A stretch of DNA of 64,000 nt from Fusobacterium necrophorum. Lineage in GTDB: Bacteria; Fusobacteriota; Fusobacteriia; Fusobacteriales; Fusobacteriaceae. The notes beneath the pieces were generated by a model. That model saw only the letters and a list, made by a program, of their open reading frames with translations. It ran no database searches and was not told the DNA's origin. The stretch spans positions 83,401 through 147,400 of the forward strand of contig NZ_SBAP01000001.1 in NCBI RefSeq assembly GCF_004134945.1. Reading direction: 5' to 3'. Positions 1 to 64,000 of the stretch are shown here, in pieces. The position numbers and the translations under genes were made by a program. Positions within the stretch are counted from its first letter, which is position 1. The number at the start of each line of letters is the position of its first letter.

Positions 1-2272
1 CCTGATAACTTTCCAATGCCTTGTTGATTTCCTTTACCTGCTCCGGATACATTCCAATTCCATTGTCCATAATATTGATTAAAATTTGATTGGATTTTTT
101 ATCTTCAATTGCCACAATATTGATTTTTTTATCCAAACGATTTCGAGTTAAAATCGCTTCGGAAGAATTTTTCAAAAGTTCAATAAAAGCCTTGAATAAT
201 TTACTCTTATCGGCATACAAATATCCGCTGCAACTAATAAATTGCGAGAAATTAATCTCATATTTATTCATATAAGGTTGTACATACTTTGACAAATCGT
301 TCATAAATTCTTCCACAGAAATCATCTCGAAATGCTTTTTTGAAAAATTGGAATACTCTTCCAAAATAGCATGGTCAAATTTTATCTTATGAAAGTCTCT
401 CTTCAGTCTTTCTATTTCTTCTAAAGTAATTTTTTTATTATAACCGTTCTTTTCTACTTTGTCAACTAAGCTCTCAATTCGAGAAAACAACTTTTCCCGC
501 CCTTTCATGAAATGTACACTCATTTTTTCCATTGTAGAAGTACGTTCCAAATGTAATTTCCGATCTTCCGCCTCTTTATTTTTCAACTGGATATTCAAAT
601 TGAGTAATAAAAGAGTGAGCAACTCAATTTCTTCCTGCGTAATTTCTCTCTCTCGAATGTAATAATCGATTAAAATGCAGGACTTGACATGTTCACTCCG
701 ATATAAAGGCAAAATAATGAAATGACTGATCCCTAAACTGTCGAATAAATCATTTCCGAATGGAAAACGATATGCCTTATCATTTTCATATAAAATTCTA
801 TTTTCATTTAAACTCTTTCCTAAATAATTACTGCTGTCACAGGAAACTTTCAAGAGAGGCAAAATTCTATCAATTTCATGCAATTGAAAGGAAAACACCT
901 TCAATTTTTCTCTATCTTCCAAACATTCTGCAACTAAACTGCTATTTAAAGCAAAATTTTTCGCCTGTAATATATTTTTTTCTCTATCATATTCCAAATG
1001 AATGGCTCGACTATATCCCAAACCTGCCTCCGAGGTCAAGGCGGATAAAAATCCTTTCATTCCGACACGAAAATCCTGTTCTAAATTTACTCCCATTAAA
1101 ATTTTCTGAATGGCATCAATTCGGTTTAAGTTTTTCTCCAAAGAATCATTGTGTAATTTCAACTGATTTTCTTTCAAGGAAATATTTCTTGCCAATTTTT
1201 CCATAGCATTCGATAAATTTCGAATTTCATATACCGCATCCTCTTCCAAATTAATTTTATAATTTCCTCGTCCAATGTCGTAAACGGCATCCAAAACAGC
1301 CGTTAAAGGTTCCAATAATTTGGCAAATAATTTGGTACAGACTGTCGTACTGATCACAATTAAAATAGAAACCATAAAAATCATCAAAGCGGACATCATA
1401 TACTTCGTTGTCAAAAATTTTTCTTTTGAAATAGCCACTCCAAGACTGGCAATATACTTTGCATTGATATCCCGCAATTTATAAAACGCCATATAGTAAG
1501 CATGCTTGTTAATCTCTTTTTGATTGAAAAAATACTCGAATCCTTCCGGAGCAAAACGGGTAATTTGAAAAGAATCCAACAATTCTCCTCCTGTTTCGTA
1601 GTCCAAATCCCCATATTGATAATGTCCTGCCACGGAAACCAAAATCTTGTCCTCTTCGTTCATTCCTATAAACTCTCGTAAATTTCCAATAGAATAAGAA
1701 GATACCGGCAAATCTAAAATCACAAACACATTATCCTGAAGTTGAGCTTCATAAAATTTTTGAATAAAGCGAAAAAAAAGCTGCTTATCTTTCTTATAAA
1801 AAAACATGTCCTTTCTGTCATATTTGGAATTTTCCCATTCCTGTATAAAACTCTTCCCCAATATCTGGTAGTGACGTTCAGAACGATTGCTCCCCAAAAG
1901 AATTCCCTCGGCATTTACCAAAGTAATGAAACTGTTGGAATAGGTTTCATACGAATGTTTCATCAACTCGTGACTGATATTTTTGGCAATCTGATCATAA
2001 TATATCCGATTATTTTTTACAATTTCTGTTCCTGCCAATTGAAAGACAGAATTTGTTGCCATGCGAAATGTTTCACGACTGTCTTTTGCCTCCATTAAGT
2101 AAGCTTTGTACAAAAGAAATACCTTTTCTCTTGCAGTATCGGCAAGTCTTTGCTCCATGCTGCTGAATACCATTAAACTGAATACAAGAGCCAAAGATAA
2201 GGAAGTAAAAATAATGGCAATACCATTATAGAATATAATTCGTAACAAAAGAGAATCTCTTTTTATTTGCAT
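1..2272 (-). CDS. Sensor histidine kinase (TM - extracytoplasmic domain - TM - HAMP - GAF-like - HisKA-like - HATPase_c). 3' end lies beyond window position 1, so the CDS is partial
   Basis: Hand translation of the minus strand from ATG at 2272-2270 (MQIKRDSLLLRIIFYNGIAIIFTSLSLALVFSLMVFSSMEQRLADTAREK...) stays open to position 1. The last in-window residues read IVAIEDKKSNQILINIMDNGIGMYPEQVKEINKALESYQ, a classic HATPase N/G1 box (DNGIGM). A HAMP-like DIGRGNYKINLEEDAVYEIRNLSNAMEKLA segment lies mid-protein. AAGGAG RBS is 6 nt upstream of the ATG and embedded in the last tex codons. The ORF is absent from the supplied track, presumably because it has no stop within the window. Confidence 0.65.
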   Translation of the reverse strand, partial: MQIKRDSLLLRIIFYNGIAIIFTSLSLALVFSLMVFSSMEQRLADTAREKVFLLYKAYLMEAKDSRETFRMATNSVFQLAGTEIVKNNRIYYDQIAKNISHELMKHSYETYSNSFITLVNAEGILLGSNRSERHYQILGKSFIQEWENSKYDRKDMFFYKKDKQLFFRFIQKFYEAQLQDNVFVILDLPVSSYSIGNLREFIGMNEEDKILVSVAGHYQYGDLDYETGGELLDSFQITRFAPEGFEYFFNQKEINKHAYYMAFYKLRDINAKYIASLGVAISKEKFLTTKYMMSALMIFMVSILIVISTTVCTKLFAKLLEPLTAVLDAVYDIGRGNYKINLEEDAVYEIRNLSNAMEKLARNISLKENQLKLHNDSLEKNLNRIDAIQKILMGVNLEQDFRVGMKGFLSALTSEAGLGYSRAIHLEYDREKNILQAKNFALNSSLVAECLEDREKLKVFSFQLHEIDRILPLLKVSCDSSNYLGKSLNENRILYENDKAYRFPFGNDLFDSLGISHFIILPLYRSEHVKSCILIDYYIREREITQEEIELLTLLLLNLNIQLKNKEAEDRKLHLERTSTMEKMSVHFMKGREKLFSRIESLVDKVEKNGYNKKITLEEIERLKRDFHKIKFDHAILEEYSNFSKKHFEMISVEEFMNDLSKYVQPYMNKYEINFSQFISCSGYLYADKSKLFKAFIELLKNSSEAILTRNRLDKKINIVAIEDKKSNQILINIMDNGIGMYPEQVKEINKALESYQ

Positions 2273-4444
2273 CTATAACTCCTTTTTTCGTGTTAATCCA
2301 ACTCTTCCTCTTTCTTTATCAATTTCTTTGATTCTCACTTTAATAATTTGTCCTACTGACAATACTTTGCCCGGATCACTTACAAATTCATCTGAAATAG
2401 CGGAAATATGAAGTAAAGCATCATTTTTCAAACCAATATCCACAAAGGCTCCGAATTTTACAACATTCCGAACCGTTCCTTCCAATTCCATTCCCACACT
2501 CAAATGATCAATACTTAAGATATCGGATTTTAAAAGCGGTTTTTGAAAATCATCTCTCGGATCTCGTCTGTCTTTTCGTAAAGCTTCATACACATCTTTA
2601 CAAGTTTCCAAACCGAAGTCATATTGTTTCGCAAATTTTTCTACTTTGATACTTTTTAATTTTTCACGTGTCTCCACCAACTTCTCATCGTATTCTTGCA
2701 AAGTACATCCAATTTCTTCCAACATTTTTTCTGCAATGTGATAAGATTCCGGGTGAATAATCGTATTGTCTAAAATATTTTCCCCCTCCGGAATCACTAA
2801 AAATCCTGCCATTTGTTCATAGGCTTTCGGACCCAAACCCTTTACCTTCAATAACGTTTCCCGTTTGGTAAAATTTCCATGTTCCTTTCGATAGTCTACA
2901 ATATTTTTAGCAACGTTCTTTTTAATCCCTGAAATATGAGACAACAAAGCCCATGATGCCGTATTTAGATTGGCTCCTACATTATTTACTACCGTTGTGA
3001 TGACCTGATCTAAAGACTCATCCAATCGTCCTTGATTGACATCGTGCTGATACATTCCTACCCCAATGGATTTCGGATCAATTTTAACAAGTTCCGCCAA
3101 AGGATCTTGAATTCTTCGTCCGATGGAAATAGCTCCACGAACAGTTACATCCAAATCCGGAAATTCTTCTGCTGCCAACTTTGAAGCGGAATACACGGAA
3201 GCTCCCGCCTCATTTGCAATCAAATATTTTATTGCTACATTTTCTTCCCGTATCAATTTTGCGATGAAGGACTCGGTTTCTCGAGAAGCCGTTCCGTTCC
3301 CGATGACCACCAAATCAATTCCATACTTTTTAATATAGTGCAACACTTTCTTTCGAGCAGTCTCCAATTGCTTTTCATGGTGCATCCCTTCCACCAGGAA
3401 AAACACATCATTTTCTTGATAAAAACCATGCTTATCCAAGATAGCAACCTTACATCCTGTTCGATATCCCGGATCCAAAGCCAAAATCGTTTTTTCATGC
3501 AAAGGAGCTTGTAAAAGCAAATTCTTCAAATTTTCTCGAAACACCAATATTGCCTCTTCTTCCGCCTTGTCCGTTAAAATATTTCGCACTTCTCTTTCCA
3601 CTGCCGGAAACAATAGACGTTCAAATGAGTCTTGAATAACCGCAGCAAAAAATTCCTGTAAAGCTTCTTCTTGGGTAAAACTTCTCAAAAGTAAATTGTC
3701 CACATGCTTTTTTTCTTTTTCTTCCAAGAATAAATTTACTGATAAAATTCCCTCTTTTTCTCCACGATTGACCGCCAAAATTCTATGAGAAGGAATTTTT
3801 GCCAAAGCTTCTGCATAGTCGTAATAATCTTGGTATATTCCTTTTTCATCCAATTCCTTTGCTTTTTTTGATTCTTTGGAACTCATTTGCCCGTACTTTA
3901 GCAAAATTTCCCGAATTCTTTCTCGATATTCCGCTTTTTCAGAAATTCGCTGTGCCCAAATTAATTTTGCTCCTTCAATAGCCTCTTCCAGATTCGGCAC
4001 TTCTTCTGTCAGAAATTCTTCCGCTTTCGTTCCTATTTCTTCAACATTGTGAGCTACAAGAAAAAAATCCGCCAAAGCTTCCAAGCCTCTTTCCATCGCT
4101 ATATCCGCTTTGGTTTTCTTTTTCTTCCGATAAGGAAAATAAATATCTTCCACCTCTTGTAATTTTTCTGCCGCTTCTATCGCCTGTACCAATTCTTCCG
4201 TTAATTTCCCCTGTTCTTCTATCAAGCGTAGAACTTCTTCTTTTCTCTTCTCCAAATTCCTCAAATATTGAACCTTTTCTAAAATAAGCGTAATTTGAAC
4301 TTCGTCCAAATTTCCTGTGATTTCTTTTCGGTATCTCGAAATAAAGGGGACTGTCGCCCCTTCATCCAATAATTGTACCGTACTTTCCACTTGATTTTCT
4401 CGAAGAGAAAGTTCCTTTGCAACTTTACTAAAAATATTCTCCAT
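2273..4444 (-). CDS. tex: Transcription accessory protein Tex (YqgF/RNase H-like, HhH and S1 RNA-binding domains)
   Basis: 723 aa, typical Tex length. C-terminal S1 domain (GMELEGTVRNVVKFGAFVDIGLKNDALLHIS) and a YqgF-like central region. TAG stop at 2273-2275 directly abuts the ATG of the downstream kinase. Confidence 0.9.
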   Translation of the reverse strand: MENIFSKVAKELSLRENQVESTVQLLDEGATVPFISRYRKEITGNLDEVQITLILEKVQYLRNLEKRKEEVLRLIEEQGKLTEELVQAIEAAEKLQEVEDIYFPYRKKKKTKADIAMERGLEALADFFLVAHNVEEIGTKAEEFLTEEVPNLEEAIEGAKLIWAQRISEKAEYRERIREILLKYGQMSSKESKKAKELDEKGIYQDYYDYAEALAKIPSHRILAVNRGEKEGILSVNLFLEEKEKKHVDNLLLRSFTQEEALQEFFAAVIQDSFERLLFPAVEREVRNILTDKAEEEAILVFRENLKNLLLQAPLHEKTILALDPGYRTGCKVAILDKHGFYQENDVFFLVEGMHHEKQLETARKKVLHYIKKYGIDLVVIGNGTASRETESFIAKLIREENVAIKYLIANEAGASVYSASKLAAEEFPDLDVTVRGAISIGRRIQDPLAELVKIDPKSIGVGMYQHDVNQGRLDESLDQVITTVVNNVGANLNTASWALLSHISGIKKNVAKNIVDYRKEHGNFTKRETLLKVKGLGPKAYEQMAGFLVIPEGENILDNTIIHPESYHIAEKMLEEIGCTLQEYDEKLVETREKLKSIKVEKFAKQYDFGLETCKDVYEALRKDRRDPRDDFQKPLLKSDILSIDHLSVGMELEGTVRNVVKFGAFVDIGLKNDALLHISAISDEFVSDPGKVLSVGQIIKVRIKEIDKERGRVGLTRKKEL

Positions 4445-4483
4445 TGTTTTTCTCCCAAAGTTATGTATTTTCTAATATAAATT

Positions 4484-4687
4484 CTAATCAAAAATAGAAA
4501 GATCTCGTCGATTTCCCAATGAGAGTAATAAAGTGATGATTTCTTCTTCTGTGTGCAGTGTGACCCATTCAGAAAAAGGAATTCCGTTCACGGTATTGAT
4601 AGAAGTTGGATTATCATCGATTTTAGATTTTTTCTTTTGACCGAATTCTTTCTCTTGTAACACTTTTTTTGTTTCTTCCCAATTCAT
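4484..4687 (-). CDS. Small conserved hypothetical protein (67 aa) co-oriented just upstream of tex
   Basis: GAGGAGGG Shine-Dalgarno 7-8 nt upstream of the ATG. Only about 40 nt separate its stop from the tex start. Highly charged N-terminus, no TM segment. Confidence 0.45.
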   Translation of the reverse strand: MNWEETKKVLQEKEFGQKKKSKIDDNPTSINTVNGIPFSEWVTLHTEEEIITLLLSLGNRRDLSIFD

Positions 4688-4780
4688 ATTTATTCCCTCC
4701 TCAGTATTCGATTATTTCTTTAACTTATCTTTTAATTATATCAACTTTTGGTATAAAAAACAAGAAATTATGTATAGAGA

Positions 4781-4811
4781 TTATAAAAAAAGAGACTCCG
4801 AAAATCTCTTT
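4781..4811 (-). terminator. Intrinsic terminator downstream of the TetR gene (stem aaagaga/tctcttt followed by a U8 run on the minus transcript)
   Basis: A 7-bp stem with a 9-nt loop is immediately followed by eight A on the plus strand (U-run on the minus transcript), 30 nt past the TetR stop. Confidence 0.5.
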
Positions 4812-4843
4812 GGAATCTCTTTTTTACACACTTTTATCTTCTG

Positions 4844-5392
4844 TCATTTTCTTCTGTTTCCATATCCTTTTTTCTTCTTCAAGGTTAAAATATAATTTTT
4901 ATGACGTGCGATCAAAGATAAAATTTCAGATTTTGTAAATTTCTTATGTCTCGTCTCCGACATAATCGAAATGGCTTTCATAAAAATATTAAACAGACAC
5001 ATTCTACTTTCTTCCGGATTTTCACTTTTTTGTAAAGCTTCTTCCAGCAAATTTTCAAACTTTTGCTTCACTTTTTCATTTTCAGGATCTACCACGGAAA
5101 ACATTCTTTCGAATAATCCTTTCTGTTCTTCCGTGATCGGAAGTTCGCTTTGTACAATATCACAGGAAGCCGGAATTTCATCCAAACAAGCAATCAGAGT
5201 GTCCCCAACCTTTGTGACGACATCCTTCTTTAAATCCTCCATAGAAGTATAGGCAGCGTAAACGGGAGCAATAGAACATCCTAATTGTTTTGCAATATTT
5301 TTCACAGTAATCTTGTCATAGCCTTCCTGCTTAAACACTTCTACTGCTGCTTCTAAAACCATTTCTCTTGTATACACCGACTTTCTTGGCAT
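4844..5392 (-). CDS. TetR/AcrR-family transcriptional regulator
   Basis: N-terminal HTH signature (TREMVLEAAVEVFKQEGYDKITVKNIAKQLGCSIAPVYAAYTSMEDL) and 182 aa length, both typical of TetR regulators. Confidence 0.85.
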   Translation of the reverse strand: MPRKSVYTREMVLEAAVEVFKQEGYDKITVKNIAKQLGCSIAPVYAAYTSMEDLKKDVVTKVGDTLIACLDEIPASCDIVQSELPITEEQKGLFERMFSVVDPENEKVKQKFENLLEEALQKSENPEESRMCLFNIFMKAISIMSETRHKKFTKSEILSLIARHKNYILTLKKKKGYGNRRK

Positions 5393-5512
5393 GGTACTTC
5401 CTCTTTTCTAAATATTCTTATGATAACAAATATATTTAAGACAAATATTCTTATTTATATAATATATATCTTTTGTATATTTGTCAACAATAATATTTTA
5501 TTCTTTTTTTTT

Positions 5513-5971
5513 CTAATTCTCGTAACGATTCCAGATTTGAGTTTTTCCAATGATACCGGACTTATCAAAACTTCCTTTCATCTTCATCTGATTCTTCTCA
5601 ATTTGAACACTGGCATATAAGGTTTTTCCCATTCCCGGCACATACACTTTTCCGTCTCGGTAACGATTGGTATCCTCATGATATGTCAATGAATGGAGCA
5701 TTTCAAGTCCCACAAGTTTTCTTTTTCTGAGACTCTCATCCGGATTTTTCAAATCCATTTTTTCCTGACCTTCGAATTCTCCCTCTTGATAAAAAGGGAT
5801 CGTTTGTCCTATCATGGTTCCATAAAACTTTCCATCTTCTTTTTCCGTAATTTCAATAATAATTTGATTTCCATCCTTATGTTTGCTGCTAATCCACTTT
5901 CCTAAAATATCTTCCCTAACGGCAAAAAGTAAATTAGGAAAGAGGAAGAATAGTAAGCATAATTTTTTCAT
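5513..5971 (-). CDS. DUF2147-family secreted protein (paralog 1)
   Basis: Signal peptide, then the conserved DUF2147 pattern (GKW...DGNQIIIEI...GKFYG...QEKMDLKNPD...LVGLEML). About 50 percent identical to the ORF at 38377-38838. Lies 30 nt downstream of tonB. Confidence 0.75.
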   Translation of the reverse strand: MKKLCLLFFLFPNLLFAVREDILGKWISSKHKDGNQIIIEITEKEDGKFYGTMIGQTIPFYQEGEFEGQEKMDLKNPDESLRKRKLVGLEMLHSLTYHEDTNRYRDGKVYVPGMGKTLYASVQIEKNQMKMKGSFDKSGIIGKTQIWNRYEN

Positions 5972-6001
5972 CTTCCTCTCTCTCCATTTCTTGTATTTTT
6001 T

Positions 6002-6745
6002 CTATTGCGGATTAAAGTGAAATTCTTTTACAAAATACACTTTAATATTCTTTCCTGCATAAAAAATAGGTTTAAATCTCCATTTTTTAATTGCTTTCAT
6101 GACTTCATCGTCAAAACCTAATTTTTTATAAGATTTTATAATTTGAATATTTTCCACATTCCCTTTTAATCCTACTAAAAATTTCACTTTTACGGAAACT
6201 CTCTGATCATATCCTATGGCTTCCGCTTGTGAAGGATAATCCGGTTCCACCTCATGTAAGATTTGATAGTTAATTCCTTCTGAAGAAAGAGCGGTATAAG
6301 ATCCGTCTCCATTGGCTTGGAAATTGGATCCATAGAATGGATTGTCATTTCCTGAATTCTTTCCTGTTTCACTACTTTCCTGATTGTCGGAATTCTCTTC
6401 AACTGCTGAACTTTCTTCTTGCTTTACTTCTTTGGCATCTTTCGTTGCCATTTTACTGTCAAATGTTTTCTCCTTTACCTGTTCTTCTTTCTTCGGCTTT
6501 TCTTTTTTCGGTTGTTCTTTCGGCTTTTCATTTGTAGAATTTTCTTTCTTTTCTAAAACTTTATCGGCTACATTAGGACTCCCGGGATTATCGCTTGGAG
6601 GTGGATTTTCTACAACAAAGGAAACAGAAATTACTTGATTTAACGGAAGTTTTTCTTCTCCCTTGTGCATTTCATGATGATAAAATCCTAAAAAACACAA
6701 TATATGAATACAAAAAGAAAGAACTAGATATTTCTTCATAGCCAT
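6002..6745 (-). CDS. tonB: TonB energy transducer
   Basis: N-terminal TM anchor, Pro/Glu/Lys-rich spacer (EKPKEQPKKEKPKKEEQVKEK) and a C-terminal TonB_C domain. Immediately follows exbD. Confidence 0.8.
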   Translation of the reverse strand: MAMKKYLVLSFCIHILCFLGFYHHEMHKGEEKLPLNQVISVSFVVENPPPSDNPGSPNVADKVLEKKENSTNEKPKEQPKKEKPKKEEQVKEKTFDSKMATKDAKEVKQEESSAVEENSDNQESSETGKNSGNDNPFYGSNFQANGDGSYTALSSEGINYQILHEVEPDYPSQAEAIGYDQRVSVKVKFLVGLKGNVENIQIIKSYKKLGFDDEVMKAIKKWRFKPIFYAGKNIKVYFVKEFHFNPQ

Positions 6746-6751
6746 TTCCTC

Positions 6752-7138
6752 CTATTCATAGAATGTTAATCCCATATTCGCAATATTTTGTTCCTTTACT
6801 TTTGTCATAACATTCATAACTGTTTGATATTTCATATCTCTATCAGCAGAAATTGTAACCTCTTCCACTCCTTGTAAATGATTTGGAATCTCTTCCAATG
6901 TCACTTCCTGATTTTTTCCCTCTATACTAACATAAAATCTTCCATGTTTATCCACGATAATTTCTACTGCCTTATTTTCTTTTTTGGATTCCACGGTGGA
7001 GCTGGGTAACTCGATCGGAATCGTTCCATAATTATTAAAGGTTGTCGAAATCATAAAGAAAATAATCAACAGGAAGATTACGTCAATCAAAGGAGTCAAA
7101 TCAGGTTTTAACGCTCCTCTTTTATTTTTTCTTCCCAT
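6752..7138 (-). CDS. exbD: ExbD/TolR biopolymer transport protein
   Basis: 128 aa, single N-terminal TM (DLTPLIDVIFLLIIFFMIS) and ExbD family signature. Gap of 2 nt to exbB. Confidence 0.85.
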   Translation of the reverse strand: MGRKNKRGALKPDLTPLIDVIFLLIIFFMISTTFNNYGTIPIELPSSTVESKKENKAVEIIVDKHGRFYVSIEGKNQEVTLEEIPNHLQGVEEVTISADRDMKYQTVMNVMTKVKEQNIANMGLTFYE

Positions 7139-7140
7139 AG

Positions 7141-7749
7141 TTATCTCCTAAATATATTTATAATATTCGCTACAATTTTATCCACTTCATCTTCTCTTCT
7201 TGCCGCAATCTTACTAAAAATATTGTAAGCTGCAATCACCGGTATTGCAACATACAAACCTGCTGCCGTTGTGACTAAGGCTTCTGAAATTCCGTCTGCA
7301 ACAATCGTAGGATCTCCGGCTCCCATTTTTGAAATATTGATAAAGGCTTTAATCATCCCTGTTACGGTTCCCAACAATCCGCACATAGGAGCCAAACTAC
7401 CGATGGCTTCCAAAGAACTTAAACCTCGATCTAAGGGTGTCATGCTTTCCAACATAATTTCTTTGATAATTGATTCATAGTCCTGAACATCCTGCCCTCT
7501 TTTAGCTCTTTTCAAAAAAGTTCGGATAGAACCGGCTACAGAACCTTTTTTACTTTCACACAATTGAATTGCTTCCTCCACTTTTCCTTGAGAAATTAAA
7601 TCGTTAATATTTTTCTTAAAATCAACATCTACTTTTTTCTCTGTCCTGGTAAAGAAAACAACCCTCTCCAAAATGATTGCCAAAGCTCCTATTGACATAA
7701 AAAACAAGACCCATAAAATAGGTCCCCCAACTTTAAAATAATAAGCCAT
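7141..7749 (-). CDS. exbB: ExbB/TolQ/MotA-family proton channel
   Basis: 202 aa with three TM segments and the conserved MotA/TolQ/ExbB C-terminal region (LAPMCGLLGTVTGMIKAF). Confidence 0.85.
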   Translation of the reverse strand: MAYYFKVGGPILWVLFFMSIGALAIILERVVFFTRTEKKVDVDFKKNINDLISQGKVEEAIQLCESKKGSVAGSIRTFLKRAKRGQDVQDYESIIKEIMLESMTPLDRGLSSLEAIGSLAPMCGLLGTVTGMIKAFINISKMGAGDPTIVADGISEALVTTAAGLYVAIPVIAAYNIFSKIAARREDEVDKIVANIINIFRR

Positions 7750-7777
7750 TGTTTCACTCTCCTATATTTATTTATTT

Positions 7778-8152
7778 TTATTTTTTTAAGGTTTTTATTT
7801 TCCAAATATGGTACGAAACCGCTATAAAAATGACCGCCAGAGAAATTCTCATATAGATATTCGGCACTTTATAAGCGGAAAATGACATTCCAAGCGCCAT
7901 AAAAGTAATGGCGACTATTTTATTCTTTAAAGTAATTCCTTTTTGTTCTTGATAATCTCGAATATATTTCCCAAAAATAGGACTGTTCAAAATCCATTGA
8001 TGAAATCTTTCCGAAGATTTTTGAAAACAAAAAGCACTCAATAAAATAAAGGGTGTTGTAGGTAACAGAGGAAGAAAAATTCCGATTCCTCCTAAGATTA
8101 ACGAAATCCACGCAATTCCTAAAAGAATATTTCTTTTCACAATAACTATCAC
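7778..8152 (-). CDS. YbaN/DUF454-family inner membrane protein
   Basis: 124 aa. Conserved N-terminal GIGIFLPLLPTTPFILLSAFCF motif of the DUF454 family. Confidence 0.7.
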   Translation of the reverse strand: MIVIVKRNILLGIAWISLILGGIGIFLPLLPTTPFILLSAFCFQKSSERFHQWILNSPIFGKYIRDYQEQKGITLKNKIVAITFMALGMSFSAYKVPNIYMRISLAVIFIAVSYHIWKIKTLKK

Positions 8153-8307
8153 ATCCGTTTAATTTGCTTTATAAAATATCTTAATATAGTTTATCTCTTA
8201 TGTCAATATAAATATTTTTTTTAAGATAAGAAAAATAAAAATATAGGAATAATAAATAATCTATGCTATACTAATTCTACAAAAAATCAAAGAAGGAGTG
8301 ATTCCAA

Positions 8308-8823
8308 ATGAAAACAGTTATCATTTATTCTTCCCTAACAGGAAATACAAAAAAAGTTTGTGAAACAGCATTTGAACATCTACAACAGGAAAAACAACTC
8401 ATTCAAGTAGAAGAAAAAGACACTGTCGATTGGACAAAAGTGGAAAATGTTATTATTGGATATTGGGTGGATAAGGGAACGGCAGATGCCAAGACAAGAA
8501 AATTTCTTTCAAAACTTCAAAATAAAAATCTTTACTTTATTGGAACTTTGGGAGAATCTCCTACTTCTTTCCATGCAGAAAAGTGTATTAGGAATGTCAC
8601 AAAATTGTGCGAAAAGGACAATCATTTTAAAGGCGGAGTCTTAGTCAGAGGAAAAGTATCGGAGGATTTAAAACAAAAAATGGACAAGTTCCCTTTGAAT
8701 ATCGTACATAAGTTTGTACCAAATATGAAGCAAATTGTTTTGGATGCAGAAGGACATCCAAATGAAGAAGATTTTCAACGAGTCATTGAATTCATTGAAA
8801 AAACGGTAAATCCTAATTTATAA
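8308..8823 (+). CDS. Flavodoxin-family protein
   Basis: N-terminal flavodoxin FMN-binding loop (MKTVIIYSSLTGNTKKV). AAGGAG RBS upstream. Confidence 0.75.
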   Translation: MKTVIIYSSLTGNTKKVCETAFEHLQQEKQLIQVEEKDTVDWTKVENVIIGYWVDKGTADAKTRKFLSKLQNKNLYFIGTLGESPTSFHAEKCIRNVTKLCEKDNHFKGGVLVRGKVSEDLKQKMDKFPLNIVHKFVPNMKQIVLDAEGHPNEEDFQRVIEFIEKTVNPNL

Positions 8824-8866
8824 AACAGAAGCTCACCTAATCATATAGGTGAGCTTCTGTTTATAT
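8821..8866. terminator. Bidirectional intrinsic terminator between convergent flavodoxin and dsdA genes (13-bp perfect stem acagaagctcacc / ggtgagcttctgt)
   Basis: Perfect 13-bp inverted repeat with a 10-nt loop, A-run on the left and T-run on the right. The core ctcacc-taatcatata-ggtgag recurs at 12523-12558. Confidence 0.7.
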
Positions 8867-8882
8867 TCAATTCTTTTCTATT

Positions 8883-10193
8883 TCATTTTAAATATGTCTT
8901 TAAAAATTCTCTCATATCTTCCTCCGGTACCATACTTCCACCGGTAGCCCAACAAATATGATAGGCATTCTTGACAGTATCTCCCAAAAAATCATCCACA
9001 TATTTTTTACTTTCTTCATAATGTAGAAGAGAAACTACCCCTTCGAATGCTGCACAAGAAGAAGGCTCGATTCTCTTATTTTCCGTTTCATCTAAACAGC
9101 GTAAATAATCATATAATTTATAATCCTGCACGGTAAAAATACCACTCAAAATAGGGTCCATCAGTCTTCCAATCAGTCCGGAAGGTCTCGCCACTGCCAA
9201 TCCGTCGGCATGAGTCATCCCATAAATTCCTATATCATTGACACTGATTTTTTCGTGTAATCCGCTTTCCATTCCAAGTAACATACAAGGTGCCAAAGTA
9301 GGTTCCACAAAAAAAATATGTACATTCTCTTTAAAAATTCTTTTTAATCCATAAGCTACTCCTCCGGGAGCTCCTCCTACACCACATGGAATATATACTA
9401 TTAAAGGATGTCTCTCATCTATTACAATTTCTTTTTCATCCAATTGTCTTTTCATTCTTTTGGCTGCAACCGTATATCCTAAAAATAAATCCATGGATTT
9501 TTCATCATCTACAAAATAACTCATAGGGTCTAAATTCGAATTGCTTCTCCCTTCTTCTACCGCTTTTCCATAGTCACTGTCATATTCTATGACCTGAACT
9601 CCTTTAGAACGTAACATATCTTTTTTCCATTGTTTTGCATCTGCTGACATATGAACAATCACCTGAAATCCTAATGCTGCACTGGTAATCCCTATACTTA
9701 ATCCTAAATTTCCGGTCGACCCGACTTGAATTTTATACTTCGAGAAAAATTTCTTAAATCTATCCTCTGCCAATATGGCATAATTATCCTCTATTTTTAA
9801 TAAGCCCGCTTCCATTGCCAATTCTTCCGCATGTTTTAACACTTCATAAACTCCTCCTCTAGCCTTTATGGAACCGGCTACAGGCAAGTGACTGTCCATT
9901 TTCAAATATAATGTTCCGGGAATTTTTACCTTATATTTTTCTTCCAAAGCCTTCTGCATCTGAAAAATTTCTTCTAAAGGCGATTCAATAATTCCTTTTG
10001 TAGGGACTGTTTCCGGAAATACTTTTTGAAGAAAAGGAGCAAATCTTTCCAATCTCTTTTCCGCTTGCAACAATTCTTCATCTGAAATTGGTATCTTTTC
10101 TTCGTATGTCTTATAGTCTATTCTTTTAGGATTCATCCATACCATTTCTTCCTTTTTTTCCAATTTTTGAATCACATCAGTCTTCTTTAACAT
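8883..10193 (-). CDS. dsdA: D-serine ammonia-lyase (D-serine dehydratase), PLP-dependent
   Basis: 436 aa. Lys-containing PLP motif GSIKARGGVYEVL is characteristic of DsdA. Adjacent to a GntP-family permease, matching the dsdX-dsdA arrangement. Confidence 0.8.
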   Translation of the reverse strand: MLKKTDVIQKLEKKEEMVWMNPKRIDYKTYEEKIPISDEELLQAEKRLERFAPFLQKVFPETVPTKGIIESPLEEIFQMQKALEEKYKVKIPGTLYLKMDSHLPVAGSIKARGGVYEVLKHAEELAMEAGLLKIEDNYAILAEDRFKKFFSKYKIQVGSTGNLGLSIGITSAALGFQVIVHMSADAKQWKKDMLRSKGVQVIEYDSDYGKAVEEGRSNSNLDPMSYFVDDEKSMDLFLGYTVAAKRMKRQLDEKEIVIDERHPLIVYIPCGVGGAPGGVAYGLKRIFKENVHIFFVEPTLAPCMLLGMESGLHEKISVNDIGIYGMTHADGLAVARPSGLIGRLMDPILSGIFTVQDYKLYDYLRCLDETENKRIEPSSCAAFEGVVSLLHYEESKKYVDDFLGDTVKNAYHICWATGGSMVPEEDMREFLKTYLK

Positions 10194-10210
10194 CCTTCCT
10201 CCTTAAATCC

Positions 10211-11560
10211 TTATAGAAAAATCATTTTTAGTATCATCACACAAACCAAAGCTACAAAAGATTGTAAAATACTAATCAATGGAAATACCTTATATGCCAC
10301 CTCCGGTTTCATTCCGGAAGTAGAAACCACTACCCAGAAAAAATCATCATTTCCATGAAAAACCATAAAGCCTCCGGCAGCACAAGCCAACATGGCAATG
10401 ACTAATCCCATCGGAGAATGGAAGCCTAAAACATCTACTAAAGGCAATAACATCGAAGCTGCGGTAATCATTCCCACCGTTCCGGAACCGATAGCCGTCC
10501 TAAAAATAGCCCCTATTATATAAGGAACAATAATTCCTATGGATACTCCGGCAAATAAATTCATTACAATTTCTTGCAAGTTGGATAACTTTAACACAGT
10601 CGCAAAGGCTCCACCGGCACCGACAATCAAAACAATTTGTCCGGCTGTCTTCAAAGCTTCTCCAAATATTCCATCAAAAGTCCAAACTTCTTTATCATTC
10701 GGATACACCGATTTGTAAGTGAAAAAAGCGATAACAAGTCCTATAAATAAAGCGACAATAGTTTGTCCTAAAGAGTCAACAACTCGGTATAAAACTCCTT
10801 CTCCCAACGGTCTTGATTGTAAGGTAGCTATTGTTCTTAACAACATCAAGAAAATAGGAAGCAAAATAGGAGAGAAACTCATAGCTGCACTTGGTAATTT
10901 TTTTGTTTTCCCCACAGAATTGGCTTCTTCGATTTCAGGAAGAAAATAATATTTTTTTCCAAAAATTCTTCCGGCTAAAATAGCTATTATGGTTACAGGG
11001 ATGGAAACCAACATACCGCATAGGATAACCAGACCTAAATTGGAACCTAAAATTCCTGCTACTGCCAATGGACCCGGTGTTGGAGGGACTAGCATATGAG
11101 TGGCATGAAGTCCCATTGCCAATGCTACTGTCATGGTAGTCATACTTCCTCCCGTATCCTTACTTATTCTTTTCGCCAAGGGAGATAATAAGACAAAAGC
11201 GGAATCACAAAAAACAGGAATAGAAACGAAATATCCCGTGACTGCTAAGCCTATATCAGCATTTTTTCTTCCTGTCATCTTTAATATTGTTTCCGCCATG
11301 GTCTCTGCCGCTCCGCTATTTTCTAAGAGAGCACCCATAACAGTCCCTATAGCAATCACAACCCCAATTCCGGCAATCGTTCCGCCCAATCCCTCTGAAT
11401 AAGCCCCAATAATATCCGGAACGGAATGTCCGGATACCAATCCAAAGAAAAAAGCACTAATGGTCAAAGCAAAAAATGGATGTAATTTCATTTTAATAGT
11501 AAGTAAAACCAATAGTAATATTGATAACAAAATGGCAATAATTGTAAATGACGTTCCCAT
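10211..11560 (-). CDS. dsdX: GntP-family permease, probable D-serine transporter
   Basis: 449 aa polytopic membrane protein. GntP family by length and by sequence features; immediately upstream of dsdA. GGGAGG RBS upstream. Confidence 0.75.
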   Translation of the reverse strand: MGTSFTIIAILLSILLLVLLTIKMKLHPFFALTISAFFFGLVSGHSVPDIIGAYSEGLGGTIAGIGVVIAIGTVMGALLENSGAAETMAETILKMTGRKNADIGLAVTGYFVSIPVFCDSAFVLLSPLAKRISKDTGGSMTTMTVALAMGLHATHMLVPPTPGPLAVAGILGSNLGLVILCGMLVSIPVTIIAILAGRIFGKKYYFLPEIEEANSVGKTKKLPSAAMSFSPILLPIFLMLLRTIATLQSRPLGEGVLYRVVDSLGQTIVALFIGLVIAFFTYKSVYPNDKEVWTFDGIFGEALKTAGQIVLIVGAGGAFATVLKLSNLQEIVMNLFAGVSIGIIVPYIIGAIFRTAIGSGTVGMITAASMLLPLVDVLGFHSPMGLVIAMLACAAGGFMVFHGNDDFFWVVVSTSGMKPEVAYKVFPLISILQSFVALVCVMILKMIFL

Positions 11561-11942
11561 AAAATACCTCCCTATTTTTATTTGAAAATAACGTTATTTT
11601 ATACTTTTGAATCTATCAATATTTATTACTATTTCCAAGATCTCTATTTCTACTTTTTTCTCTAAAAAAATTTAATTATATTTAAAGTATATTTTTTATC
11701 TCCTCAATGAAACTTTTTTTATTTATTTTTATTTAACTATTTCTTATTTTTACATTTACTTTATATAAGTTTACCTCGTAAAATATAGAAAGTCAATATT
11801 AAAAATTAAATTATATTTAATTTTTATCTTAAAGCTTCGATTATTGAATTTAATATGATTTAATTTTAAAAGTAGCTGGATGAAAATAAAAAATTATTAT
11901 ATAATATAAATGAAAAAATAGTGCTTTAAGAAAGGATTAACA

Positions 11943-12497
11943 ATGAATTATGAGATAAATATAGGAAAGACGATAAAAAATATACGAATTTCAAAAGGCT
12001 TACTTCTGAAAGAGGTTGCCTCCAAATGTGACATTTCTTCCTCTATGCTAAGTCAAATCGAGAAAGGGAACGCCAATCCTTCTTTAAATACAATCAAAGC
12101 GATTGCTCAAGCTTTGGAAGTTCCTTTATTTACATTTTTTATAAACTCGGAAGAAACAGAGTATCCCTTTCATATCGTAAAAAAAGAAGAGAGAAAAAGG
12201 ATAAGTACGGAAAATGTTATCTACGAACTTTTAACTCCAAAAGTAGAAAGTAAGATTGAGTTTATGCAAATGACCTTACGGAAAAATGCAGAAACTTCCG
12301 TTCGCCCTATGTCACATAAGGGAGAAGAGGTTGCTGTCCTATTGGAAGGAAAAGTCGAACTGACAATAGGCAATTCTTCCATTACTTTATCCCCTGGAGA
12401 TTCTGTTCATATCCCGGCAATGGCTCCTCATAAATGGAAAAATCTTCAACAGGAAAAAAGTATCGTATTATTTTCAGTAACTCCACCTGAATTTTAA
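11943..12497 (+). CDS. XRE-family HTH regulator with C-terminal cupin domain
   Basis: N-terminal HTH_3 (IRISKGLLLKEVASKCDISSSMLSQIEKGNANPSLNTIKAIAQAL). C-terminal cupin-like beta-barrel with a conserved His (PHKWKN). Divergent from dsdX across a 382-bp AT-rich region. Confidence 0.8.
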   Translation: MNYEINIGKTIKNIRISKGLLLKEVASKCDISSSMLSQIEKGNANPSLNTIKAIAQALEVPLFTFFINSEETEYPFHIVKKEERKRISTENVIYELLTPKVESKIEFMQMTLRKNAETSVRPMSHKGEEVAVLLEGKVELTIGNSSITLSPGDSVHIPAMAPHKWKNLQQEKSIVLFSVTPPEF

Positions 12498-12522
12498 TCA
12501 TTCTTTATCGGAGCCTCTATGT

Positions 12523-12558
12523 AAAAAAACTCACCAAATCATATAGGTGAGCTTTTTT
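12523..12558. terminator. Bidirectional terminator between convergent XRE-cupin gene and amidotransferase gene. Shares the ctcacc-(a/t)aatcatata-ggtgag core with the 8825-8860 hairpin
   Basis: Inverted repeat aaaaaaactcacc / ggtgagctttttt with one mismatch, flanked by A-run and T-run. Confidence 0.6.
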
Positions 12559-12562
12559 ATTT

Positions 12563-13306
12563 TTATTTCTTTCTTCTCTTGACTTCTTGAATAAAATGCT
12601 GAAAAAGATTGAGAGCAAATGTATGATGACGATGCATCATTTCCGGATGAAATTGTACTCCTACAAAAAATTGTTCCTCTGTAATCCATTCAATCGCTTC
12701 TATCACTCCATCAGGAGCCTTTCCTACTATCCTTAAAGATTCTCCTAAATCCTTAATTGCCAAGTGATGATAAGAATTCACTCTTCCTTTTTGTCCCATG
12801 CTCTTTGCCAAAAAACTGTCCTCTTCAACTATAATCCCGTGAGTTGCTTCATAATAGTTTGCCTGCTGCACATGTTGAATATAAGCTCCCGGAATTTCTG
12901 AAATATCCTGATACAAACTTCCACCGAAAGCAACATTGATCATCTGATGCCCTCGACAAATTCCCAATACCGGCTTTTGCATTTCTTTCGCATAGCGAAT
13001 CACTAACATTTCATATTGATCTCTTCTCGGGTAAATTCTTTGATATTTCCTTCCAATTTCTTCTCCCCAATAACTGGGATCTATATCATATCCTCCCGAT
13101 AAAAGGATAGCATCCACTCGAGACACCATCTCTTTTATATTTTCTTCCTCTTCTACAATCGGTAATATGATTGGAATTCCGCCTGCTTTTTCGACTGCCG
13201 AAATATAGTCATCATTCACATAAGCTCTTTCATAAGCGGAAAAAATATCATCTCCTCCACAAGTGATAATACTCCCTGTAATTCCTATTAAAGCTTTCAT
13301 AGCCAC
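12563..13306 (-). CDS. Class I glutamine amidotransferase-like / peptidase C26 family (gamma-glutamyl-GABA hydrolase PuuD-like)
   Basis: Nucleophile elbow LGICRGHQMINVAFGG and a C-terminal His (FHPE) typical of the C26/GATase1 family. Confidence 0.8.
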   Translation of the reverse strand: MAMKALIGITGSIITCGGDDIFSAYERAYVNDDYISAVEKAGGIPIILPIVEEEENIKEMVSRVDAILLSGGYDIDPSYWGEEIGRKYQRIYPRRDQYEMLVIRYAKEMQKPVLGICRGHQMINVAFGGSLYQDISEIPGAYIQHVQQANYYEATHGIIVEEDSFLAKSMGQKGRVNSYHHLAIKDLGESLRIVGKAPDGVIEAIEWITEEQFFVGVQFHPEMMHRHHTFALNLFQHFIQEVKRRKK

Positions 13307-13881
13307 TCCTTTCTCAAGCCCATTAAAATTTCATCATGGTAGCTTCCGTCTTTCAAGCGATAAGCTTTTGGAATTCTTCCCCATTCTTGAAACCCAAACT
13401 CATGATACATTTTTTTAGCTCTATAATTATCGGCAAATACACCCAATTCTATTTGTTCATATCCTAATTCAAAAGCCAACAGAATAGAATTGTGTGTCAG
13501 TATTTTTCCAATTCCGTTTCCCCAATGCTTCTCTTCTACACAAATTCCAAAACTCGCCCTATGCAAAACTTTTTTCTTCTCCATCCACGGCATAATCCCT
13601 GCACTGGCAATTATTTTATCTTTATAGTACACACAAAGAATAAATTGACGTTGCGTTTTTTGAAATGATTTTAACATTTCCCTTTCTTCTTCCTCTGTCA
13701 TTGTCAATTCTTCCCGGTATGTCAATAAAAAATCCGTTTCCCCTCTGACTCTTTTAGAATGTTCCAAAAGAGCTTTTGCATCTTCTTCTCGAGCTATTTT
13801 TATCGTATAAATCTCTTGATTTTTCGCCAAAAATTCCTGTTGTATGAATTCCATCCTCCACCTTTTAGAACTTTTTATCAT
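13297..13881 (-). CDS. GNAT-family N-acetyltransferase
   Basis: 194 aa. Acetyl-CoA binding motif (VEEKHWGNGIGKIL). Overlaps the downstream amidotransferase gene by 10 nt. Confidence 0.75.
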   Translation of the reverse strand: MIKSSKRWRMEFIQQEFLAKNQEIYTIKIAREEDAKALLEHSKRVRGETDFLLTYREELTMTEEEEREMLKSFQKTQRQFILCVYYKDKIIASAGIMPWMEKKKVLHRASFGICVEEKHWGNGIGKILTHNSILLAFELGYEQIELGVFADNYRAKKMYHEFGFQEWGRIPKAYRLKDGSYHDEILMGLRKEWL

Positions 13882-14249
13882 TTGCTCTGTACCTCTTTCT
13901 CTCGTCTATAGATAGACCGCTTCATGCATTCTACCCATTATATAATACATTTTTAATTTTTTATACAAAAGATTAAAATTCTTTTTACATCTTTTGTAAT
14001 TTCAAAAAATTGACGATACTCCATATGTTCATCAAAGTTAAAATAAGCTATATTTCTATATATGTATCACACTTTTTTTAATAAATAAAGAGATAAATAT
14101 CACATTTTTAAAAAATCATATTACCCGGCTCTCCTCTTGGATTTTCTGAAGTATCTCACTACAAGTTTCTGTCAAAAGTCACATTGATCATTTCCTTGAA
14201 AATTCCCAATATCAGCTTTCACATTTCATATTTGTAATAGTACAAAATA

Positions 14250-17249
14250 TTAAAATTTTTCCGAAAATTTTTCAAAGTTACTAGTCACTTGAAAATGGAT
14301 GTCTTTTGAAATTGCTTCAAAATGTTTTTTTCCACAGCTGATTTTTAAATTTTCTGTTTCCCTTCTGTTTTCCTCCAATACAGATCCTTTTGTTTCCACG
14401 ATAAAATATAATTTTTCTTCTTCTTTGTTTAAATCCGGCTTCACAAGTACTGCCCAATCAGGATTATAGTTTCCTAAAGGAGTGGATATTTTAAACCAAC
14501 TTGGAAGTTTTGTATAGACTTTAATATTTCCATTTTTTTCTAATCCTTTAGCAAATTCTCTTTCTACATCAGAATCAATAATAATATCCATGTATGGAGT
14601 TTTTTCTGTTTTTATCATATTCCCTTGTTTGTTCATCTCATCTTTCAAATATCCAAAAATTTCATTATTTTCAAATAGTTCTTGTGAATAATATTCCATA
14701 TCTCCTATTTTTTCATATTTGATTCCATCCACGATAAATAGCTTCATCGTTCTTTTTATAATACTGCTAGCTTGTTCCAAATAAAGTTGAGGATTTTTCT
14801 TAAAACTATGTAAAGTGCCGGATTCCGTTAAAATTCTTACTATACTTCTTCTTGTAAGATTGGTTTCATTTTGTAAATAGGTAATAATATCCGGTAATTT
14901 AAATCTATGATCTACATCTATATTTTCCTCTACTGCATAGGATTTTTCTTCCTCAATTCCTCCTTTGGTAATGGCCAATCTTTTTTTATCATATAAAAAT
15001 TTTTCTTTCGGTATATAGACTTCATCACCTAAGTTTTTAATACATCGCTTGATTAATTCTTCTCCATCAAAATTTACCTGATATGTTGTTTTATACTTGA
15101 TTCGATTCCATAATTCTTTGAATTCTTCGCTTAAAAACACTTTTTTATTTAATGTTATTTTCTTTTTTTCGTTAGCATTTTTAATGACTAACTTTCCCAT
15201 TGTAGCCTTAAGTTTTTGAAGAATACTTTTCTTTATGTCATAAAATTCTTCTGCCAGTTCTACTTTTCCCTCTTGTAAATCATATTTTAGTTTTTCTTTT
15301 GCATTTCCTCTTTCATCAATATAATCTTTTTTTATTAACTCTCGATATATTTCTTTTGACTTTTCATGACCAAGAAACATTTCTTTTCCATTTTCATCTT
15401 TCGCCATAATATTTGCAAAAATAAAGTTCTCTATCAATCCAAATTTAATATTTTCTTCTTTCTCCATTTCTTTTTGTAAAGATTCTACAAACTGCTCATA
15501 AGATTCATTTGCCATCACGGTTAAAGTATTTACATCAAAACCTCGAACTCTTTCCCCCTCTTGATTCACAGCAATTCGAAGTCCTCTTCCAATTTCCTGT
15601 CTTTTCTTAATTTCCGAAGTCGTTTCATTCAAAGTACAGATTTGAAATACATTCGGGTTATCCCAACCTTCTTTTAAAGCAGAGTGAGAAAAAATAAATG
15701 CCAAAGGCTCTTCAAAACTTAGAAGTTTTTCCTTATCTTTCATGATTTTCGTAAAAGTATCATTATCAGCATTCGTATTTCCTTTTGTATCTTTCTCTTC
15801 GAAGTACTCTACTCCAGTTTTACTTTTCTTTTTATCTACTGAAAAATATCCGTCATGAGCTGAGGCTGCTTGTTGATACAAAGGAAGAGACAAATTTCTA
15901 AGTTCAGAGTATTCAGGCAATTCTAAAAGCTTATTATATTCCTCTTCAAAGATGACAGCATATTTTCCTTTTTTAGCTTCTCCTGTTTCCACATCATAAA
16001 TTCTATAATTAGCCACTTTATCTATAAAGAAAAGGGATAGAACCTTGATTCCTTTCTTTTTCAAAGCTATCTGCTTATCAAAATGTTCTTGGATGGTTTT
16101 TCTTATCTGTAATCTTTTTATTACATTCGGATCTTCTCCGCCATTCACTTGTCCTAGGAACAATGTTACTTTTCCAAAATCTATAAAAGATTTCGTCGGA
16201 TCTTTTTCGTTATATGTAATTTCATTTACGATATAGCCATCGTAAATATCTCTTTTTGCCTTTTCACTTAAACTATCTCCTTTTGCTATTTTTACTTTTT
16301 TTCTATTAACTCCATTTTTTGATTTCATATCAAGTTCAATCTCAGCTACCGGCAAGCTTTTACTAAGTTTTATATTGATAACTTTAATATATTCTGTATT
16401 TGCATTTTGAGTTACTCCTACCGTGGCAACCTCTATTTGTTTTACCAACTTCTTTTCATAGGCATCTATGGAATCCAACTTAAAGACAGAATTGTATTTT
16501 TCTTTATGAGTTGCAGAATATCTCAAGGTATACAAAGGATTTAATGTTTGTATCGCTTTCTTTGCTATTTCACTTTCCATATTTTGTGGCTCATCCACAA
16601 TTACAATTGGATTACATTGACTGATGTAATCAATGGGTCGATATCCATTCGCCTGATCTCTTTCTTGATTAATAATATTTGTGTCCTTATTAAAAGAATC
16701 TATATTCATAATTAAAATTTGTATTGTATCGTTAACAGCAAAATTTCGTATCATATTTATTTTTTTAGAGTCATAGATAAAGTAATCATAAGGCGTATTT
16801 TCATAGAGACTTTTAAAATGTTCTTCTGTTATCTGAAGTGTTTTATACACTCCTTCTTTGATTGCAATGGATGGAACCACAATGATAAATTTGGTAAATC
16901 CATATTTTTTATTCAGTTCCATGATAGTTCTTAAATAAACATAGGTTTTTCCTGTTCCTGTCTCCATTTCAATGGAAAAATGATAATTATTTTTTCCTAA
17001 TACTTCGGTTTTTGCTAAACCATTTCTAGTTTGAATCTTATTTACATTCTCTAAAATTTCCTCAGGAAATAGTAAAAGTTTATTTCCTGTCCCTAAATCA
17101 TTTTCTTCAGAAATAATACTTAATTGAGGATTCTTTGTTTTTTCCACTGTAAACACCGTCTTGGCTATTTCCTGTCCCGAAAATATATCCGTGATAGAGT
17201 TTATCGCTTCCAACTGATATTCTAAATTCTCTTCAAATTTAATTTTCAT
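14250..17249 (-). CDS. res: Type III restriction enzyme, Res subunit (SF2 helicase plus PD-(D/E)xK nuclease)
   Basis: 999 aa. Helicase motif I (METGTGKTYV) and motif II (VIVDEPQNM). C-terminal PD-(D/E)xK nuclease core (NPDWAVLV...FIVETKGS). Sits directly downstream of mod, as in Type III systems. Confidence 0.9.
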   Translation of the reverse strand: MKIKFEENLEYQLEAINSITDIFSGQEIAKTVFTVEKTKNPQLSIISEENDLGTGNKLLLFPEEILENVNKIQTRNGLAKTEVLGKNNYHFSIEMETGTGKTYVYLRTIMELNKKYGFTKFIIVVPSIAIKEGVYKTLQITEEHFKSLYENTPYDYFIYDSKKINMIRNFAVNDTIQILIMNIDSFNKDTNIINQERDQANGYRPIDYISQCNPIVIVDEPQNMESEIAKKAIQTLNPLYTLRYSATHKEKYNSVFKLDSIDAYEKKLVKQIEVATVGVTQNANTEYIKVINIKLSKSLPVAEIELDMKSKNGVNRKKVKIAKGDSLSEKAKRDIYDGYIVNEITYNEKDPTKSFIDFGKVTLFLGQVNGGEDPNVIKRLQIRKTIQEHFDKQIALKKKGIKVLSLFFIDKVANYRIYDVETGEAKKGKYAVIFEEEYNKLLELPEYSELRNLSLPLYQQAASAHDGYFSVDKKKSKTGVEYFEEKDTKGNTNADNDTFTKIMKDKEKLLSFEEPLAFIFSHSALKEGWDNPNVFQICTLNETTSEIKKRQEIGRGLRIAVNQEGERVRGFDVNTLTVMANESYEQFVESLQKEMEKEENIKFGLIENFIFANIMAKDENGKEMFLGHEKSKEIYRELIKKDYIDERGNAKEKLKYDLQEGKVELAEEFYDIKKSILQKLKATMGKLVIKNANEKKKITLNKKVFLSEEFKELWNRIKYKTTYQVNFDGEELIKRCIKNLGDEVYIPKEKFLYDKKRLAITKGGIEEEKSYAVEENIDVDHRFKLPDIITYLQNETNLTRRSIVRILTESGTLHSFKKNPQLYLEQASSIIKRTMKLFIVDGIKYEKIGDMEYYSQELFENNEIFGYLKDEMNKQGNMIKTEKTPYMDIIIDSDVEREFAKGLEKNGNIKVYTKLPSWFKISTPLGNYNPDWAVLVKPDLNKEEEKLYFIVETKGSVLEENRRETENLKISCGKKHFEAISKDIHFQVTSNFEKFSEKF

Positions 17250-17275
17250 ACTCTTCTCCTATATGCGTATACTTC

Positions 17276-19273
17276 CTATATACTTCTAATCTCATTGATT
17301 CCAACCTGTTCTAATTTCTTGATGGCATTTGTTTTCTCTATATCATTTTTGAACGAAGTATCTCGCAATATCACTGTTGTTTTAAAATCTTTATCAATTT
17401 CCAATAATCTTCTATATTCTTCACAGATTGAATTGATTGTGTCTATCGTAATTTCTTTCTGTAAGTTTACTAATAAAGTTCCTCCACCTATCGAATAAAA
17501 ATCTTCATTTTCTTCTATTTCTATATTTAAATCTAATCCATATTTCAATAAAATTTCATACAATACATCCAATTCGCTTCTATCTGATTTTATATTATCC
17601 ACAGAATCAAATAAACTCTTTTCTAAATTTTCAGTTTCTGTATCCCATTCTTTTATATTTGATGAGTCTAGCTTAAACACTTTAAAACCTATATCTAATT
17701 TTTCTCTATTTTCTAAAGGTAAACTTTCATCTGCTTTTATTTTTGCTCCTGCTCTTCGGATTCTTTCCTTTCCGATTTCACATATATTTTTATGCCCTGC
17801 CTTGTAGGCTTCTGAATTTTTATCACAAGGTTCCGGAAGTTGTACCATAATAAATTTCCGATTTCCACCATCTTCTGCATTGAGTTGCATCACTGCATGA
17901 GCTGTTGAAGAACTACCAGAAAAGAAATCCAGACAAATAAACTGATCGTCATCTACTATCTTCAACATTTTTTTTAACATTTTAATAGGTTTTTTCCCAC
18001 TATTGAAAGCAATTCCACCTTCATGTCGGATATTACCAAAATCAGCACTATAATCATAAATAATTGACTATCGGACTATATTTTTTAGAAATTCCTCTAA
18101 CCAATTCTTCTTTTCTTTCCATAGGAATTCCGGAAAAAAATTGTCCTCTTATAGATGTTTCTTTTTTAGGACCTGTAAAGTATCTATACCCCAATCCATC
18201 TTCACCTATATTTTCTACTTTATACAATACATTTAGTCCGTCTATATCTTTTCTTTTTGAGATATATGTGTCAAAAAATTTCCCTGATGTATTGCCTATT
18301 AAAACACTCCCAGAAGCCCAAGTATCTTTTAATCCATTTATAAAATCATTTTCTTTTTCAACTATCCTATATTCATTTTCTTTAAAAATTTTAACTTTTT
18401 TATTACCTAAAACGATTTCTTCTCCCTTAGTCAATTCCTTTATTTCCCATTTAAATTTTTTCAAATCATATTCCTTATATGGTTTATTTGGAGTAAATCG
18501 ATTTTTATTTTTAGAATAAATACACACATATTCCATAACAGGTTGAAAATTATCTTTTTCATTTAATGATTTATTTATATATCTTACTTGAATATGAAAT
18601 GTTTCTAAATAATTTTCTTCCCCAAAAATCTCATTACATATTTTTCTAAGATTATAAATTTCTTTTTCATCTATGGAAATAAAAATAACACCATCTTCTG
18701 TTAATAAATTTCTTGCTAATTTCAATCTTGGATACATCATATTTAACCAGTTCGAATGATATCTGCCATCCGAGTCTATATTTGTTGTTAGTTTTATTCC
18801 TTCTTCATTGATTTGTCCTGTGATTCTTTTGTAATTTTCTACACTATCTTTAAAATTATCCTTATATACAAAATCTTTTCCTGTATTATATGGTGGATCT
18901 ATGTATATCATTTTTATTTTTCCATGATATGACTTTTGTAAGAGCTTTAATACTTCTAAATTATCTCCCTCTATATATAGATTGCTGGTGTGTGTGTGTG
19001 TGTGTGTGTGTGTGTAGTGTTCAGAACATTTTGTTCAGGTCTCAACGTTGCATTGCTCACTGTTTGAGCTATTTGTCTTGCTTTTGCTTTTCCATTCCAT
19101 GTAAAAGAGTATCTTTCTTTCTCGGTTTCTATGCTATCTCCTAGCAATTGTTTTAACACTTCCAAATCTATTTTTCCCTCTGTAAATATTTCGGGAAAAA
19201 TTTGTTTTAATTTCTCAATGTTATCTTGTGTTAAATCCATGCTTGTTCCACTTAGCTTTTCCAAATCTCTCAC
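17276..19273 (-). pseudogene. mod: Type III N6-adenine DNA methyltransferase Mod, split into three ORFs (N-terminal 100 aa; middle 285 aa with DPPY; C-terminal 234 aa with FxGxG-like motif). The first break sits at the dinucleotide tract, the second is a separate frameshift
   Basis: N-terminal piece (18971-19273) reads ERYSFTWNGKAKARQ...THTHTHTHTHT and stops right after the repeat. The frame of the 18054-18911 ORF is open upstream through the repeat (…TSNLYIEGDNLEVLKLLQKSYHGKIKMIYIDPPYNTGKDFVYKD), the canonical Mod motif IV region. The 17276-17980 ORF frame is open upstream to a TAG at 18068-18070 (…YDYSADFGNIRHEGGIAFNSGKKPIKMLKKMLKIVDDDQFICLDFFSGSSSTAHAV, motif I region). The frame change must occur within about 11 nt (18057-18067), where there is no repeat. 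Confidence 0.85.
18988..19015. repeat. (GT)14 / (CA)14 dinucleotide simple-sequence repeat inside the mod coding sequence, encoding (Thr-His)n
   Basis: Direct count in the sequence gives 14 GT units (28 nt). Because 28 is not a multiple of 3, unit gain or loss changes the mod reading frame. Confidence 0.95.
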
Positions 19274-19295
19274 TCCTTTTTATTATATAATATCT

Positions 19296-19405
19296 TCTTA
19301 TATTATCGACTGAATCAAATAAACTCTTTTCTAAATTTTGGATTTCCTCCATCTTCCGCATTCAATTGCATCACTGCATGGGCTGTGGTTGCAGAACCCT
19401 CTCGT
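19296..19405 (-). other. Partial, internally deleted relic of a second mod 3' end (homologous to mod segments around 17590-17640 and 17853-17916)
   Basis: tattatcgactgaatcaaataaactcttttctaaatttt nearly matches tatattatccacagaatcaaataaactcttttctaaatttt in mod. gatttcctccatcttccgcattcaattgcatcactgcatgggctgtgg matches gatttccaccatcttctgcattgagttgcatcactgcatgagctgttg in mod. The two blocks are contiguous here but about 215 bp apart in the mod gene. Confidence 0.6.
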
Positions 19406-19430
19406 GTCAAGTGAATGACACAAAATATTT

Positions 19431-20726
19431 TTATAAATCTATGATTGCTTCATTAAGCAAAAAATCCTCTACTCCAATGTATAAAATACCGTCATTATCA
19501 TGTTTAGGAATAATGCGCTTCCTTACAATCACAATCTTCTTAAATGCATCATTTATTTTCTTAAGTGATGCCGTTTCTTGCTCTCTTTTCTCTGTACTGT
19601 CTACATTCAAAGCCGATTGAATATAGTACCTTTGATGCCCTTTGTTTATAATAAAATCAACCTCAAGCTGAACCTTTTTTCTGTTCCCGTCTTTCTTGAA
19701 ATCGTGTTCAACCACACCAACATCTATATTGTATCCTCTACGAAGCAAGTCGTTATAGATGATGTTTTCCATAATATGTGTGTCTTCTACCTGCCTAAAA
19801 TTCAATCTTGCATTTCTAAGACCTATATCCGCAAAATAGTATTTTAATGGTGTTGAGAAATATCTTGAACCCTTAACGTCATATCTATTGGCATGATATA
19901 TAACATATGCCTCCTCAAAGAAACTAAGATATTTGGAGATTGTGTTGGAAGATATTTTTATTTGCTTCTCCGACAAAAATCTTCTTGAAAGTTTAGTCGG
20001 ATTGGTGAGCGATCCAATGGCGGAAGATGTGAAATCAAGCAGTAATTCAAGTACCTCCTTCTCATTTTGTATGTTATTCCTTTCAAGAATATCCTTTATA
20101 TATGTTTCTTGAAATAAGTCTTTCAAGTATTGATTCTTTTCCTCATCACTTTTTAAGCTATAGATATACGGCATACCTCCATACACCGTATAATGCTCAA
20201 AAGCCAACTCTTTGTTTTCGTACAAATCATAAACTTCTGCAAATGACAGAGGATTTAGATGTATCTCATCCCCACGATCTCGAAACTGTGTAAGCACATC
20301 GGATGAAAGCATTTTAGAATTACTGCCTGTTACATAAATGTCCAAATTGCTGTGTTTCATAAGTCCGAGCAAGACATCAACAAAGGTTACATTCTTTTCT
20401 TTACTGTCAATATAAGGATTACTTACAGCCACGGATAATTGAATTTCATCAATAAAAATGTAGTATTTTTGATTTTTGTTTTTAGTTTTTTCCTTGATGT
20501 ATTCGTTCAATCTGAATGGATTTCTATATTCAAGATTATCTATTTCATCAAGTGCAATCAATATGATTTGTTCTTCTTTGATGCCTTTGGATAATAGGTA
20601 CTCTTGGTACAAATGAAATAACAGATATGATTTCCCGCATCTTCTTATCCCTGTAATAATCTTTACCCTGCCGTTCTCTCTTTTATCTATAATTTTCTTC
20701 AGATAATAATCTCGTTTAATTATCAT
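19431..20726 (-). CDS. AAA+ ATPase with C-terminal DUF4143 (COG1373-type predicted ATPase)
   Basis: Walker A (GIRRCGKS) and Walker B (YYIFIDEIQ), plus a C-terminal DUF4143-like region. 431 aa. Confidence 0.8.
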   Translation of the reverse strand: MIIKRDYYLKKIIDKRENGRVKIITGIRRCGKSYLLFHLYQEYLLSKGIKEEQIILIALDEIDNLEYRNPFRLNEYIKEKTKNKNQKYYIFIDEIQLSVAVSNPYIDSKEKNVTFVDVLLGLMKHSNLDIYVTGSNSKMLSSDVLTQFRDRGDEIHLNPLSFAEVYDLYENKELAFEHYTVYGGMPYIYSLKSDEEKNQYLKDLFQETYIKDILERNNIQNEKEVLELLLDFTSSAIGSLTNPTKLSRRFLSEKQIKISSNTISKYLSFFEEAYVIYHANRYDVKGSRYFSTPLKYYFADIGLRNARLNFRQVEDTHIMENIIYNDLLRRGYNIDVGVVEHDFKKDGNRKKVQLEVDFIINKGHQRYYIQSALNVDSTEKREQETASLKKINDAFKKIVIVRKRIIPKHDNDGILYIGVEDFLLNEAIIDL

Positions 20727-20750
20727 ATAGCCACCTCACAAGAATAATTT

Positions 20751-20783
20751 CGGTGGATTTCCACCTTTTTATTTCGAGTTTAT
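20751..20783 (+). repeat. Hairpin plus T-run element, copy 1 (ggtggatttccacc tttttatttcgagt)
   Basis: Perfect ggtgga/tccacc inverted repeat followed by T5. A near-identical second copy lies about 78 bp away. Confidence 0.6.
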
Positions 20784-20828
20784 TTTATCATAAATCGGAA
20801 AACGAATCAACAATGGATAAAAAATTCA

Positions 20829-20860
20829 GGCGGACTTCCACCTTTTTATTTCGAGTCTTA
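20829..20860 (+). repeat. Hairpin plus T-run element, copy 2 (ggcggacttccacc tttttatttcgagt), degenerate
   Basis: One stem mismatch relative to copy 1. The downstream tttttatttcgagt is identical. Confidence 0.55.
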
Positions 20861-21003
20861 TAATTTCGTTCAAGCCGGGATATGTGTATAAACTCTTGAA
20901 ATAAAAAATTATTTTTTTCTTTCCAGAAAATTCTAAAAGTATTTTTTCATTTTCTTTTTTCAAAAAAGAAATCTTAAAATTCATTTTATAATTTCCTTAA
21001 GAA

Positions 21004-21038
21004 TCAAAAAAAAGAGATTACTCCTTCGTAATCTCTAA
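21004..21038 (-). terminator. Intrinsic terminator downstream of the tRNA cluster (9-bp stem agagattac/gtaatctct followed by U8 on the minus transcript)
   Basis: Perfect 9-bp stem with a 6-nt loop, followed on the minus strand by eight T (A8 at 21004-21011 on plus). It lies 20 nt past the tRNA-Asp 3' end. Confidence 0.7.
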
Positions 21039-21057
21039 ATGTTCCAAAAAATAAAAA

Positions 21058-21135
21058 TGGCGGGAGTGACGAGGCTCGAACTCGCGACCTCCTGCGTGAC
21101 AGGCAGGCGCTCTAACCAAACTGAGCTACACCCCC
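21058..21135 (-). tRNA. tRNA-Asp (GTC), CCA encoded
   Basis: Reverse complement reads GGGGGTGTAGCTCAGTTTGGTTAGAGCGCCTGCCTGTCACGCAGGAGGTCGCGAGTTCGAGCCTCGTCACTCCCGCCA. Cloverleaf folds, with anticodon loop CTGTCAC. Confidence 0.85.
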
Positions 21136-21151
21136 AACTTTTATAAAAATA

Positions 21152-21227
21152 TGGTGGTCGCAATAGGACTCGAACCTATGACCCTCTGCTTGTAAGGCAG
21201 ATGCTCTCCCAACTGAGCTATGCGACC
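21152..21227 (-). tRNA. tRNA-Val (TAC), CCA encoded
   Basis: Reverse complement reads GGTCGCATAGCTCAGTTGGGAGAGCATCTGCCTTACAAGCAGAGGGTCATAGGTTCGAGTCCTATTGCGACCACCA. Acceptor stem GGTCGCA/TGCGACC. Confidence 0.85.
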
Positions 21228-21230
21228 GAG

Positions 21231-21305
21231 TGGTACCCCGTAGGGGAATTGAACCCCTGTTTCCAGAGTGAAAATCTGATGTCCTAACCACTGAACGAAC
21301 GGGGC
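21231..21305 (-). tRNA. tRNA-Glu (TTC), CCA encoded
   Basis: Reverse complement reads GCCCCGTTCGTTCAGTGGTTAGGACATCAGATTTTCACTCTGGAAACAGGGGTTCAATTCCCCTACGGGGTACCA. Anticodon loop TTTTCAC. Confidence 0.8.
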
Positions 21306-21314
21306 AGATAATCA

Positions 21315-21390
21315 TGGTGCGTCATACAGGGTTCGAACCTGTGACCCCCTGATTAAGAGTCAGATGCTCTACCAACTGAGCTAATGACGC
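21315..21390 (-). tRNA. tRNA-Lys (CTT), CCA encoded
   Basis: Reverse complement reads GCGTCATTAGCTCAGTTGGTAGAGCATCTGACTCTTAATCAGGGGGTCACAGGTTCGAACCCTGTATGACGCACCA. Anticodon loop CTCTTAA. Confidence 0.8.
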
Positions 21391-21400
21391 AAAATGTTCT

Positions 21401-21477
<77 letters not shown>

Positions 21478-21550
21478 AACATTGCTATAATAGCATATAT
21501 AAGATACTTTGTCAATCTTTTTTCCATTCTTCTTTTATTTTTTTATTTCT

Positions 21551-22042
21551 TTATTTTTTAATGGAAAAACGTTCTCCTAGCATTTTTTGTAAAATTCTTA
21601 CTAAAAAAACTTGCCTCTCCATGTACATGGGAAGAATCATCTGTTTTTTATCTTTTGTAATAAAGTCCAAGACAGGAATGACTTTTCTTCCTATTTTAGC
21701 CTCTCGAACTTGTAGACTACTTAAATTCTCCAAATCAATATCCATTTTTTGAAATAGCAAATGTTTCTCTTTTGTGTGTAAAGTAATACGATATGTCCAC
21801 ATATTTCTACATTGGCGTATTCCAAAATAAAATAAGACAAGAGCAATCAAAATAAGATAATATTGTTTCAGAAAAAAAGCAACAAAAATCTCATAGCAAG
21901 CAATGAAAATAAGAGGAAGGGCAATTCCATATCCTCCCATTTTCTTTTTTTTCCCCAATCCAAAACTTTCTATTTCGGAAAAAGAAAGGTCTTCTCCTTC
22001 CAATTCCTCTATTTTTTTTACAAAATCTTCATAAAAAATCAT
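21551..22042 (-). CDS. Hypothetical membrane protein (two TM helices, C-terminal PH-like region; YcxB-like)
   Basis: 163 aa. Hydrophobic stretches IALPLIFIACYEIFVAFF and YYLILIALVLFYFGI. No recognisable catalytic motif. Confidence 0.45.
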   Translation of the reverse strand: MIFYEDFVKKIEELEGEDLSFSEIESFGLGKKKKMGGYGIALPLIFIACYEIFVAFFLKQYYLILIALVLFYFGIRQCRNMWTYRITLHTKEKHLLFQKMDIDLENLSSLQVREAKIGRKVIPVLDFITKDKKQMILPMYMERQVFLVRILQKMLGERFSIKK

Positions 22043-22055
22043 ATTTTCCCTCTTT

Positions 22056-23114
22056 CTATTTTACCAAATGTAAAATCTTAGGATCTTTGTATTCCAAATT
22101 ATGGACAGAATTGATATAACGCACCGTTTTACTTCTTCCTCTTACTACTAAAGTTTGTGTCTTTGCAATCATTCCTCTTCGATAGATTCCGCTCAATAAA
22201 TCTCCTCCTGTGATTCCGGTTGCAGAAAAAATGACTTCATCATCCTTGACTAAATCATCCATTCTCAAAATTTCTCCGACTCGTAAGCCCATTTCTTCGC
22301 AACGATTCTTTTCAAAATTGGAAATTTTATCATTTTCCAAAGAAACTCCTTTGACCTCACTTCTCAATTTCAATCTCGCTTGCATATCCCCACCTAAGGC
22401 ACGGATTACTGCGGCAGAAATGACTCCCTCCGGAGCTCCTCCGATTCCATATAACATATCGACATCCGAGTCCACTAAACAAGTTAAAATAGACCCTGCC
22501 ACGTCCCCGTCCGGCAAAGCATACACTTTAATTCCTAATTTTTGCAAATCTTTGATAATCTGTGTATGTCTTGGTTTATCCAATACAACTATCATCATTT
22601 CTTCTAATGTTTTTCCCAAAGCCTTTGCTACATTTTCAATATTTTCCACTAAAGGTTTTTCCAAATCAATTTTTCCTTTTGCTTCCGGACCTACAATCAA
22701 TTTTTCCATATACATATCAGGAGCTTTCAAAAAACTTCCTTTTTTTGCTACTGCTAAAACCGTCACTGCGTTTGCTTGTCCCTGTGCCGTCATTCTCGTT
22801 CCTTCCACCGGATCTACGGCAATATCCACAGGAGTGTAATAAGGCACTTCTCCTTCTTCCATTTCATCTTTTGCTTCTTCTTCATGATAAACTCTTCCCA
22901 CTTTTTCTCCGATATAAAGCATAGGAGCTTCATCAATTTCTCCTTCTCCAATGACAATTTCTCCGTCAATAGCAAGACGATTCAACATCGTTCTCATAGC
23001 ATCCACTGCGGCTTGATCTGCTGCCTCCTTATCTCCTCTTCCAACCCATTTGTGTGCTGCTAAAGCTGCCGCTTCTGTAACTCTGGCAAATTCAAGTGCT
23101 AGCTCTCTTTTCAT
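22056..23114 (-). CDS. glpX: Fructose-1,6-bisphosphatase class II (GlpX-type)
   Basis: N-terminal MKRELALEFARVTEAAALAAHKWVGRGDKEAADQAAVDAMR is diagnostic of GlpX. 352 aa. Confidence 0.85.
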   Translation of the reverse strand: MKRELALEFARVTEAAALAAHKWVGRGDKEAADQAAVDAMRTMLNRLAIDGEIVIGEGEIDEAPMLYIGEKVGRVYHEEEAKDEMEEGEVPYYTPVDIAVDPVEGTRMTAQGQANAVTVLAVAKKGSFLKAPDMYMEKLIVGPEAKGKIDLEKPLVENIENVAKALGKTLEEMMIVVLDKPRHTQIIKDLQKLGIKVYALPDGDVAGSILTCLVDSDVDMLYGIGGAPEGVISAAVIRALGGDMQARLKLRSEVKGVSLENDKISNFEKNRCEEMGLRVGEILRMDDLVKDDEVIFSATGITGGDLLSGIYRRGMIAKTQTLVVRGRSKTVRYINSVHNLEYKDPKILHLVK

Positions 23115-23419
23115 TGTTCCTCCTGACTCTTTTCATTTAATCTGTAAATGACTTCTTTCGGTTTTATCATTTGAAGTCTATTTCTTGCAATTCTTTCTCT
23201 TTCGTAATCATTGTCCAATTCTTCAATATTTTTAGTATACCTTTCTATCTCTTTTCTTTCTTTTTGATTCTTAGTTTCCAAATATTTTATTTCCTCTCGA
23301 ATTTTTTCAATCTTTGTCTGGCTTTTTAAAATTTGAGGAATCACTCCAAACATGGAATATGCAAAAATCAGCAATAGAAAAAGATAGCCTTTTGAAAATT
23401 TTTTCTTATTCTCTGCCAT
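23111..23419 (-). CDS. ftsB: Septum formation initiator family protein (FtsB/DivIC-like)
   Basis: 102 aa with a single TM then coiled coil (IEKIREEIKYLETKNQKERKEIERYTKNIEEL). Overlaps glpX by 4 nt and def by 14 nt. Confidence 0.65.
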   Translation of the reverse strand: MAENKKKFSKGYLFLLLIFAYSMFGVIPQILKSQTKIEKIREEIKYLETKNQKERKEIERYTKNIEELDNDYERERIARNRLQMIKPKEVIYRLNEKSQEEQ

Positions 23420-23927
23420 CTTTCATCGTTTCCTTTTTTAAGGCTTGCAGTTTCTTTGCAATCATTCTTTTCGCCATAGGAGACACTCGATCCACAAAGA
23501 GAGTTGCTTCCAAATGGTCATATTCATGTTGTACTACAATCGCCGGAAACCCCTCTAAAATTTCTTCCATGAACTCTCCTTGTTCATTTTGATATTCTAA
23601 TTTCAACTTGGCAATTCTTTCCACTTTTTTATAAATACCCGGAATACTTAAACAACCCTCTTCGACACTTATCGTTTCCTCGGTTAAAGGAGTTATTGAA
23701 GGATTGATTATTTTTTTTACATTACTTTCCTCCGGAGTCCCTATATCACAAACAAACATTCTAAGGCTAATTCCTACTTGAGGTGCCGCCAATCCCACTC
23801 CGTCCCTCGCATACATGGTCTCCACCATATTCCTTAAAATTTCTCGAATTTCATCATTTACCTCTTCTACTTTTTCCGTGATTTTCCGTAGTACAGGATC
23901 TCCATATTTTTTTATTTCGTAAATCAT
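23406..23927 (-). CDS. def: Peptide deformylase
   Basis: Three conserved motifs: GVGLAAPQVG, EGCLS and QHEYDHL. Confidence 0.9.
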   Translation of the reverse strand: MIYEIKKYGDPVLRKITEKVEEVNDEIREILRNMVETMYARDGVGLAAPQVGISLRMFVCDIGTPEESNVKKIINPSITPLTEETISVEEGCLSIPGIYKKVERIAKLKLEYQNEQGEFMEEILEGFPAIVVQHEYDHLEATLFVDRVSPMAKRMIAKKLQALKKETMKDGRE

Positions 23928-23942
23928 GTTTCTTCCTTTCTT

Positions 23943-26219
23943 CTAAATCATATTCAAGGGCTCTGCATCAATAGAAATTCGTATCTCCTCTTCTGTCTGA
24001 TACTTCAATACAACTTTTCGAAGAATTTTCTTATACTTTTCTATATTTTCTCGGCTCCCTTTCATAAAAATCTGATACCGATACCTGTCTTTCACCCTAT
24101 AGACTAAGCAGGGCATAGGTCCATACATATCCACTTCATCCTTTGGAATCATTTGAAAAATTTCTTCCGCTTTTTGCTTCAAATAATCCTCATTTTTAGA
24201 GGATAAACCTATTAAAATCATTTTAGAAAACGGAGGATAGTCTAAAAATTCTCTAGCTTCTATCTCTTTTTCATAAAATCCCTCATAGTCATGTTCCCTT
24301 ACTTTCTCAATGACATAATGTTCCGATTGATAGGTTTGTATAATCACTTTTCCTGATTTTTCCTCTCTTCCCGCTCTTCCTGCCACCTGTGCCAACAACT
24401 GATATGTTTTTTCTCCTGCACGAAAATCCGGAAAATTCAATATCATATCCGCATTGATGACTCCTACCAAAGTAACATTCGGGAAGTGTAAGCCCTTGGC
24501 AATCAGTTGAGTCCCTATCATAACCTGATATTTTCTTTGTAAAAAATCGTAGTATGCCTGTTCAAAGAAATGATTTCCCTTTTGATCTCCATCTACTCGT
24601 AAAACGGAAATATCCGGAAAATACTGTTTCAATTCCTCTTCCACTCTCTCAATTCCTTTGCCACTATGAACTAAATGTTCACTTCCACAAGCACTACATC
24701 TCCCTGTATATTTTATCACTTTTCCACAATAATTGCACTTATAAATTCTTTTGGAAGCATAGTAACTCATTTTAATGGAACAGTGAGTACACTCTTCCAC
24801 ATGACCGCAATCTTGACATTGAATATAGGTGGAATATCCTTTTCGATTTAAAAGCAACAAAATTTGTTCTTTCCGAAGTAAAGTATTTCGAATTTCTTCC
24901 AACAATCTCTGGCTAAAAAATAAGTCTCTTTCTTCCTTCATATCCACCAATTCAATATCCGGCATTTTTGCTTGATTATATCGTTGATTTAATTCTAAAA
25001 GTTGATATATTCCATGTTTTGCATAGTAATAACTCTCAATCGAAGGAGTTGCAGAGCCTAAAATCAATTTTGCTTCTTCCAACATCGCCCTCTTCAAAGC
25101 AAGCTGTCTCGCATGATACTTGGGATTTACATCCTGTTTGTAACTACTTTCATGTTCTTCATCCATGATGATATATTGCAAATTTTGTACGGGAGCAAAA
25201 ATAGCGGAACGCACCCCCAACACAATTTTTTTCTTTCCGTGATATAATTGACTCCATTCTTCCGCTCTCTCTTTGGAACTCAATCGACTGTGTAAAATAG
25301 CGATATTTTCCTGAAATTCTCCCTGAAATCGTTCCACCATTTGAGGGGTCAAAGAAATTTCCGGAACTAAAAAAATACTTCCCTTTCCCTCTTGAAAAGC
25401 TTTTCGAATGAGAGATAAGTAAACTTCCGTTTTCCCGGAACCTGTTACTCCTTTTAATAAATAGAAAGAAGCCTCCCCCTGCATAATCGAAAATACTGCC
25501 TTTCTTTGTTCTTCATTTAACTCTATTTCTCGAAAAGAAGTTTCCTGACGAAAGGAATGGAGAGAGGAAACTCCTGCTTCAAAAAGATTTTTCTCTTCCA
25601 GATAATTCTTTTCTAAAAATTCTTGAATTTCCATTTTTGAAAATTTTTCTTCCAATTTTTTTGCCAGTATCCGTTCTCTTTGTAAAAAATACTTTCCTAT
25701 CTCTCCCGTCTTTTCTCTTTCCAAATTCCAAGCAAAACGATTTTTTTCAAATTCTATGAGATGCCGTCGTGCCATCCCTTGTTTGATTTCCTCCAAAGAA
25801 AAGTGTTTTCGCAATGTTGCCTTAGAAACAGAAGAATATTCCCGAAAATACTTCAATAACTTTTGAGGATATTCAGAGGACGCCGGTGAATGTAAAGAAT
25901 AAAAAATTTTTTTCTTAATTTTTAAATCTCTCGGTATCATATTTCGAAGAACCGCTTCATAACTCGTAACATAGTATCTTACCATCCAACGGGCTAACTG
26001 CACTAAAAGAGGAGGTATATTTGGAAAATCAGTTTTTTCTAAAATAGGCAAAACTCGAAACGGAAATTCTTGCCGACTATCAACCGCTATGATATAAGCT
26101 ACCTGTCTTTGATTTCGAAAAGATACGAAGACACTGTCTCCGATTCGGTACTCTTCTTTTGCATCAACATAGGTATAAAGTCCTCTGTTTTTTTCCAAAT
26201 ACACTTGATAATACTTCAT
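23943..26219 (-). CDS. priA: Primosomal protein N' (replication restart helicase PriA)
   Basis: 758 aa. Walker A LLKGVTGSGKTEVY, DEEH box, and a Cys-rich zinc-binding insert (CQDCGHVEECTHCSIKMSYY...CNYCG). Confidence 0.9.
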   Translation of the reverse strand: MKYYQVYLEKNRGLYTYVDAKEEYRIGDSVFVSFRNQRQVAYIIAVDSRQEFPFRVLPILEKTDFPNIPPLLVQLARWMVRYYVTSYEAVLRNMIPRDLKIKKKIFYSLHSPASSEYPQKLLKYFREYSSVSKATLRKHFSLEEIKQGMARRHLIEFEKNRFAWNLEREKTGEIGKYFLQRERILAKKLEEKFSKMEIQEFLEKNYLEEKNLFEAGVSSLHSFRQETSFREIELNEEQRKAVFSIMQGEASFYLLKGVTGSGKTEVYLSLIRKAFQEGKGSIFLVPEISLTPQMVERFQGEFQENIAILHSRLSSKERAEEWSQLYHGKKKIVLGVRSAIFAPVQNLQYIIMDEEHESSYKQDVNPKYHARQLALKRAMLEEAKLILGSATPSIESYYYAKHGIYQLLELNQRYNQAKMPDIELVDMKEERDLFFSQRLLEEIRNTLLRKEQILLLLNRKGYSTYIQCQDCGHVEECTHCSIKMSYYASKRIYKCNYCGKVIKYTGRCSACGSEHLVHSGKGIERVEEELKQYFPDISVLRVDGDQKGNHFFEQAYYDFLQRKYQVMIGTQLIAKGLHFPNVTLVGVINADMILNFPDFRAGEKTYQLLAQVAGRAGREEKSGKVIIQTYQSEHYVIEKVREHDYEGFYEKEIEAREFLDYPPFSKMILIGLSSKNEDYLKQKAEEIFQMIPKDEVDMYGPMPCLVYRVKDRYRYQIFMKGSRENIEKYKKILRKVVLKYQTEEEIRISIDAEPLNMI

Positions 26220-28180
26220 TCTAAAATAACCTCGATTTTATTGACATCTTCTAAAGACTTCCCGGCTGCCGGTTCCTGTTGGACTACCAATCCTGTTCCC
26301 TTGATATGTATATCATAATCCGTCGTTTGAAATAAATTCATGACTTCTTTTGGACTTAGACCTTTCAGATCCGGCATTTCTTCTCCCAATACCGGTCTAG
26401 GTTTTTCTTCCAAAGTTTCTTTCTTCGTGGAGATAATTTTAGACACTTCTTGAGAGGATACATTTTTAATTTTACTAATCCGTCGAATGATATTTCCAAC
26501 AACGGGAGCGGATGCTGTTCCTCCATATCTTCCAAAAACAGATTCCGCCTGCGGTTTTAAAATCATAACCAAAATCACATATTGAGGATCTTCTACAGGG
26601 AAAAATCCGACAAAAGAAGCTAAATATTGATGAGCCAAATAACGACCGTTACTACTTAACTGTGCCGTTCCTGTTTTCCCTCCAACACGATAGCCTTCTA
26701 CTTTCGCTTTCGAACCTGTTCCGCTGGCAACGGTTTCTTCCAACATTCCCACCAACATTTCCGAAATTTCCGGTTTGATCACTTGCCGAACTACTCTCGG
26801 AATATTCCTTCGCAAGACCACTCCGTCATCGTCCACAATCTTTTCGACCAAATAAGGTCGGAATAATTTTCCTCCATTGACAACTGCTGAAAATGCAGTT
26901 GCCATTTGAATCGGGGTCACAGTAATTCCTTGCCCAAACGCCATATTACTTTTTTTCAATTTATCCCATTTTTTATGTGGAGTGGTATAAGGTTTGATTT
27001 CATTTGGAAAATCCACTCCTGTTTTATCATACAAACCGAATTTTCGTAACGCTTTTTCAAATTGCTCCTCTGTAAAGCGATCACTGATCAACACCATTCC
27101 AACATTACTTGATTTCTTAATGACTTCTGTTGTTGTTAAAATCCCTGTTGTCGTTCGACTGCTTTCTCGAATGGTATGACGATATTTTACAATACTTCCG
27201 TTTCCAATATTAAAAGTACTGTTTTTTTGAATCAATCCTTCGTCTAATGCCGCCGCAACAATCAAAGGCTTAAAGATAGAACCCGGCTCATACTGGTTTT
27301 GAAAAACTTGATTTCTAAGATCTTTCGGATTTCGAGTATAGGCAGAAATTCCTAAAATCTTTCCATTTTGAGGATCCATGATAATTCCGTATGCTTCTTC
27401 CGCATTTAAAGCATCATACTGTGCTTTGATTTCATCATTCAAAATATAGTTAATTTCATTATCCAGTGTCAAATACACATTATTTCCATTCAAATTGGTA
27501 TACATCCACTCCATAGAAGTCGGAAGTACTTTCTTTTTATCTCGAGAATAGTATTTGCTTCTTCTTAGAACTTTTCCTGCCAAATATGGTTCGTAACGAC
27601 TTTCTATTCCGAACACTCCGGCCTTTTTCTCCTTAGAATCCTTTGTAAAGCGTACCATTCCAACTAAAGTCTCATAAATATCCTTTCGATAATATTCCCT
27701 CTCTATCTCTTTTTTAAAGAACAGATATTTTCTTTCTTCCGGAATTTTAGAAAGACATTCTTTAATTTTTTCTTTTGTGACATCATCTATTTTCTTTGCA
27801 ATTACTTTATATTTCTTGTTTGCCTGAAATTCTTTTTCCAAAGTTTCAAAAAAAGAGGCATCCAAGTCCAAAATTTTTTTCTCTGCGATGTCTTGTAAAT
27901 TCTTTAAAAACTGATCCTCATTGATATGAATTTTACTAGGATCAATGATGACGGTGTATTGCCTTTTATTAAATGCCAATTGCTTTCCGTTTTGATCTAA
28001 AATATTTCCTCTTTCTCCTATTTCTTCATCTTTTGCTTCAATTTGATTTAAAATACGAGAACGATACATGGCTTTTTTTGCCAATTGTATCTGACATAGA
28101 CGTAAGCCGATACACATAAATAAAATACAGACAAAATACATAATTCCTGTCAAACGACTGTGAAACCGATTCTTCTTCAT
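26216..28180 (-). CDS. Penicillin-binding protein 2/3-class transpeptidase with C-terminal PASTA domain
   Basis: N-terminal TM anchor, SxxK (GSIFKP), SxN and KTGT (GGKTGTA) motifs. C-terminal PASTA-like segment (LKGLSPKEVMNLFQTTDYDIHIKGTGLVVQQEPAAG). Overlaps the priA start by 4 nt. Confidence 0.85.
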   Translation of the reverse strand: MKKNRFHSRLTGIMYFVCILFMCIGLRLCQIQLAKKAMYRSRILNQIEAKDEEIGERGNILDQNGKQLAFNKRQYTVIIDPSKIHINEDQFLKNLQDIAEKKILDLDASFFETLEKEFQANKKYKVIAKKIDDVTKEKIKECLSKIPEERKYLFFKKEIEREYYRKDIYETLVGMVRFTKDSKEKKAGVFGIESRYEPYLAGKVLRRSKYYSRDKKKVLPTSMEWMYTNLNGNNVYLTLDNEINYILNDEIKAQYDALNAEEAYGIIMDPQNGKILGISAYTRNPKDLRNQVFQNQYEPGSIFKPLIVAAALDEGLIQKNSTFNIGNGSIVKYRHTIRESSRTTTGILTTTEVIKKSSNVGMVLISDRFTEEQFEKALRKFGLYDKTGVDFPNEIKPYTTPHKKWDKLKKSNMAFGQGITVTPIQMATAFSAVVNGGKLFRPYLVEKIVDDDGVVLRRNIPRVVRQVIKPEISEMLVGMLEETVASGTGSKAKVEGYRVGGKTGTAQLSSNGRYLAHQYLASFVGFFPVEDPQYVILVMILKPQAESVFGRYGGTASAPVVGNIIRRISKIKNVSSQEVSKIISTKKETLEEKPRPVLGEEMPDLKGLSPKEVMNLFQTTDYDIHIKGTGLVVQQEPAAGKSLEDVNKIEVILE

Positions 28181-29361
28181 TCTCTCTCTTCATATCCCCC
28201 TAATTCCGATAAACGAGTTTGCAAGTTTTTTTCGGAGACTACTTTATACTCTATATTTTCCAATTTTTTTCCATAAGAAGAAATCACAAAATATACCTCT
28301 TCCAACTTTGTTTTTTCCAAATTTTTTGCAAGAGAATATACTTTCTCCTGCTTCTCATTTTTTCCTTCCAAAATAAAATTCCCTTTTTTCAAAATTCTAA
28401 GAACTCCGTCAATGGCAATCACATTATGAAATTTTTCAATAAAATCTGCTCGAGTTACTAAATTTTCTTCCTTTTGATACCTTATCACCATTTCTGTCAG
28501 GATATGAACTGCCAAAGAAAATTTGGATTGAAAACTAATCTCATCAATATTTAAACTGTCATAATATAAATTCATATCTCTATTTTGTAATAAATAAGAG
28601 AGATGAGCTCCTAAAATAATAAGGAACCAAGCAATTCTAAGCCAAATCAAAAAAATGAATATAACGGAAAAACTTCCATAAATTTTATTGTAGGTATTGA
28701 TTAACACCTGCAAATAAATAAAAGCATATTGAAAAACAGAAAACATAATGGATGTGAAGAAACTGGCTATAAAAGCCGGTAACCATTTTACTTCCGTATT
28801 CGGCATAACCATAAAAAGAGCCATAAAAAACAACAAGACAGAACAATAAGGCAAAACTTTCGATAAAAAATCGTTTCGTATTAAAAGAGACGAAGCATTG
28901 GACACCAAGATTAAGGTAGGTAATAAAATAAAAAAAGTCAGATAATCACTAATCTTTCGAACAAAGCTTCGAGTTCCTTCGATATCCCAAATATCATTAA
29001 AAGCCTTTTCTACAATGGAAAACATCGAAATCAAAGACCAAATTAGAAATAGAAATCCCAATCCCGCTAATACTCCGCTTCTCGCATTGGTCAACAAATT
29101 ATCGGTAAAGGTTAGCAGCAATTCAATCGCTTCTCCTTTTAGGGGCGAATGACTGTCAATCTGCTTTAGTAAATATTCTCCCAAGCCCAGCCAAGTCCCA
29201 ATACTGAATAAAATTGCAAAAATGGGAATCATAGATAAAATAGTATAATAACAAAGAGAAGTTACCCATAAATTTGAATTTGCTTCTTTATATTTCCAAA
29301 GTGCATGTTTGATAGATGTCCCTACTCCGGAATAGATTTCATGAAAATCTTCTCTTTTCAT
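28177..29361 (-). CDS. YihY/BrkB-family inner membrane protein (RNase BN-like) with C-terminal extension
   Basis: YihY N-terminal signature (SLCYYTILSMIPIFAILF) and six TM segments. Overlaps the PBP start by 4 nt. Confidence 0.75.
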   Translation of the reverse strand: MKREDFHEIYSGVGTSIKHALWKYKEANSNLWVTSLCYYTILSMIPIFAILFSIGTWLGLGEYLLKQIDSHSPLKGEAIELLLTFTDNLLTNARSGVLAGLGFLFLIWSLISMFSIVEKAFNDIWDIEGTRSFVRKISDYLTFFILLPTLILVSNASSLLIRNDFLSKVLPYCSVLLFFMALFMVMPNTEVKWLPAFIASFFTSIMFSVFQYAFIYLQVLINTYNKIYGSFSVIFIFLIWLRIAWFLIILGAHLSYLLQNRDMNLYYDSLNIDEISFQSKFSLAVHILTEMVIRYQKEENLVTRADFIEKFHNVIAIDGVLRILKKGNFILEGKNEKQEKVYSLAKNLEKTKLEEVYFVISSYGKKLENIEYKVVSEKNLQTRLSELGGYEERE

Positions 29362-29363
29362 AA

Positions 29364-29711
29364 TTACTGTCCTCTATAGTATTCTTGTAAATGACGTTTT
29401 GATAGCACGTAAATTCTGGAAAGAGATCTGGGAGCAATGATATAATCTTCCGGTCCCGCTTTCACCGTATTTCCGTCGGAATCTATAAAATGAATGGAGC
29501 TGTCCCCCGTTCCCAAAGCTTTTCTGATATTGGCATTCATAGGAACGGCTACAATATGTTCCATGGCTTCATAAGGAGAAGAGCCTGTATATCGATTTCC
29601 TTTTTCTAATTGTGGAATCATTTTTTGCATTGCGTACGTTTCCGGATAGATTTCCATGGCAAATCCGATACCGGAAACCAATAGAAAGAAAGCTGCTATT
29701 GTTTTCATCAT
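29364..29711 (-). CDS. Small secreted hypothetical protein (signal peptide, 115 aa), first gene of the operon
   Basis: N-terminal signal sequence MMKTIAAFFLLVSGIGFA. Gap of 2 nt to yihY. Confidence 0.45.
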   Translation of the reverse strand: MMKTIAAFFLLVSGIGFAMEIYPETYAMQKMIPQLEKGNRYTGSSPYEAMEHIVAVPMNANIRKALGTGDSSIHFIDSDGNTVKAGPEDYIIAPRSLSRIYVLSKRHLQEYYRGQ

Positions 29712-29807
29712 ATATCCTCCAAAATATTTTATTTTTATTATAACATTTATTTCGTATTGAATTCAAGCCTGTTTTTCGTTATAATAAGTAATATAAGGAG
29801 GCAAAGC

Positions 29808-31787
29808 ATGAAAGAAATTTTAATTCACACAAAAACGGATGACTATCCCATTTTGATCGGTTCTCATTTTTTACACAAGGTACATTCTTTTACCAAAAAA
29901 TATGATAAACTTCTGTTTTTGAGTAATGACACTCTTTTTTCTTATTATGGAGATTGGTATCAGCAGAACATTGCCTCTGAAAAAACGGAATATTTTTTAC
30001 TTCCGGACGGAGAAGAATATAAAACCTTAGACTCCGTTCAAAAAATTTACGATTTTATGATAGAAAAACATTTTTCCAGAAAGTCTTGTATTCTATGTTT
30101 TGGTGGTGGAGTTATCTGTGACATAGGTGGATTTGTTGCGGCAAGTTTTATGCGAGGAATTGATTTTATCCAACTTCCCACTTCCTTGCTTGCACAAGTG
30201 GATGCGAGTATCGGAGGAAAAGTAGCTGTCAATCATTCTACCGGAAAAAATTTAATCGGTTTCTTTTACAATCCGAAAGCGGTTCTGATTGATGTCAGTT
30301 TCCTTGATACTTTAGAGGAAACACAATTTCAGTCCGGAATGGCTGAAGTTATCAAACATTCCATTTTATCTTGTGATGAGAAATATTCCGATTTCTTATA
30401 TCGAAATTATGAAGCAATTCAGGAGAAAGAAGAAGATACTCTCATCTCCCTTGTGGAACAATCTTGCCGAATCAAACAATACTATGTAGAAAAAGATATG
30501 AAAGAACAAGGAATTCGTGCTTTCTTAAACTTCGGGCATACCTATGCTCATGCTTTAGAGAGTTTATTTCAATATAAAAATATTTCTCATGGAGAAGCGG
30601 TGGCAAAAGGCTGTCTTTTAGATTTATACGTTTCCTATCGTCAAGGTTTTTTGACAAAGGAATACTTTGAAAAAATAAAGCGTATCTTTCACCTGTATTC
30701 TATTGACGGCACTCCGATTCTATTTCCTTTCAAAGCTTTATGGGAAGCCATGAAACAGGATAAAAAAAATGCTTTTTCAAAAATTAATACCATTTATTTA
30801 AAAAAGCGGGAAGAAGAAAAAATTTTTACAGTACAGGAAATACACAAACAATTCACGGAAGACTATTTAACACAACAGCCTCATAATGAAGTGAAAGCAG
30901 TGATTGACATCGGAACCAATTCCTGTCGTCTTTATATTGCGGAACGGCAAGCGGATACTCATCAAATTATGAGACATTTACATCAGGAAGTACAAATTGT
31001 GCAGTTGGGAGAAGGAGTCAATCAGACAAAAAGATTGCAAAAACATGCTATGGATAGAACCATAAACTGTCTAAAAAATTATGCAAATACGATACGAGAC
31101 TATGCTTGCTCTTCTCTCTATTGTTTTGCTACTTCCGCTACAAGAGATGCTGAAAATCGAGATTTTTTTATTCAAAAAGTTTTTCAAGAAACAGGGATTC
31201 AAATTCATTGCATTTCCGGAGAAACAGAGGCGGAATATAATTTTCGCGGGGTAAGTCTCGCCGTCCCGGAACAAATTTTAATTATAGACATTGGAGGAGG
31301 TTCTACCGAGTTTACTCTGGGGAAAAATACTTCTATTTTCTTTTCCAAAAGTATCAACATAGGTGCTGTTCGTGCCACGGAACTCTTTTTTCCAAATCAA
31401 AACTATTCTTCAGAAGCTATTACTCAATGTAAAAAATGGATTTTGGAACAATTGGATTCCTTGTATCCTCTTAGAAAAGAAAACTTCAAAGTCATTGGAG
31501 TTGCGGGAACAGCTACCACACAAATATCCGTGGCAAAAGAAATGAAACAATATCGAAGAGAACTCGTTCATCTCTCGACACTTTCTATAGAACAACTGGA
31601 AAAAAATTTAATGTTATTTCTTTCCAAATCTTTGGAAGAAAGGCAAAAAATTATCGGTTTGGAAGCAAAAAGAGCGAATGTTATTATTGCCGGTACTATC
31701 ATTTTACAAACGATTCTTCTCTATTTACAACAAGATAGTATGACAATTTCAGAATATGATAATTTAATGGGAGCTATGATACTATGA
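29808..31787 (+). CDS. aroB: Fusion protein: 3-dehydroquinate synthase (AroB) N-terminal domain + Ppx/GppA-family phosphatase C-terminal domain
   Basis: AroB motifs GGGVICDIGGFVAASFMRGIDFIQLPTSLLAQVDASIGGKVAVNH and HGEAVAKG. From about residue 375 the Ppx/GppA ASKHA fold begins (AVIDIGTNSCRLYIAE...IIDIGGGSTEF). Start chosen at ATG 29808, which has an AAGGAGG RBS; the track ORF begins further upstream at 29757. Confidence 0.75.
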   Translation: MKEILIHTKTDDYPILIGSHFLHKVHSFTKKYDKLLFLSNDTLFSYYGDWYQQNIASEKTEYFLLPDGEEYKTLDSVQKIYDFMIEKHFSRKSCILCFGGGVICDIGGFVAASFMRGIDFIQLPTSLLAQVDASIGGKVAVNHSTGKNLIGFFYNPKAVLIDVSFLDTLEETQFQSGMAEVIKHSILSCDEKYSDFLYRNYEAIQEKEEDTLISLVEQSCRIKQYYVEKDMKEQGIRAFLNFGHTYAHALESLFQYKNISHGEAVAKGCLLDLYVSYRQGFLTKEYFEKIKRIFHLYSIDGTPILFPFKALWEAMKQDKKNAFSKINTIYLKKREEEKIFTVQEIHKQFTEDYLTQQPHNEVKAVIDIGTNSCRLYIAERQADTHQIMRHLHQEVQIVQLGEGVNQTKRLQKHAMDRTINCLKNYANTIRDYACSSLYCFATSATRDAENRDFFIQKVFQETGIQIHCISGETEAEYNFRGVSLAVPEQILIIDIGGGSTEFTLGKNTSIFFSKSINIGAVRATELFFPNQNYSSEAITQCKKWILEQLDSLYPLRKENFKVIGVAGTATTQISVAKEMKQYRRELVHLSTLSIEQLEKNLMLFLSKSLEERQKIIGLEAKRANVIIAGTIILQTILLYLQQDSMTISEYDNLMGAMIL

Positions 31788-32215
31788 AAAAAGATTTGGC
31801 AGCACTATTACAAAATAATCCGGAATTTGATTTATCCATTTATAAGATTTTAAATGATAAACAATTGGAAAGCCTGGAAAACAATATTGTGCTTTTTCTT
31901 CACGGAAAAACCTTAGATATGGGAACAAAAGATTTGTCCATTCTATTGCTAAAAGAATTACTGTGCACTTTATCTCAACAGGAGTTGCTTCCTAAAACTA
32001 TTATTTTGTCTCAAAAAACTGTTTTATGTAACCAAAGGGAATCTGAATTTTTACACTTTTTCAGATTATTGGAACAAAAAAATATTGAAATTTTGACTTG
32101 CAAAACTTCAGCAGAATATTATAAAATAAATAATAATATTCCCATTGGACGTTTTGCCGGAATGGAAGAAATTATCGAGAAGCTTTTCCATGCTTCCAAG
32201 ATTATTCAATGGTAG
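31784..32215 (+). CDS. Hypothetical protein, possibly DsrE/YedF-like fold
   Basis: Start overlaps the aroB-ppx stop by 4 nt (ATGA), implying translational coupling. There was no confident motif match. The DsrE-like call rests on size and predicted alpha/beta pattern only. Confidence 0.4.
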   Translation: MKKDLAALLQNNPEFDLSIYKILNDKQLESLENNIVLFLHGKTLDMGTKDLSILLLKELLCTLSQQELLPKTIILSQKTVLCNQRESEFLHFFRLLEQKNIEILTCKTSAEYYKINNNIPIGRFAGMEEIIEKLFHASKIIQW

Positions 32216-32233
32216 AAAAGGAGAGATAACAGC

Positions 32234-33190
32234 ATGTATTGGACAGGTCGTTGTGATGGCGAAGAAACGGATGTTCTCCGTATCCATCAGGTTGTAAAAA
32301 AAATGACATTGGAAGAATTGATGCAACAAGATGTGGAAGAAAAGAAAATATGTTTTGTCAGTTTTAATTCGGAAGAAGGAATTCGAAGAAATTTCGGTCG
32401 TTTAGGAGCCGCAGAAGGCTGGATTCATCTGAAAAAAGCCTTTGCAAATTTTCCCGTATTTGATTCCGACATTCATTTTTATGATTTAAAAACTCCTATT
32501 GATGTGATCAATGGAGATTTGGAAGCTGCACAATATGAATTATCCATGACAGTCTCCATGTTAAAAAAGAAAAACTTTCTTGTAGTTTGTCTGGGGGGCG
32601 GACATGATATTGCCTACGGAACTTACAATGGAATTTTAAAATATGCTCAGAGTAGGGAAATGGATCCCAAAATTGGAATTATCAGTTTCGATGCCCATTT
32701 TGATATGCGTTCCTATGAAAAAGGAGCAAGCTCCGGAACCATGTTCCTACAAATTGCCGATGATTGCGAACGAGAAGGTAGAATTTTTGACTATAATGTC
32801 ATAGGAATTCAAAAATTCTCCAATACCAAAAGACTTTTCGATACGGCAAAACATTTTGGAGTAAACTATTATTTGGCAGAGGATATAAAAAAATTAAATG
32901 AATTTAATATCGACCCCATTATCAAGAGAAATGATTACATTCATTTAACTCTTTGTACCGATGTTTTTCATATTACCTGCGCTCCGGGAGTAAGTGCCCC
33001 TCAATCTTTCGGGATCATGCCGGACGAAGCGATGAGATTGCTGAATATTATCAGTAGTCATACCAAAGACTTAACTATTGACGTTGCGGAAATCAGTCCA
33101 AAATTCGATTTTGATGACAGAACTTCTCGATTGATGGCAAATTTAATTTACCAAACGATTTTAAATCACTTTGAAGTTACTTTTCAATAA
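32234..33190 (+). CDS. hutG: Arginase/agmatinase/formimidoylglutamase family metallohydrolase (likely formimidoylglutamase HutG)
   Basis: Mn-binding motifs of the arginase fold (GGGHDIAYG, DAHFDMR, LTLCTDVF...DVAEISP). HutG-like N-terminus. Confidence 0.65.
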   Translation: MYWTGRCDGEETDVLRIHQVVKKMTLEELMQQDVEEKKICFVSFNSEEGIRRNFGRLGAAEGWIHLKKAFANFPVFDSDIHFYDLKTPIDVINGDLEAAQYELSMTVSMLKKKNFLVVCLGGGHDIAYGTYNGILKYAQSREMDPKIGIISFDAHFDMRSYEKGASSGTMFLQIADDCEREGRIFDYNVIGIQKFSNTKRLFDTAKHFGVNYYLAEDIKKLNEFNIDPIIKRNDYIHLTLCTDVFHITCAPGVSAPQSFGIMPDEAMRLLNIISSHTKDLTIDVAEISPKFDFDDRTSRLMANLIYQTILNHFEVTFQ

Positions 33191-33194
33191 AAAA

Positions 33195-33250
33195 ATGCAG
33201 CAGCACTTCACTATCTTGTGAAAAAGATAGCGAGGTGCATTTTTTTTAAT
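33195..33250 (+). terminator. Intrinsic terminator after hutG (imperfect long hairpin followed by T8)
   Basis: tgcagcagcacttcactatc...gatagcgaggtgca followed by tttttttt. Confidence 0.55.
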
Positions 33251-33291
33251 TTTATGATATAATAAGCTGGTAAAAAAAGGAGAGTATGACT

Positions 33292-34413
33292 ATGAAATTG
33301 ACAGAAATGCAAGAGGAATTAAATCATTTTGAACAAGAGAACAGGTTACGAAAAGTAGAAACAAAACCCGGTAATATGACCAACTTCTCTTCCAATGATT
33401 ATCTGGGCTTAGCGGGGCAACTTCCCTTACGAAAGAAGTTTTATGAAGAATATCCTTATTTGGCCTTATCTTCTTCTTCTTCTCGTTTGATTGACGGTTC
33501 CTATGCAATTGTTATGGAATTGGAGAGAAAAATAGAAGAAATCTATGCAAAGCCCGCTCTTTGTTTTAATTCCGGTTTTGATGCAAACTCCTCTGTCATT
33601 GAGACTATTTTTTCTAAAAAAAGCTTAATTTTAACAGATCGCTTAAATCATGCGAGCATCTATGACGGAATTCTTGCTTCCGAGTCCAAATTTTTACGTT
33701 ATTCTCATTTAAATATGAAGGCTCTGGAAAACTTATTGCAAAAATACAAAAATCAATACGAAGATATTCTCATTGTTTCAGAATCCGTTTACAGCATGGA
33801 CGGAGATTGTGCAGATTTAGAAACACTGGTTACCCTGAAAAAACAATACGGAGTGCAACTTATGATTGATGAAGCTCACTCTTATGCGGTATATGGCTAT
33901 GGAATCGCCTACGAAAAACATCTGCTTTCCGATATTGATTATCTGATTCTTCCTTTGGGAAAGGGAGGAGCCTCTATGGGAGCTTTTGTACTTTGTGATG
34001 AAATCGCCAAACAATATTTAATCAATCGAAGTCGAAAATTTATTTACTCTACCGCTCTGCCCCCGGTAAATCATGCTTGGAATTATTTTATCTTAGCTCA
34101 TATGGCGGACTTTGAAAAAGAACGGCAAGAACTGTTTCGAAAAGAAAAATTATTATATCAATTCCTGAAAGAAGAAAACATTTCCACAACATCGACTACT
34201 CATATTGTGAGCATTGTCATCGGGGAAAATGAAAAAGCCAACCGCTTGTCCAAAGCCTTATTACAAAAAGGATTTTTAATTCAGGCAATCAAGGAACCGA
34301 CCGTTCCTAAAAATACGGCAAGATTACGTCTGAGTCTCACTTCTTCCATTCCGGAAGAAGAAATAAAACGTTTTGTAAAGGAGCTTCGCTATGAAATGGA
34401 TTTTCTTTTTTAA
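33292..34413 (+). CDS. bioF: 8-amino-7-oxononanoate synthase (BioF), PLP-dependent
   Basis: Class II aminotransferase fold with PLP-Lys region. Followed by bioG and bioC. Start at the second ATG (33292) gives better SD spacing to AAGGAGAG than the track start at 33286. Confidence 0.8.
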   Translation: MKLTEMQEELNHFEQENRLRKVETKPGNMTNFSSNDYLGLAGQLPLRKKFYEEYPYLALSSSSSRLIDGSYAIVMELERKIEEIYAKPALCFNSGFDANSSVIETIFSKKSLILTDRLNHASIYDGILASESKFLRYSHLNMKALENLLQKYKNQYEDILIVSESVYSMDGDCADLETLVTLKKQYGVQLMIDEAHSYAVYGYGIAYEKHLLSDIDYLILPLGKGGASMGAFVLCDEIAKQYLINRSRKFIYSTALPPVNHAWNYFILAHMADFEKERQELFRKEKLLYQFLKEENISTTSTTHIVSIVIGENEKANRLSKALLQKGFLIQAIKEPTVPKNTARLRLSLTSSIPEEEIKRFVKELRYEMDFLF

Positions 34414-34987
34414 CGGTTGGGGAATGACGGAAGAGGCATTTCCTCATCTCTCTTTAGATCAAGTGGAAATTATCAATTATCCTTATGACAGGATAGAAAC
34501 TTTATTAAAAAAACATGAAAATGATACTTTGTATGCTGTTGCCTGGTCGTTTGGAGCCTATTACTTTTCTAAACTTCCAACAGAAATTCAAAACCGTTTT
34601 CGCAAAAAAATTGTATTGAACGGACTTCCTGAAAGCTTGGGTCCCTATGGAATTTTACCAAAAATGTGTAAATTCACGCTGGATACACTAAGTCCGGAAA
34701 GTCTGCTTGCTTTTTATAAAAATATGGATTTTCATGGAAGCATTTCAAAAAATTTCACAGATATTCGGGAAGAATTGGAATTTTTTTATAAAAACTATCA
34801 AGTTCCTGCAAATCCTTTTGACTTTGCTTGGATTGGAGAAGAAGATCGAATTTTCTCCGCCAAAAAATTGATTCGATATTATGAAAAAGAAAAAGTCCCT
34901 TATCGTATCTTTCCGGGTGGGCATTATCCTTTTCATTATTTTCAAAATTTTTTAGAATTATTAGGAGATAGTACAGATGACCTTTGA
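34391..34987 (+). CDS. bioG: Pimeloyl-ACP methyl ester esterase BioG (DUF452 family)
   Basis: 198 aa with the DUF452 pattern (FFNGWGM...AWSFG). Overlaps bioF by 23 nt and bioC by 11 nt. Confidence 0.65.
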   Translation: MKWIFFFNGWGMTEEAFPHLSLDQVEIINYPYDRIETLLKKHENDTLYAVAWSFGAYYFSKLPTEIQNRFRKKIVLNGLPESLGPYGILPKMCKFTLDTLSPESLLAFYKNMDFHGSISKNFTDIREELEFFYKNYQVPANPFDFAWIGEEDRIFSAKKLIRYYEKEKVPYRIFPGGHYPFHYFQNFLELLGDSTDDL

Positions 34988-35639
34988 GAAACATTTTAAG
35001 AGCTATGAAGAAAATGCTATTGTGCAAAAAAAAGTCGCCAAAAAATTAGCTCACTTTTTGACCGATCTGGATAAATCGCCAAAAACTATTTTAGAAATTG
35101 GTTGCGGAACCGGAATTTTTTCTCGTGAAATTGTGGAACATTTTCCGAAAGCTTCTTTGAGTTTAAATGATATTTTTGATACTTCCGCTTTTTTGTCCGA
35201 CTTACACTATCAGGAATTTATCTTGCACAATGCCGAAACCATGTCTTTAAAATCCTATGATTTAATTACTTCGAGCGGGTGCTTCCAATGGTTTTATGAT
35301 TTGCAGAGTTTTTTGAAAAAAATTGCTCCCAAAACAGACTGTTTAATTTTTTCAATGTTCCTGGAAGATAATTTAAAGGAAATTAAACAACATTTTCAAA
35401 TTAGTTTGGACTATCCCGGTGTTTCCGACACCATCCGCAATTTAAGAAAATCTTATCCCTGTGTCGAATATCAGGAAGAAATATTTACACTGGAATTTCC
35501 AAGCCCTCTTGCCGCTTTACGCCATTTACAGGCAACAGGAGTCACCGGCATCGGAGAAACCAATATTCATAAAATTCGTTCCTATCCTCATAAAACATTG
35601 ACCTATCGAGTAGGATATTTTAAAGCAAAAAGGTACTAG
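34977..35639 (+). CDS. bioC: Malonyl-ACP O-methyltransferase BioC (class I SAM-dependent methyltransferase)
   Basis: SAM motif ILEIGCGTGIFS. Position in the bioF-bioG-bioC set. Confidence 0.75.
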   Translation: MTFEKHFKSYEENAIVQKKVAKKLAHFLTDLDKSPKTILEIGCGTGIFSREIVEHFPKASLSLNDIFDTSAFLSDLHYQEFILHNAETMSLKSYDLITSSGCFQWFYDLQSFLKKIAPKTDCLIFSMFLEDNLKEIKQHFQISLDYPGVSDTIRNLRKSYPCVEYQEEIFTLEFPSPLAALRHLQATGVTGIGETNIHKIRSYPHKTLTYRVGYFKAKRY

Positions 35640-35665
35640 AATTTTTCCAGTACCTTTTATATTTT
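35626..35665. terminator. Bidirectional terminator between convergent bioC and M42 peptidase genes (stem ggtactag/ccagtacc overlapping the bioC stop codon)
   Basis: aaaaaggtactagaatttttccagtaccttttat: A-run, 8-bp stem, T-run. Confidence 0.65.
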
Positions 35666-35728
35666 TCATTTCTATTTATTCTTATTCCTAAAACTCTCAT
35701 ATCGAAAACCATGACTGTGCCGGCAATA

Positions 35729-36817
35729 TTATAAATAAGCAATCATTAAGTCTACAGTCGCAATAATTCCCTCATTGTGCGTTCTTTCGTAGTGATGAGA
35801 AGCATCCACACTCGGTCCGATACAAGCATATTTAAAGTCAAATCCTTGCAAAATCGCCGTTGTGGAATCCGATCCATAGCGATAATTTACACTTACCGTA
35901 TATGGAATGTTAGCTTGTTCCGCCGCTTCCACCAATTTTTTTCGTAGAACAAAATCATAAGGGCTACGACTGTCTTTTGCAATAATATTGACCTTTTTTT
36001 CATCTCCATGAGCATCTGCCGCCGCTAAACCGATATCAATGGAAATAAATTCATCCAAATCTTCCGGAAATAAAGAAACCCCATGCCCGATTTCTTCAAA
36101 ATTGGAAAAATAGATGTACAAGTCCGTTTTCGGTTTCGAAGAGCTGTCCGCCAAATACTTCAAGTATCCGAACACCTGTGCTATACATAACTTATCATCC
36201 AAATATCTGGATTTAATATATCCGTTGGAAAGGCGTTTGGTTCTGGTTTCATAGGAAACAAAATCTCCTTGTAAAATTCCTAATTTCAAAACGTCTTCCG
36301 CCGTTTTTACATCTTCATCAATACGAACTTCCATATTTTCTTCAATTCTCGGTAATTCTCTTGCCACATCTCCATAGGTATGAACAGAAGCTTTGATAGG
36401 CAACAAAGTTCCCTCATAAGTTTTTCCGGAAAGAGTATGTATCAACACATTTTCTCCCTCTACAGACCCCCAAGCATATCCTCCCGTATTTGTAAGTTCC
36501 AATCGTCCGTTTGCTTTTACATTTCTTACAACCGCTCCCAAAGTGTCAATATGTGCAGAAATCATTTTTCGATAATCTCTATTTTCCCCCTCCACAAAGG
36601 CCAAAATAGCTCCTTTTTTGGTATACTGATAACGAAGTCCGAACTTATCCAACTCTTCCGCAATTCTTTGAATTCCCGAATGAGTATATCCAACAGGACT
36701 TGGAATGGACAATAACTCTTCCGTCAAATCTAAAATATAATCAATATCTACTTTCACTTTCTCCCCCTTATTCTTCCACTTCCAAAGTATATAGACTGTG
36801 TACATTGGTCGGATCAT
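35729..36817 (-). CDS. M42-family aminopeptidase (glutamyl aminopeptidase/FrvX-like)
   Basis: Metal-ligand motifs of the M42 family (SAHIDTLG...EEIGHG...). 362 aa. AAAGGA RBS 7 nt upstream of the ATG at 36817. Confidence 0.8.
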   Translation of the reverse strand: MIRPMYTVYILWKWKNKGEKVKVDIDYILDLTEELLSIPSPVGYTHSGIQRIAEELDKFGLRYQYTKKGAILAFVEGENRDYRKMISAHIDTLGAVVRNVKANGRLELTNTGGYAWGSVEGENVLIHTLSGKTYEGTLLPIKASVHTYGDVARELPRIEENMEVRIDEDVKTAEDVLKLGILQGDFVSYETRTKRLSNGYIKSRYLDDKLCIAQVFGYLKYLADSSSKPKTDLYIYFSNFEEIGHGVSLFPEDLDEFISIDIGLAAADAHGDEKKVNIIAKDSRSPYDFVLRKKLVEAAEQANIPYTVSVNYRYGSDSTTAILQGFDFKYACIGPSVDASHHYERTHNEGIIATVDLMIAYL

Positions 36818-38285
36818 AAATAAATCCTTTGACTCTTGTATTCAATCCAATATTTTTATTTTTTGCATATAAAATGGTCATTGGAGTATCTTCTTGAAGA
36901 ATTAATTGGGCTTCTTTATACAGCTCTTTTCTTTTTTCCACATCCAATTCACTTCTTGCTGCCTCTACTAATTTATCAAATTCAGGGTTGGAATATCTTG
37001 CTCTGTTTCCGGCACTTCCAAAAGATTTTGTATCCAATAGAGGAAATAACACAATGTCCGCATCCGAAGTTCCTGACATCCAACCTCCTAAAAATGCTTC
37101 AAACTTTCCTTCTGCAGTACTTTGTAAGTACGTTCCCCATTCCAGAATTTGAATCTTCATATCAATTCCGACTTCTCGTAAATTTGCTTGAATGATTTGA
37201 GCTGCCTGTTGTCTGTCGGACCCCTCATTGATGGATAAAGTAAAGCTTGGATTTTTCACTCCGGATTCCGCAATCAATGCTTTCGCCTTTTCCGGATCAA
37301 AGCTGAATGGTTTCAATCCGTCATAAAATCCGAAGACATTCGGATTTACAATCGAATTGGTAATCTTCGCTCTTCCCAAATACACGGAATCTATAATACT
37401 TTGTCTGTCAATTGCATAATCCAATGCTTTTCGAAATACTTTATTATGAAAAGGTGCCTTTTGATTATTCAGACAAATATATTCCACAGCGGTTGTCGGC
37501 TTTGAAATCAAAGTCAAATTCTCTTTTGCTTCAATCGTTCCGGAATCAATCGCCGTCATGTCATAGGCGATGTCAATTTCTCCCGTTTCCAATGCTGCTA
37601 AACGACTGCTGTCTTCCGTAATTTCTCGGAAAATCACCCTATCTACCTTTGCTCTTCCTCTAAAGTAGTCATCAAAAGCAATCATTTCAATTTTTTCTCC
37701 ATCTCCCCAAGAAACGAATTTATAAGGTCCCGTTCCCATAGGTTCCGTAGAAATATTTCCTTGATGTTCCTCCACATATTTTTTATTTAAAATGGAAGTT
37801 AGCGGATGGGATAGACTGAATAACAACGGTGCCGAACTCTGCTTTAATATAATTTTAAAGCTTCTATCATCAATCGCTTCCACTTTATCAATATCGGAAA
37901 TCATAATGGCAGAAGCCGGTGTATCTTGCATTCTTTGAAAACTGAATAATACATCATCCACGCTTAAAATGTCTCCATTATGAAATTTTACCCCTTCTCT
38001 TAATGTTATCCAAAGTTCTGTCGGTGTTTTATATTCATAACTTTCTGCAAGCAATGGAGTAATGCTTCCGTCGTCTTCTTTCTTGAATAAGCTGTCATAA
38101 AATTGTCTTGTTACAGCAAGTCCCGGAATCTCATTGTACATATACGGATCCAAACTTTTCGGTTTCGCTCCCTGTGAAACTACCACAAGCTTTTCCTTAT
38201 TCTCCGTTCCCTGTTCTTGCTTCTTCCCACAAGCCGCAAAGAATACTGCCGTCAAAATAACAAATAGTGCTAATACTTTCTTCAT
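36768..38285 (-). CDS. ABC transporter substrate-binding lipoprotein, family 5 (peptide/nickel, OppA/DppA-like)
   Basis: Lipoprotein signal (LTAVFFAAC) and SBP_bac_5 architecture. 505 aa. Confidence 0.8.
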   Translation of the reverse strand: MKKVLALFVILTAVFFAACGKKQEQGTENKEKLVVVSQGAKPKSLDPYMYNEIPGLAVTRQFYDSLFKKEDDGSITPLLAESYEYKTPTELWITLREGVKFHNGDILSVDDVLFSFQRMQDTPASAIMISDIDKVEAIDDRSFKIILKQSSAPLLFSLSHPLTSILNKKYVEEHQGNISTEPMGTGPYKFVSWGDGEKIEMIAFDDYFRGRAKVDRVIFREITEDSSRLAALETGEIDIAYDMTAIDSGTIEAKENLTLISKPTTAVEYICLNNQKAPFHNKVFRKALDYAIDRQSIIDSVYLGRAKITNSIVNPNVFGFYDGLKPFSFDPEKAKALIAESGVKNPSFTLSINEGSDRQQAAQIIQANLREVGIDMKIQILEWGTYLQSTAEGKFEAFLGGWMSGTSDADIVLFPLLDTKSFGSAGNRARYSNPEFDKLVEAARSELDVEKRKELYKEAQLILQEDTPMTILYAKNKNIGLNTRVKGFIYDPTNVHSLYTLEVEE

Positions 38286-38376
38286 ACCTTTCCTCCCTTA
38301 TTTCAATAATATAATTTTATAATTATAAAATTGTAGCACCACTGTGTTATTTTTTCAAGATTATTTTTTTCAAAAG

Positions 38377-38838
38377 TTATTTTTGATATCGTGTCCAATA
38401 TTGTTTTTTCCCAATCAATCCTGCCTTATCAATACTTCCTTTGACTAATAATCTACCATCTTTTTGTAATTGCATATAACTGTGATATGTTTTTCCATTG
38501 ACAGGGGAATAAATATTTCCATGTTCAAATTTATCTTTCTCTTCATTATAATCAAAATTGCTTACAAAATCGATCCCTACCAATTTTCTATGTTTTAATT
38601 GCGGATCCGGATTTTGCAGGTCCATTCTTTCTTTTCCTGCGTACTCTCCTTCTGTGTAAATCGGCATAGTAAGTTCCAAAACTCTCCCGTTATATTTTCC
38701 ATTTTTTGCTTGGTAAATTTCTACAATAATTTGGTTTCCCGTATCCGCTTTCTCCGTAATCCAAGTACCTAATACATCTTCCACCTTTGCATACGCAATA
38801 CTTCCCAATAATAGCATTCCTACTAAAATCTTTTTCAT
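38377..38838 (-). CDS. DUF2147-family secreted protein (paralog 2)
   Basis: Signal peptide plus the same conserved blocks as the 5513-5971 paralog (GTW...GNQIIVEI...GKYNG...ERMDLQNPDP...LVGIDF). Confidence 0.75.
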   Translation of the reverse strand: MKKILVGMLLLGSIAYAKVEDVLGTWITEKADTGNQIIVEIYQAKNGKYNGRVLELTMPIYTEGEYAGKERMDLQNPDPQLKHRKLVGIDFVSNFDYNEEKDKFEHGNIYSPVNGKTYHSYMQLQKDGRLLVKGSIDKAGLIGKKQYWTRYQK

Positions 38839-38889
38839 AATCTCCTCCTAAAAATAAAATACACATGTTATAATATCACATTTTTCTTC

Positions 38890-38935
38890 TTTTTTCCAGA
38901 TATTAAAAAACTCTATGATTTTAATTCAAAACATA
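38890..38935. terminator. Bidirectional terminator downstream of the P-type ATPase gene (stem aactctatg/catagagtt)
   Basis: aaaaaactctatgattttaattcaaaacatagagtttttt: a symmetric hairpin with A/T runs on both sides. Confidence 0.65.
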
Positions 38936-38948
38936 GAGTTTTTTCTTC

Positions 38949-41486
38949 TTATCTATATGTAATCCATTTCACAATCTGCAAAATCACTGTCGGAATAAAA
39001 GCTAAAATATATATCATAAAATATTGTTCCAAACTCAAAGCCGTGATTCCAAAAGTTTTATGTAAAGCCGTCGTAAACAATACTCCATTCAATAGCAGGA
39101 AACCGATTAGAAAAGCGGCAATTGCCATTTTATTTTTCATAAATCCGATTGCAAAAATATTTCGTTTTCCCCGATAATTAAACCCGTGAAACAGTCTTGC
39201 TAAACATAGTACGGAAAATGCCATAGTACTTCCCTTCAAAGCATTTCCTCCTGCCAAGCCGATATGAAACGCAATCAGAATGAAAATAGTGATTAAAATC
39301 CCCTCTAATGAAATTCTTTCCAAGAAATCTCTTGTTAAAATTCCTTCTTTCGGATCTCTCGGCTTTTCATCCAAGACATCTTCATTTCCCGGTTCTACTC
39401 CCACTGCAATTGCCGGTAAACTGTCTGTCAATAAATTGATAAACAATAACTGTACTGCCGAAAAAATTACCGGTAAATTTGCAAAGGATGCATATACTAC
39501 AGCTAAAATAGCCGCCATATTTCCGGACAATAAAAATCCGATGGAATTCTTAATGTTTCGATAGATATTTCTTCCTATGGTAATTGCTCTGACTATCGTA
39601 GAGAAATTGTCATCCGCCAAAATTAAAGAGGCTGCATTCTTAGAAACTTCCGTCCCTGTAATTCCCATAGCAATTCCAATGTCCGCTCTTTTTAAAGCGG
39701 GAGCATCATTTACCCCGTCTCCCGTCATGGCACAAATTTTTCCTAAACTTTGCCAAGCGGAAACAATTCGAATTTTGTGTTCCGGAGATACTCTTGCATA
39801 GACGGAAATTTTCGGAACCGTTTCAATCAACTCTTCCTGAGAAAGCTTTTCCACATCGATTCCTTCCAACACGGAATCTCCCTCTTCAAAAATACCAATT
39901 TCTCTTGCAATGGTTCTTGCGGTAATTTTATGATCTCCTGTGATCATAATAGGTTTGATTCCGGCCCTTCGACATTCCGCCACTGCCTGAACGGATTCCT
40001 GTCTTGGAGGATCTATCATTCCCACAAGCCCTAAAAATACATATTTTTCTTCATCAAATAAGGTAATATCTTTCGACTTCACATATCGATATCCAAAACT
40101 TAAAACCCTCATTCCGTCTTCCGCAAATTTTTCATTGACCAATTTAATTCGTTCAATGTCCGCTTCCGTAATATCTCGTACTTCTCCATCCATATCGATT
40201 TTTATCACTCTGGGAAGTAAACTGTCCAAAGCTCCTTTTGTGTACATGATATATCTATCCTCTTTGGCATATACCGCACTCATCAATTTCCGTTCGGAAT
40301 CAAATGGAATTTCAGCCAGTCTCGGATGCTCATTTTTTAATACCTGTGCGTCATGCCCATAATTTTCTGCCAATACCACCAAAGCGATTTCTGTAGGATC
40401 CCCGACCGTTTCAGTTGCGTCTGAACAAAGAATACATTCTTCCAAAAGCATTTTATGACTTGCATGTTCTGTTTGTAAAGCTGTTTCTTCTAAAACTTTA
40501 GCATCCAAATATAATTTTTTTACTGTCATTTTGTTTTGTGTTAAAGTCCCTGTTTTATCAGAGCAAATAATCGAAATGGCTCCCAATGATTCCACAGATT
40601 TCAATTCTTTGACAATGGCATTTTGCTTTGCCAATTTTTGAGTTTCTAAAGACAATACTATGGTAATAATCGGATTCAATCCCTCCGGAATGGCAGCTAC
40701 TGCTAAAGCAATGGCAAATAGCAGTGATTCCATCATAGAATTCCCGTGATATACATAAATTCCAAAAATTAAGGCACATAGAACTAAAATTACAATGGTT
40801 AAATTCTTTCCGAAACTATCCAAAGCTTTTTGTAAGGGAGTCATTTTTTCTTTTGTTTCTCCCAATAATTTTGCAATGTTTCCGATTTCCGTTTCCATTC
40901 CGATTTTTGTAATTTGAATCACAGCTCTTCCATAATTTACCAAACTTCCGGAATATACTACATTTGTTCTGTCTCCCAAAGGCAAATCTGACATATCCCG
41001 AGTGCTTGGACTCTTTTCCACGGAATTTGACTCCCCCGTCAAAGAATTTTCATTGACCAGAAGAGAATAAGATTCTAAAATACTCGCATCTGCAGGAATA
41101 ATATCCCCCGCTTCCACAAAAACCAAATCTCCGGGAACTAGATCAAAGGCATCAATCTCTATTTTATTTCCATCTCTCATCACTTTGGATTTCGGTGCAG
41201 ATAATTTTCGAAGACTGTCCATAGATTTTTGAGCTTTTACATGTTGTACCGTTCCCATCACAGCATTCACAATTAATACTAAAATAATAACAAAGGTACT
41301 TTCTATATTTCCGGAGACCGCCGATACTATCGATGCCGCAATTAAAATCATAACCAAAGCATCTTTAAATTGTTTCAAAAATACAAGAAATATGCTTTCC
41401 TTTTCTTCTTCCAACAGTACATTTTTTCCATATTGTTCCTGTAATTTTTTCGCTTGTTCCGTGGTCAATCCTTTTACATTCGCCAT
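38949..41486 (-). CDS. Cation-transporting P-type ATPase (PII-type, Ca2+/Mn2+-ATPase-like)
   Basis: Phosphorylation motif CSDKTGTLT, hinge TGDGVNDAPAL and TGES loop, with ten predicted TM segments. Start moved to the second ATG (41486, MANVKG) because GGAGGAG lies 4 nt upstream of it. The track ORF starts at 41498. Confidence 0.85.
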   Translation of the reverse strand: MANVKGLTTEQAKKLQEQYGKNVLLEEEKESIFLVFLKQFKDALVMILIAASIVSAVSGNIESTFVIILVLIVNAVMGTVQHVKAQKSMDSLRKLSAPKSKVMRDGNKIEIDAFDLVPGDLVFVEAGDIIPADASILESYSLLVNENSLTGESNSVEKSPSTRDMSDLPLGDRTNVVYSGSLVNYGRAVIQITKIGMETEIGNIAKLLGETKEKMTPLQKALDSFGKNLTIVILVLCALIFGIYVYHGNSMMESLLFAIALAVAAIPEGLNPIITIVLSLETQKLAKQNAIVKELKSVESLGAISIICSDKTGTLTQNKMTVKKLYLDAKVLEETALQTEHASHKMLLEECILCSDATETVGDPTEIALVVLAENYGHDAQVLKNEHPRLAEIPFDSERKLMSAVYAKEDRYIMYTKGALDSLLPRVIKIDMDGEVRDITEADIERIKLVNEKFAEDGMRVLSFGYRYVKSKDITLFDEEKYVFLGLVGMIDPPRQESVQAVAECRRAGIKPIMITGDHKITARTIAREIGIFEEGDSVLEGIDVEKLSQEELIETVPKISVYARVSPEHKIRIVSAWQSLGKICAMTGDGVNDAPALKRADIGIAMGITGTEVSKNAASLILADDNFSTIVRAITIGRNIYRNIKNSIGFLLSGNMAAILAVVYASFANLPVIFSAVQLLFINLLTDSLPAIAVGVEPGNEDVLDEKPRDPKEGILTRDFLERISLEGILITIFILIAFHIGLAGGNALKGSTMAFSVLCLARLFHGFNYRGKRNIFAIGFMKNKMAIAAFLIGFLLLNGVLFTTALHKTFGITALSLEQYFMIYILAFIPTVILQIVKWITYR

Positions 41487-41506
41487 ATTCTCCTCCATAT
41501 TTTTTA

Positions 41507-41645
41507 ATAAAAAAGACTCTTGATATAAAGCTCCGCTTTACATCAAAAGTCTTGTTACCTAACAGGCTATAGTACCAGATGTATTCACATCGGGATTGTT
41601 GATACTATATTTGAAACTACTCCCTTTTCCATGTGTATATAGAAT
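41507..41645 (-). promoter_or_regulatory. Structured 5' leader of the P-type ATPase gene: candidate metal-sensing riboswitch (yybP-ykoY/Mn2+-like features) with an overlapping intrinsic terminator
   Basis: The minus-strand leader contains GGAAAAGGGAGUAGUUUCAA, matching the conserved GGGAGUAG core of yybP-ykoY. It is followed by a 19-bp imperfect terminator hairpin (AAGACUUUUGAUGUAAAGC / GCUUUAUAUCAAGAGUCUU) and U6, ending 9 nt before the RBS. The CUUUU at the 5' base of the terminator can instead pair with the AAAAG preceding GGGAGUAG. That would be a mutually exclusive P1 versus terminator arrangement. No covariance-model search was possible. Confidence 0.4.
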
Positions 41646-41689
41646 AACATATTTATTATTTTTTTTCAAGAAATATCTGAAAATCTTTT

Positions 41690-42652
41690 TTATTTTTCCT
41701 CTAAAGAAATTAAAGTGGAGCTATTATTTCCCTGTACTTTCGGAAGATGACCGTCCCACTTTTCAATAGCCATTTTTCTTAATAATTGAGGGCTCAAAGA
41801 TTGAGATTCCACTGCATTGGCTTTTGCTCGAATTTCTCTTTCTCTTAGTTCCAACTCGGCTACCTTGACACGATTTTCCTGTTCCACCAGTAATTTTGCC
41901 TGTTCCGCTCTTGCTTTTTCCACTGCTTGTTCTGCAACTTTTTTCGCTTCAATCGCCTTCTCGTATTCATCACTAAAATCATGATTCATAATGGAGATAT
42001 TCGATACATTCAAACCATAGGTTGCAAAATCATCCTTTAAATCTTCAAAAATTAATCGTGAAATTTCAGTTCGTTTTGTTACAAATTCTTCAATGGTATA
42101 TTTTGAAATTGCCGCCTGTACCACTTCTTGCACCCTAGGTCGAATAAATCGACTCTCGTGCTTTCCATTAAAAGCCCGATATAACTTTTCGGGATCGGAA
42201 ATACTTGCCTGTACTGTAAATTCAATAAAAATGGATTGAATATCTTTCGTAGATACCTCTAAAGTAGTATTCGACTCTTCCGTTTTTGCAAAAATGTAAG
42301 ACTTTTCTCTTGTTTCTAAAAAAGTTTTTGATTGAACAAAAGGAATTTTAAAATGCAATCCTTCTTCATCAATCCGGCTAATTTTTCCCCAAGTGGAAAC
42401 AATAGCAACTTCTCCCGTATTTACTGTATAACAGTTTGAAAACCCAATCCCCAAGAAAAACACAAGCACTAAAATTCCAAAAATTCCCATGACAGATTTT
42501 CCTATACTGATATTTTTCATCATCTCCGCTCCTTTGTTTCCATCTTTCATTCTCTCTACTCCTTTTAGTATTTTTTTATCCTTTATTATTTTCCATGTTT
42601 GAAACACAAGAATAGCAAGAATCACTACAACAATTTCCATATTTTCCCCCAA
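41690..42652 (-). CDS. SPFH/band-7 (stomatin/prohibitin/HflKC) domain membrane protein
   Basis: N-terminal TM helices then band-7 domain (YTVNTGEVAIVSTWGKISRIDEEGLHFKIPFVQ) and a C-terminal coiled coil. Confidence 0.8.
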   Translation of the reverse strand: MGENMEIVVVILAILVFQTWKIIKDKKILKGVERMKDGNKGAEMMKNISIGKSVMGIFGILVLVFFLGIGFSNCYTVNTGEVAIVSTWGKISRIDEEGLHFKIPFVQSKTFLETREKSYIFAKTEESNTTLEVSTKDIQSIFIEFTVQASISDPEKLYRAFNGKHESRFIRPRVQEVVQAAISKYTIEEFVTKRTEISRLIFEDLKDDFATYGLNVSNISIMNHDFSDEYEKAIEAKKVAEQAVEKARAEQAKLLVEQENRVKVAELELREREIRAKANAVESQSLSPQLLRKMAIEKWDGHLPKVQGNNSSTLISLEEK

Positions 42653-42662
42653 TTCTTATCAG

Positions 42663-43478
42663 TTAAACAAAATATTCCGGCTCCGCTCTTCTGGTATATC
42701 CTTCTTCCAATTCATGTTGATGATATAAGTACCCTGCATCCTCATAATATTTTGCATCTTCCGGACACTTCTTGATACAGGCACAACACTTAATGCAAAT
42801 TCCGGGAATCTCTCGAACATTCTCAAAAGAGATGGATCCCATAGGACAAACTTTTGCACAAATTTTACAATCTGTACATCTCTCATTGGTCAGAGGTTTT
42901 ACCTTACGAATATCAACAGGATTTCCTTGCCGATCTCTCGGTTGATAATACCAACGATAAGGCTCCGGAGTTCCCTTGACTTCAATCAGAGTTTTATCTC
43001 CCGTTGCTATTTTTTTCACAATTTTATCCGCAAATTCTTCCACAATTTCCATATCTTTTTCATCAGGTCTCCCTGCTCCCAAAATTTTAGAAAAAGAATG
43101 TTCTCCAATAAAAGCTCCTGCCGCAATAGGATAGAAATGTGCCTTTGCTAAAATATCACGAAGTTCTATTAAACAATCATCATAATTTCGATTTCCATAA
43201 AGAGAAATAGGAATTGCCAGAGCTCCTCTTCCTTCTATTGTCGCTAAATACTTTAATAACACATTAGGAACTCTCCCGGCAATCGTCGGAGTTCCAAACA
43301 CAACGACATCCTCTTCTTGAAAAGGCATTTCCAACTTCCTTGCCTTTGGAAGTGTAAAATCGAAACAGTCCCATTCCGTTTCCAATTTTTTTGCTAAAGA
43401 CTTTGCCAATCCTTTGACTACCTTTTCCGTTGTTCCTGTTGCACTGAAATAAGCTGCCCATACTTTCCTAACTTTCAT
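42663..43478 (-). CDS. Flavodoxin-like domain fused to a 2x[4Fe-4S] ferredoxin domain
   Basis: N-terminal flavodoxin-like loop (AAYFSATGTTEKV). C-terminal CTDCKICAKVCP and CIKCCACIKKCP cluster motifs. Lies 12 nt downstream of bioA, co-oriented. Confidence 0.7.
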   Translation of the reverse strand: MKVRKVWAAYFSATGTTEKVVKGLAKSLAKKLETEWDCFDFTLPKARKLEMPFQEEDVVVFGTPTIAGRVPNVLLKYLATIEGRGALAIPISLYGNRNYDDCLIELRDILAKAHFYPIAAGAFIGEHSFSKILGAGRPDEKDMEIVEEFADKIVKKIATGDKTLIEVKGTPEPYRWYYQPRDRQGNPVDIRKVKPLTNERCTDCKICAKVCPMGSISFENVREIPGICIKCCACIKKCPEDAKYYEDAGYLYHQHELEEGYTRRAEPEYFV

Positions 43479-43490
43479 ACCATCTCTCCC

Positions 43491-44834
43491 TTATTTTTTA
43501 ATTTGTTCTATATATTCCTCCATAGATACTTTGCAAACTTCCAACATGGTATCTATTTCTCCTTTCGTAATAATATATGGCGGCATAAAATAGACAATAT
43601 TTCCAATCGGACGAATTAAAACTCCTTTTTCCAATGCTAAAGCTGCTATCTTTCTTCCCATTCTCTCCTGACCCGGAATATCATGGAGTTCAATAGCTCC
43701 TATCATTCCCATTCTTCGATAGGATTTCACATACTCCCGACCTTGAAAAAGTTCCTCCATTTTTCTTTGTAAATACTCTCCCTTTTCCTGTACCATAGCC
43801 ATGATATTTTCTTCTTGGAAAATTCGTAATACTTCTACGGCAACACGACATCCTAAAGGATTTCCTGAATAGGTATGAGAATGTAAAAAAGATTTTCCCT
43901 CCTTGTAATCGGCATAAAAAGCATTAAAAATATCTGTGGTAATACATGCCATAGCAATCGGATAATATCCGCTGGACAATCCTTTTGCCAAACACATAAT
44001 ATCCGGAGTGATTCCTGCATGTTCACAGGCAAACATTTTTCCGGTTCGTCCGAATCCCATCGCAATTTCATCATCTATCAGATGAATATTATATTGTTTC
44101 GTCAATTCCCGAACTTGTTTCAGATAGTTTGCCGAATACATTAACATTCCTGCAGCTCCCTGTACCATAGGTTCCACTATCATACAAGCAATCTCATGAT
44201 GGAAGTTTTCTATGAGTTCTTTTAATTCTTGAATACATTCTTCCTCATAGGCTGCAAATTCTTCATCCGATTTTGTATTATCCAAATAGGGAACTCTCAC
44301 CTTTCTTCCCTCTTTTATCAAAGGACGATAGGTTTGTGTAAAGATATCCACATCTCCTACTCCCAAGGCTCCTATCGTTTCTCCATGATACGCATTTTCT
44401 AGGGAGATAAACTTCGTTTTTTGTGGATTTCCTGTTTGTAAATGATATTGAAAACTTAATTTTAAAGCCATTTCTATGCAGGAAGAACCGTTGTCTGCAA
44501 ATAAAAATTTATTGATTCCCTGCGGCAATACTTCGACAAGAGCTTCCGCCAACTCAATGGCAGGTTTATGAGAAAAACTTGCAAAAATAACGTGTTCCAA
44601 ATCGTGAATTTGCTCCATGACTACCTGATTAATACGTGGATTTGCATGTCCGAACAAGTTTACCCACCAACTGGAAATACAATCCATATATCGCTTTCCT
44701 TCTTCATCTATTAGATACAAGCCTTCTCCTTTTGTTATAACCAAAGGAGGATTTTCTTCAAAATCTTTCATTTGAGCACAGGGATGAAAAATGTATTGAA
44801 GATCTTTTTCCTGTAATTCACTTCGTTTTTTCAT
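43491..44834 (-). CDS. bioA: Adenosylmethionine-8-amino-7-oxononanoate aminotransferase (BioA)
   Basis: Class III aminotransferase, 447 aa. Overlaps bioD by 17 nt, in bioB-bioD-bioA order. Confidence 0.85.
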   Translation of the reverse strand: MKKRSELQEKDLQYIFHPCAQMKDFEENPPLVITKGEGLYLIDEEGKRYMDCISSWWVNLFGHANPRINQVVMEQIHDLEHVIFASFSHKPAIELAEALVEVLPQGINKFLFADNGSSCIEMALKLSFQYHLQTGNPQKTKFISLENAYHGETIGALGVGDVDIFTQTYRPLIKEGRKVRVPYLDNTKSDEEFAAYEEECIQELKELIENFHHEIACMIVEPMVQGAAGMLMYSANYLKQVRELTKQYNIHLIDDEIAMGFGRTGKMFACEHAGITPDIMCLAKGLSSGYYPIAMACITTDIFNAFYADYKEGKSFLHSHTYSGNPLGCRVAVEVLRIFQEENIMAMVQEKGEYLQRKMEELFQGREYVKSYRRMGMIGAIELHDIPGQERMGRKIAALALEKGVLIRPIGNIVYFMPPYIITKGEIDTMLEVCKVSMEEYIEQIKK

Positions 44835-45519
44835 TTGCTTCTCCTTTCAGAAACAAGTCCAATTTTTCTTCTGCAATTTCCTGCTCTCCCTCCAAAAGAA
44901 TGAGATGATTTTTTGTAGGAGCCTTCTGCAAAATGATTCTTATATTATCTTCTTCATATATCCTACTTGTTTCAGTACTCCGTACACGATTAAAAATAAT
45001 ACCGTGTAATGAAATTCCCATATGTTTCAAAGCTTCCAGGGTCAATACCGCATGATTGATAGAACCCACCTTGGCACTGCTTACTAAAATCACGGGAAAT
45101 TGAAACTCCCGAATCAAATCATAGATATAAAATTGATCTCTGATGAGAGGAACATACAAACCTCCCGCCCCCTCCACAATAAGATAATCATATTTCTTAC
45201 AAAGTTCCCGAAAATGATTTTTTATCTTGTCAACATCCAAAACTTTGTTTTCCAATTCACTCGCTAAGTGAGGTGAAACCTCAGGACCTAACACATAACT
45301 TACCATCTCCTCCTGATATTCCATTCCTCCAAATTCACAAAGAGAAAGAACATCCGGAGCGTACAACTTTCCCTCTTTCAAAACGCCACCACTCTGTATC
45401 GGCTTATAATACATTACATTTCTATTTCTTAATCCATGATATAACAAAGTACTGCAAAATGTTTTTCCGATATCCGTATCCGTTCCGATGACAAAATACC
45501 CTTTAGTATTCATAACCAA
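44818..45519 (-). CDS. bioD: Dethiobiotin synthetase (BioD)
   Basis: P-loop GTDTDIGKT. 233 aa. Overlaps bioB by 17 nt. Confidence 0.8.
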   Translation of the reverse strand: MVMNTKGYFVIGTDTDIGKTFCSTLLYHGLRNRNVMYYKPIQSGGVLKEGKLYAPDVLSLCEFGGMEYQEEMVSYVLGPEVSPHLASELENKVLDVDKIKNHFRELCKKYDYLIVEGAGGLYVPLIRDQFYIYDLIREFQFPVILVSSAKVGSINHAVLTLEALKHMGISLHGIIFNRVRSTETSRIYEEDNIRIILQKAPTKNHLILLEGEQEIAEEKLDLFLKGEANEKTK

Positions 45520-46486
45520 GCTCCTTAATCATTTGTTTATCACTTTCAATCGTATTTCCTGTTGTCGTTAAAAAGTTTCCTGTCAAAGCGGAATTCACTC
45601 CTCCTCTTAACCCAAGTTTTGCATATTCTCCCAGTTTCACTCGCCCTCCAGCATATCGAATCGCTACTTTCGGCAAAATAAATCGATAAATGGCAATATC
45701 TTTTAATAATTCTCTAGGATCAATGGCTTCATTTTTTTCCAAAGGTGTCCCCGGAATCGGTGTCAAAATATTGATAGGAACGGAATGAACGCCTAATTCC
45801 CGTAAATCAAATGCCATATCCATCCTATCTTCCTCGGTTTCTCCTAAACCGAAAATTCCTCCACTGCACACTTGTAAGCCAACTTCGTGAGCGTATTTTA
45901 CCGTGTTGACTCTGTCCTCAAAACTATGAGAAGTACAAATGCTGGGATAAAATCTTCGAGAACTTTCCAAATTGTGATGATAGGTTTTCACTCCCGCATC
46001 TTTTAATTTTTGTAGTGCTTCTTTGCTACAAATTCCATGAGAAGCACATAAATCCAACTTCGTATTTTTCTGTAAATATTGATAAATTTCTTGCAGTCTG
46101 TCTAATTCCTTCTCTTCTCCCTGTAAACCTTTTCCACTCGTTACCAAAGAAAAACGATGAGCTCCCTCCTCTTCCACTTCTTTTGCAGCCTCCAAAGCAA
46201 CTTCTTTGCTCACAAGAGGATATATCTCCGCATTTGTCTTAAAATGAGCCGACTGAGCACAATATCTGCAATTCTCCGAACAACGACCTGACTTCGCGTT
46301 CAAAATGGTACATAAGTTGAAAAAGTTTCCGCAAAACTTTTCTCGAATTTCATTGGCTTCCTCTAATAATTCCTGCAACTCTTCTTCCTTCTCTATGGAA
46401 ATGCTTAATAAGCTTGCAACATCTTCTCTCGTTACTAAATACCCCTCTAACACTCTGTTCTTCAATCGATGTAAAAATTCCTTCAT
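45503..46486 (-). CDS. bioB: Biotin synthase (BioB), radical SAM
   Basis: CxxxCxxC radical-SAM motif (CSENCRYCAQS) and a YNHNLE-like motif (YHHNLE). Confidence 0.9.
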   Translation of the reverse strand: MKEFLHRLKNRVLEGYLVTREDVASLLSISIEKEEELQELLEEANEIREKFCGNFFNLCTILNAKSGRCSENCRYCAQSAHFKTNAEIYPLVSKEVALEAAKEVEEEGAHRFSLVTSGKGLQGEEKELDRLQEIYQYLQKNTKLDLCASHGICSKEALQKLKDAGVKTYHHNLESSRRFYPSICTSHSFEDRVNTVKYAHEVGLQVCSGGIFGLGETEEDRMDMAFDLRELGVHSVPINILTPIPGTPLEKNEAIDPRELLKDIAIYRFILPKVAIRYAGGRVKLGEYAKLGLRGGVNSALTGNFLTTTGNTIESDKQMIKELGYEY

Positions 46487-46538
46487 GTTTCCTCCTACAT
46501 TTTAATTTCTTCTTGTATGCTATCACATTTCTTACCTT

Positions 46539-47519
46539 TTAAGCAAATATTTTTGCAACTTCTTTTATGTTTTTCTCGTCATAATATTCCAAAGGAAAAA
46601 GATTCGGATATTCTTCCAAGGTTTTTGCCTGATATTTTTCTTTCAATTCTTCCTTTCCAAAGTTTCTTTCTATTTTTACCTGTAACTTCTCCAATTTTTG
46701 CTCCCAAAAAGGTTCCCAAACTTCTTCTGTATAAGCGATGACATCATAATTTGCTTCCTTTAAAATATATATCTTCGCCAATATCTCCAAATTTTTTTCC
46801 AATTTCACAAGAATTCTTTCTTTGACGACCTCTCCCATTCCAAAACTCCGTAATCCCTCTTTGGAAAGAATTTCCAGTTCTCCATTTTCGTCAATTCTCT
46901 GCACGATTCCTTGTACAAAAAGATTTCCTGCACGCAGTCCGATTTTTTTACCCTGTAGATAGTTGATAGCATTGATTTCCTGTAAGATGTTTTTCCAACT
47001 TCCTGCAAAATATCCTTCAAGAAGTTTTCTGCATTCCTCTACAATACTCAAAATCAAAGATTCTATTTCTATCTTTTCCTGACAGACTTCCCGCAAAGAA
47101 ATTGCTATATTTTTAATTTCTATCGGAATGGCATTATTCACATTGATTCCAATTCCAATAAAAAAATCATTTTCTCGTCTTTCTACCAATATCCCTGCCA
47201 ATTTTTTCTCTTGTAAATAAATATCATTGGTCCATTTCAATTGGTAATACATTTTTTTTCTCCGTTGCAAAGCCCTAATGACAGCCAATCCTGCCAATAA
47301 AGGCAATTTCATATATTCTTCCTCGGCTTTTTCTCCTCTCTTTTTCACCAAAAAAGTAAAAAGAGCCATCCCTTCTGTAGAGAGCCAAATATTCCCCCGT
47401 CGACCTTTTCCCGCTCTTTGATTTTTCGCCATGACAATATCAAATTCCTCAAATTCTTTTCGATGTTCCTTCATATAATCATTGGTCGAATCCAAAACTT
47501 CAAATGAGTATATGTTCAT
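46539..47519 (-). CDS. birA: Biotin--[acetyl-CoA-carboxylase] ligase (BirA catalytic domain, no N-terminal HTH)
   Basis: BPL motif (KNQRAGKGRRGNIW). 326 aa. Heads the bioBDA gene string. Confidence 0.7.
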   Translation of the reverse strand: MNIYSFEVLDSTNDYMKEHRKEFEEFDIVMAKNQRAGKGRRGNIWLSTEGMALFTFLVKKRGEKAEEEYMKLPLLAGLAVIRALQRRKKMYYQLKWTNDIYLQEKKLAGILVERRENDFFIGIGINVNNAIPIEIKNIAISLREVCQEKIEIESLILSIVEECRKLLEGYFAGSWKNILQEINAINYLQGKKIGLRAGNLFVQGIVQRIDENGELEILSKEGLRSFGMGEVVKERILVKLEKNLEILAKIYILKEANYDVIAYTEEVWEPFWEQKLEKLQVKIERNFGKEELKEKYQAKTLEEYPNLFPLEYYDEKNIKEVAKIFA

Positions 47520-47596
47520 AATTCTCCTCTCTGTTTTTTATAGAGAAAGGGGGTGCTCACCGTTGTGAAGCAGCCCCCTTACATTTTTACTTGCAG

Positions 47597-48187
47597 CTAT
47601 TTTTTTATTTCCGTATTTGCTTCAAATGCATAAACATGAAGTTGTGTTCCTTCCGGAATTTCCACTTCCGCTATATTATTTTTATGAAATGCATACATGT
47701 TGATTTTCTTTACAGATGCGGGAATTTTTAGAGAAGTCAAAGAATTTTTATAGAAAGATGAAGTATCAATCAATTCTAATCCTTCCGGTAAATGAAGTTC
47801 TTCCAACTCATTCAACGCAAAAGCACTTGGTTCTATTGTTTTCACCTTATCTCCGAAAACTACATTTTTTAATTTATTTCGATAAAAAGCAAAGCCTTCA
47901 ATTCCCACCAAAGATGCCGGTAATTTTACTTCTGTCAATTTACATACTCCAAAGGCATCATAACCGATGGTTTCCACTGTATCAGGAATGACTACGGAAG
48001 TCAATCCTCTTCTGTAAAAAGCATTGTCTCCAATTCTCTTAATCGCCAATCCTTCAGGAGTTGTTGCAGGAATAATCATATCCGTAAATCCTTGCGTTTT
48101 TACTTTATCTTTTCCCTTTGCCGTCATTCCTTTTAATTCATCGCCTTTAAAAATAAAATCATCATTTTCCCATACATTTTGACACAT
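47597..48187 (-). CDS. Small BspA-type leucine-rich-repeat protein (no signal peptide)
   Basis: Tandem 22-24 residue repeats of the BspA/LRR_5 kind (AFYRRGLTSVVIPDTVETIGYDAFGVCKLTEVKLPASLVGIEGFAFYRNKLKNVVF...). Confidence 0.6.
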   Translation of the reverse strand: MCQNVWENDDFIFKGDELKGMTAKGKDKVKTQGFTDMIIPATTPEGLAIKRIGDNAFYRRGLTSVVIPDTVETIGYDAFGVCKLTEVKLPASLVGIEGFAFYRNKLKNVVFGDKVKTIEPSAFALNELEELHLPEGLELIDTSSFYKNSLTSLKIPASVKKINMYAFHKNNIAEVEIPEGTQLHVYAFEANTEIKK

Positions 48188-48203
48188 TTCTTCAACCCCC
48201 TTA

Positions 48204-49388
48204 TCACATTCTGTTTAATTGTACGATTTCGTTGAAAGTTTCTAACTGTGTTTTTACTTGTCCAAAGTCTACCATTTGTTGATCATATCCCATTTTAATT
48301 AAAGGAATCTTTGCAGCATCAAAAGCTTGTTTCAAAGAAGGATATTCCATTTCTTCGGTATCATTGAAATTCATCATAAATAATAGACAACCGTCCGCAT
48401 TGTTTTCTTTTGCCAAATCTACAACATATTTCGGACGTTTAAAAATATCCGGATCGTACAAAATAGGGTCTTCATCCATTCTAGCAAACTGATCTGCCAA
48501 AGCTAACATCGGATCTTCAATAGAAAGATCAATGTCTACCTTTAAAGCTCTCGATTCATGAGCTACATCATCCGCAACAATACATACTTTATAGGCATCA
48601 AATACTTCCAATAATCCCGGATTGTCAGTAATCACTCCACTGGTCACTACCCGAACTCCGTCCCATGTTTCTTCTGCTAAAGCAGCCAATTTTTCATTTA
48701 ATTTCTTCAAAAGAGCTGTGTGTTCATCTTTTAACATAAAATAAGAGCTTTTCAAAACATGACATCTGTCGGAAGCCTTAATTGTTTGTGGATGAGTGGC
48801 AGCTAATTTGATAAATTTTCTTTTTTCACTTCTATTTTCATTGTATATTTCAAACGCTTTCTTTAAATTTTCATCCGTTACTCTTACATCACAAATTTTT
48901 TCCAATTCTTCTTTTGCCTTCTTAAAAATTCTGGCATTGTATTGTTTTCCAAAATCTTCTTTTCGATGTTGCCCGTGATTTAAGAAAATCATAGGAATTT
49001 TTCTTCCTGCACTCACTTTATAGTTTTGTGAAAAAGGTCTTAAGGTATCATCCAAAGTAGTTACCATAGAAGCGGATAACCCATCTAAAGTTCCGTCCAA
49101 TGCCATTTCCAAACATCGTAATGCCATAGAATAATAGAAAGTTGGAAAATACTCTTTCGCTCTTTCAATCGGTCCTTGACCTCCCCATACACCAAAAGGT
49201 ACTACTCCGGCTGCGTATACAATTTCTTCAGGAGCATAATATGGGAAAATTCCTACTGCCTTTTTCCCTTCAGCAAGATACTTATCCAATTGCTTTCTTG
49301 GGTTATTTGCATAGTATTTAAATTGTTCTAACAATTCTTTGATTTCTTCCATTTTCATCCTCCCTATTTTAATGTTGGTTTTGACCAA
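48204..49388 (-). CDS. hgdB: (R)-2-hydroxyglutaryl-CoA dehydratase, beta subunit
   Basis: 2-hydroxyacyl-CoA dehydratase D-component family. 394 aa. Third gene of the hgdC-hgdA-hgdB order. Overlaps hgdA by 25 nt. Confidence 0.8.
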   Translation of the reverse strand: MVKTNIKIGRMKMEEIKELLEQFKYYANNPRKQLDKYLAEGKKAVGIFPYYAPEEIVYAAGVVPFGVWGGQGPIERAKEYFPTFYYSMALRCLEMALDGTLDGLSASMVTTLDDTLRPFSQNYKVSAGRKIPMIFLNHGQHRKEDFGKQYNARIFKKAKEELEKICDVRVTDENLKKAFEIYNENRSEKRKFIKLAATHPQTIKASDRCHVLKSSYFMLKDEHTALLKKLNEKLAALAEETWDGVRVVTSGVITDNPGLLEVFDAYKVCIVADDVAHESRALKVDIDLSIEDPMLALADQFARMDEDPILYDPDIFKRPKYVVDLAKENNADGCLLFMMNFNDTEEMEYPSLKQAFDAAKIPLIKMGYDQQMVDFGQVKTQLETFNEIVQLNRM

Positions 49389-50689
49389 TCCGTTTCTTTG
49401 GTATTTTCAAAGTTTGTATATACCTCTTCGCCTTTTGCCAATCTTTCCTGTTTTCTTTCTTCCATGATTTCCACTAGACCTTGCACCCTTGTCTTGTATT
49501 GTTCTGTAGAGAAGTTTCTTTCGTCTGCCTGGTCTCCGTCAAAGTGAACCACCGGAATTCCCAAATCTTCTTTCCATCTTCTTTCGATTTCCGGCATAGC
49601 TCCACTCCATGGCTTGCAACTTCGGTTATAATTTACCAAAGCTCCACTGATCCCATTTTGTTTTGCCATAGTTTCTCTCCATTCCACCCCTGTTTCTATA
49701 CATACAGAACATGGAGCCTTGCAATACGCTGCAGCCATTTCTCGAATGTTGTTGTATCGGAATCCGAATGCCGGAGCATAGACAACCGCAGTTACATTCA
49801 CTCCATTGTCCTTCAAAGGTTCGTAAAGATGTCGTAATCCCGGCCAACAAGGAATCCCTTCAAACAGAATTCTGTGTTCTTCCGGATATTCCCAAGTGGA
49901 GGTTCCCTCTGCAATGGATTGTTCAAATTCCTGAGCCAATAATTCAAATCCGATAGCCGCTTCTTCATCACATCTTGCTGCCACGATGTCCGCCATATGG
50001 TTAAACAAATCAAATCCGCTCAAAGGAGATGGTTTGTAAGACATATAAGAACAAGCTTTCAACCATGCCGCAGCAGTTCTGTTTGCTCTTGCACAGGCAT
50101 CTTCAAATTTCTTTTCATCAAATTTCTTTCCTGTCAATTCTTCGAGTTGCTTAATGGCATAGTCGAACTGTCCAATCAAATAATCCACTTTTTCTTCCGG
50201 AGTATCTACCGTATTGGAAAAAGGAATATCCACCATAATTAATGGAATATTATGAATTCTGGCAATATTTTCATACCATTTTGTCATCATATTACAAATA
50301 TTATTACAGCAAAGCACAAAATCCGGTTGAGGCATTCTTCTTGCATCGGTAGGTTCTCCTGCTGCATAAGCCAAACTAATTCTTGCATAACCACAAATAT
50401 CATTATCATATCCCATGTCTTCCGCTGCTTGACATAGTCTTAATCCATCTTTTTTTGCCGCTGTTGATGCAGCGTGATTTTCTGGATATACAACATTTAG
50501 ATCAAATGCTTTTGCCAATTCAATCGGGAATTTAGAAGAACTCCATCCAACCAATTCTCCTCTTCTTTTTGCTTCCCAGGCTCCTGCATACACTTTATCT
50601 ACAACCCCTCTTAAAACAGCGGCTGCGGGTTTATGACCTTCAATCGGTCTTGGTGTCTTATTCGGTAATTTTTCTACTTTTCCAGCCAT
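49364..50689 (-). CDS. hgdA: (R)-2-hydroxyglutaryl-CoA dehydratase, alpha subunit
   Basis: 441 aa, HgdA/HadB family, with conserved Cys cluster ligands. Confidence 0.8.
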   Translation of the reverse strand: MAGKVEKLPNKTPRPIEGHKPAAAVLRGVVDKVYAGAWEAKRRGELVGWSSSKFPIELAKAFDLNVVYPENHAASTAAKKDGLRLCQAAEDMGYDNDICGYARISLAYAAGEPTDARRMPQPDFVLCCNNICNMMTKWYENIARIHNIPLIMVDIPFSNTVDTPEEKVDYLIGQFDYAIKQLEELTGKKFDEKKFEDACARANRTAAAWLKACSYMSYKPSPLSGFDLFNHMADIVAARCDEEAAIGFELLAQEFEQSIAEGTSTWEYPEEHRILFEGIPCWPGLRHLYEPLKDNGVNVTAVVYAPAFGFRYNNIREMAAAYCKAPCSVCIETGVEWRETMAKQNGISGALVNYNRSCKPWSGAMPEIERRWKEDLGIPVVHFDGDQADERNFSTEQYKTRVQGLVEIMEERKQERLAKGEEVYTNFENTKETDWSKPTLK

Positions 50690-50766
50690 TTCAATTTCCT
50701 CCTACTTCCTAATAAAAAACTGATAGGATATTGTTCATCTCTTCATGAACAATACCCTTATCATTC

Positions 50767-51561
50767 CTATTTTTCTGCCTGCAAACATTTCTGATATGCA
50801 AACAATGCTGCTCCAATCGCTCCATTTAATTGACAATATTCACTGGTATGGATTTTAAAACCTATATTTCTTTCCAATGCTCTTACCATTCCTTGGTTCA
50901 AAGCAACTCCTCCGGTCATAACTACCTGATCTTTGATTCCAACTCTTTTTGCTAAACTTCCCACACGACTTGCGATTGCTGTGTGAATTCCCTTTACAAT
51001 ATCTTCAATTTTTGTTCCCTTTGCCAATTGAGAAATGACTTCCGATTCCGCAAATACAGTACAAGTAGAACTAATCGTCACATCCAACTTGGATTGCTCA
51101 TCCAATTTTTCCAAATCTTTTAAATCTACTTCCAAGACTTTGGCAATGACATCCAAAAATCTTCCTGTTCCTGCGGCACATTTATCATTCATAACAAAAT
51201 TTTCCAACATTCCGTTGTCTCCAACTTTTAATGCCTTGGAATCTTGTCCTCCAATATCGATGATAGTTCTTACTTTTGGAAATAAGAAATATGCCCCTTT
51301 GGCATGACAAGATAATTCTGACATTTGTACCGGAACTTCTTCCAATGAATTTCTTCCATATCCTGTGGCCACCGCTCCATCCAACTGTGCAATAGAGTTT
51401 AATCCTACTTCTTCCAATGCCTGTTTGATAGCTCTTGCAGGTCCACTTGTACCGGTACCTACTGAAATTACTGATTTTGCTACAATTTCTTTTCCATCTT
51501 TTATGATAACACATTTCGATGCGGTCGAACCTACATCAACTCCCATAGTATACTTACTCAT
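50767..51561 (-). CDS. hgdC: 2-hydroxyglutaryl-CoA dehydratase activator (component A, ATP-dependent, ASKHA fold)
   Basis: [21 protein letters not shown] phosphate-1 motif (BadF/BadG/BcrA/BcrD/HgdC family). Probable start is the internal ATG at 51561 ([13 protein letters not shown]). The track ORF extends to 51603 and would overlap gltS. Confidence 0.85.
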
Positions 51562-51589
51562 ATTCCCATCCTTTCTCTCTTTACTATTC

Positions 51590-52828
51590 TTATCCGATAC
51601 CAACCATCGCTTTGGCGATATTCAAGAATTTGGTGATAATAATCGCATTACTAATATTGCTGATAAATCCTCCAATAACAGGTACTACGAAAAATGCTAA
51701 TTTAGAATATCGATATTTTCGACAAACTGTCTGCATTGTTGTCATAGAAACCGGTACTGCTCCTAGTCCAAATCCGGAATGTCCTACCGCCATGACTGCT
51801 GCATCGTAATCTCTTCCTAGTAAATTGAATGTTAATAAGTAACAGAATACTACGATAAAAATCACTTGAGAAATTAACAATACAAATAGAGGTCCTCCTA
51901 AATCTGATAATTGCCATAGCTTCATGGTAATAATCGACATAGAAACAAACAATCCTAAAGAGAATTCTCCAACCGTATCAATTGCTTCATACAAAACATC
52001 ATGATTTCCTTTTCTTCCATCGTAAAATAATCGGATTAAAATTCCTCCCAACATACAGCTTACATGAATAGGAAAGCTAACCCCATATTTTTTTAGTACT
52101 AAAGTGACAATTTGTCCGATTCCTAAGGCAATGCACATTAAAAACATGGCATTCACCACACTCTTTTTATCCACTGCCATTGCAGAAGAAGTTTCCGCCC
52201 CTTCTTGCAGATTATCAATATCATCTTTTCCATCCAAAGCAGGATCTTCCAAATGATGCCGTTTAATAATAAAATTTCCTAAAGGTCCTCCTAAAATACA
52301 ACCGGAAATCAATCCGAAGGTTGCTGATGCAATTGCCACTTCCATTGCTGCCCCTGCTCCTGCTTCCACTGCAATCGGAGCGAAAGCTGCCGCATTCCCA
52401 TGACCTCCCGTCATGGGAATACTTCCGGTCATCATGGAAATCAACGGATTGACATTCATCAATTTTCCGATAAATAATGCCAAAGCATTTTGTCCTGCCG
52501 CCAATATTGCAGCAAGAATTGCGAAAATCACGACAAGCTTTCCTCCTTTTTTCAAAAGAGACAAGCTTGCTGCCGCTCCACTTGCGGCAAAGAAAATACA
52601 ATAAAACAATGAATTGACGGCTTTAAATTCAAAGCTCAATTCACAGATATTTGCATAGTATAGTCCCATAGAAGCTACGGCAAATACTGTTCCTCCCACA
52701 ACAGAAGCGGGTAAACAATATTTTTTCAGAACAGGAAATTGTTTTCTCAAAAATTCTCCAAAATAAATAGCCAATACTGCCAACGACAATGTTTCAAACA
52801 TACCTAATTCTAAAACGATTCTATTCAT
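51590..52828 (-). CDS. gltS: Sodium/glutamate symporter GltS
   Basis: 412 aa GltS family, with an N-terminus like that of the second copy at 62150-63331. Confidence 0.85.
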
Positions 52829-52850
52829 AAGCTCCCTTTCCTATTGTTTA

Positions 52851-54608
52851 TTATTTTTTTGTATAAGTATTAAATTCTCTGATAGCTCTTGGTAGAAGCA
52901 TTTGATGGAAAGCACAAATTGCTTTCGGATTTTGATATACAGAGTTTACAAAGGCAATCATGTAAGCTCTAATATCATAAAGATTTACAATTTCATCTAC
53001 CATTCCTGTTTTTGCACAATATTCCGGAGTAGATTTTTCTTTGTATTCATTGATTAGTTTATTCATTTTTTCAATAGTTGGAGTTAAATCTTTTCCGGCT
53101 TTTTTATCTTTCACCAATCTTCTTGAATACATTGCAGTTGCCGCCGTTTCTCCATTCATTACGTTAATTTCTGTTGCCGCCGTTCCTAAAGAGAAAGCAT
53201 TGGTATCATTTCCTTGAGGTCCTCCTAATACATAGTGAGCCGCTGCGGTTCCTTTTCTTAAAGTCACTTCCATTTGAGGAACTTTTGAATTTTGAATAGA
53301 GTAGATTAAAGATTGTCCCAATCCTAATAATTCTGCTTTTTCCGCATCATTTCCCACGTCAATTCCGGTAGTATCTTGTAGCCAAACGATAGGCAATTTA
53401 TCTCGTGAGCAAAGAGTAACAAATTCATTCATTTTTACAAGCCCTTGTCGATACAATTTTCCACCGATTCCAATTGCATTTTCTTTGTATTCAGGATATT
53501 TCATCAATAATCCTTGGAAGTTTGCAACAATTCCTACCAACAATCCGTCAACTTTTGCAAGTCCGGTTACAATTTCCGGTCCATATCCTTTTTTGTATTC
53601 GCTAAATTCACTGTTGTCCACTAATCTTCCTATAATATCATAAATATTATACACTTTCTTTTGATTCATCGGTAAAATAGAATATAAATCATTTGGATCC
53701 AAAGCCGGTTCCATCGGTTCATCCACTCGGAAAAATTCTAAGTTATAAGATGGTAAACAATCCATATAATATCGAATCGCATCTAAAACTCCAACTTCTT
53801 CTGCATATACTTCTCGGAAGAATCCTGTTTGATCATAGTGAATGGAAACCGTTCCCGGAACATCTACCCCTTTTGCCTTTGCAGTTGCTTCAATAATTTG
53901 TTCCGCTCCCTCTTGATCAATGTATCCTTTCGGATTCATTCCTCCTACAATTCCTGCTCCTCCTACTGCCATATTGGCATCTTTATGAGCAATTAAGATA
54001 GTAGGACTGATACTATGATATCCTCCTCCTGCAGGGTTGGTTCCATAAATTCCAACAATAACCGGAATTCCGGCTTGTTGCAAGTCCGCATTTCGATAGA
54101 AAGGAGTTCCCCCTCCTCTTCTATTGGCATATACTTTCTCTTGTTCGTCCAATTTTACCCCACTACAGTTTAAAATGTATACCAAAGGAATTCCTAAACA
54201 TTTCGCAGTATCGGAAGCTCTTAATAAGTTATCCGATTGTCCCGGTACCCAAGCTCCTACGATTTTTTTATTGTCAGATGCTACAATCATAGCCCATTTT
54301 CCATTGATTCTTCCCAATCCTTTCACAATTCCTGTCGCAGTTTCAAAATCTTCCGGATTGTAAAGACTATTTAATGGACACCAAGTTCCTTCATCTATTA
54401 ATTCTGCAATTCTTTGTAAAGCTGTTAATTGTCCTTTTTCTGCAATTTTTTCATCAGGAGTTCCTGCTGCATGAACTTCCTCTATCAACTTCGCAATTTT
54501 ATCCTCTACTTCTCTTACTTGTTGTTCATTTTGCTCGTCAATTCTTGTTAATTCCTTTCCAATTTGTTCCATATTTTGGAAATAATTAGGCATTGAATAG
54601 TTTCCCAT
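52851..54608 (-). CDS. gcdA: Glutaconyl-CoA decarboxylase subunit alpha (carboxyltransferase)
   Basis: 585 aa acyl-CoA carboxyltransferase fold. Embedded in the gcd/gct/hgd locus. Confidence 0.85.
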   Translation of the reverse strand: MGNYSMPNYFQNMEQIGKELTRIDEQNEQQVREVEDKIAKLIEEVHAAGTPDEKIAEKGQLTALQRIAELIDEGTWCPLNSLYNPEDFETATGIVKGLGRINGKWAMIVASDNKKIVGAWVPGQSDNLLRASDTAKCLGIPLVYILNCSGVKLDEQEKVYANRRGGGTPFYRNADLQQAGIPVIVGIYGTNPAGGGYHSISPTILIAHKDANMAVGGAGIVGGMNPKGYIDQEGAEQIIEATAKAKGVDVPGTVSIHYDQTGFFREVYAEEVGVLDAIRYYMDCLPSYNLEFFRVDEPMEPALDPNDLYSILPMNQKKVYNIYDIIGRLVDNSEFSEYKKGYGPEIVTGLAKVDGLLVGIVANFQGLLMKYPEYKENAIGIGGKLYRQGLVKMNEFVTLCSRDKLPIVWLQDTTGIDVGNDAEKAELLGLGQSLIYSIQNSKVPQMEVTLRKGTAAAHYVLGGPQGNDTNAFSLGTAATEINVMNGETAATAMYSRRLVKDKKAGKDLTPTIEKMNKLINEYKEKSTPEYCAKTGMVDEIVNLYDIRAYMIAFVNSVYQNPKAICAFHQMLLPRAIREFNTYTKK

Positions 54609-54628
54609 GTATGCTCTCCTCTCGTTTT

Positions 54629-55426
54629 TTATTCTTCTACTGGTACTTTGATAAACGCTTGTCCCGGATCAATTTCTTCCCGAATCATTTTAATGACTTC
54701 TTCGCTTGGAGCCTCTAATAAGACAGCTCTGGAAGTATCAATTTCAAATCCGGTATTTTCAATAATATCTTCAATGGACGAACTTGGATAGTATCCGGCT
54801 AGATACATTCTCTTCGTTTTTTCATCAAATCGTAATACTCCTCTATCCGTTACAACTGCAATCGGTCCTCTATTCCCGGGAAGTCCTAATTTTTCTCTTC
54901 CTCCGGGTCCATCTCCCCATCCTACACTTGTCACATAGTCAACTTGATCAATAAATCTTCTCTTTTCATGTTGCATCATGATGACAGTGTTAGAATACGT
55001 TGCAATGGCATTTGCTCCTCCGGAGCCTGTAAATCTTGTTTTTGGATGATGATAATCCCCGATACAAGTAGAGTTTACGTTTCCATAAGGGTCGATTTGT
55101 GCTCCTCCAATAAAAGCAATCATTCTATCATTATTATTCAATAATTCATTTGCTTCGAATCCGATGAAACGAATATTTGGCCATTGTACTCCACAATGAG
55201 CCATTAATCTACAGTCTCCAACACTTCTCGGCACTTCAATTGGACTACAATCCATAAGTCCGCTTTCCACAATCAGTTTACAGTTTGGAGCAAAAATTCT
55301 TTTTGCTAAAGAAGCTCCAATCAAAGGAAGTCCTGTTCCTACGATTACGATTTGTCCATCTGTAATTTCTTTTGCAATAGTAATTGCCTGCATTTCTTTA
55401 TTGGTATAATTTTTATAATTTGCCAT
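54629..55426 (-). CDS. gctB: Glutaconate CoA-transferase subunit B
   Basis: 265 aa, 3-oxoacid CoA-transferase family B subunit. Gap of 1 nt to gctA. Confidence 0.85.
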   Translation of the reverse strand: MANYKNYTNKEMQAITIAKEITDGQIVIVGTGLPLIGASLAKRIFAPNCKLIVESGLMDCSPIEVPRSVGDCRLMAHCGVQWPNIRFIGFEANELLNNNDRMIAFIGGAQIDPYGNVNSTCIGDYHHPKTRFTGSGGANAIATYSNTVIMMQHEKRRFIDQVDYVTSVGWGDGPGGREKLGLPGNRGPIAVVTDRGVLRFDEKTKRMYLAGYYPSSSIEDIIENTGFEIDTSRAVLLEAPSEEVIKMIREEIDPGQAFIKVPVEE

Positions 55427-55427
55427 T

Positions 55428-56393
55428 TTATTTTGCCTCCTTCACTAATTTCGCAGCATATCCGAATCCTGGTACAACTCGTAATTTTGCTAATCTACTA
55501 GCTCCGACTTTATCGATATATTCCTCATTATCTTTAATGTTATATACCCATTCTTGTAGGAAGGCTTTGAAATCTTCTTCTGTTTTTGTCACTTTGTCAT
55601 ACATTTTATAAAAATCTGCATCATAGTCATAATAGTTATAACATTGAGATGGATGTGCTCCAAACGGTGCATGAACCACCGCATCTACACAAAATTGCGG
55701 AATGGAATTCTTACTTGGATCTTTTCTGATTTCTTCTTCCGTTACTAATTCTTCACAAGTTACAATACAATGTTTTGCCGCAATGGCAATATCAATATCA
55801 TGGAATTCATCCCCTTCGATAGAACAAGTTCCATTGATAGATGCTTTTTGAACATGAATCAGTGCCACATCCAATCTAGGAACCGGAACTGCTACTACTT
55901 TTTCTCCCGGAACCAAAGGATTTTCGATTTCCACTAATTTGTCATTTGGCAGTTTAGGATCTTTTTCTCTTACTTCTTTGCTAATTCCCCATTTATTCAC
56001 AAGGTCAGATCCTTGCATCAATTTTACCGGTAAAAACGGTAATCCTAACGAAGAAGCATGAAGCATATACATAATGACATCTTGAGAATAATCTTCCAAA
56101 TTCATTTTTCCAACTTTTTCGACTTCATGTCGGAATCTTCTACATACATTTGTATACCCTGAGTTTGCAATATAACAGTTGATGAAGTTTCTTACTCTTC
56201 CCTCTCCAATCAACATATCCCAATCTCCACCTGCCGGACCGGAATATCCTGTAAAATCTCCCAATCCTTGTCTTAAAATTTCATATACTGCCGCATATGG
56301 TTTTCTGTTTGTTGTAAAACCACCGATACAGATACTATCTCCTGATTTTACATAAGTTTTGATTGCGTCATGCAATGACATTACTTTACTCAC
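55428..56393 (-). CDS. gctA: Glutaconate CoA-transferase subunit A
   Basis: 321 aa. CoA-transferase A subunit signature (SGDSICIGGFTTNRKPYAAVYEILRQG). Confidence 0.85.
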   Translation of the reverse strand: MSKVMSLHDAIKTYVKSGDSICIGGFTTNRKPYAAVYEILRQGLGDFTGYSGPAGGDWDMLIGEGRVRNFINCYIANSGYTNVCRRFRHEVEKVGKMNLEDYSQDVIMYMLHASSLGLPFLPVKLMQGSDLVNKWGISKEVREKDPKLPNDKLVEIENPLVPGEKVVAVPVPRLDVALIHVQKASINGTCSIEGDEFHDIDIAIAAKHCIVTCEELVTEEEIRKDPSKNSIPQFCVDAVVHAPFGAHPSQCYNYYDYDADFYKMYDKVTKTEEDFKAFLQEWVYNIKDNEEYIDKVGASRLAKLRVVPGFGYAAKLVKEAK

Positions 56394-56450
56394 AGTAATC
56401 TCCTCCTAAATTTTTATTCATTTTATGATTTCAATGCTATTATGTACGAA

Positions 56451-57593
56451 CTATCTTCCAAAAATTAACATAAAATATCCGGCAGCTACTGCTGATCCAA
56501 TCACTCCCGCTACATTCGGTCCCATGGCATGCATCAATAAGAAGTTCGTTGGATTTTCGGAAGCTCCTACCGTTTGAGCAACTCTGGCAGCCATCGGTAC
56601 TGCCGATACTCCTGCCGATCCAATCAATGGATTAATTTTTCCACCGGTCACAAAATATAATAATTTTCCTAATAAAATTCCTCCTACTGTTGACATACAG
56701 AAAGCAAACAATCCCATAAAAATAATAGCAATCGTTTCTAAACGCAAGAACAATTCCCCGTTCGCTGTTGCTCCCACTGTAACTCCCAACATAATGGTTA
56801 CAATGTTAATCAAAGCATTTTGTGCAGTATCTGATAATCTTTGAACTACCCCTGATTCTTTAAAAATATTTCCTAACATTAACATTCCCAATAAAGGTGC
56901 TACAGAAGGTAATAACAAAGTGGTAAATAAAACAGTTCCAACCGGAAAAACAATTTTTTCTATCTTACTGATTTTTCTCAATTGTTTCATTTTGACCGCT
57001 CGTTCTTTTTTGGTTGTCAATAATTTCATAATAGGGGGTTGAATCAAAGGAATCAATGCCATATAAGAATACGCTGCAACGGCAATCGGTGCCAGAAGTT
57101 CCGGTGCCAAATTATTTGCCAAGTAAATAGATGTCGGTCCGTCTGCCCCTCCAATAATAGCAATTGCTGCAGCTTGTTTTGCTGAGAAAAATGGCAATGA
57201 GTTTGCAAACATAAAGGTCACATAGATTCCAAATTGTGCTGCCGCTCCCAATAACAAACTGATAGGATTTGCAATCAAAGGTCCAAAATCCGTCATTGCC
57301 CCAATTCCCATAAAAATTAAACAAGGGAATAAATTACTTTTGATACCATTATAAATAATTCGTAAAACTCCGGAAGCATACCAAGGATCTGCCTCCTTCA
57401 TCAAATCCGCCAAAGGTAAATTGGTTAAGAAAACTCCAAATGCAATGGGTAATAACAATAGAGGTTCAAACTGTTTTACAATGGCTAAATAAATTAAAAT
57501 AAATGAGATGACAAACATAACTAAGCTTTGCCATGTCAATGCGACAAAACCGGATTTTGCCATCATAATTTCTAAAATTTTAATGAATTCCAT
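56451..57593 (-). CDS. gcdB: Glutaconyl-CoA decarboxylase subunit beta (Na+-translocating, OadB family)
   Basis: 380 aa polytopic membrane protein of the OadB/GcdB/MmdB family. Confidence 0.85.
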
Positions 57594-57609
57594 TTCTTCC
57601 TCCTAAAAA

Positions 57610-58026
57610 TTATTGAATTTCTACCAACACTGCATCTGTATCAACGTTATCTCCTTTTTTCACTTTAATTGCTGTTACTTTCCCTGCAAATTCAGAAACA
57701 ATTTCATTTTCCATTTTCATAGCTTCTAAAATAACAATGGTTTGTCCCACAGTGACAGTATCTCCTTCTTTCACTTTTAAATCCAAGATAACTCCCGGCA
57801 TAGGACTAACAACTGCATTTGCTGTTCCTGAGCTTGTCGTTGCTGCCGGAGCTGCAACAGGAGCTGCTTTTACTTCTTCCACAGCCGGTGCCGGCTTTTG
57901 AACCGGTATTGATGTTCTTTCTCCTCTTTCCATTGGTCTTCTAGATAAAGATCCCGCTGATCTTCGGTCTGCTCTTTCTACTTCAACTTCAAATTTTTCT
58001 CCATTTACTGTTACAACATACTTCAT
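57610..58026 (-). CDS. gcdC: Glutaconyl-CoA decarboxylase biotin carrier subunit
   Basis: Ala/Pro-rich linker then biotinyl domain with EAMKMENEI, the biotinylation motif. Confidence 0.8.
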   Translation of the reverse strand: MKYVVTVNGEKFEVEVERADRRSAGSLSRRPMERGERTSIPVQKPAPAVEEVKAAPVAAPAATTSSGTANAVVSPMPGVILDLKVKEGDTVTVGQTIVILEAMKMENEIVSEFAGKVTAIKVKKGDNVDTDAVLVEIQ

Positions 58027-58068
58027 AATTTTAATTCTCCTTTCATGTCTTATCTGTTTTTGATTTTT

Positions 58069-58374
58069 TTACATTTTTTGAATGTTGGTTATTACGAATC
58101 TGTCTACCGGTTCTCTTCTCTCTTCACTAATTGCGGCGGTAATCACTGCAATTTTTAAAGCTTCATTCTTATCTTTCTTCGGTGCTTCTGTCACTTTTGC
58201 AGTCATTTTTACTTCCGACTCTTTCACCAAAAGAGTCTTTTCCAAAGCAGCAATCACTTTTGATACGACAGTAACAAAAATCGCCAAAAAGACCAATGAC
58301 AAAAAAACAATAGATATTCCTAGAAGTGATGTAAGCAAGCTTTCTAAAAATCCAATGTACTCTGTTGTAATCAT
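58069..58374 (-). CDS. gcdD: Glutaconyl-CoA decarboxylase delta subunit (OadG-like membrane anchor)
   Basis: 101 aa, single TM (LGISIVFLSLVFLAIFV). OadG family size and position. Confidence 0.65.
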   Translation of the reverse strand: MITTEYIGFLESLLTSLLGISIVFLSLVFLAIFVTVVSKVIAALEKTLLVKESEVKMTAKVTEAPKKDKNEALKIAVITAAISEERREPVDRFVITNIQKM

Positions 58375-58388
58375 TCTCCTTCCTCCTT

Positions 58389-60398
58389 TTATTTTTTTCT
58401 TAGCATTTTTTTCAATGTATCCTCAAAATTTTCCTCCTCAAAGAAATCATTCAATTGAAAAAGTAAATTTTGATCTTCCGCATCCCCTTTTGGAGCAAAG
58501 CATACAAAGTATTCTATTTTTTTCTCTCTTACTATTAAAGGGGTCTCTACATGTACAATCGAAAATCCTGTATGATATACATTTTCTTTCGGTTCCGTAT
58601 AAAATAAAGCACTGTTCTCATTCAAAAGAAACATAAGTCCGTCTTCTTCCAAACGGTTTAGCATATCTTCCATATAAGCTTTTTTGATGTATTTATGCTT
58701 CCATAATATTTCCGTGGCAGCCTTCACCGCTTCTTTCCAATCAAATACATCAAGTTCTATAATTTGATATTTTTGAATGACCAAATTCTCCTTCATTTCT
58801 TGAGCTTTCTCGTCTACAACAATAGTTGGAAAACTTTGTAACAAATCTTCTCTTAGTTTGAAGGCATTGCATTTTTGTATCTCTACATTTCTTTCAATGA
58901 CATTCATCAAAGCATCCAAAGAAATATGTTTATCTTGAGGAGGAAGTTCGAATTCCTCCAGATGATTTCGATCTGATTCCGTTAAAATAGGGCTTACCCT
59001 ACAAAAAGGAATTTTCAAATTCATTTGAGATAAATCGGAGGTCGTGATAATCAAATCCACTTTTTCCTGAAAGTCATCCAATTGCTTCATGGAAATCACA
59101 TGGGCAATCTCCACTAAGAATTCTTCCTCCAATCTGGCTAATAAAAAGTTAATCAAATTTCTTTTGTAAGAAGATACCACCAAAATTCTCTTTGCCTGTC
59201 GAATTCGATTTCGTAAAGCCACCTGAAAAATAGGAACCAAAAAGCCGATTTCATTATCAGAAACTTCCAAGCCTAATAAAGTTTCAAAGCTTTGGAAAGC
59301 TTTTTTCAAATAAAAGAAAGTGTCACCATAGATGGATTTGACTTCTTTTAAAACGGTATTTTTTAATTCAATCTGTTTTGAGCTGCGATAAATTAAAGGT
59401 TTAATATAGTATAAAATATCGTCCAACAATTTTTTATTTTTGACAAGCTGCACTTTCTTGAGAGATTCGAACTCTTTGATTAAGCGATACACTCCCAATT
59501 CTATTTCAATCCAATTCCGATGTCTTGCAAAAATTTCTTTTTCATCACAGGAAATTCGAAGTAAGTAATCAGTTAAGAAGTAAATGTTTAATTCCGACAG
59601 TTCCGGAAATACTTTTCGCAAGGTTTTAAATTCTTTTGTTTCTTTCAATACTTTTTTATTTAGCACTTCCAAGTCTTCAGAATTCAGCTTCCGAAGTTTT
59701 AAGACAGAAATCAACAAAATCAATAAGTTTAAGGTTTCGTCCGTATAAGGTAAATCGATACCTTTAATTTTTTGGTAACTATCTTCCAAAACGGAACAAT
59801 ACATTTTAGTTAAAATTTCATAGACTATTTTTTCAAAATAATTGCTCCGCTTAAAAGAAATTGCCTTTCTTCCCTCATCAAAAGTCACATAATTATATAA
59901 GAAGATGGATAGGTAATAAATCAAGTCGTTATTTTTATATTGAACCCTATATTTTTTATTGGAATATTGTTCTAAATGAATTCCCACTTTTTTTAATTTT
60001 TCCGTCAAAATTTTAATATCTGCACGCAAAGTGGATTTGCTCATTTGCAAACTATCTGCAATCTCTTCGATTTGAAATTCGTCTTCCTGTAAAATAGTTT
60101 CAATAATCAGGAGATCCATTCTTTCTTTTTGCTCATACACATAGTTTTGCACATTCAATCCTTTAATCAGGGAAGCAATATCATTTTCATCCAAAAGACA
60201 GTATATTTTTCTTTTTTTAATAAAAATCTTCTCTTGCCCCAAATTTTCATTTAATTCTTGAATCTTATAACGAATATTTCTTTCCGTTTGATTGAAGATG
60301 TCGGCAACCCTTTTTAAATCATCTTCTTTCTTTAATTCTTTTAAAATTTCAAAATGCTTTGTATTTAGTGCCAAAGAAATTCCCCCAAAATAAAACAA
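58389..60398 (-). CDS. BglG/LicR/MtlR-family transcriptional regulator (HTH domains, PRD domains, EIIB-like, C-terminal PTS EIIA-2-like domain)
   Basis: 669 aa. Tandem N-terminal HTH segments, a central PRD-like helical region, an EIIB-like RILVVSSY segment, and a C-terminus resembling the EIIA-2 active-site region (YHTGFSIVHVETP). Lies 14 nt upstream of gcdD. Confidence 0.55.
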   Translation of the reverse strand: MFYFGGISLALNTKHFEILKELKKEDDLKRVADIFNQTERNIRYKIQELNENLGQEKIFIKKRKIYCLLDENDIASLIKGLNVQNYVYEQKERMDLLIIETILQEDEFQIEEIADSLQMSKSTLRADIKILTEKLKKVGIHLEQYSNKKYRVQYKNNDLIYYLSIFLYNYVTFDEGRKAISFKRSNYFEKIVYEILTKMYCSVLEDSYQKIKGIDLPYTDETLNLLILLISVLKLRKLNSEDLEVLNKKVLKETKEFKTLRKVFPELSELNIYFLTDYLLRISCDEKEIFARHRNWIEIELGVYRLIKEFESLKKVQLVKNKKLLDDILYYIKPLIYRSSKQIELKNTVLKEVKSIYGDTFFYLKKAFQSFETLLGLEVSDNEIGFLVPIFQVALRNRIRQAKRILVVSSYKRNLINFLLARLEEEFLVEIAHVISMKQLDDFQEKVDLIITTSDLSQMNLKIPFCRVSPILTESDRNHLEEFELPPQDKHISLDALMNVIERNVEIQKCNAFKLREDLLQSFPTIVVDEKAQEMKENLVIQKYQIIELDVFDWKEAVKAATEILWKHKYIKKAYMEDMLNRLEEDGLMFLLNENSALFYTEPKENVYHTGFSIVHVETPLIVREKKIEYFVCFAPKGDAEDQNLLFQLNDFFEEENFEDTLKKMLRKK

Positions 60399-60545
60399 TC
60401 TTTTTCATTATAGAACTTTTTCTTTTATATTTTTCTTTCATTATACAACGGATTTCAGAAAAATTATAGTTTTAATTTTTTCATTTTTTTGTGAAATTTT
60501 TAAGAGAAAAATATTTTTTTCACTTTTTCAAAAACATATCTTTTT

Positions 60546-62054
60546 TTATTTTTTCCAAATAAGGCAGTATCGTAATTTTTTTCTTTCCTCTTCAAAACAG
60601 GACTGTTTTTTCCTTTTTAAAATAACGATTTCCACTTCTCCCTTTTCTTCTTCCATAGCAATTTCTATTTTTTTCAAAGAAGAAAAAGCTTCAAAAGTTC
60701 CCAATGTATTATAAAAACTGATGTCTTGTCCTCTATAAAACAGCCTCCAAGATATATCCCCCAAGATATATCCATTCTCCTGGTGATAATCCAACACAAC
60801 GTCCGAAACAAGAGTGGCTAAGATCTTATGCCCTGAAAATCGGAAAGAAAATCTCTCTTCTCCATGCAACAAGCTCGCTTCCTTTACAATGGAATTTTGA
60901 TATTCTTTGTAGATTTCTTCAGAAGAGGCGGAACAACCATAGCCTAAAGAATATTTTTCATAGCCCGTTGCAGCTTGTATTACCATTGCTTTTAAAAATA
61001 AAGGACTTGCTTCCGGATTCCAATATAAAATATTTCCGACAATTCTGCTTATTCTGGCTGTTGCAAAACTGGTTCCGAAAGAACTGACAATCTCTCCCTC
61101 CGGGGAAAAAGAAAACACGCCCTCAATTTTATTTCTTCCTTCTACACTTCTAAGAACATCTCCTCCATACATGGCAATATCGGGTTTTTGTAAAATTTCA
61201 TGCCCCTTTCCACGCAGACTGAAACCGGACACTTTCTTCTCTTGATTACAGGAAGCTACTACCAAAGCTCTCTCCGTATCGGAACCTTGTAACATCATGC
61301 CCGCCTCTTCGGAACTTTGGATAAAATTTCCATTCCCGCAAGATTTACAAATCAAAACATCATAGTTTTCCTGCAAATAATCAAGCAAAAGTCCAAAATC
61401 GGAAATACGATTCTTTTCTATCGGAAAACGAATACTAATGGCAAGATTCCAAATCTTAATCCAGGAATGCTCCGATACCACTTTATAAATTCTCTCATAA
61501 AGTTCATCTTCCTCCAACTGATACACAGAAAAATCCGGTACCACAGCGGCATCAAAAATTCTAAGTTCCTTTCCTCCTGCCCAAGATTGTCCGGATAATA
61601 AATCTCCATATAGGAGAACCCCCGCTACAAACGTTCCATGACTCGGATATTTTTCTTCTTTGCAATAAGAGCTTCCGTCCTCGTACAAAAAATGTTCAAA
61701 CTCTGTCAAACGAGCTATTCCATTATCTAAAATTCCAATCACGGGATAGCAAGTTTCTTTTCCCGAGACTGCGAGATTTCCCCTCTCTCTATCTATTTGT
61801 TTGCTTTGAAAATTCAGAAAATATCGATGCATCCCTTGTATAAAATCAACTTCCGGATTACCGGCTATTTCTTTCTGTAATTCTTCCGAAACATCTTCTA
61901 TTTTATAAATAGAATATCCCGGAAAAAATTCCTTCCTTTGGTAGCAAACTCCTTTTTCTTCTAAAAAATGTTCCCATGTTTTTCGTTGTATTTCTCTTTC
62001 TTCCAGCTCTCGCTTTTTCAATTTTACTTTATAGTGCTTCTTAAATTTTGTCAT
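60546..62054 (-). CDS. Intracellular subtilisin-like serine peptidase (S8 family) with N- and C-terminal extensions of unknown function
   Basis: Catalytic triad contexts present in canonical order: Asp (VIGILDNGIA), His (SHGTFVAGVL), Ser (FGTSFATARISRIVGN). Oxyanion-hole region ICKSCGNGN. No signal peptide (N-terminus MTKFKKHYKVKLKKRELEEREIQRK). Confidence 0.7.
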   Translation of the reverse strand: MTKFKKHYKVKLKKRELEEREIQRKTWEHFLEEKGVCYQRKEFFPGYSIYKIEDVSEELQKEIAGNPEVDFIQGMHRYFLNFQSKQIDRERGNLAVSGKETCYPVIGILDNGIARLTEFEHFLYEDGSSYCKEEKYPSHGTFVAGVLLYGDLLSGQSWAGGKELRIFDAAVVPDFSVYQLEEDELYERIYKVVSEHSWIKIWNLAISIRFPIEKNRISDFGLLLDYLQENYDVLICKSCGNGNFIQSSEEAGMMLQGSDTERALVVASCNQEKKVSGFSLRGKGHEILQKPDIAMYGGDVLRSVEGRNKIEGVFSFSPEGEIVSSFGTSFATARISRIVGNILYWNPEASPLFLKAMVIQAATGYEKYSLGYGCSASSEEIYKEYQNSIVKEASLLHGEERFSFRFSGHKILATLVSDVVLDYHQENGYILGDISWRLFYRGQDISFYNTLGTFEAFSSLKKIEIAMEEEKGEVEIVILKRKKQSCFEEERKKLRYCLIWKK

Positions 62055-62077
62055 ACTTCCTCATTTCTTAAAAAAGA

Positions 62078-62125
62078 GGTGCTTTGCCTGAAAACAATAA
62101 GCAAAACACCCCCCATATTTTTAGT
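62078..62125 (-). terminator. Intrinsic terminator after the second gltS (stem ggtgttttgc/gcaaagcacc with U-run on the minus transcript)
   Basis: 10-bp stem with one mismatch, G/C-rich relative to the surroundings. Followed on the minus strand by TCTTTTTT. Separates gltS2 from the S8 peptidase gene. Confidence 0.55.
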
Positions 62126-62149
62126 CTTTCTTTCCTTATATATATTATC

Positions 62150-63331
62150 TTATCCGACAAAGATGCTTGTGAAGGTTTGAATGATAACGGCATTAAAGAA
62201 GTCGATAAATAAAGATCCTACCAAAGGAATTACGAAAAAGGCTTTCGTTGAGAATCCATTGACAGATGTAAATGCCTCCATATTTGCAATTGCATTTGGA
62301 GTTGCTCCCATTCCGAATCCACAATGTCCTGTTGCCATCACTGCCGCATCATAATCTCTTCCCATAATGTTGAAAGTCACATAGTAAGCGAACAGAGCCA
62401 TGATTACAGTTTGAACCAATAAGATAGTAATCAAAGGAAGTGCCAAATCAGCTAATTGCCATAATTTCATTGACATTAACGCCATAGATAAGAATAAAGA
62501 CAAACATACGTTTCCAACAATCGAAATTTCATTAATTGGAGTTTTATTGGAAGTTCCGTCCACCACATTTCTCATAATTGCTGCAATTAACATCGGAATC
62601 AAATATGCCGGTAGAGACAATCCCGCCTCTTTGACAATAGGAGTAATACAAGCTCCCAATCCCATAGCAATACCAATCATACATACTGCTTTAAAAATTG
62701 ATTTTTCCGTTACTTTTTCTTCTGTTGCCGCTTCTACTTTTTCTTTTGCTTCATCATGACATACTAATTTATATTTTTCCATCAATCGTTTTGCAATCGG
62801 TCCCCCGATAACACATCCTGAAACCAATCCATAAGTGGCGGAAGCAATTGCCACCACGGTAGCCCCCACAACTCCTCTTTCTTCCAAATAAGGTCCGAAA
62901 GCTCCGGAAGTTCCGTGTCCTCCTGTCAACGGAATGGATCCTGCCGCCAATCCGATTCCGGGATTTAATCCGAATGCTTTTGCCAAAGCTACTCCAACTC
63001 CATCTTGAATGATAACTAAAACAATGGCTGCAAATAGGAACAGTGCTACTCCAACTCCTCCTTTTTTCAATAAGGAGAAACTTGCCAAAAATCCGACAGA
63101 AGTAAAAAATACTACCATGAAGAAGTTCTTTAAGTTGGAATCGAATTCAAAATCAAAAGCTCCGGTAGAATGTCCTATCAACAATAAAACAGAGAATAGG
63201 AATCCTCCAATAACTGGTGCAGGAATAAAGTATTTTTGAAACACTCCAACTTTACTTTTTATCCAATTCCCCAATAGTAATAAAATAATTGCTAGACCTA
63301 AAGTTTGATACATATCCAATGTAAATGCCAT
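62150..63331 (-). CDS. gltS: Sodium/glutamate symporter GltS (second copy)
   Basis: 393 aa, same family and topology as 51590-52828 (shared motif ...KYFIPAPVIGGFLFSV / ...[16 protein letters not shown]). Confidence 0.8.
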   Translation of the reverse strand: MAFTLDMYQTLGLAIILLLLGNWIKSKVGVFQKYFIPAPVIGGFLFSVLLLIGHSTGAFDFEFDSNLKNFFMVVFFTSVGFLASFSLLKKGGVGVALFLFAAIVLVIIQDGVGVALAKAFGLNPGIGLAAGSIPLTGGHGTSGAFGPYLEERGVVGATVVAIASATYGLVSGCVIGGPIAKRLMEKYKLVCHDEAKEKVEAATEEKVTEKSIFKAVCMIGIAMGLGACITPIVKEAGLSLPAYLIPMLIAAIMRNVVDGTSNKTPINEISIVGNVCLSLFLSMALMSMKLWQLADLALPLITILLVQTVIMALFAYYVTFNIMGRDYDAAVMATGHCGFGMGATPNAIANMEAFTSVNGFSTKAFFVIPLVGSLFIDFFNAVIIQTFTSIFVG

Positions 63332-63358
63332 AATTTGTTACCTCCTGTTTATATAAAA

Positions 63359-64000
63359 TTATTTTATTTCGTTTTTGCAAGCTCCGGTTTCTAGGTATTC
63401 TTTAATATTGTCAAAACTTGTTTCAATCATATTCAAAGCAGCTTCATCTGTGTAAGATCCCACATGTGGGGTAATAATTACTTTCGGATACATCGCTACC
63501 AGTTTTTCAAAAGCGGCTGTCGGCAATTCTTTTTCGGAAAAATCTTTGAAGAATAAAGAAACTTCATTATCCAAAGTATCAATTCCCGCTCCATATACTT
63601 TTCCGCTTTCCAATGCTTCTACCAAAGCATCTGTGTCTACCAATTCTCCTCTTCCTGTATTAATAAGGATAACATTATCTTTCATCTTCGCAAAAGCTTC
63701 TTTGGTAATCACTTTTCCATTTTCCTTAATATAAGGAGCATGTAAAGTAATAATATCGGATTGTGCCAGTAACTCATCCATAGATACTTGTGTTACAATA
63801 TCTTCCACTCCCGTTTTAGGGAATAAATCATAACCTATTACCTTTGCTCCCAATCCTTTAAACAGTTTAGCAGCTGTCATTCCGATTCTTCCTAATCCGA
63901 CAACTCCAACAGTACAGTTTCTTACTTCTCTTGAGAACATTTGCTTATCGACGATAAAATTTTTATCTTTTGTTTTATTTCCCGTATAAGTTACATTTCT
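63359..64000 (-). CDS. D-isomer-specific 2-hydroxyacid dehydrogenase (candidate (R)-2-hydroxyglutarate dehydrogenase HgdH), 5' end beyond the window
   Basis: NAD-binding GxGxxG ([11 protein letters not shown]) and the catalytic R/E/H region of the D-2-hydroxyacid DH family. Hand translation shows the frame stays open from 63940 to the window edge, so the true start is outside the window. Confidence 0.75.

Follow-up and report, generated by a model that had tools for sequence, protein, structure and literature searches.

A yybP-ykoY (Mn2+) family riboswitch lacking helix P2 as the probable anti-termination switch of an LMCA1-like cation-efflux ATPase gene in Fusobacterium necrophorum

[quoted passage not shown] A conserved adenosine of L1 makes a cross-helix A-minor contact and is stacked upon by the first A of L3 (consensus ACAUACU); Mn2+ is coordinated by the adenosine at the third position of L3, which is absolutely conserved (PMC12153347). 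Two accepted members of the family lack one of the helices. The aptamer of alx has no P2, and alx-like members, with UCAUUAC as L3, have been reported from Enterobacteriales only (PMC12153347). The other is mgtA of Streptococcus pneumoniae, in which P4 is missing and UNAAA stands in its place: it forms a three-way junction followed by a terminator, lies before the gene of a PII-type ATPase, and responds to Mn2+ and to Ca2+ (PMC6649816). In vitro the mgtA aptamer has a higher affinity for Ca2+ than for Mn2+, and read-through is activated far better by Mn2+, in vitro as well as in vivo (PMC6649816). Riboswitches of the family also drive the P-type ATPase genes yoaB of Lactococcus lactis and CD2503 of Clostridioides difficile, and the homologous pumps encoded by yoaB and mgtA confer protection against Mn2+.

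The element described here lies on the minus strand of the window, i.e. the whole stretch of 64,000 nucleotides that was analysed, in the leader between an SPFH/Band-7 gene (stop codon at 41690-41692, minus strand) and the ATPase gene of which it is the upstream neighbour. The original prediction had given this leader a length of 190 nt and had seen in it a block close to the most conserved element of yybP-ykoY riboswitches, a strong terminator just before the ribosome binding site, and a CUUUU in the terminator arm that could pair instead with an AAAAG preceding the block. The length was an underestimate, the distance from the SPFH stop to the ATG being 203 nt; the three features are all there on the minus strand, as direct reading and a terminator scan show (Table 1). 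AAAAGGGAGTAG covers positions 41628-41617, with the L1 block GGGAGUAG at 41624-41617 and its counterpart AAGAC at 41553-41549, and 64 nt separate AAAAGGGAGUAG from the 19-bp intrinsic terminator located downstream. A scan for promoter consensus found a promoter-like site with 9 matches out of 12 plus the TG; on this consensus match, transcription is predicted to start at about 41634, a few nucleotides ahead of the aptamer. The leader as a whole folds with −44.3 kcal/mol (z = −4.47), and none of 200 shuffled versions folded equally well.

The ATG at 41486 is most plausibly the start of the 845-amino-acid ATPase, with which the orthologue L001 aligns from residue 1. Pfam assigns E1-E2_ATPase, Cation_ATPase_N and Cation_ATPase_C to the protein; in NCBIfam the best models are PMR1-type and SERCA-type Ca2+-ATPases, all of them below the equivalog cut-offs. 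The nearest solved structure is that of LMCA1 from Listeria (E 1e-216), with about half of the aligned residues identical as judged by eye in the alignment, and the next is that of the Ca2+/Mn2+ pump SPCA1. The ATPase of Fusobacterium necrophorum strain ATCC 25286 is 98% identical to that of the window.

Table 1. Features of the leader and of the ATPase gene, with positions counted along the window.
Feature	Positions	Strand	Details and basis
Promoter-like site	41641..41669	−	−35 TTGAAA 41669-41664, 17-nt spacer, extended −10 TG-n-TATTCT 41648-41641
Whole aptamer, yybP-ykoY (Mn2+) type, 88 nt, predicted three-way junction without P2	41544..41631	−	Covariance model R1, conservation, covariation
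P1.1, 5′ strand AAAAG (switch helix)	41624..41628	−	Pairs with 41549-41545; 97.9% of cells paired
L1, 5′ side GGAGUA, including the adenosine of the cross-helix A-minor contact	41618..41623	−	GGAGTA in 66/66 aligned leaders
P1.2, 5′ strand GUU	41615..41617	−	Pairs with 41556-41554; two-sided changes at 3/3 pairs
Junction UCAAA at the place of helix P2	41610..41614	−	4-7 nt in 66/66 leaders, mostly nnAAn
P3 arm	41568..41609	−	P3.1 41609-41600 with 41577-41568; L3 ACAAUCCC 41599-41592; P3.2 hairpin 41591-41578
P4 mini-hairpin GCC-UGUUA-GGU	41557..41567	−	Model-based alignment: 91.3% of cells paired, double changes at 2/4 pairs
P1.2 3′ strand AAC, L1 3′ side AAGA and P1.1 3′ strand CUUUU	41545..41556	−	A80 G81 A82 C83 invariant
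Intrinsic terminator, 19-bp stem 41553-41513 and U-tract	41507..41553	−	Terminator scan; hairpin −22.4 kcal/mol
RBS and start codon	41484..41496	−	GGAGGAG 41496-41490; ATG 41486-41484; read from the sequence
P2A-type cation ATPase of the LMCA1/PMR1 kind, 845 aa	38949..41486	−	NCBIfam and Pfam assignments

Our reading of this leader, to which we give a probability of roughly 85%, is that it holds a riboswitch of the yybP-ykoY (Mn2+) family acting as an anti-termination ON switch for the LMCA1-like P2A-type cation-efflux ATPase. The evidence that carries it comes first of all from the orthologous leaders. Of the best 80 genomic loci encoding ATPase relatives, which share 52-98% identity and come from Fusobacterium, Cetobacterium, Clostridium and other Bacillota, 75 have the element just upstream of the ATPase gene, at about 60-420 nt before the start codon. 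Since the SPFH gene precedes it only in two F. necrophorum-like loci, the element belongs with the ATPase rather than with the gene before it. When 59 non-identical copies are aligned with MAFFT, the invariant positions are G8-A14 (GGGAGUA), C31-A35 (CAACA), C40, U55 G56 G57, C67 and A80 G81 A82 C83, and the UCA/UGG pairs closing P3.1 and flanking L3 do not vary among the aligned leaders. L3 begins with ACA in 66 out of 66 leaders and is 7-8 nt long in the set (ACAAUCCC in the window), and the 3′ side of L1 is either AAGA or GAGA in all 66.

Five helices were placed by analogy with the architecture of the family and then tested on two alignments. In the MAFFT alignment, which is blind to structure, 89.5% of the cells pair, compared with 34-46% after the 3′ partners have been moved by 1-3 columns; double changes are found at 17 of the 26 pairs, and none of 500 column shuffles reaches any of these measures. 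P4 is one column off register in that alignment, where its pairing is 42%, and this was corrected by realignment with R1, a covariance model built from these orthologous ATPase leaders alone. The realignment of 66 copies, which leans to the model by its nature, gives 95.7% of paired cells against 35-47% in the slid controls and double changes at 18 of 27 pairs, again with 0/500 shuffles. Helix by helix, double changes occur at 3/3 pairs of P1.2 (the third of which is U-A, A-U or C-G among the leaders), 7/10 of P3.1, 5/5 of P3.2, 2/4 of P4 and 1/5 of P1.1. Covariation is thus strong for P1.2, P3.1 and P3.2, moderate for P4 and weak for P1.1. The latter helix is nearly invariant: one A-U pair is replaced by G-C in three sequences, with never an A-C mismatch at that pair, and the same replacement, likewise free of A-C, is seen in three metagenome copies. 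Covariation being thin for P1.1 (three G-C cells), it is mainly the analogy with the family and the lack of mismatches that point to this helix. When RNAalifold was run unguided, it predicted P3.1 and P3.2; P1.1, P1.2 and P4 were not among its predictions and owe their placement to the family architecture.

The original prediction had expressed doubt about a full four-way junction, and this doubt was justified. Just 4-7 nt lie between P1.2 and P3.1, which is too short for a hairpin, so that the aptamer is predicted to be a three-way junction from which helix P2 is absent; the crystallised architecture, a four-way junction that has P2 as well as P4, was found in none of the 66 leaders. A few distant orthologues may be built differently. 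Those at L062, L071, L072, L075 and L076 have extra sequence after GGGAGUAG, able to form a P2-like hairpin as judged by eye in L071 only, and they score 20-30 bits with R1; L077 looked P2-less. Four-way and three-way versions both appear to precede the same ATPase gene family.

The search with the Rfam model that the original prediction had proposed as a check was negative. With Rfam 15 at gathering scores the whole window yielded five tRNAs only and no RF00080 (yybP-ykoY). At E ≤ 10 on 41400-41800 (401 nt) RF00080 was not found either, just noise such as miRNA and snoRNA models, and neither the M-box (ykoK) nor the czcD (NiCo) model matched the leader. In searches covering 17 loci and 7 loci, RF00080 matched none of the ATPase leaders, and neither the window nor the tested orthologous leaders reached the gathering threshold of 45 bits. 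This negative result does not discriminate, however, because the same copy of Rfam fails on validated riboswitches: mntP of E. coli K-12 scores 41.6 bits with RF00080, under the gathering score of 45, and the model gave nothing for alx of the same strain when 3 kb were searched at E ≤ 1. In the consensus structure of RF00080, as seen in the alignment with mntP, the L1 block is unpaired and the 3′ strand of P1 is not included. The Rfam match was consequently dropped as the deciding test of membership after these two controls. Thus, of the two grounds on which the original prediction would have been abandoned, the lack of a covariance-model match applies to RF00080, while the other, a lack of conservation of the block and of the helix pattern in orthologous leaders, clearly does not.

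R1 finds the aptamer of the window with 84.9 bits (E 6e-19), as its sole match in 64 kb. Run with filters off on the E. coli loci, it ranks alx first (18.4 bits, E 0.0028; 18.4-21.3 bits over the searches made) and also mntP first (16.1 bits, E 0.011, overlapping the RF00080 match), these cross-matches being weak (16-18 bits) and their E-values rough, from a shortened calibration. Both matches coincide exactly with the known riboswitches, and in both cases GGGAGUAG, UCA(A/U)CA, (U/C)GG and AGAC are aligned in register. The element thus has the L1 internal loop, with GGGAGUAG and its extruded adenosine on the 5′ side and (N)AGA(C) on the 3′ side, and an L3 that starts with ACA and includes the position of the Mn-coordinating adenosine. 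Its two covarying legs, P1.1-L1-P1.2 and P3.1-L3-P3.2, meet at a multi-helix junction; it is positioned upstream of a cation exporter gene (P2A-type ATPase), and the 3′ strand of its P1.1 can pair alternatively with the expression platform. The three-way form does not disqualify it, because alx without P2 and mgtA without P4 are both accepted members. It does not belong to the alx-like subgroup: L3 has an A first, the platform is a terminator and the hosts are Fusobacteriota and Bacillota, so that the absence of P2 alone is in common. We conclude that the leader holds a genuine member of the known yybP-ykoY riboswitch family, as the original prediction had suggested, and not a new kind of system, since the missing helix, the association with an ATPase and the ON-terminator logic have each been published before. 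In the literature collection that was searched, ‘manganese riboswitch’ as a phrase did not occur together with Fusobacterium in any paper.

Additional copies were sought in metagenome contigs, scanned by pattern for the P2-less spacing. This returned 80 stretches, of which R1 confirmed 19; the remaining 61 were set aside as chance matches, mostly in coding DNA. An ATPase homologue (42-63% identity) follows 16 of the 19 confirmed copies. In the three others no ATPase was found after the element: at L090 the next ORF encodes a CitMHS/ArsB-type permease, at L146 a short next ORF resembles the N-terminus of that same permease, and the third is L155. RF00080 matched none of the 20 metagenome stretches on which it was tried.

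The expression platform is an intrinsic terminator, AAGACTTTTGATGTAAAGC-GGA-GCTTTATATCAAGAGTCTT, with 19 pairs and TTTTATT after them; no other terminator-like site lies in 41300-41900, for which shuffles give an expectation of 0.3. Its 5′ arm has AAGA and CUUUU (41553-41545) in common with the aptamer. The same arrangement recurs in the orthologues: in 75 out of 76 elements the terminator with its T-run starts at the A of AGAC or at most 3 nt from it, and in 63 exactly at that A. Hence the nucleotides of its 5′ arm are those that form the 3′ side of L1 and the 3′ strand of P1.1. Where P1.1 has G-C for A-U (L015 and L080), the 3′ arm of the terminator has the matching G. In the window leader the minimum-energy fold has the terminator together with P3 and P4 and amounts to −39.2 kcal/mol, compared with −24.3 kcal/mol for the best fold when P1.1 and P1.2 are enforced, so that termination (OFF) is the predicted default. 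These observations support the alternative pairing of a transcriptional ON switch that the original prediction had put forward; for the direction of the switch we rely on analogy with S. pneumoniae mgtA, where ON logic has been demonstrated.

The switch could then work as follows. Without metal, the weak, A-U-rich P1.1 (AAAAG/CUUUU) would fail to hold, AAGACUUUU would be taken up as the 5′ arm of the 19-bp terminator with its U-tract, and transcription would end before the ATPase gene. With Mn2+ in excess, and possibly also with Ca2+, the loops L1 and L3 would dock around the ion and lock P1.1 and L1; this would keep AGACUUUU from the terminator and let RNA polymerase continue into the gene of the pump, which would export the metal. 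The conservation, the covarying helices, the overlap of the terminator with P1.1 and the likeness to validated Mn2+ riboswitches are what the analysis shows; which ion is bound, that the loops dock, which way the regulation runs and what the pump carries we infer.

Mn2+ is the best-supported ligand, because the metal core is conserved and because homologous pumps under the same family of riboswitches protect against Mn2+. Ca2+ is possibly a co-ligand or an alternative. One may go further and suppose that, with the same fold and the same anti-termination, the physiological ligand is Ca2+ or some other divalent ion, i.e. that the element is a Ca2+-responsive switch for a Ca2+-ATPase. The pump would fit, being nearest to the Listeria Ca2+-ATPase LMCA1 and having Ca2+-ATPases as its best NCBIfam models; so would the tighter binding of Ca2+ by the mgtA aptamer in vitro (PMC6649816), and L3 in these leaders (ACAAUCCC or ACAUCAC) agrees with ACAUACU over its first three or four bases only. 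We nevertheless hold a primary response to Ca2+ to be unlikely. The adenosine whose N7 gives selectivity for Mn2+ is invariant, as are the other bases of the core; in S. pneumoniae the preference for Ca2+ in binding did not carry over to read-through, which Mn2+ activated far better in vitro and in vivo (PMC6649816), and the homologous YoaB and MgtA protect against Mn2+. At this point we may only speculate that the P2-less, P4-keeping aptamers linked to ATPases in Fusobacteriota and Clostridia form a distinct, currently unannotated subclass of yybP-ykoY, in which the 3′ half of L3 and the junction are tuned to another signal such as Ca2+. The chances of this are slim in our estimation; if it were true, it would be the first natural riboswitch to respond primarily to Ca2+.

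Another possibility is that the leader contains no ligand-sensing RNA at all but an ordinary terminator or attenuator, belonging to the SPFH gene or controlled by a protein, with GGGAGUAG as a coincidence or a protein-binding site. The silence of Rfam on riboswitches would agree with this, and so would the statistics of the 8-mer GGGAGTAG, which has 3 copies in the 64-kb window for 0.59 expected, 2 of the 3 within coding sequence, and which by itself is neither significant nor diagnostic. What sets the site above chance is not this 8-mer, it is the conservation of the whole element in orthologous leaders. The terminator lies downstream of the promoter-like site and also of the 88-nt element, which has been retained in two phyla irrespective of the gene before it; four helices covary, and the invariant bases are exactly those of the metal core of a known riboswitch family. 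A terminator of the SPFH gene was rejected, that gene being upstream in only two loci. An explanation that does without a riboswitch is thus already largely refuted, and we regard it as very improbable. Leader-peptide attenuation, in which ribosome stalling on a 15-codon frame ATGGAAAAGGGAGTAG... (MEKGVVSNIVSTIPM), opened by an ATG at 41633-41631 that overlaps the L1 region and ending inside P3.2, would govern the terminator, is hardly credible: the frame has no RBS, conservation tracks RNA pairing and not codons, and the reading is already refuted because orthologues lack the ORF, nearly all of them being without the ATG and reading ATTAAAAGGGAG or similar.

A Mn2+-type riboswitch with anti-termination logic would offer a specific and experimentally accessible account of how metal efflux is regulated in F. 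necrophorum and its relatives, pathogens that live under host-imposed metal stress. It also reveals a blind spot of annotation: a large clade-wide set, present at 75 of the best 80 ATPase loci and in two phyla, with additional copies in metagenomes, is missed by RF00080 of Rfam 15 in the sequences tested, and genome annotation based on that model therefore leaves such leaders blank. The loss of P2, moreover, is not restricted to the enterobacterial lineage of alx.

The element can finally be compared with the systems known so far. The M-box, which controls Mg2+ transporters of the MgtA/MgtE type, and the czcD riboswitch, with its four-helix architecture and metal sites between docked helices, also sense metals in the leaders of cation transporter genes; their conserved sequences bear no relation to those found here, and the M-box is an OFF switch. 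The canonical four-way members (L. lactis yoaB, E. coli mntP and that of Xanthomonas oryzae) share with the element the L1 block GGGAGUAG...(A/G)AGAC, the ACA start of L3 with the Mn-coordinating adenosine, the UCA/UGG pairs closing P3.1, a 3′ strand of P1.1 shared with the platform, the ON logic that we propose, and the position upstream of a metal exporter gene, which for yoaB is also that of a P-type ATPase. Unlike them, the element has a 5-nt linker instead of P2, a P4 cut down to 3-4 bp and an L3 of 7-8 nt with another 3′ half, and it is not found by RF00080 of Rfam 15 at the thresholds tried. With alx of E. coli, an Mn2+/alkaline-pH riboswitch, it shares the missing P2 and the failure of RF00080 to detect it, and alx is the better match to R1 of the two E. 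coli riboswitches. In contrast, alx is translational, has a long P4 with terminator and pause site, UCAUUAC as L3 and a TerC-family exporter as its gene, whereas the element combines a canonical ACA-type L3 with a tiny P4, a plain terminator and an ATPase gene, in Fusobacteriota and Clostridia. The resemblance to mgtA of S. pneumoniae, through which the presence of such elements before PII-type ATPases in streptococci, cited in the original prediction, is documented (PMC6649816), extends to the kind of pump, the three-way junction, the terminator with U-tract directly after the aptamer, the design as a fail-safe ON switch, proposed for the element, and the invariant AGA on the 3′ side of L1. 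The difference resides in the helix that was given up: mgtA has kept P2 and lost P4 (UNAAA), while in the element P2 is replaced by nnAAn and P4 is kept. As far as can be judged from these predicted structures, the element therefore mixes features, the absence of P2 as in alx and the ATPase and terminator as in mgtA, with an A-first L3 and a P4 that is retained.

The P2-less subclass of the yybP-ykoY aptamer is not exclusive to ATPase genes, since three metagenome contigs (L090, L146 and L155) carry copies that have no ATPase gene directly after them. These copies are GC-richer and carry AGACCUUU. The one in L090 is followed by an ORF for a CitMHS/ArsB-type permease (Pfam PF03600, E 5e-51), and the short ORF located 3′ of the L146 aptamer resembles, by eye, the N-terminus of that permease. 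The ATPase gene of Clostridium senegalense is preceded by two complete P2-less aptamer-plus-terminator units in tandem, separated by a stretch containing a promoter-like TTGACA...TATAT. The aptamer is absent from three ATPase orthologues (L026, L054 and L060, of Cetobacterium, Clostridium and Fusobacterium MAGs), all of which have full upstream sequence. A terminator-like hairpin, AAGACTTTAAG...CTTAAAGTCTTTTTTTT, is still present in L026, which suggests that the riboswitch has decayed or been rearranged there. A SAM-I riboswitch with no connection to the ATPase-leader aptamer lies in another Cetobacterium MAG (L013; 7799-7886, 74.1 bits), roughly 2 kb downstream from the ATPase locus.

In the window, the ATPase gene is followed, after 110 nt and on the same strand, by a gene for a DUF2147 protein, which is likewise found downstream of the ATPase in the orthologous locus L002; it might be co-transcribed with the ATPase and hence be under the same riboswitch. 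The ATPase leader also contains a 15-codon ORF, whose ATG shares sequence with the 5′ end of the aptamer. This ORF lacks an RBS and shows no conservation among orthologous leaders, and so is probably spurious. Five clustered tRNA genes were seen elsewhere in the window (21061-21476, minus strand; Rfam tRNA, 63-75 bits).

Positions of the features discussed
Feature	Sequence	Position	Strand	Remark
Aptamer-plus-terminator unit 1	L015 (C. senegalense)	2501-2617		70.7 bits
Aptamer-plus-terminator unit 2	L015 (C. senegalense)	2773-2867		82.1 bits
P2-less aptamer	L090	12988-13097		
P2-less aptamer	L146	268-379		
P2-less aptamer	L155	9407-9520		
DUF2147 protein gene	window	38377-38838	minus	
15-codon ORF	window	41589-41633	minus	MEKGVVSNIVSTIPM
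mntP leader	L081 (E. coli K-12)	962-1058		validated riboswitch
alx leader	L082 (E. coli K-12)	874-1000		validated riboswitch

When the two E. coli riboswitches were compared with RF00080 of Rfam 15 (177 positions, gathering score 45), no match at E <= 1 was obtained for alx, and mntP reached only 41.6 bits. As printed, the consensus structure of RF00080 leaves the L1 block unpaired and lacks the 3′ strand of P1. RF00080 seems to be drawn too narrowly to cover a large part of the yybP-ykoY family.

Follow-up and report, generated by a model that had tools for sequence, protein, structure and literature searches.

The first gene of the glutamate-fermentation operon in the 64,000-nt stretch of Fusobacterium necrophorum DNA analysed here (the window) probably encodes a recruited, phospho-dead DNA-binding regulator (REG) of that operon, next to a streamlined protease resembling IetS; this account as a whole is given a probability of about 0.55. 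REG would be a transcription regulator acting on DNA and not an RNA antiterminator. Its ancestry would lie among sugar-PTS regulators of the MtlR/LicR type, from which one branch of the Fusobacteriaceae presumably recruited it to head the Na+-pumping glutamate-fermentation operon. The residues taking the phosphoryl group from HPr, EIIA or EIIB would all have been lost during this recruitment, and the PRD, EIIB-like and EIIA-like domains may now provide a scaffold for oligomerisation, a ligand or a partner instead of serving as phosphorylation targets.

Gene order at the glutamate-fermentation locus

On the minus strand, the order is hgdH, gltS2, S8 protease, REG, 14 nt, and gcdDCB-gctAB-gcdA-gltS1-hgdCAB (Pfam), and all genes named by the first-pass annotation were recovered on that strand where it had placed them, by Pfam and sequence reading. 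The features around REG are:

63359..64000, minus strand: hgdH, (R)-2-hydroxyglutarate dehydrogenase, 3' part (Pfam 2-Hacid_dh_C); the gene is cut by the window end
62150..63331, minus strand: gltS2, second Na+/glutamate symporter (Pfam Glt_symporter, E 2e-119)
62067..62113, minus strand: gltS2 intrinsic terminator, 15-bp stem, 9-nt loop, U-run (RNA fold -21.1 kcal/mol, z -2.96)
60546..62054, minus strand: short IetS-type S8 subtilase, 502 aa (Pfam Peptidase_S8, 7e-33), with propeptide-like (~aa 1-95), catalytic (~aa 100-375) and beta C-terminal (~aa 388-501) parts
58389..60374, minus strand: REG, 661 aa, regulator of MtlR/LicR architecture (Pfam PRD 2.7e-13, PTS_EIIA_2 6.2e-11, Mga 6.5e-6), with wHTH1 (aa 1-60), HTH_11/Mga (aa 83-142), PRD1 (~aa 179-274), PRD2 (~aa 288-388), EIIB-like (~aa 395-474) and EIIA-like (~aa 538-659) domains
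58069..58374, minus strand: gcdD, first enzyme gene of the operon (Pfam OAD_gamma)

The D-2-hydroxyacid dehydrogenase previously proposed as a likely hgdH carries a Pfam 2-Hacid_dh match at 63359-63940 and has as its best PDB match the (R)-2-hydroxyglutarate dehydrogenase of A. fermentans (1xdw, E 1.9e-76, 259 bits), the runner-up being a D-LDH at 172 bits, which upholds the proposal. The second symporter exceeds the cut-off of the NCBIfam gltS equivalog with 388 bits, is only about 38% identical to gltS1 and is missing from the locus of lineage L007. Direct reading gives the same 14 nt between the REG stop codon and gcdD as had been noted before; this gap holds a ribosome-binding site, AAGGAGGA, contains no terminator and measures 14-25 nt in other lineages.

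An equivalent order was found in F. necrophorum ATCC 25286 (L001), L002, the more distant L007, L008 and L013/L014, where the pairing of regulator and subtilase with gcd/hgd genes, put forward earlier as something to look for, does occur. Judged by this recurrence, in Fusobacterium lineages with REG identities of only 59-97%, the arrangement is not due to chance. REG itself stands immediately 5' of gcdD in the window, L001, L002, L003, L007, L008, L009, L013 and L017, with identities ranging from 34% to 97%. In the L015/L016 loci of a different Fusobacterium-like genome, a flavodoxin/Fer4 gene and an IclR regulator fill the REG slot. No PTS gene was found at the gcd locus in any lineage compared.

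Architecture of REG and its phospho-acceptor sites

The open frame first read for REG covers 58389-60398, but its start is most likely the TTG at 60374, which follows a GGGGGA ribosome-binding site, homologues beginning MALNTKHF. The earlier description of a 669-aa BglG/LicR/MtlR-like regulator thus keeps its type and is shortened to 661 aa. REG displays the full MtlR/LicR set of two HTH, two PRDs, an EIIB-like and an EIIA-like domain, and Pfam agrees with the earlier calls of Mga HTH, PRD and EIIA_2 domains, as well as of Peptidase_S8 in the neighbouring protein. Its AF2 model (pLDDT 81, falling below 50 at residues 275-284) matches AtxA, MgaSpn and 3sqn in Foldseek over ~520 columns, and the C-terminus matches EIIA-Mtl/Ntr domains. 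The gene is strongly constrained (dN/dS 0.04-0.06).

The MtlR/LicR/ManR activators of Firmicutes, with B. subtilis MtlR as reference, share with REG the domain order HTH_11, Mga-type HTH, PRD1, PRD2, EIIB-Gat-like and EIIA-Mtl-like, a length of ~650-700 aa and a DNA- rather than RNA-binding equipment, and the nearest relatives of REG regulate sugar-PTS operons. Unlike these activators, REG lies in a locus devoid of PTS genes, and its likely target is the amino-acid fermentation operon that it leads. Residues 1-~475 find their best structural matches among Mga, AtxA, MgaSpn, MafR and AcpA/B, virulence regulators with non-sugar targets; MafR and AcpA resemble REG in having PRD histidines that have degenerated or shifted position. 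However, proteins of the Mga/AtxA type stop after the EIIB-like domain, whereas REG retains an EIIA-like one, reaches only 29 of the 130 bits required by the NCBIfam AcpB/EbpR/MafR model, and belongs to a Gram-negative Fusobacterium, where it is linked to just one catabolic operon. The BglG/SacY/LicT antiterminators, whose name NCBI gives to REG homologues, were also considered. They have the PRD fold in common with REG, of which a PRD aligns with LicT PRD1, but REG has HTH domains instead of a CAT RNA-binding domain (none by Pfam) and there is no RAT/terminator target; the label "antiterminator" is a misnomer.

The four canonical phospho-acceptors are substituted in REG by Y323, I382, S401 and Y592, so that H342, H399, C419 and H599 of MtlR correspond to Tyr, Ile, Ser and Tyr. 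When 21 sequences of the gcd-linked clade were compared with the 135 closest other cluster representatives, none of the 21 kept the canonical residue at any of these sites: Tyr stands in for the PRD2 His, Ile for the second PRD2 His, Ser or Thr for the EIIB Cys and Tyr for the EIIA His. Among the 135, the PRD2 His is kept in 130 (96%), the second PRD2 His in 98 (73%), the EIIB-like Cys in 133 (99%) and the EIIA-like His also in 133 (99%). Alignment to LicT places a Tyr at the H100 position and a gap or Ile at that of H159, and the "PH" motif of EIIA reads "FY" in REG, in agreement with the family alignment. The closest relatives retaining the sites, P0018/L010 and L004, are encoded divergently from an EIIA_2-EIIB-EIIC-FBP-aldolase sugar operon. 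Canonical PTS phosphorylation of REG is thus unlikely, as the acceptors are lost throughout the clade and kept in near relatives beside sugar-PTS operons. The PRD and EIIA folds on which the first-pass annotation had staked its proposal are indeed present, but their catalytic (phospho-acceptor) residues are missing.

A non-canonical histidine of the PRD1-PRD2 linker, H285, is conserved in the protease-linked sub-branch and could in principle accept phosphate. Together with C276, in or beside the linker, it is retained by 17 of the 18 gcd-clade sequences; P0017, a deeper REG-gcd branch, lacks both. PTS proteins may also control regulators by binding instead of phosphorylation.

The promoter region and a candidate operator

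REG may bind a TTTCAn-A6-rTGAA box and a related AAAAGTGAAAAAA box further upstream, these being centred some 55 bp before the start of a promoter that has an extended -10 but no good -35, and would thereby activate its own transcription and that of gcdDCB-gctAB-gcdA-gltS-hgdCAB. The elements concerned are:

60515..60527, minus strand: distal A-rich box AAAAGTGAAAAAA, conserved in L001, L002, L007 and L013
60480..60496, minus strand: conserved 17-bp box TTTCACAAAAAAATGAA, candidate REG operator, about -63 to -47; single exact match in the window
60440..60447, minus strand: extended -10 element TGTATAAT for REG-gcd-gct-hgd, unique in the window

The 17-bp box (consensus TTTCAnAAAAAArTGAA) is found once 5' of REG in L001, L002, L007, L008, L009 and L017, and with one mismatch in L013/L014, so that all nine REG-upstream regions carry an exact or one-mismatch copy. 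Neither the IclR-type loci L015/L016 nor any other locus retrieved contains it. Its distance to the -10 element is 33-34 nt in eight of the nine regions, although the spacer sequence varies; the -10 is TG-extended in seven of them, and L009 has TAG-TATTAT. Exact matches to AAAARTGAAAAAA number only two in the 64-kb window, both in the protease-REG intergenic region; the relaxed 13-mer matches 15 times against 7 expected. Such A-rich repeats are partly expected because this intergenic region is very AT-rich, and the 17-bp box could belong to a factor other than REG. Between the protease gene and REG there is no terminator, and any protease transcription would continue into REG. The earlier view of a regulator placed so as to govern the gcd/hgd operon gains from the synteny, from the conserved promoter-proximal box and from the IclR regulator substituting in the slot elsewhere; as first gene with a conserved box near its promoter, REG appears well placed for this role.

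The protease and the competing explanations

The protease would be a slimmed-down, cytoplasmic relative of IetS, which is the proteolytic member of the toxin/anti-phage pair IetAS, and would have been inherited vertically in the locus within the F. necrophorum-related sub-branch. It would have lost IetA and the ~155-aa N-terminal domain of IetS while keeping the propeptide-like domain, the Asp-His-Ser triad and the beta domain. IetS, which forms with the AAA ATPase IetA a plasmid-stability toxin/antitoxin and anti-phage system, is the closest sequence family (27-35% identity) and has in common with the protease the propeptide-like domain, the D/H/N/S core, the end of the C-terminal domain and the lack of a signal-peptide-like N-terminal extension. 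The PADLOC IetS model PDLC02201 matches at 2e-82 over its core only (profile positions 156-552 of 781), and the NCBIfam IteS equivalog, with its cut-off of 900 bits, gives 117 bits. Indeed, the protease has 502 aa instead of ~780, without the N-terminal domain and with a C-terminal domain compacted by deletions, and unlike IetS it lies off mobile elements, fixed in a metabolic locus. A true IetS (L012) has 782 aa and sits inside a mobile element with IetA immediately upstream.

In the AF2 model (pLDDT 89.6) the N-terminal ~95 aa adopt a propeptide-like beta-alpha-beta-beta-alpha-beta fold, which the Pfam Inhibitor_I9 model does not match, and the C-terminal ~115 aa are all-beta. Of the two domains reported earlier, the N-terminal one is therefore close to its 100 aa, whereas the C-terminal one is shorter than the 170 aa given. 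The top Foldseek matches are pro-forms, namely Tk-SP (3afg), pro-subtilisin E (3whi), EpiP and PCSK9, which show the same propeptide/S8/beta fold but are secreted or compartmental proteins with signal peptides and only 13-17% identity. D110, H139, N241 and S329 (triad and oxyanion Asn) are invariant in 22 sequences, and the protease is predicted to be catalytically intact. As had been described, it shows by inspection no hydrophobic N-terminus and has no IetA ATPase partner beside it. It evolves under purifying selection (dN/dS 0.15-0.27), at three to four times the rate of REG, and stays syntenic even where its identity drops to 41%. L009 and L017, REG-gcd lineages at a greater distance, do not have the protease, so it is not required for REG function in general. 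The terminator once called its own is real but belongs to gltS2, ending 12 nt short of the protease ATG, too close for a promoter to fit in. A comparable hairpin and T-run lies directly 5' of the protease start in all lineages examined (L001, L007, L008, L013/L014). Since no promoter of its own is recognisable, the protease is probably a low-level product of read-through past the terminator of the hgdH-gltS unit.

A rather doubtful reading makes the protease an orphan IetS, a stand-alone element of defence or toxin-like character that simply resides in the locus, unconnected to glutamate fermentation. Its best family match, a rate of evolution above that of its neighbours as often seen for defence genes, the occurrence of a short IetS-like protein (P0048) in an unrelated context, and a terminator in front without a promoter, which would hold a possibly toxic protease low, fit such an origin; but the missing IetA and N-terminal domain, the score far below the IteS cut-off and a fixed core-catabolic position outside mobile or defence islands across divergent lineages, unusual for defence genes, speak against it. 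The protease might instead cleave REG or a partner, for example at the conserved, disordered PRD1-PRD2 linker, and so tune the operon. The two genes remain adjacent throughout the sub-branch, even where identity has fallen to 41% for the protease and 59% for REG, the apparently intact enzyme is under purifying selection and cotranscribable with REG, and the linker combines low pLDDT with the retained C276 and H285. This switch is nevertheless unlikely, since adjacency is the sole link, lineages without the protease show the same box and promoter layout, and the protease evolves much faster than REG.

The remaining alternatives concern REG. A non-specific, nucleoid-associated global regulator like MafR or MgaSpn, reading AT-rich curved DNA, would agree with the fold common to AtxA, MgaSpn and 3sqn, the weak NCBIfam AcpB/EbpR/MafR match (aa 7-475) and the extremely AT-rich promoter region; AT-rich DNA is also what MafR binds, and the shared PRD histidines are missing from it as well (PMC8560693). 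Such a regulator is highly unlikely given a discrete, conserved box that keeps its distance to the -10 while its surroundings diverge, the link to one operon only in all lineages and the retained EIIA-like domain. Only slightly less improbable is that REG is a working PTS-responsive regulator tying sugar to glutamate fermentation through phosphorylation by HPr/EII or binding of PTS proteins. Fusobacteria do have EI, HPr and HPrK (PMC2405797), REG still has every fold of the PTS-controlled activators, close relatives are genuine PTS-operon regulators, H285 is available and binding-type control needs none of the lost residues. Yet none of the 21 clade members has any of the four canonical acceptors, each of which 73-99% of the 135 nearest others retain, the locus is free of PTS genes in every lineage compared and H285 is not kept in P0017. 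The control of glutamate catabolism by PTS phosphorylation state, as first proposed, is thus not borne out by the clade-wide substitutions: the genes of the locus are real, but sugar-status control of glutamate fermentation via PTS phosphorylation is unlikely.

Gene order at the glutamate-fermentation locus

Fusobacteria, among them the pathogen F. necrophorum, rely on glutamate fermentation via 2-hydroxyglutarate as their main pathway for energy yield and Na+ pumping. The region from 43.5 to 64 kb of the window is a single co-oriented gene string on the minus strand, in which Pfam identifies, in order of transcription:

63359 to window end, minus strand: 2-Hacid_dh protein (hgdH)
62150-63331, minus strand: Glt_symporter (gltS2)
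60546-62054, minus strand: Peptidase_S8 (the protease)
58389-60398, minus strand: Mga/HTH_11 + PRD + PTS_EIIA_2 protein (the regulator)
Downstream of the regulator, minus strand: OAD_gamma (gcdD), biotinyl carrier (gcdC), OAD_beta (gcdB)
After gcdB, minus strand: two CoA_trans (gctA, gctB), Carboxyl_trans (gcdA), second Glt_symporter (gltS1)
After gltS1, minus strand: BcrAD_BadFG (hgdC), two HGD-D (hgdA, hgdB)
Past hgdB, minus strand: small BspA-type LRR gene, then biotin genes

The set for the 2-hydroxyglutarate pathway (HgdH, GctAB, HgdCAB, GcdABCD) is thus entirely encoded at the locus, and the gene string with its regulator and protease stands as the first-pass annotation had described it. 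The hgdH assignment is sound, because the best match of the dehydrogenase is 1xdw, a solved (R)-2-hydroxyglutarate dehydrogenase (E 1.9e-76, 259 bits), against 172 bits for the next one, a D-LDH. On the sequence, the gcdD ATG follows the stop codon of the regulator after 14 nt, as formerly claimed, and this gap holds just a ribosome-binding site. The regulator had been given 669 aa; its probable start is the TTG at 60374, which yields 661 aa. It is 97% identical to its counterpart in F. necrophorum ATCC 25286 (locus L001), and GctA of the window is 99% identical to an F. necrophorum protein; the organism is one of the F. necrophorum group.

The two symporters, gltS1 (51590-52828) and gltS2 (62150-63331), both on the minus strand, share about 38% identity, and gltS2 is gone from lineage L007. 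The two small decarboxylase subunits diverge much faster than the rest of the operon: codon alignments with ATCC 25286 give 89% identity and dN/dS 0.48 for gcdD (58069-58374), 94% and 0.23 for gcdC (57610-58026), and 99-100% and 0.00-0.02 for the remaining enzymes. Directly after hgdB, 47597-48187 (minus strand) encodes a 196-aa protein made nearly entirely of BspA-type leucine-rich repeats; a 196-aa ORF without a Pfam hit on record lies at the equivalent place in the distant lineage L017 (18168-18758). Elsewhere in the window, the 676-aa ORF at 29757-31787 (plus strand) is an unusual fusion: its N-terminal half is like 3-dehydroquinate synthase and its C-terminal half is a Ppx/GppA phosphatase. 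A possible defence or mobile island is the low-GC stretch at about 14000-20800 (29-30% vs about 35% elsewhere), where 14250-17249 encodes a 999-aa helicase/endonuclease resembling type III restriction enzymes and 19431-20726 encodes an AAA_14/DUF4143 ATPase.

Linkage of the regulator to the gcd-hgd operon

The regulator gene stands directly before gcdD in every lineage found (L001, L002, L003, L007, L008, L013, L009, L017), with a gap of 14-25 nt, and this synteny spans regulator identities from 97% down to 34%. The region upstream of the regulator is barely alignable among distant lineages except for one block, a 17-bp box, TTTCAnAAAAAArTGAA. It occurs a single time in the 64-kb window, at 60480-60496, and once each in L001, L002, L007, L008, L009 and L017, with one mismatch in L013/L014, always upstream of the regulator. 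It is absent from the ten other loci fetched, including the IclR-type loci L015/L016, and a search for a wider regulon in the window and the fetched loci, upstream of hgdH/gdh and elsewhere, gave no exact match beyond the regulator promoter.

In eight of nine regions upstream of the regulator, the box is followed at 33-34 nt by a -10 element, which is TG-extended (TGTATAAT) in seven of the eight and reads TAG-TATTAT in L009, while the spacer sequence varies among lineages. The inferred position of the box is about -63 to -47 and there is no good -35, as in promoters that depend on an activator. Another 19 bp upstream is a second related box, AAAAGTGAAAAAA. Repeat finding in the intergenic region returned low-complexity AT-rich pairs only, uninformative alone, and a generic promoter/terminator scan gave sites no more numerous than in shuffled sequence. 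The A-rich boxes were also compared by eye with a CodY box and with CRP-like sites, and both readings were dropped as unsupported.

The Fusobacterium-like loci L015/L016, whose GctA is 74% identical, carry the same flanks (gdh, hgdH, gltS, ..., gcdDCB-gctAB-gcdA-gltS-hgdCAB). In the slot between them (L015 6210-7796), a 272-aa flavodoxin/4Fe-4S protein and a 251-aa IclR-family regulator replace the protease and the PRD regulator, which, judged on gene order, is a two-gene module swap at one position. Such a swap of regulators in one slot is as expected of the operon's dedicated regulator. Taken from sequence comparison, the PRD protein is probably the regulator of the gcd-hgd operon; from the same material we infer its binding to the 17-bp box and the direction of regulation.

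Architecture and phospho-acceptor sites of the regulator

Sequence and predicted structure agree on a complete MtlR/LicR-type layout: two winged-helix DNA-binding units and two helical PRD bundles, then an alpha/beta unit of EIIB type and an EIIA-Mtl-like domain. Pfam finds all the domains that the first-pass annotation had named, namely Mga HTH, PRD and PTS_EIIA_2 in the regulator and Peptidase_S8 in the protease. Indeed, the HTH matches (Mga 6.5e-6, HTH_11 1.4e-5, HTH_DeoR 6.4e-5) all exceed the cut-offs, and PRD2 and the EIIA part are detected as well. The AF2 model (mean pLDDT 81) displays both winged-helix units, and PRD1 (predicted helical bundle, aa 179-274) and the EIIB-like domain (predicted beta-alpha unit, aa 395-474) are seen at the fold level only. 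Foldseek with this model ranks AtxA at the top (4r6i, E 2e-13, 524 columns) together with MgaSpn and the E. faecalis Mga-like 3sqn; EIIA-Mtl/Ntr domains come next, over the C-terminal 120 residues.

No CAT RNA-binding domain was found in the regulator by Pfam, HTH domains being present instead, so the database name 'BglG family transcription antiterminator' is misleading. BglG-type antitermination was rejected, since this domain is missing and the 14-nt gap to gcdD contains no hairpin and no terminator. By its domains, the protein belongs to the DNA-binding class of PRD regulators. It resembles the MtlR/LicR activators in its HTH, two PRDs, and EIIB-Gat-like and EIIA-Mtl-like domains but departs from them in two defining respects, having neither the phospho-acceptor residues nor a PTS operon around it. 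The Mga/AtxA/MafR virulence regulators are built as HTH-HTH-PRD-PRD-EIIB and end without an EIIA domain (PMC8560693); the present regulator is like them in its degenerate sites and non-sugar target, whereas it retains an EIIA-like domain and scores 29.1 bits against NCBIfam NF053736 (AcpB/EbpR/MafR; cut-off 130). It probably descends from MtlR/LicR-type activators and works like them. Its dN/dS of 0.04-0.06 indicates strong constraint.

In MtlR, the phosphorylatable residues are H342/H399 in PRD2, C419 in EIIB and H599 in EIIA (PMC8560693). Their equivalents in the regulator are Y323, I382, S401 and Y592. Pairwise alignments put a Tyr opposite H100 of LicT, a gap or Ile opposite its H159, and 'FY' opposite the active-site 'PH' of EIIA. 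At the four sites of the family alignment, where canonical relatives have His, His, Cys and His, the Fusobacterium sequences read ILYYIKPLIYR, FLVPIFEVAL, VVSSYK and ALFYTEPK across the clade. The comparison set consists of the best matches obtained when 1.84 billion cluster representatives were searched exhaustively and without a profile, and the alignment includes 138 full-length matches plus the gcd-linked clade, itself 21 sequences (the window regulator, P0001-P0017 and P0198-P0200), with 135 representatives falling outside the clade.

Retention of the four acceptor residues:
PRD2 first His: 130/135 non-clade representatives
PRD2 second His: 98/135 non-clade representatives
EIIB Cys: 133/135 non-clade representatives
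EIIA His: 133/135 non-clade representatives
Any of the four: 0/21 sequences of the gcd-linked clade

The first-pass annotation had suggested that glutamate catabolism is controlled by PTS phosphorylation. The loss of all four acceptors in 21/21 clade regulators and the lack of any PTS gene in the regulator-gcd loci examined speak against it. Fusobacteria possess EI, HPr and HPrK (PMC2405797), so an absence of the PTS from the phylum does not explain the loss. A single other representative among the 138 examined, P0250, is also devoid of the acceptors (pattern G-N-S-Y) and may be an independent second phospho-dead regulator. The conserved residues of the regulator include C59, C276, H285 and C458, and of its histidines only two are conserved across the clade, H7 (first HTH) and H285 (PRD1-PRD2 linker). 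Tyrosines occur clade-wide at three former phospho-His positions: Y270, Y323 and Y592 (about 59565-59567, 59406-59408 and 58599-58601), the equivalents of the PRD1 second His, PRD2 first His and EIIA His.

The nearest relatives that retain the sites are ordinary sugar regulators. P0018 (locus L010), 31% identical to the regulator, is encoded divergently to EIIA_2, PTS_IIB, PTS_EIIC and FBP-aldolase genes, and in the Cetobacterium locus L004 ORFs of corresponding size occupy the places equivalent to this sugar-PTS locus. The most parsimonious account is the recruitment of a sugar-PTS regulator to the glutamate operon, followed by the loss of its phosphorylation sites.

The IetS-like protease and a proposed working of the locus

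The 502-aa protease starts with a non-hydrophobic N-terminus (MTKFKKHYKVKLKKRELEEREIQRK...). Pfam recognizes the S8 domain alone, whereas PADLOC reports IetS (PDLC02201, E 2e-82), covering only profile positions 156-552 of 781; the NCBIfam IteS equivalog scores 117.5 bits against a cut-off of 900, and a PDB sequence search gave no match. Two tiers of homologues are found: full-length IetS, about 780 aa long and 27-35% identical, and short forms of 460-503 aa, 41-96% identical, with all those looked up lying in this same locus. Aligned with IetS, these short forms are devoid of its first ~155 residues and their C-terminal domain is compacted by deletions. Asp110, His139, Asn241 and Ser329 are invariant in 22/22 aligned sequences.

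The protease thus resembles IetS in an S8 core with intact triad but differs in length, partner and context. The earlier remark that it has no partner ATPase holds wherever examined, its neighbours being gltS2 and the regulator in each protease-bearing lineage, with no IetA AAA+ ATPase adjacent. In the control locus L012, in contrast, IetA (E 7e-139) directly precedes a full-length IetS gene, and genes for ParB, a recombinase and a relaxase lie around them. A full IetAS system was rejected given the missing AAA ATPase and a score far under the NCBIfam cut-off. A 492-aa IetS-like protease, 35% identical, is encoded at L011 1627-3105 after a tRNA-synthetase-like gene, with no IetA on the 3.4-kb contig, so short relatives of IetS that lack a partner also occur away from the glutamate locus.

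The AF2 model (pLDDT 89.6, pTM 0.91) predicts an N-terminal beta-alpha-beta-beta-alpha-beta unit (7-74), the catalytic domain and an all-beta domain (388-501). The order of the N-terminal elements (E7-12, H17-33, E38-44, E47-53, H57-65, E69-74) matches the I9-propeptide fold, although Pfam Inhibitor_I9 gives no match on the protease. A conserved P-M-x-R-Y-F-L motif would be a candidate point for autoprocessing. The best Foldseek matches, ProN-Tk-SP (3afg, E 3e-20), unprocessed pro-subtilisin E, EpiP and PCSK9 (pro-forms), are subtilases with a propeptide and a C-terminal beta domain. Since the best matches are pro-forms, the N-terminal domain appears propeptide-like and the protein zymogen-like in its predicted look. 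The extra N- and C-terminal parts that had been announced are therefore present, but rather than being of unknown function they are propeptide-like and all-beta in the model.

By folding, a terminator (62067-62113, minus strand; 15-bp stem, 9-nt loop, U-run, -21 kcal/mol) ends 12 nt before the protease ATG. The generic scan had missed it because of the 9-nt loop. A hairpin upstream of the protease had been rightly noted, but it is the terminator of gltS2 and not the protease's own. Equivalent hairpins with a T-run precede the protease start in L001 (~8262-8305), L007 (~6290-6330), L008 (~4709-4730) and L013/L014 (L013 ~3316-3342), at 12-35 nt across the lineages examined. In L013, the hairpin follows the preceding stop codon too closely to leave space for a promoter, and no terminator was found after the protease gene. 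This placement between a terminator and the next promoter is conserved and unusual. With a terminator abutting the gene, no room for a promoter and no terminator behind it, the protease gene appears to be expressed solely by transcripts that read through from the hgdH(-gltS) unit, with transcription running on into the regulator.

The protease is clearly under purifying selection. Its dN/dS (0.15 for window vs L001, 0.21-0.27 vs more distant lineages) exceeds that of the enzymes (0.00-0.06) and of the regulator. A decaying pseudogene or recent insertion was rejected on the intact frame, the invariant triad, these dN/dS values (0.15-0.27) and a synteny kept down to 41% identity. The protease accompanies the regulator solely in the sub-branch with regulator identity of at least 59%, and it is missing in L009, with a tRNA gene upstream of the regulator, and in L017, with gdh there. 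The regulator-gcd link is therefore older and wider than the protease-regulator link, and the protease is not needed for regulator function in general.

We propose that the regulator would be an operon-specific DNA-binding activator, autoregulating the operon from the -55 box and no longer receiving phosphoryl groups from the PTS. The PRD, EIIB-like and EIIA-like modules, now dead, would serve as an oligomerisation or ligand-binding scaffold, and the protease would be a domesticated IetS relative without partner, held at a low level. PTS proteins might alternatively still control the regulator by binding or via H285; this histidine, however, is not kept in the deeper regulator-gcd branch. A mode of action like that of the sequence-non-specific MafR/MgaSpn proteins is another reading, to be set beside the conserved single-copy box.

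Other alternatives bear on the protease, which might cleave the regulator or a partner. Suggestive in this respect are C276 and H285, in or next to the PRD1-PRD2 linker and kept in 17 of 18 gcd-clade sequences, and residues 275-284, predicted with low confidence in the regulator model; the lineages that have the regulator and no protease stand on the other side. The protease might also be an orphan defence or toxin gene unconnected with metabolism, a reading to be held against its constant neighbours in the glutamate locus. Going further, the ex-IetS protease and the ex-PTS regulator, both stripped of partners or signalling residues, might form a proteolytic switch that sets Na+-pumping glutamate fermentation in F. 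necrophorum-group pathogens, with the dead EIIA/PRD modules sensing an intermediate of the fermentation, for example glutamate, 2-oxoglutarate or (R)-2-hydroxyglutarate; we consider this improbable, at roughly one chance in ten. The activator acting from the -55 box is the reading retained here.

A literature search found no paper on the transcriptional control of the gcd/hgd operon in Fusobacterium, nor on the regulator clade or orphan short IetS proteases, and a search on IetS/IetA and F. necrophorum transcriptomics found nothing relevant. A candidate regulator, a candidate operator and a promoter for glutamate fermentation are now named and directly testable, and another Fusobacterium-like lineage has a different regulator (IclR) at the equivalent position. 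The findings are relevant to PTS-domain regulators, fusobacterial metabolism and the annotation of defence systems. For the PTS field, a full-length MtlR/LicR-type regulator has lost its normally conserved acceptors all together on its move to a non-sugar operon, a case of interest for what unphosphorylated PRD, EIIB-like and EIIA-like modules are able to do. For the defence field, where automated finders would label the protease a partial IetAS system, an IetS-type protease can long persist without IetA in a fixed chromosomal metabolic locus.
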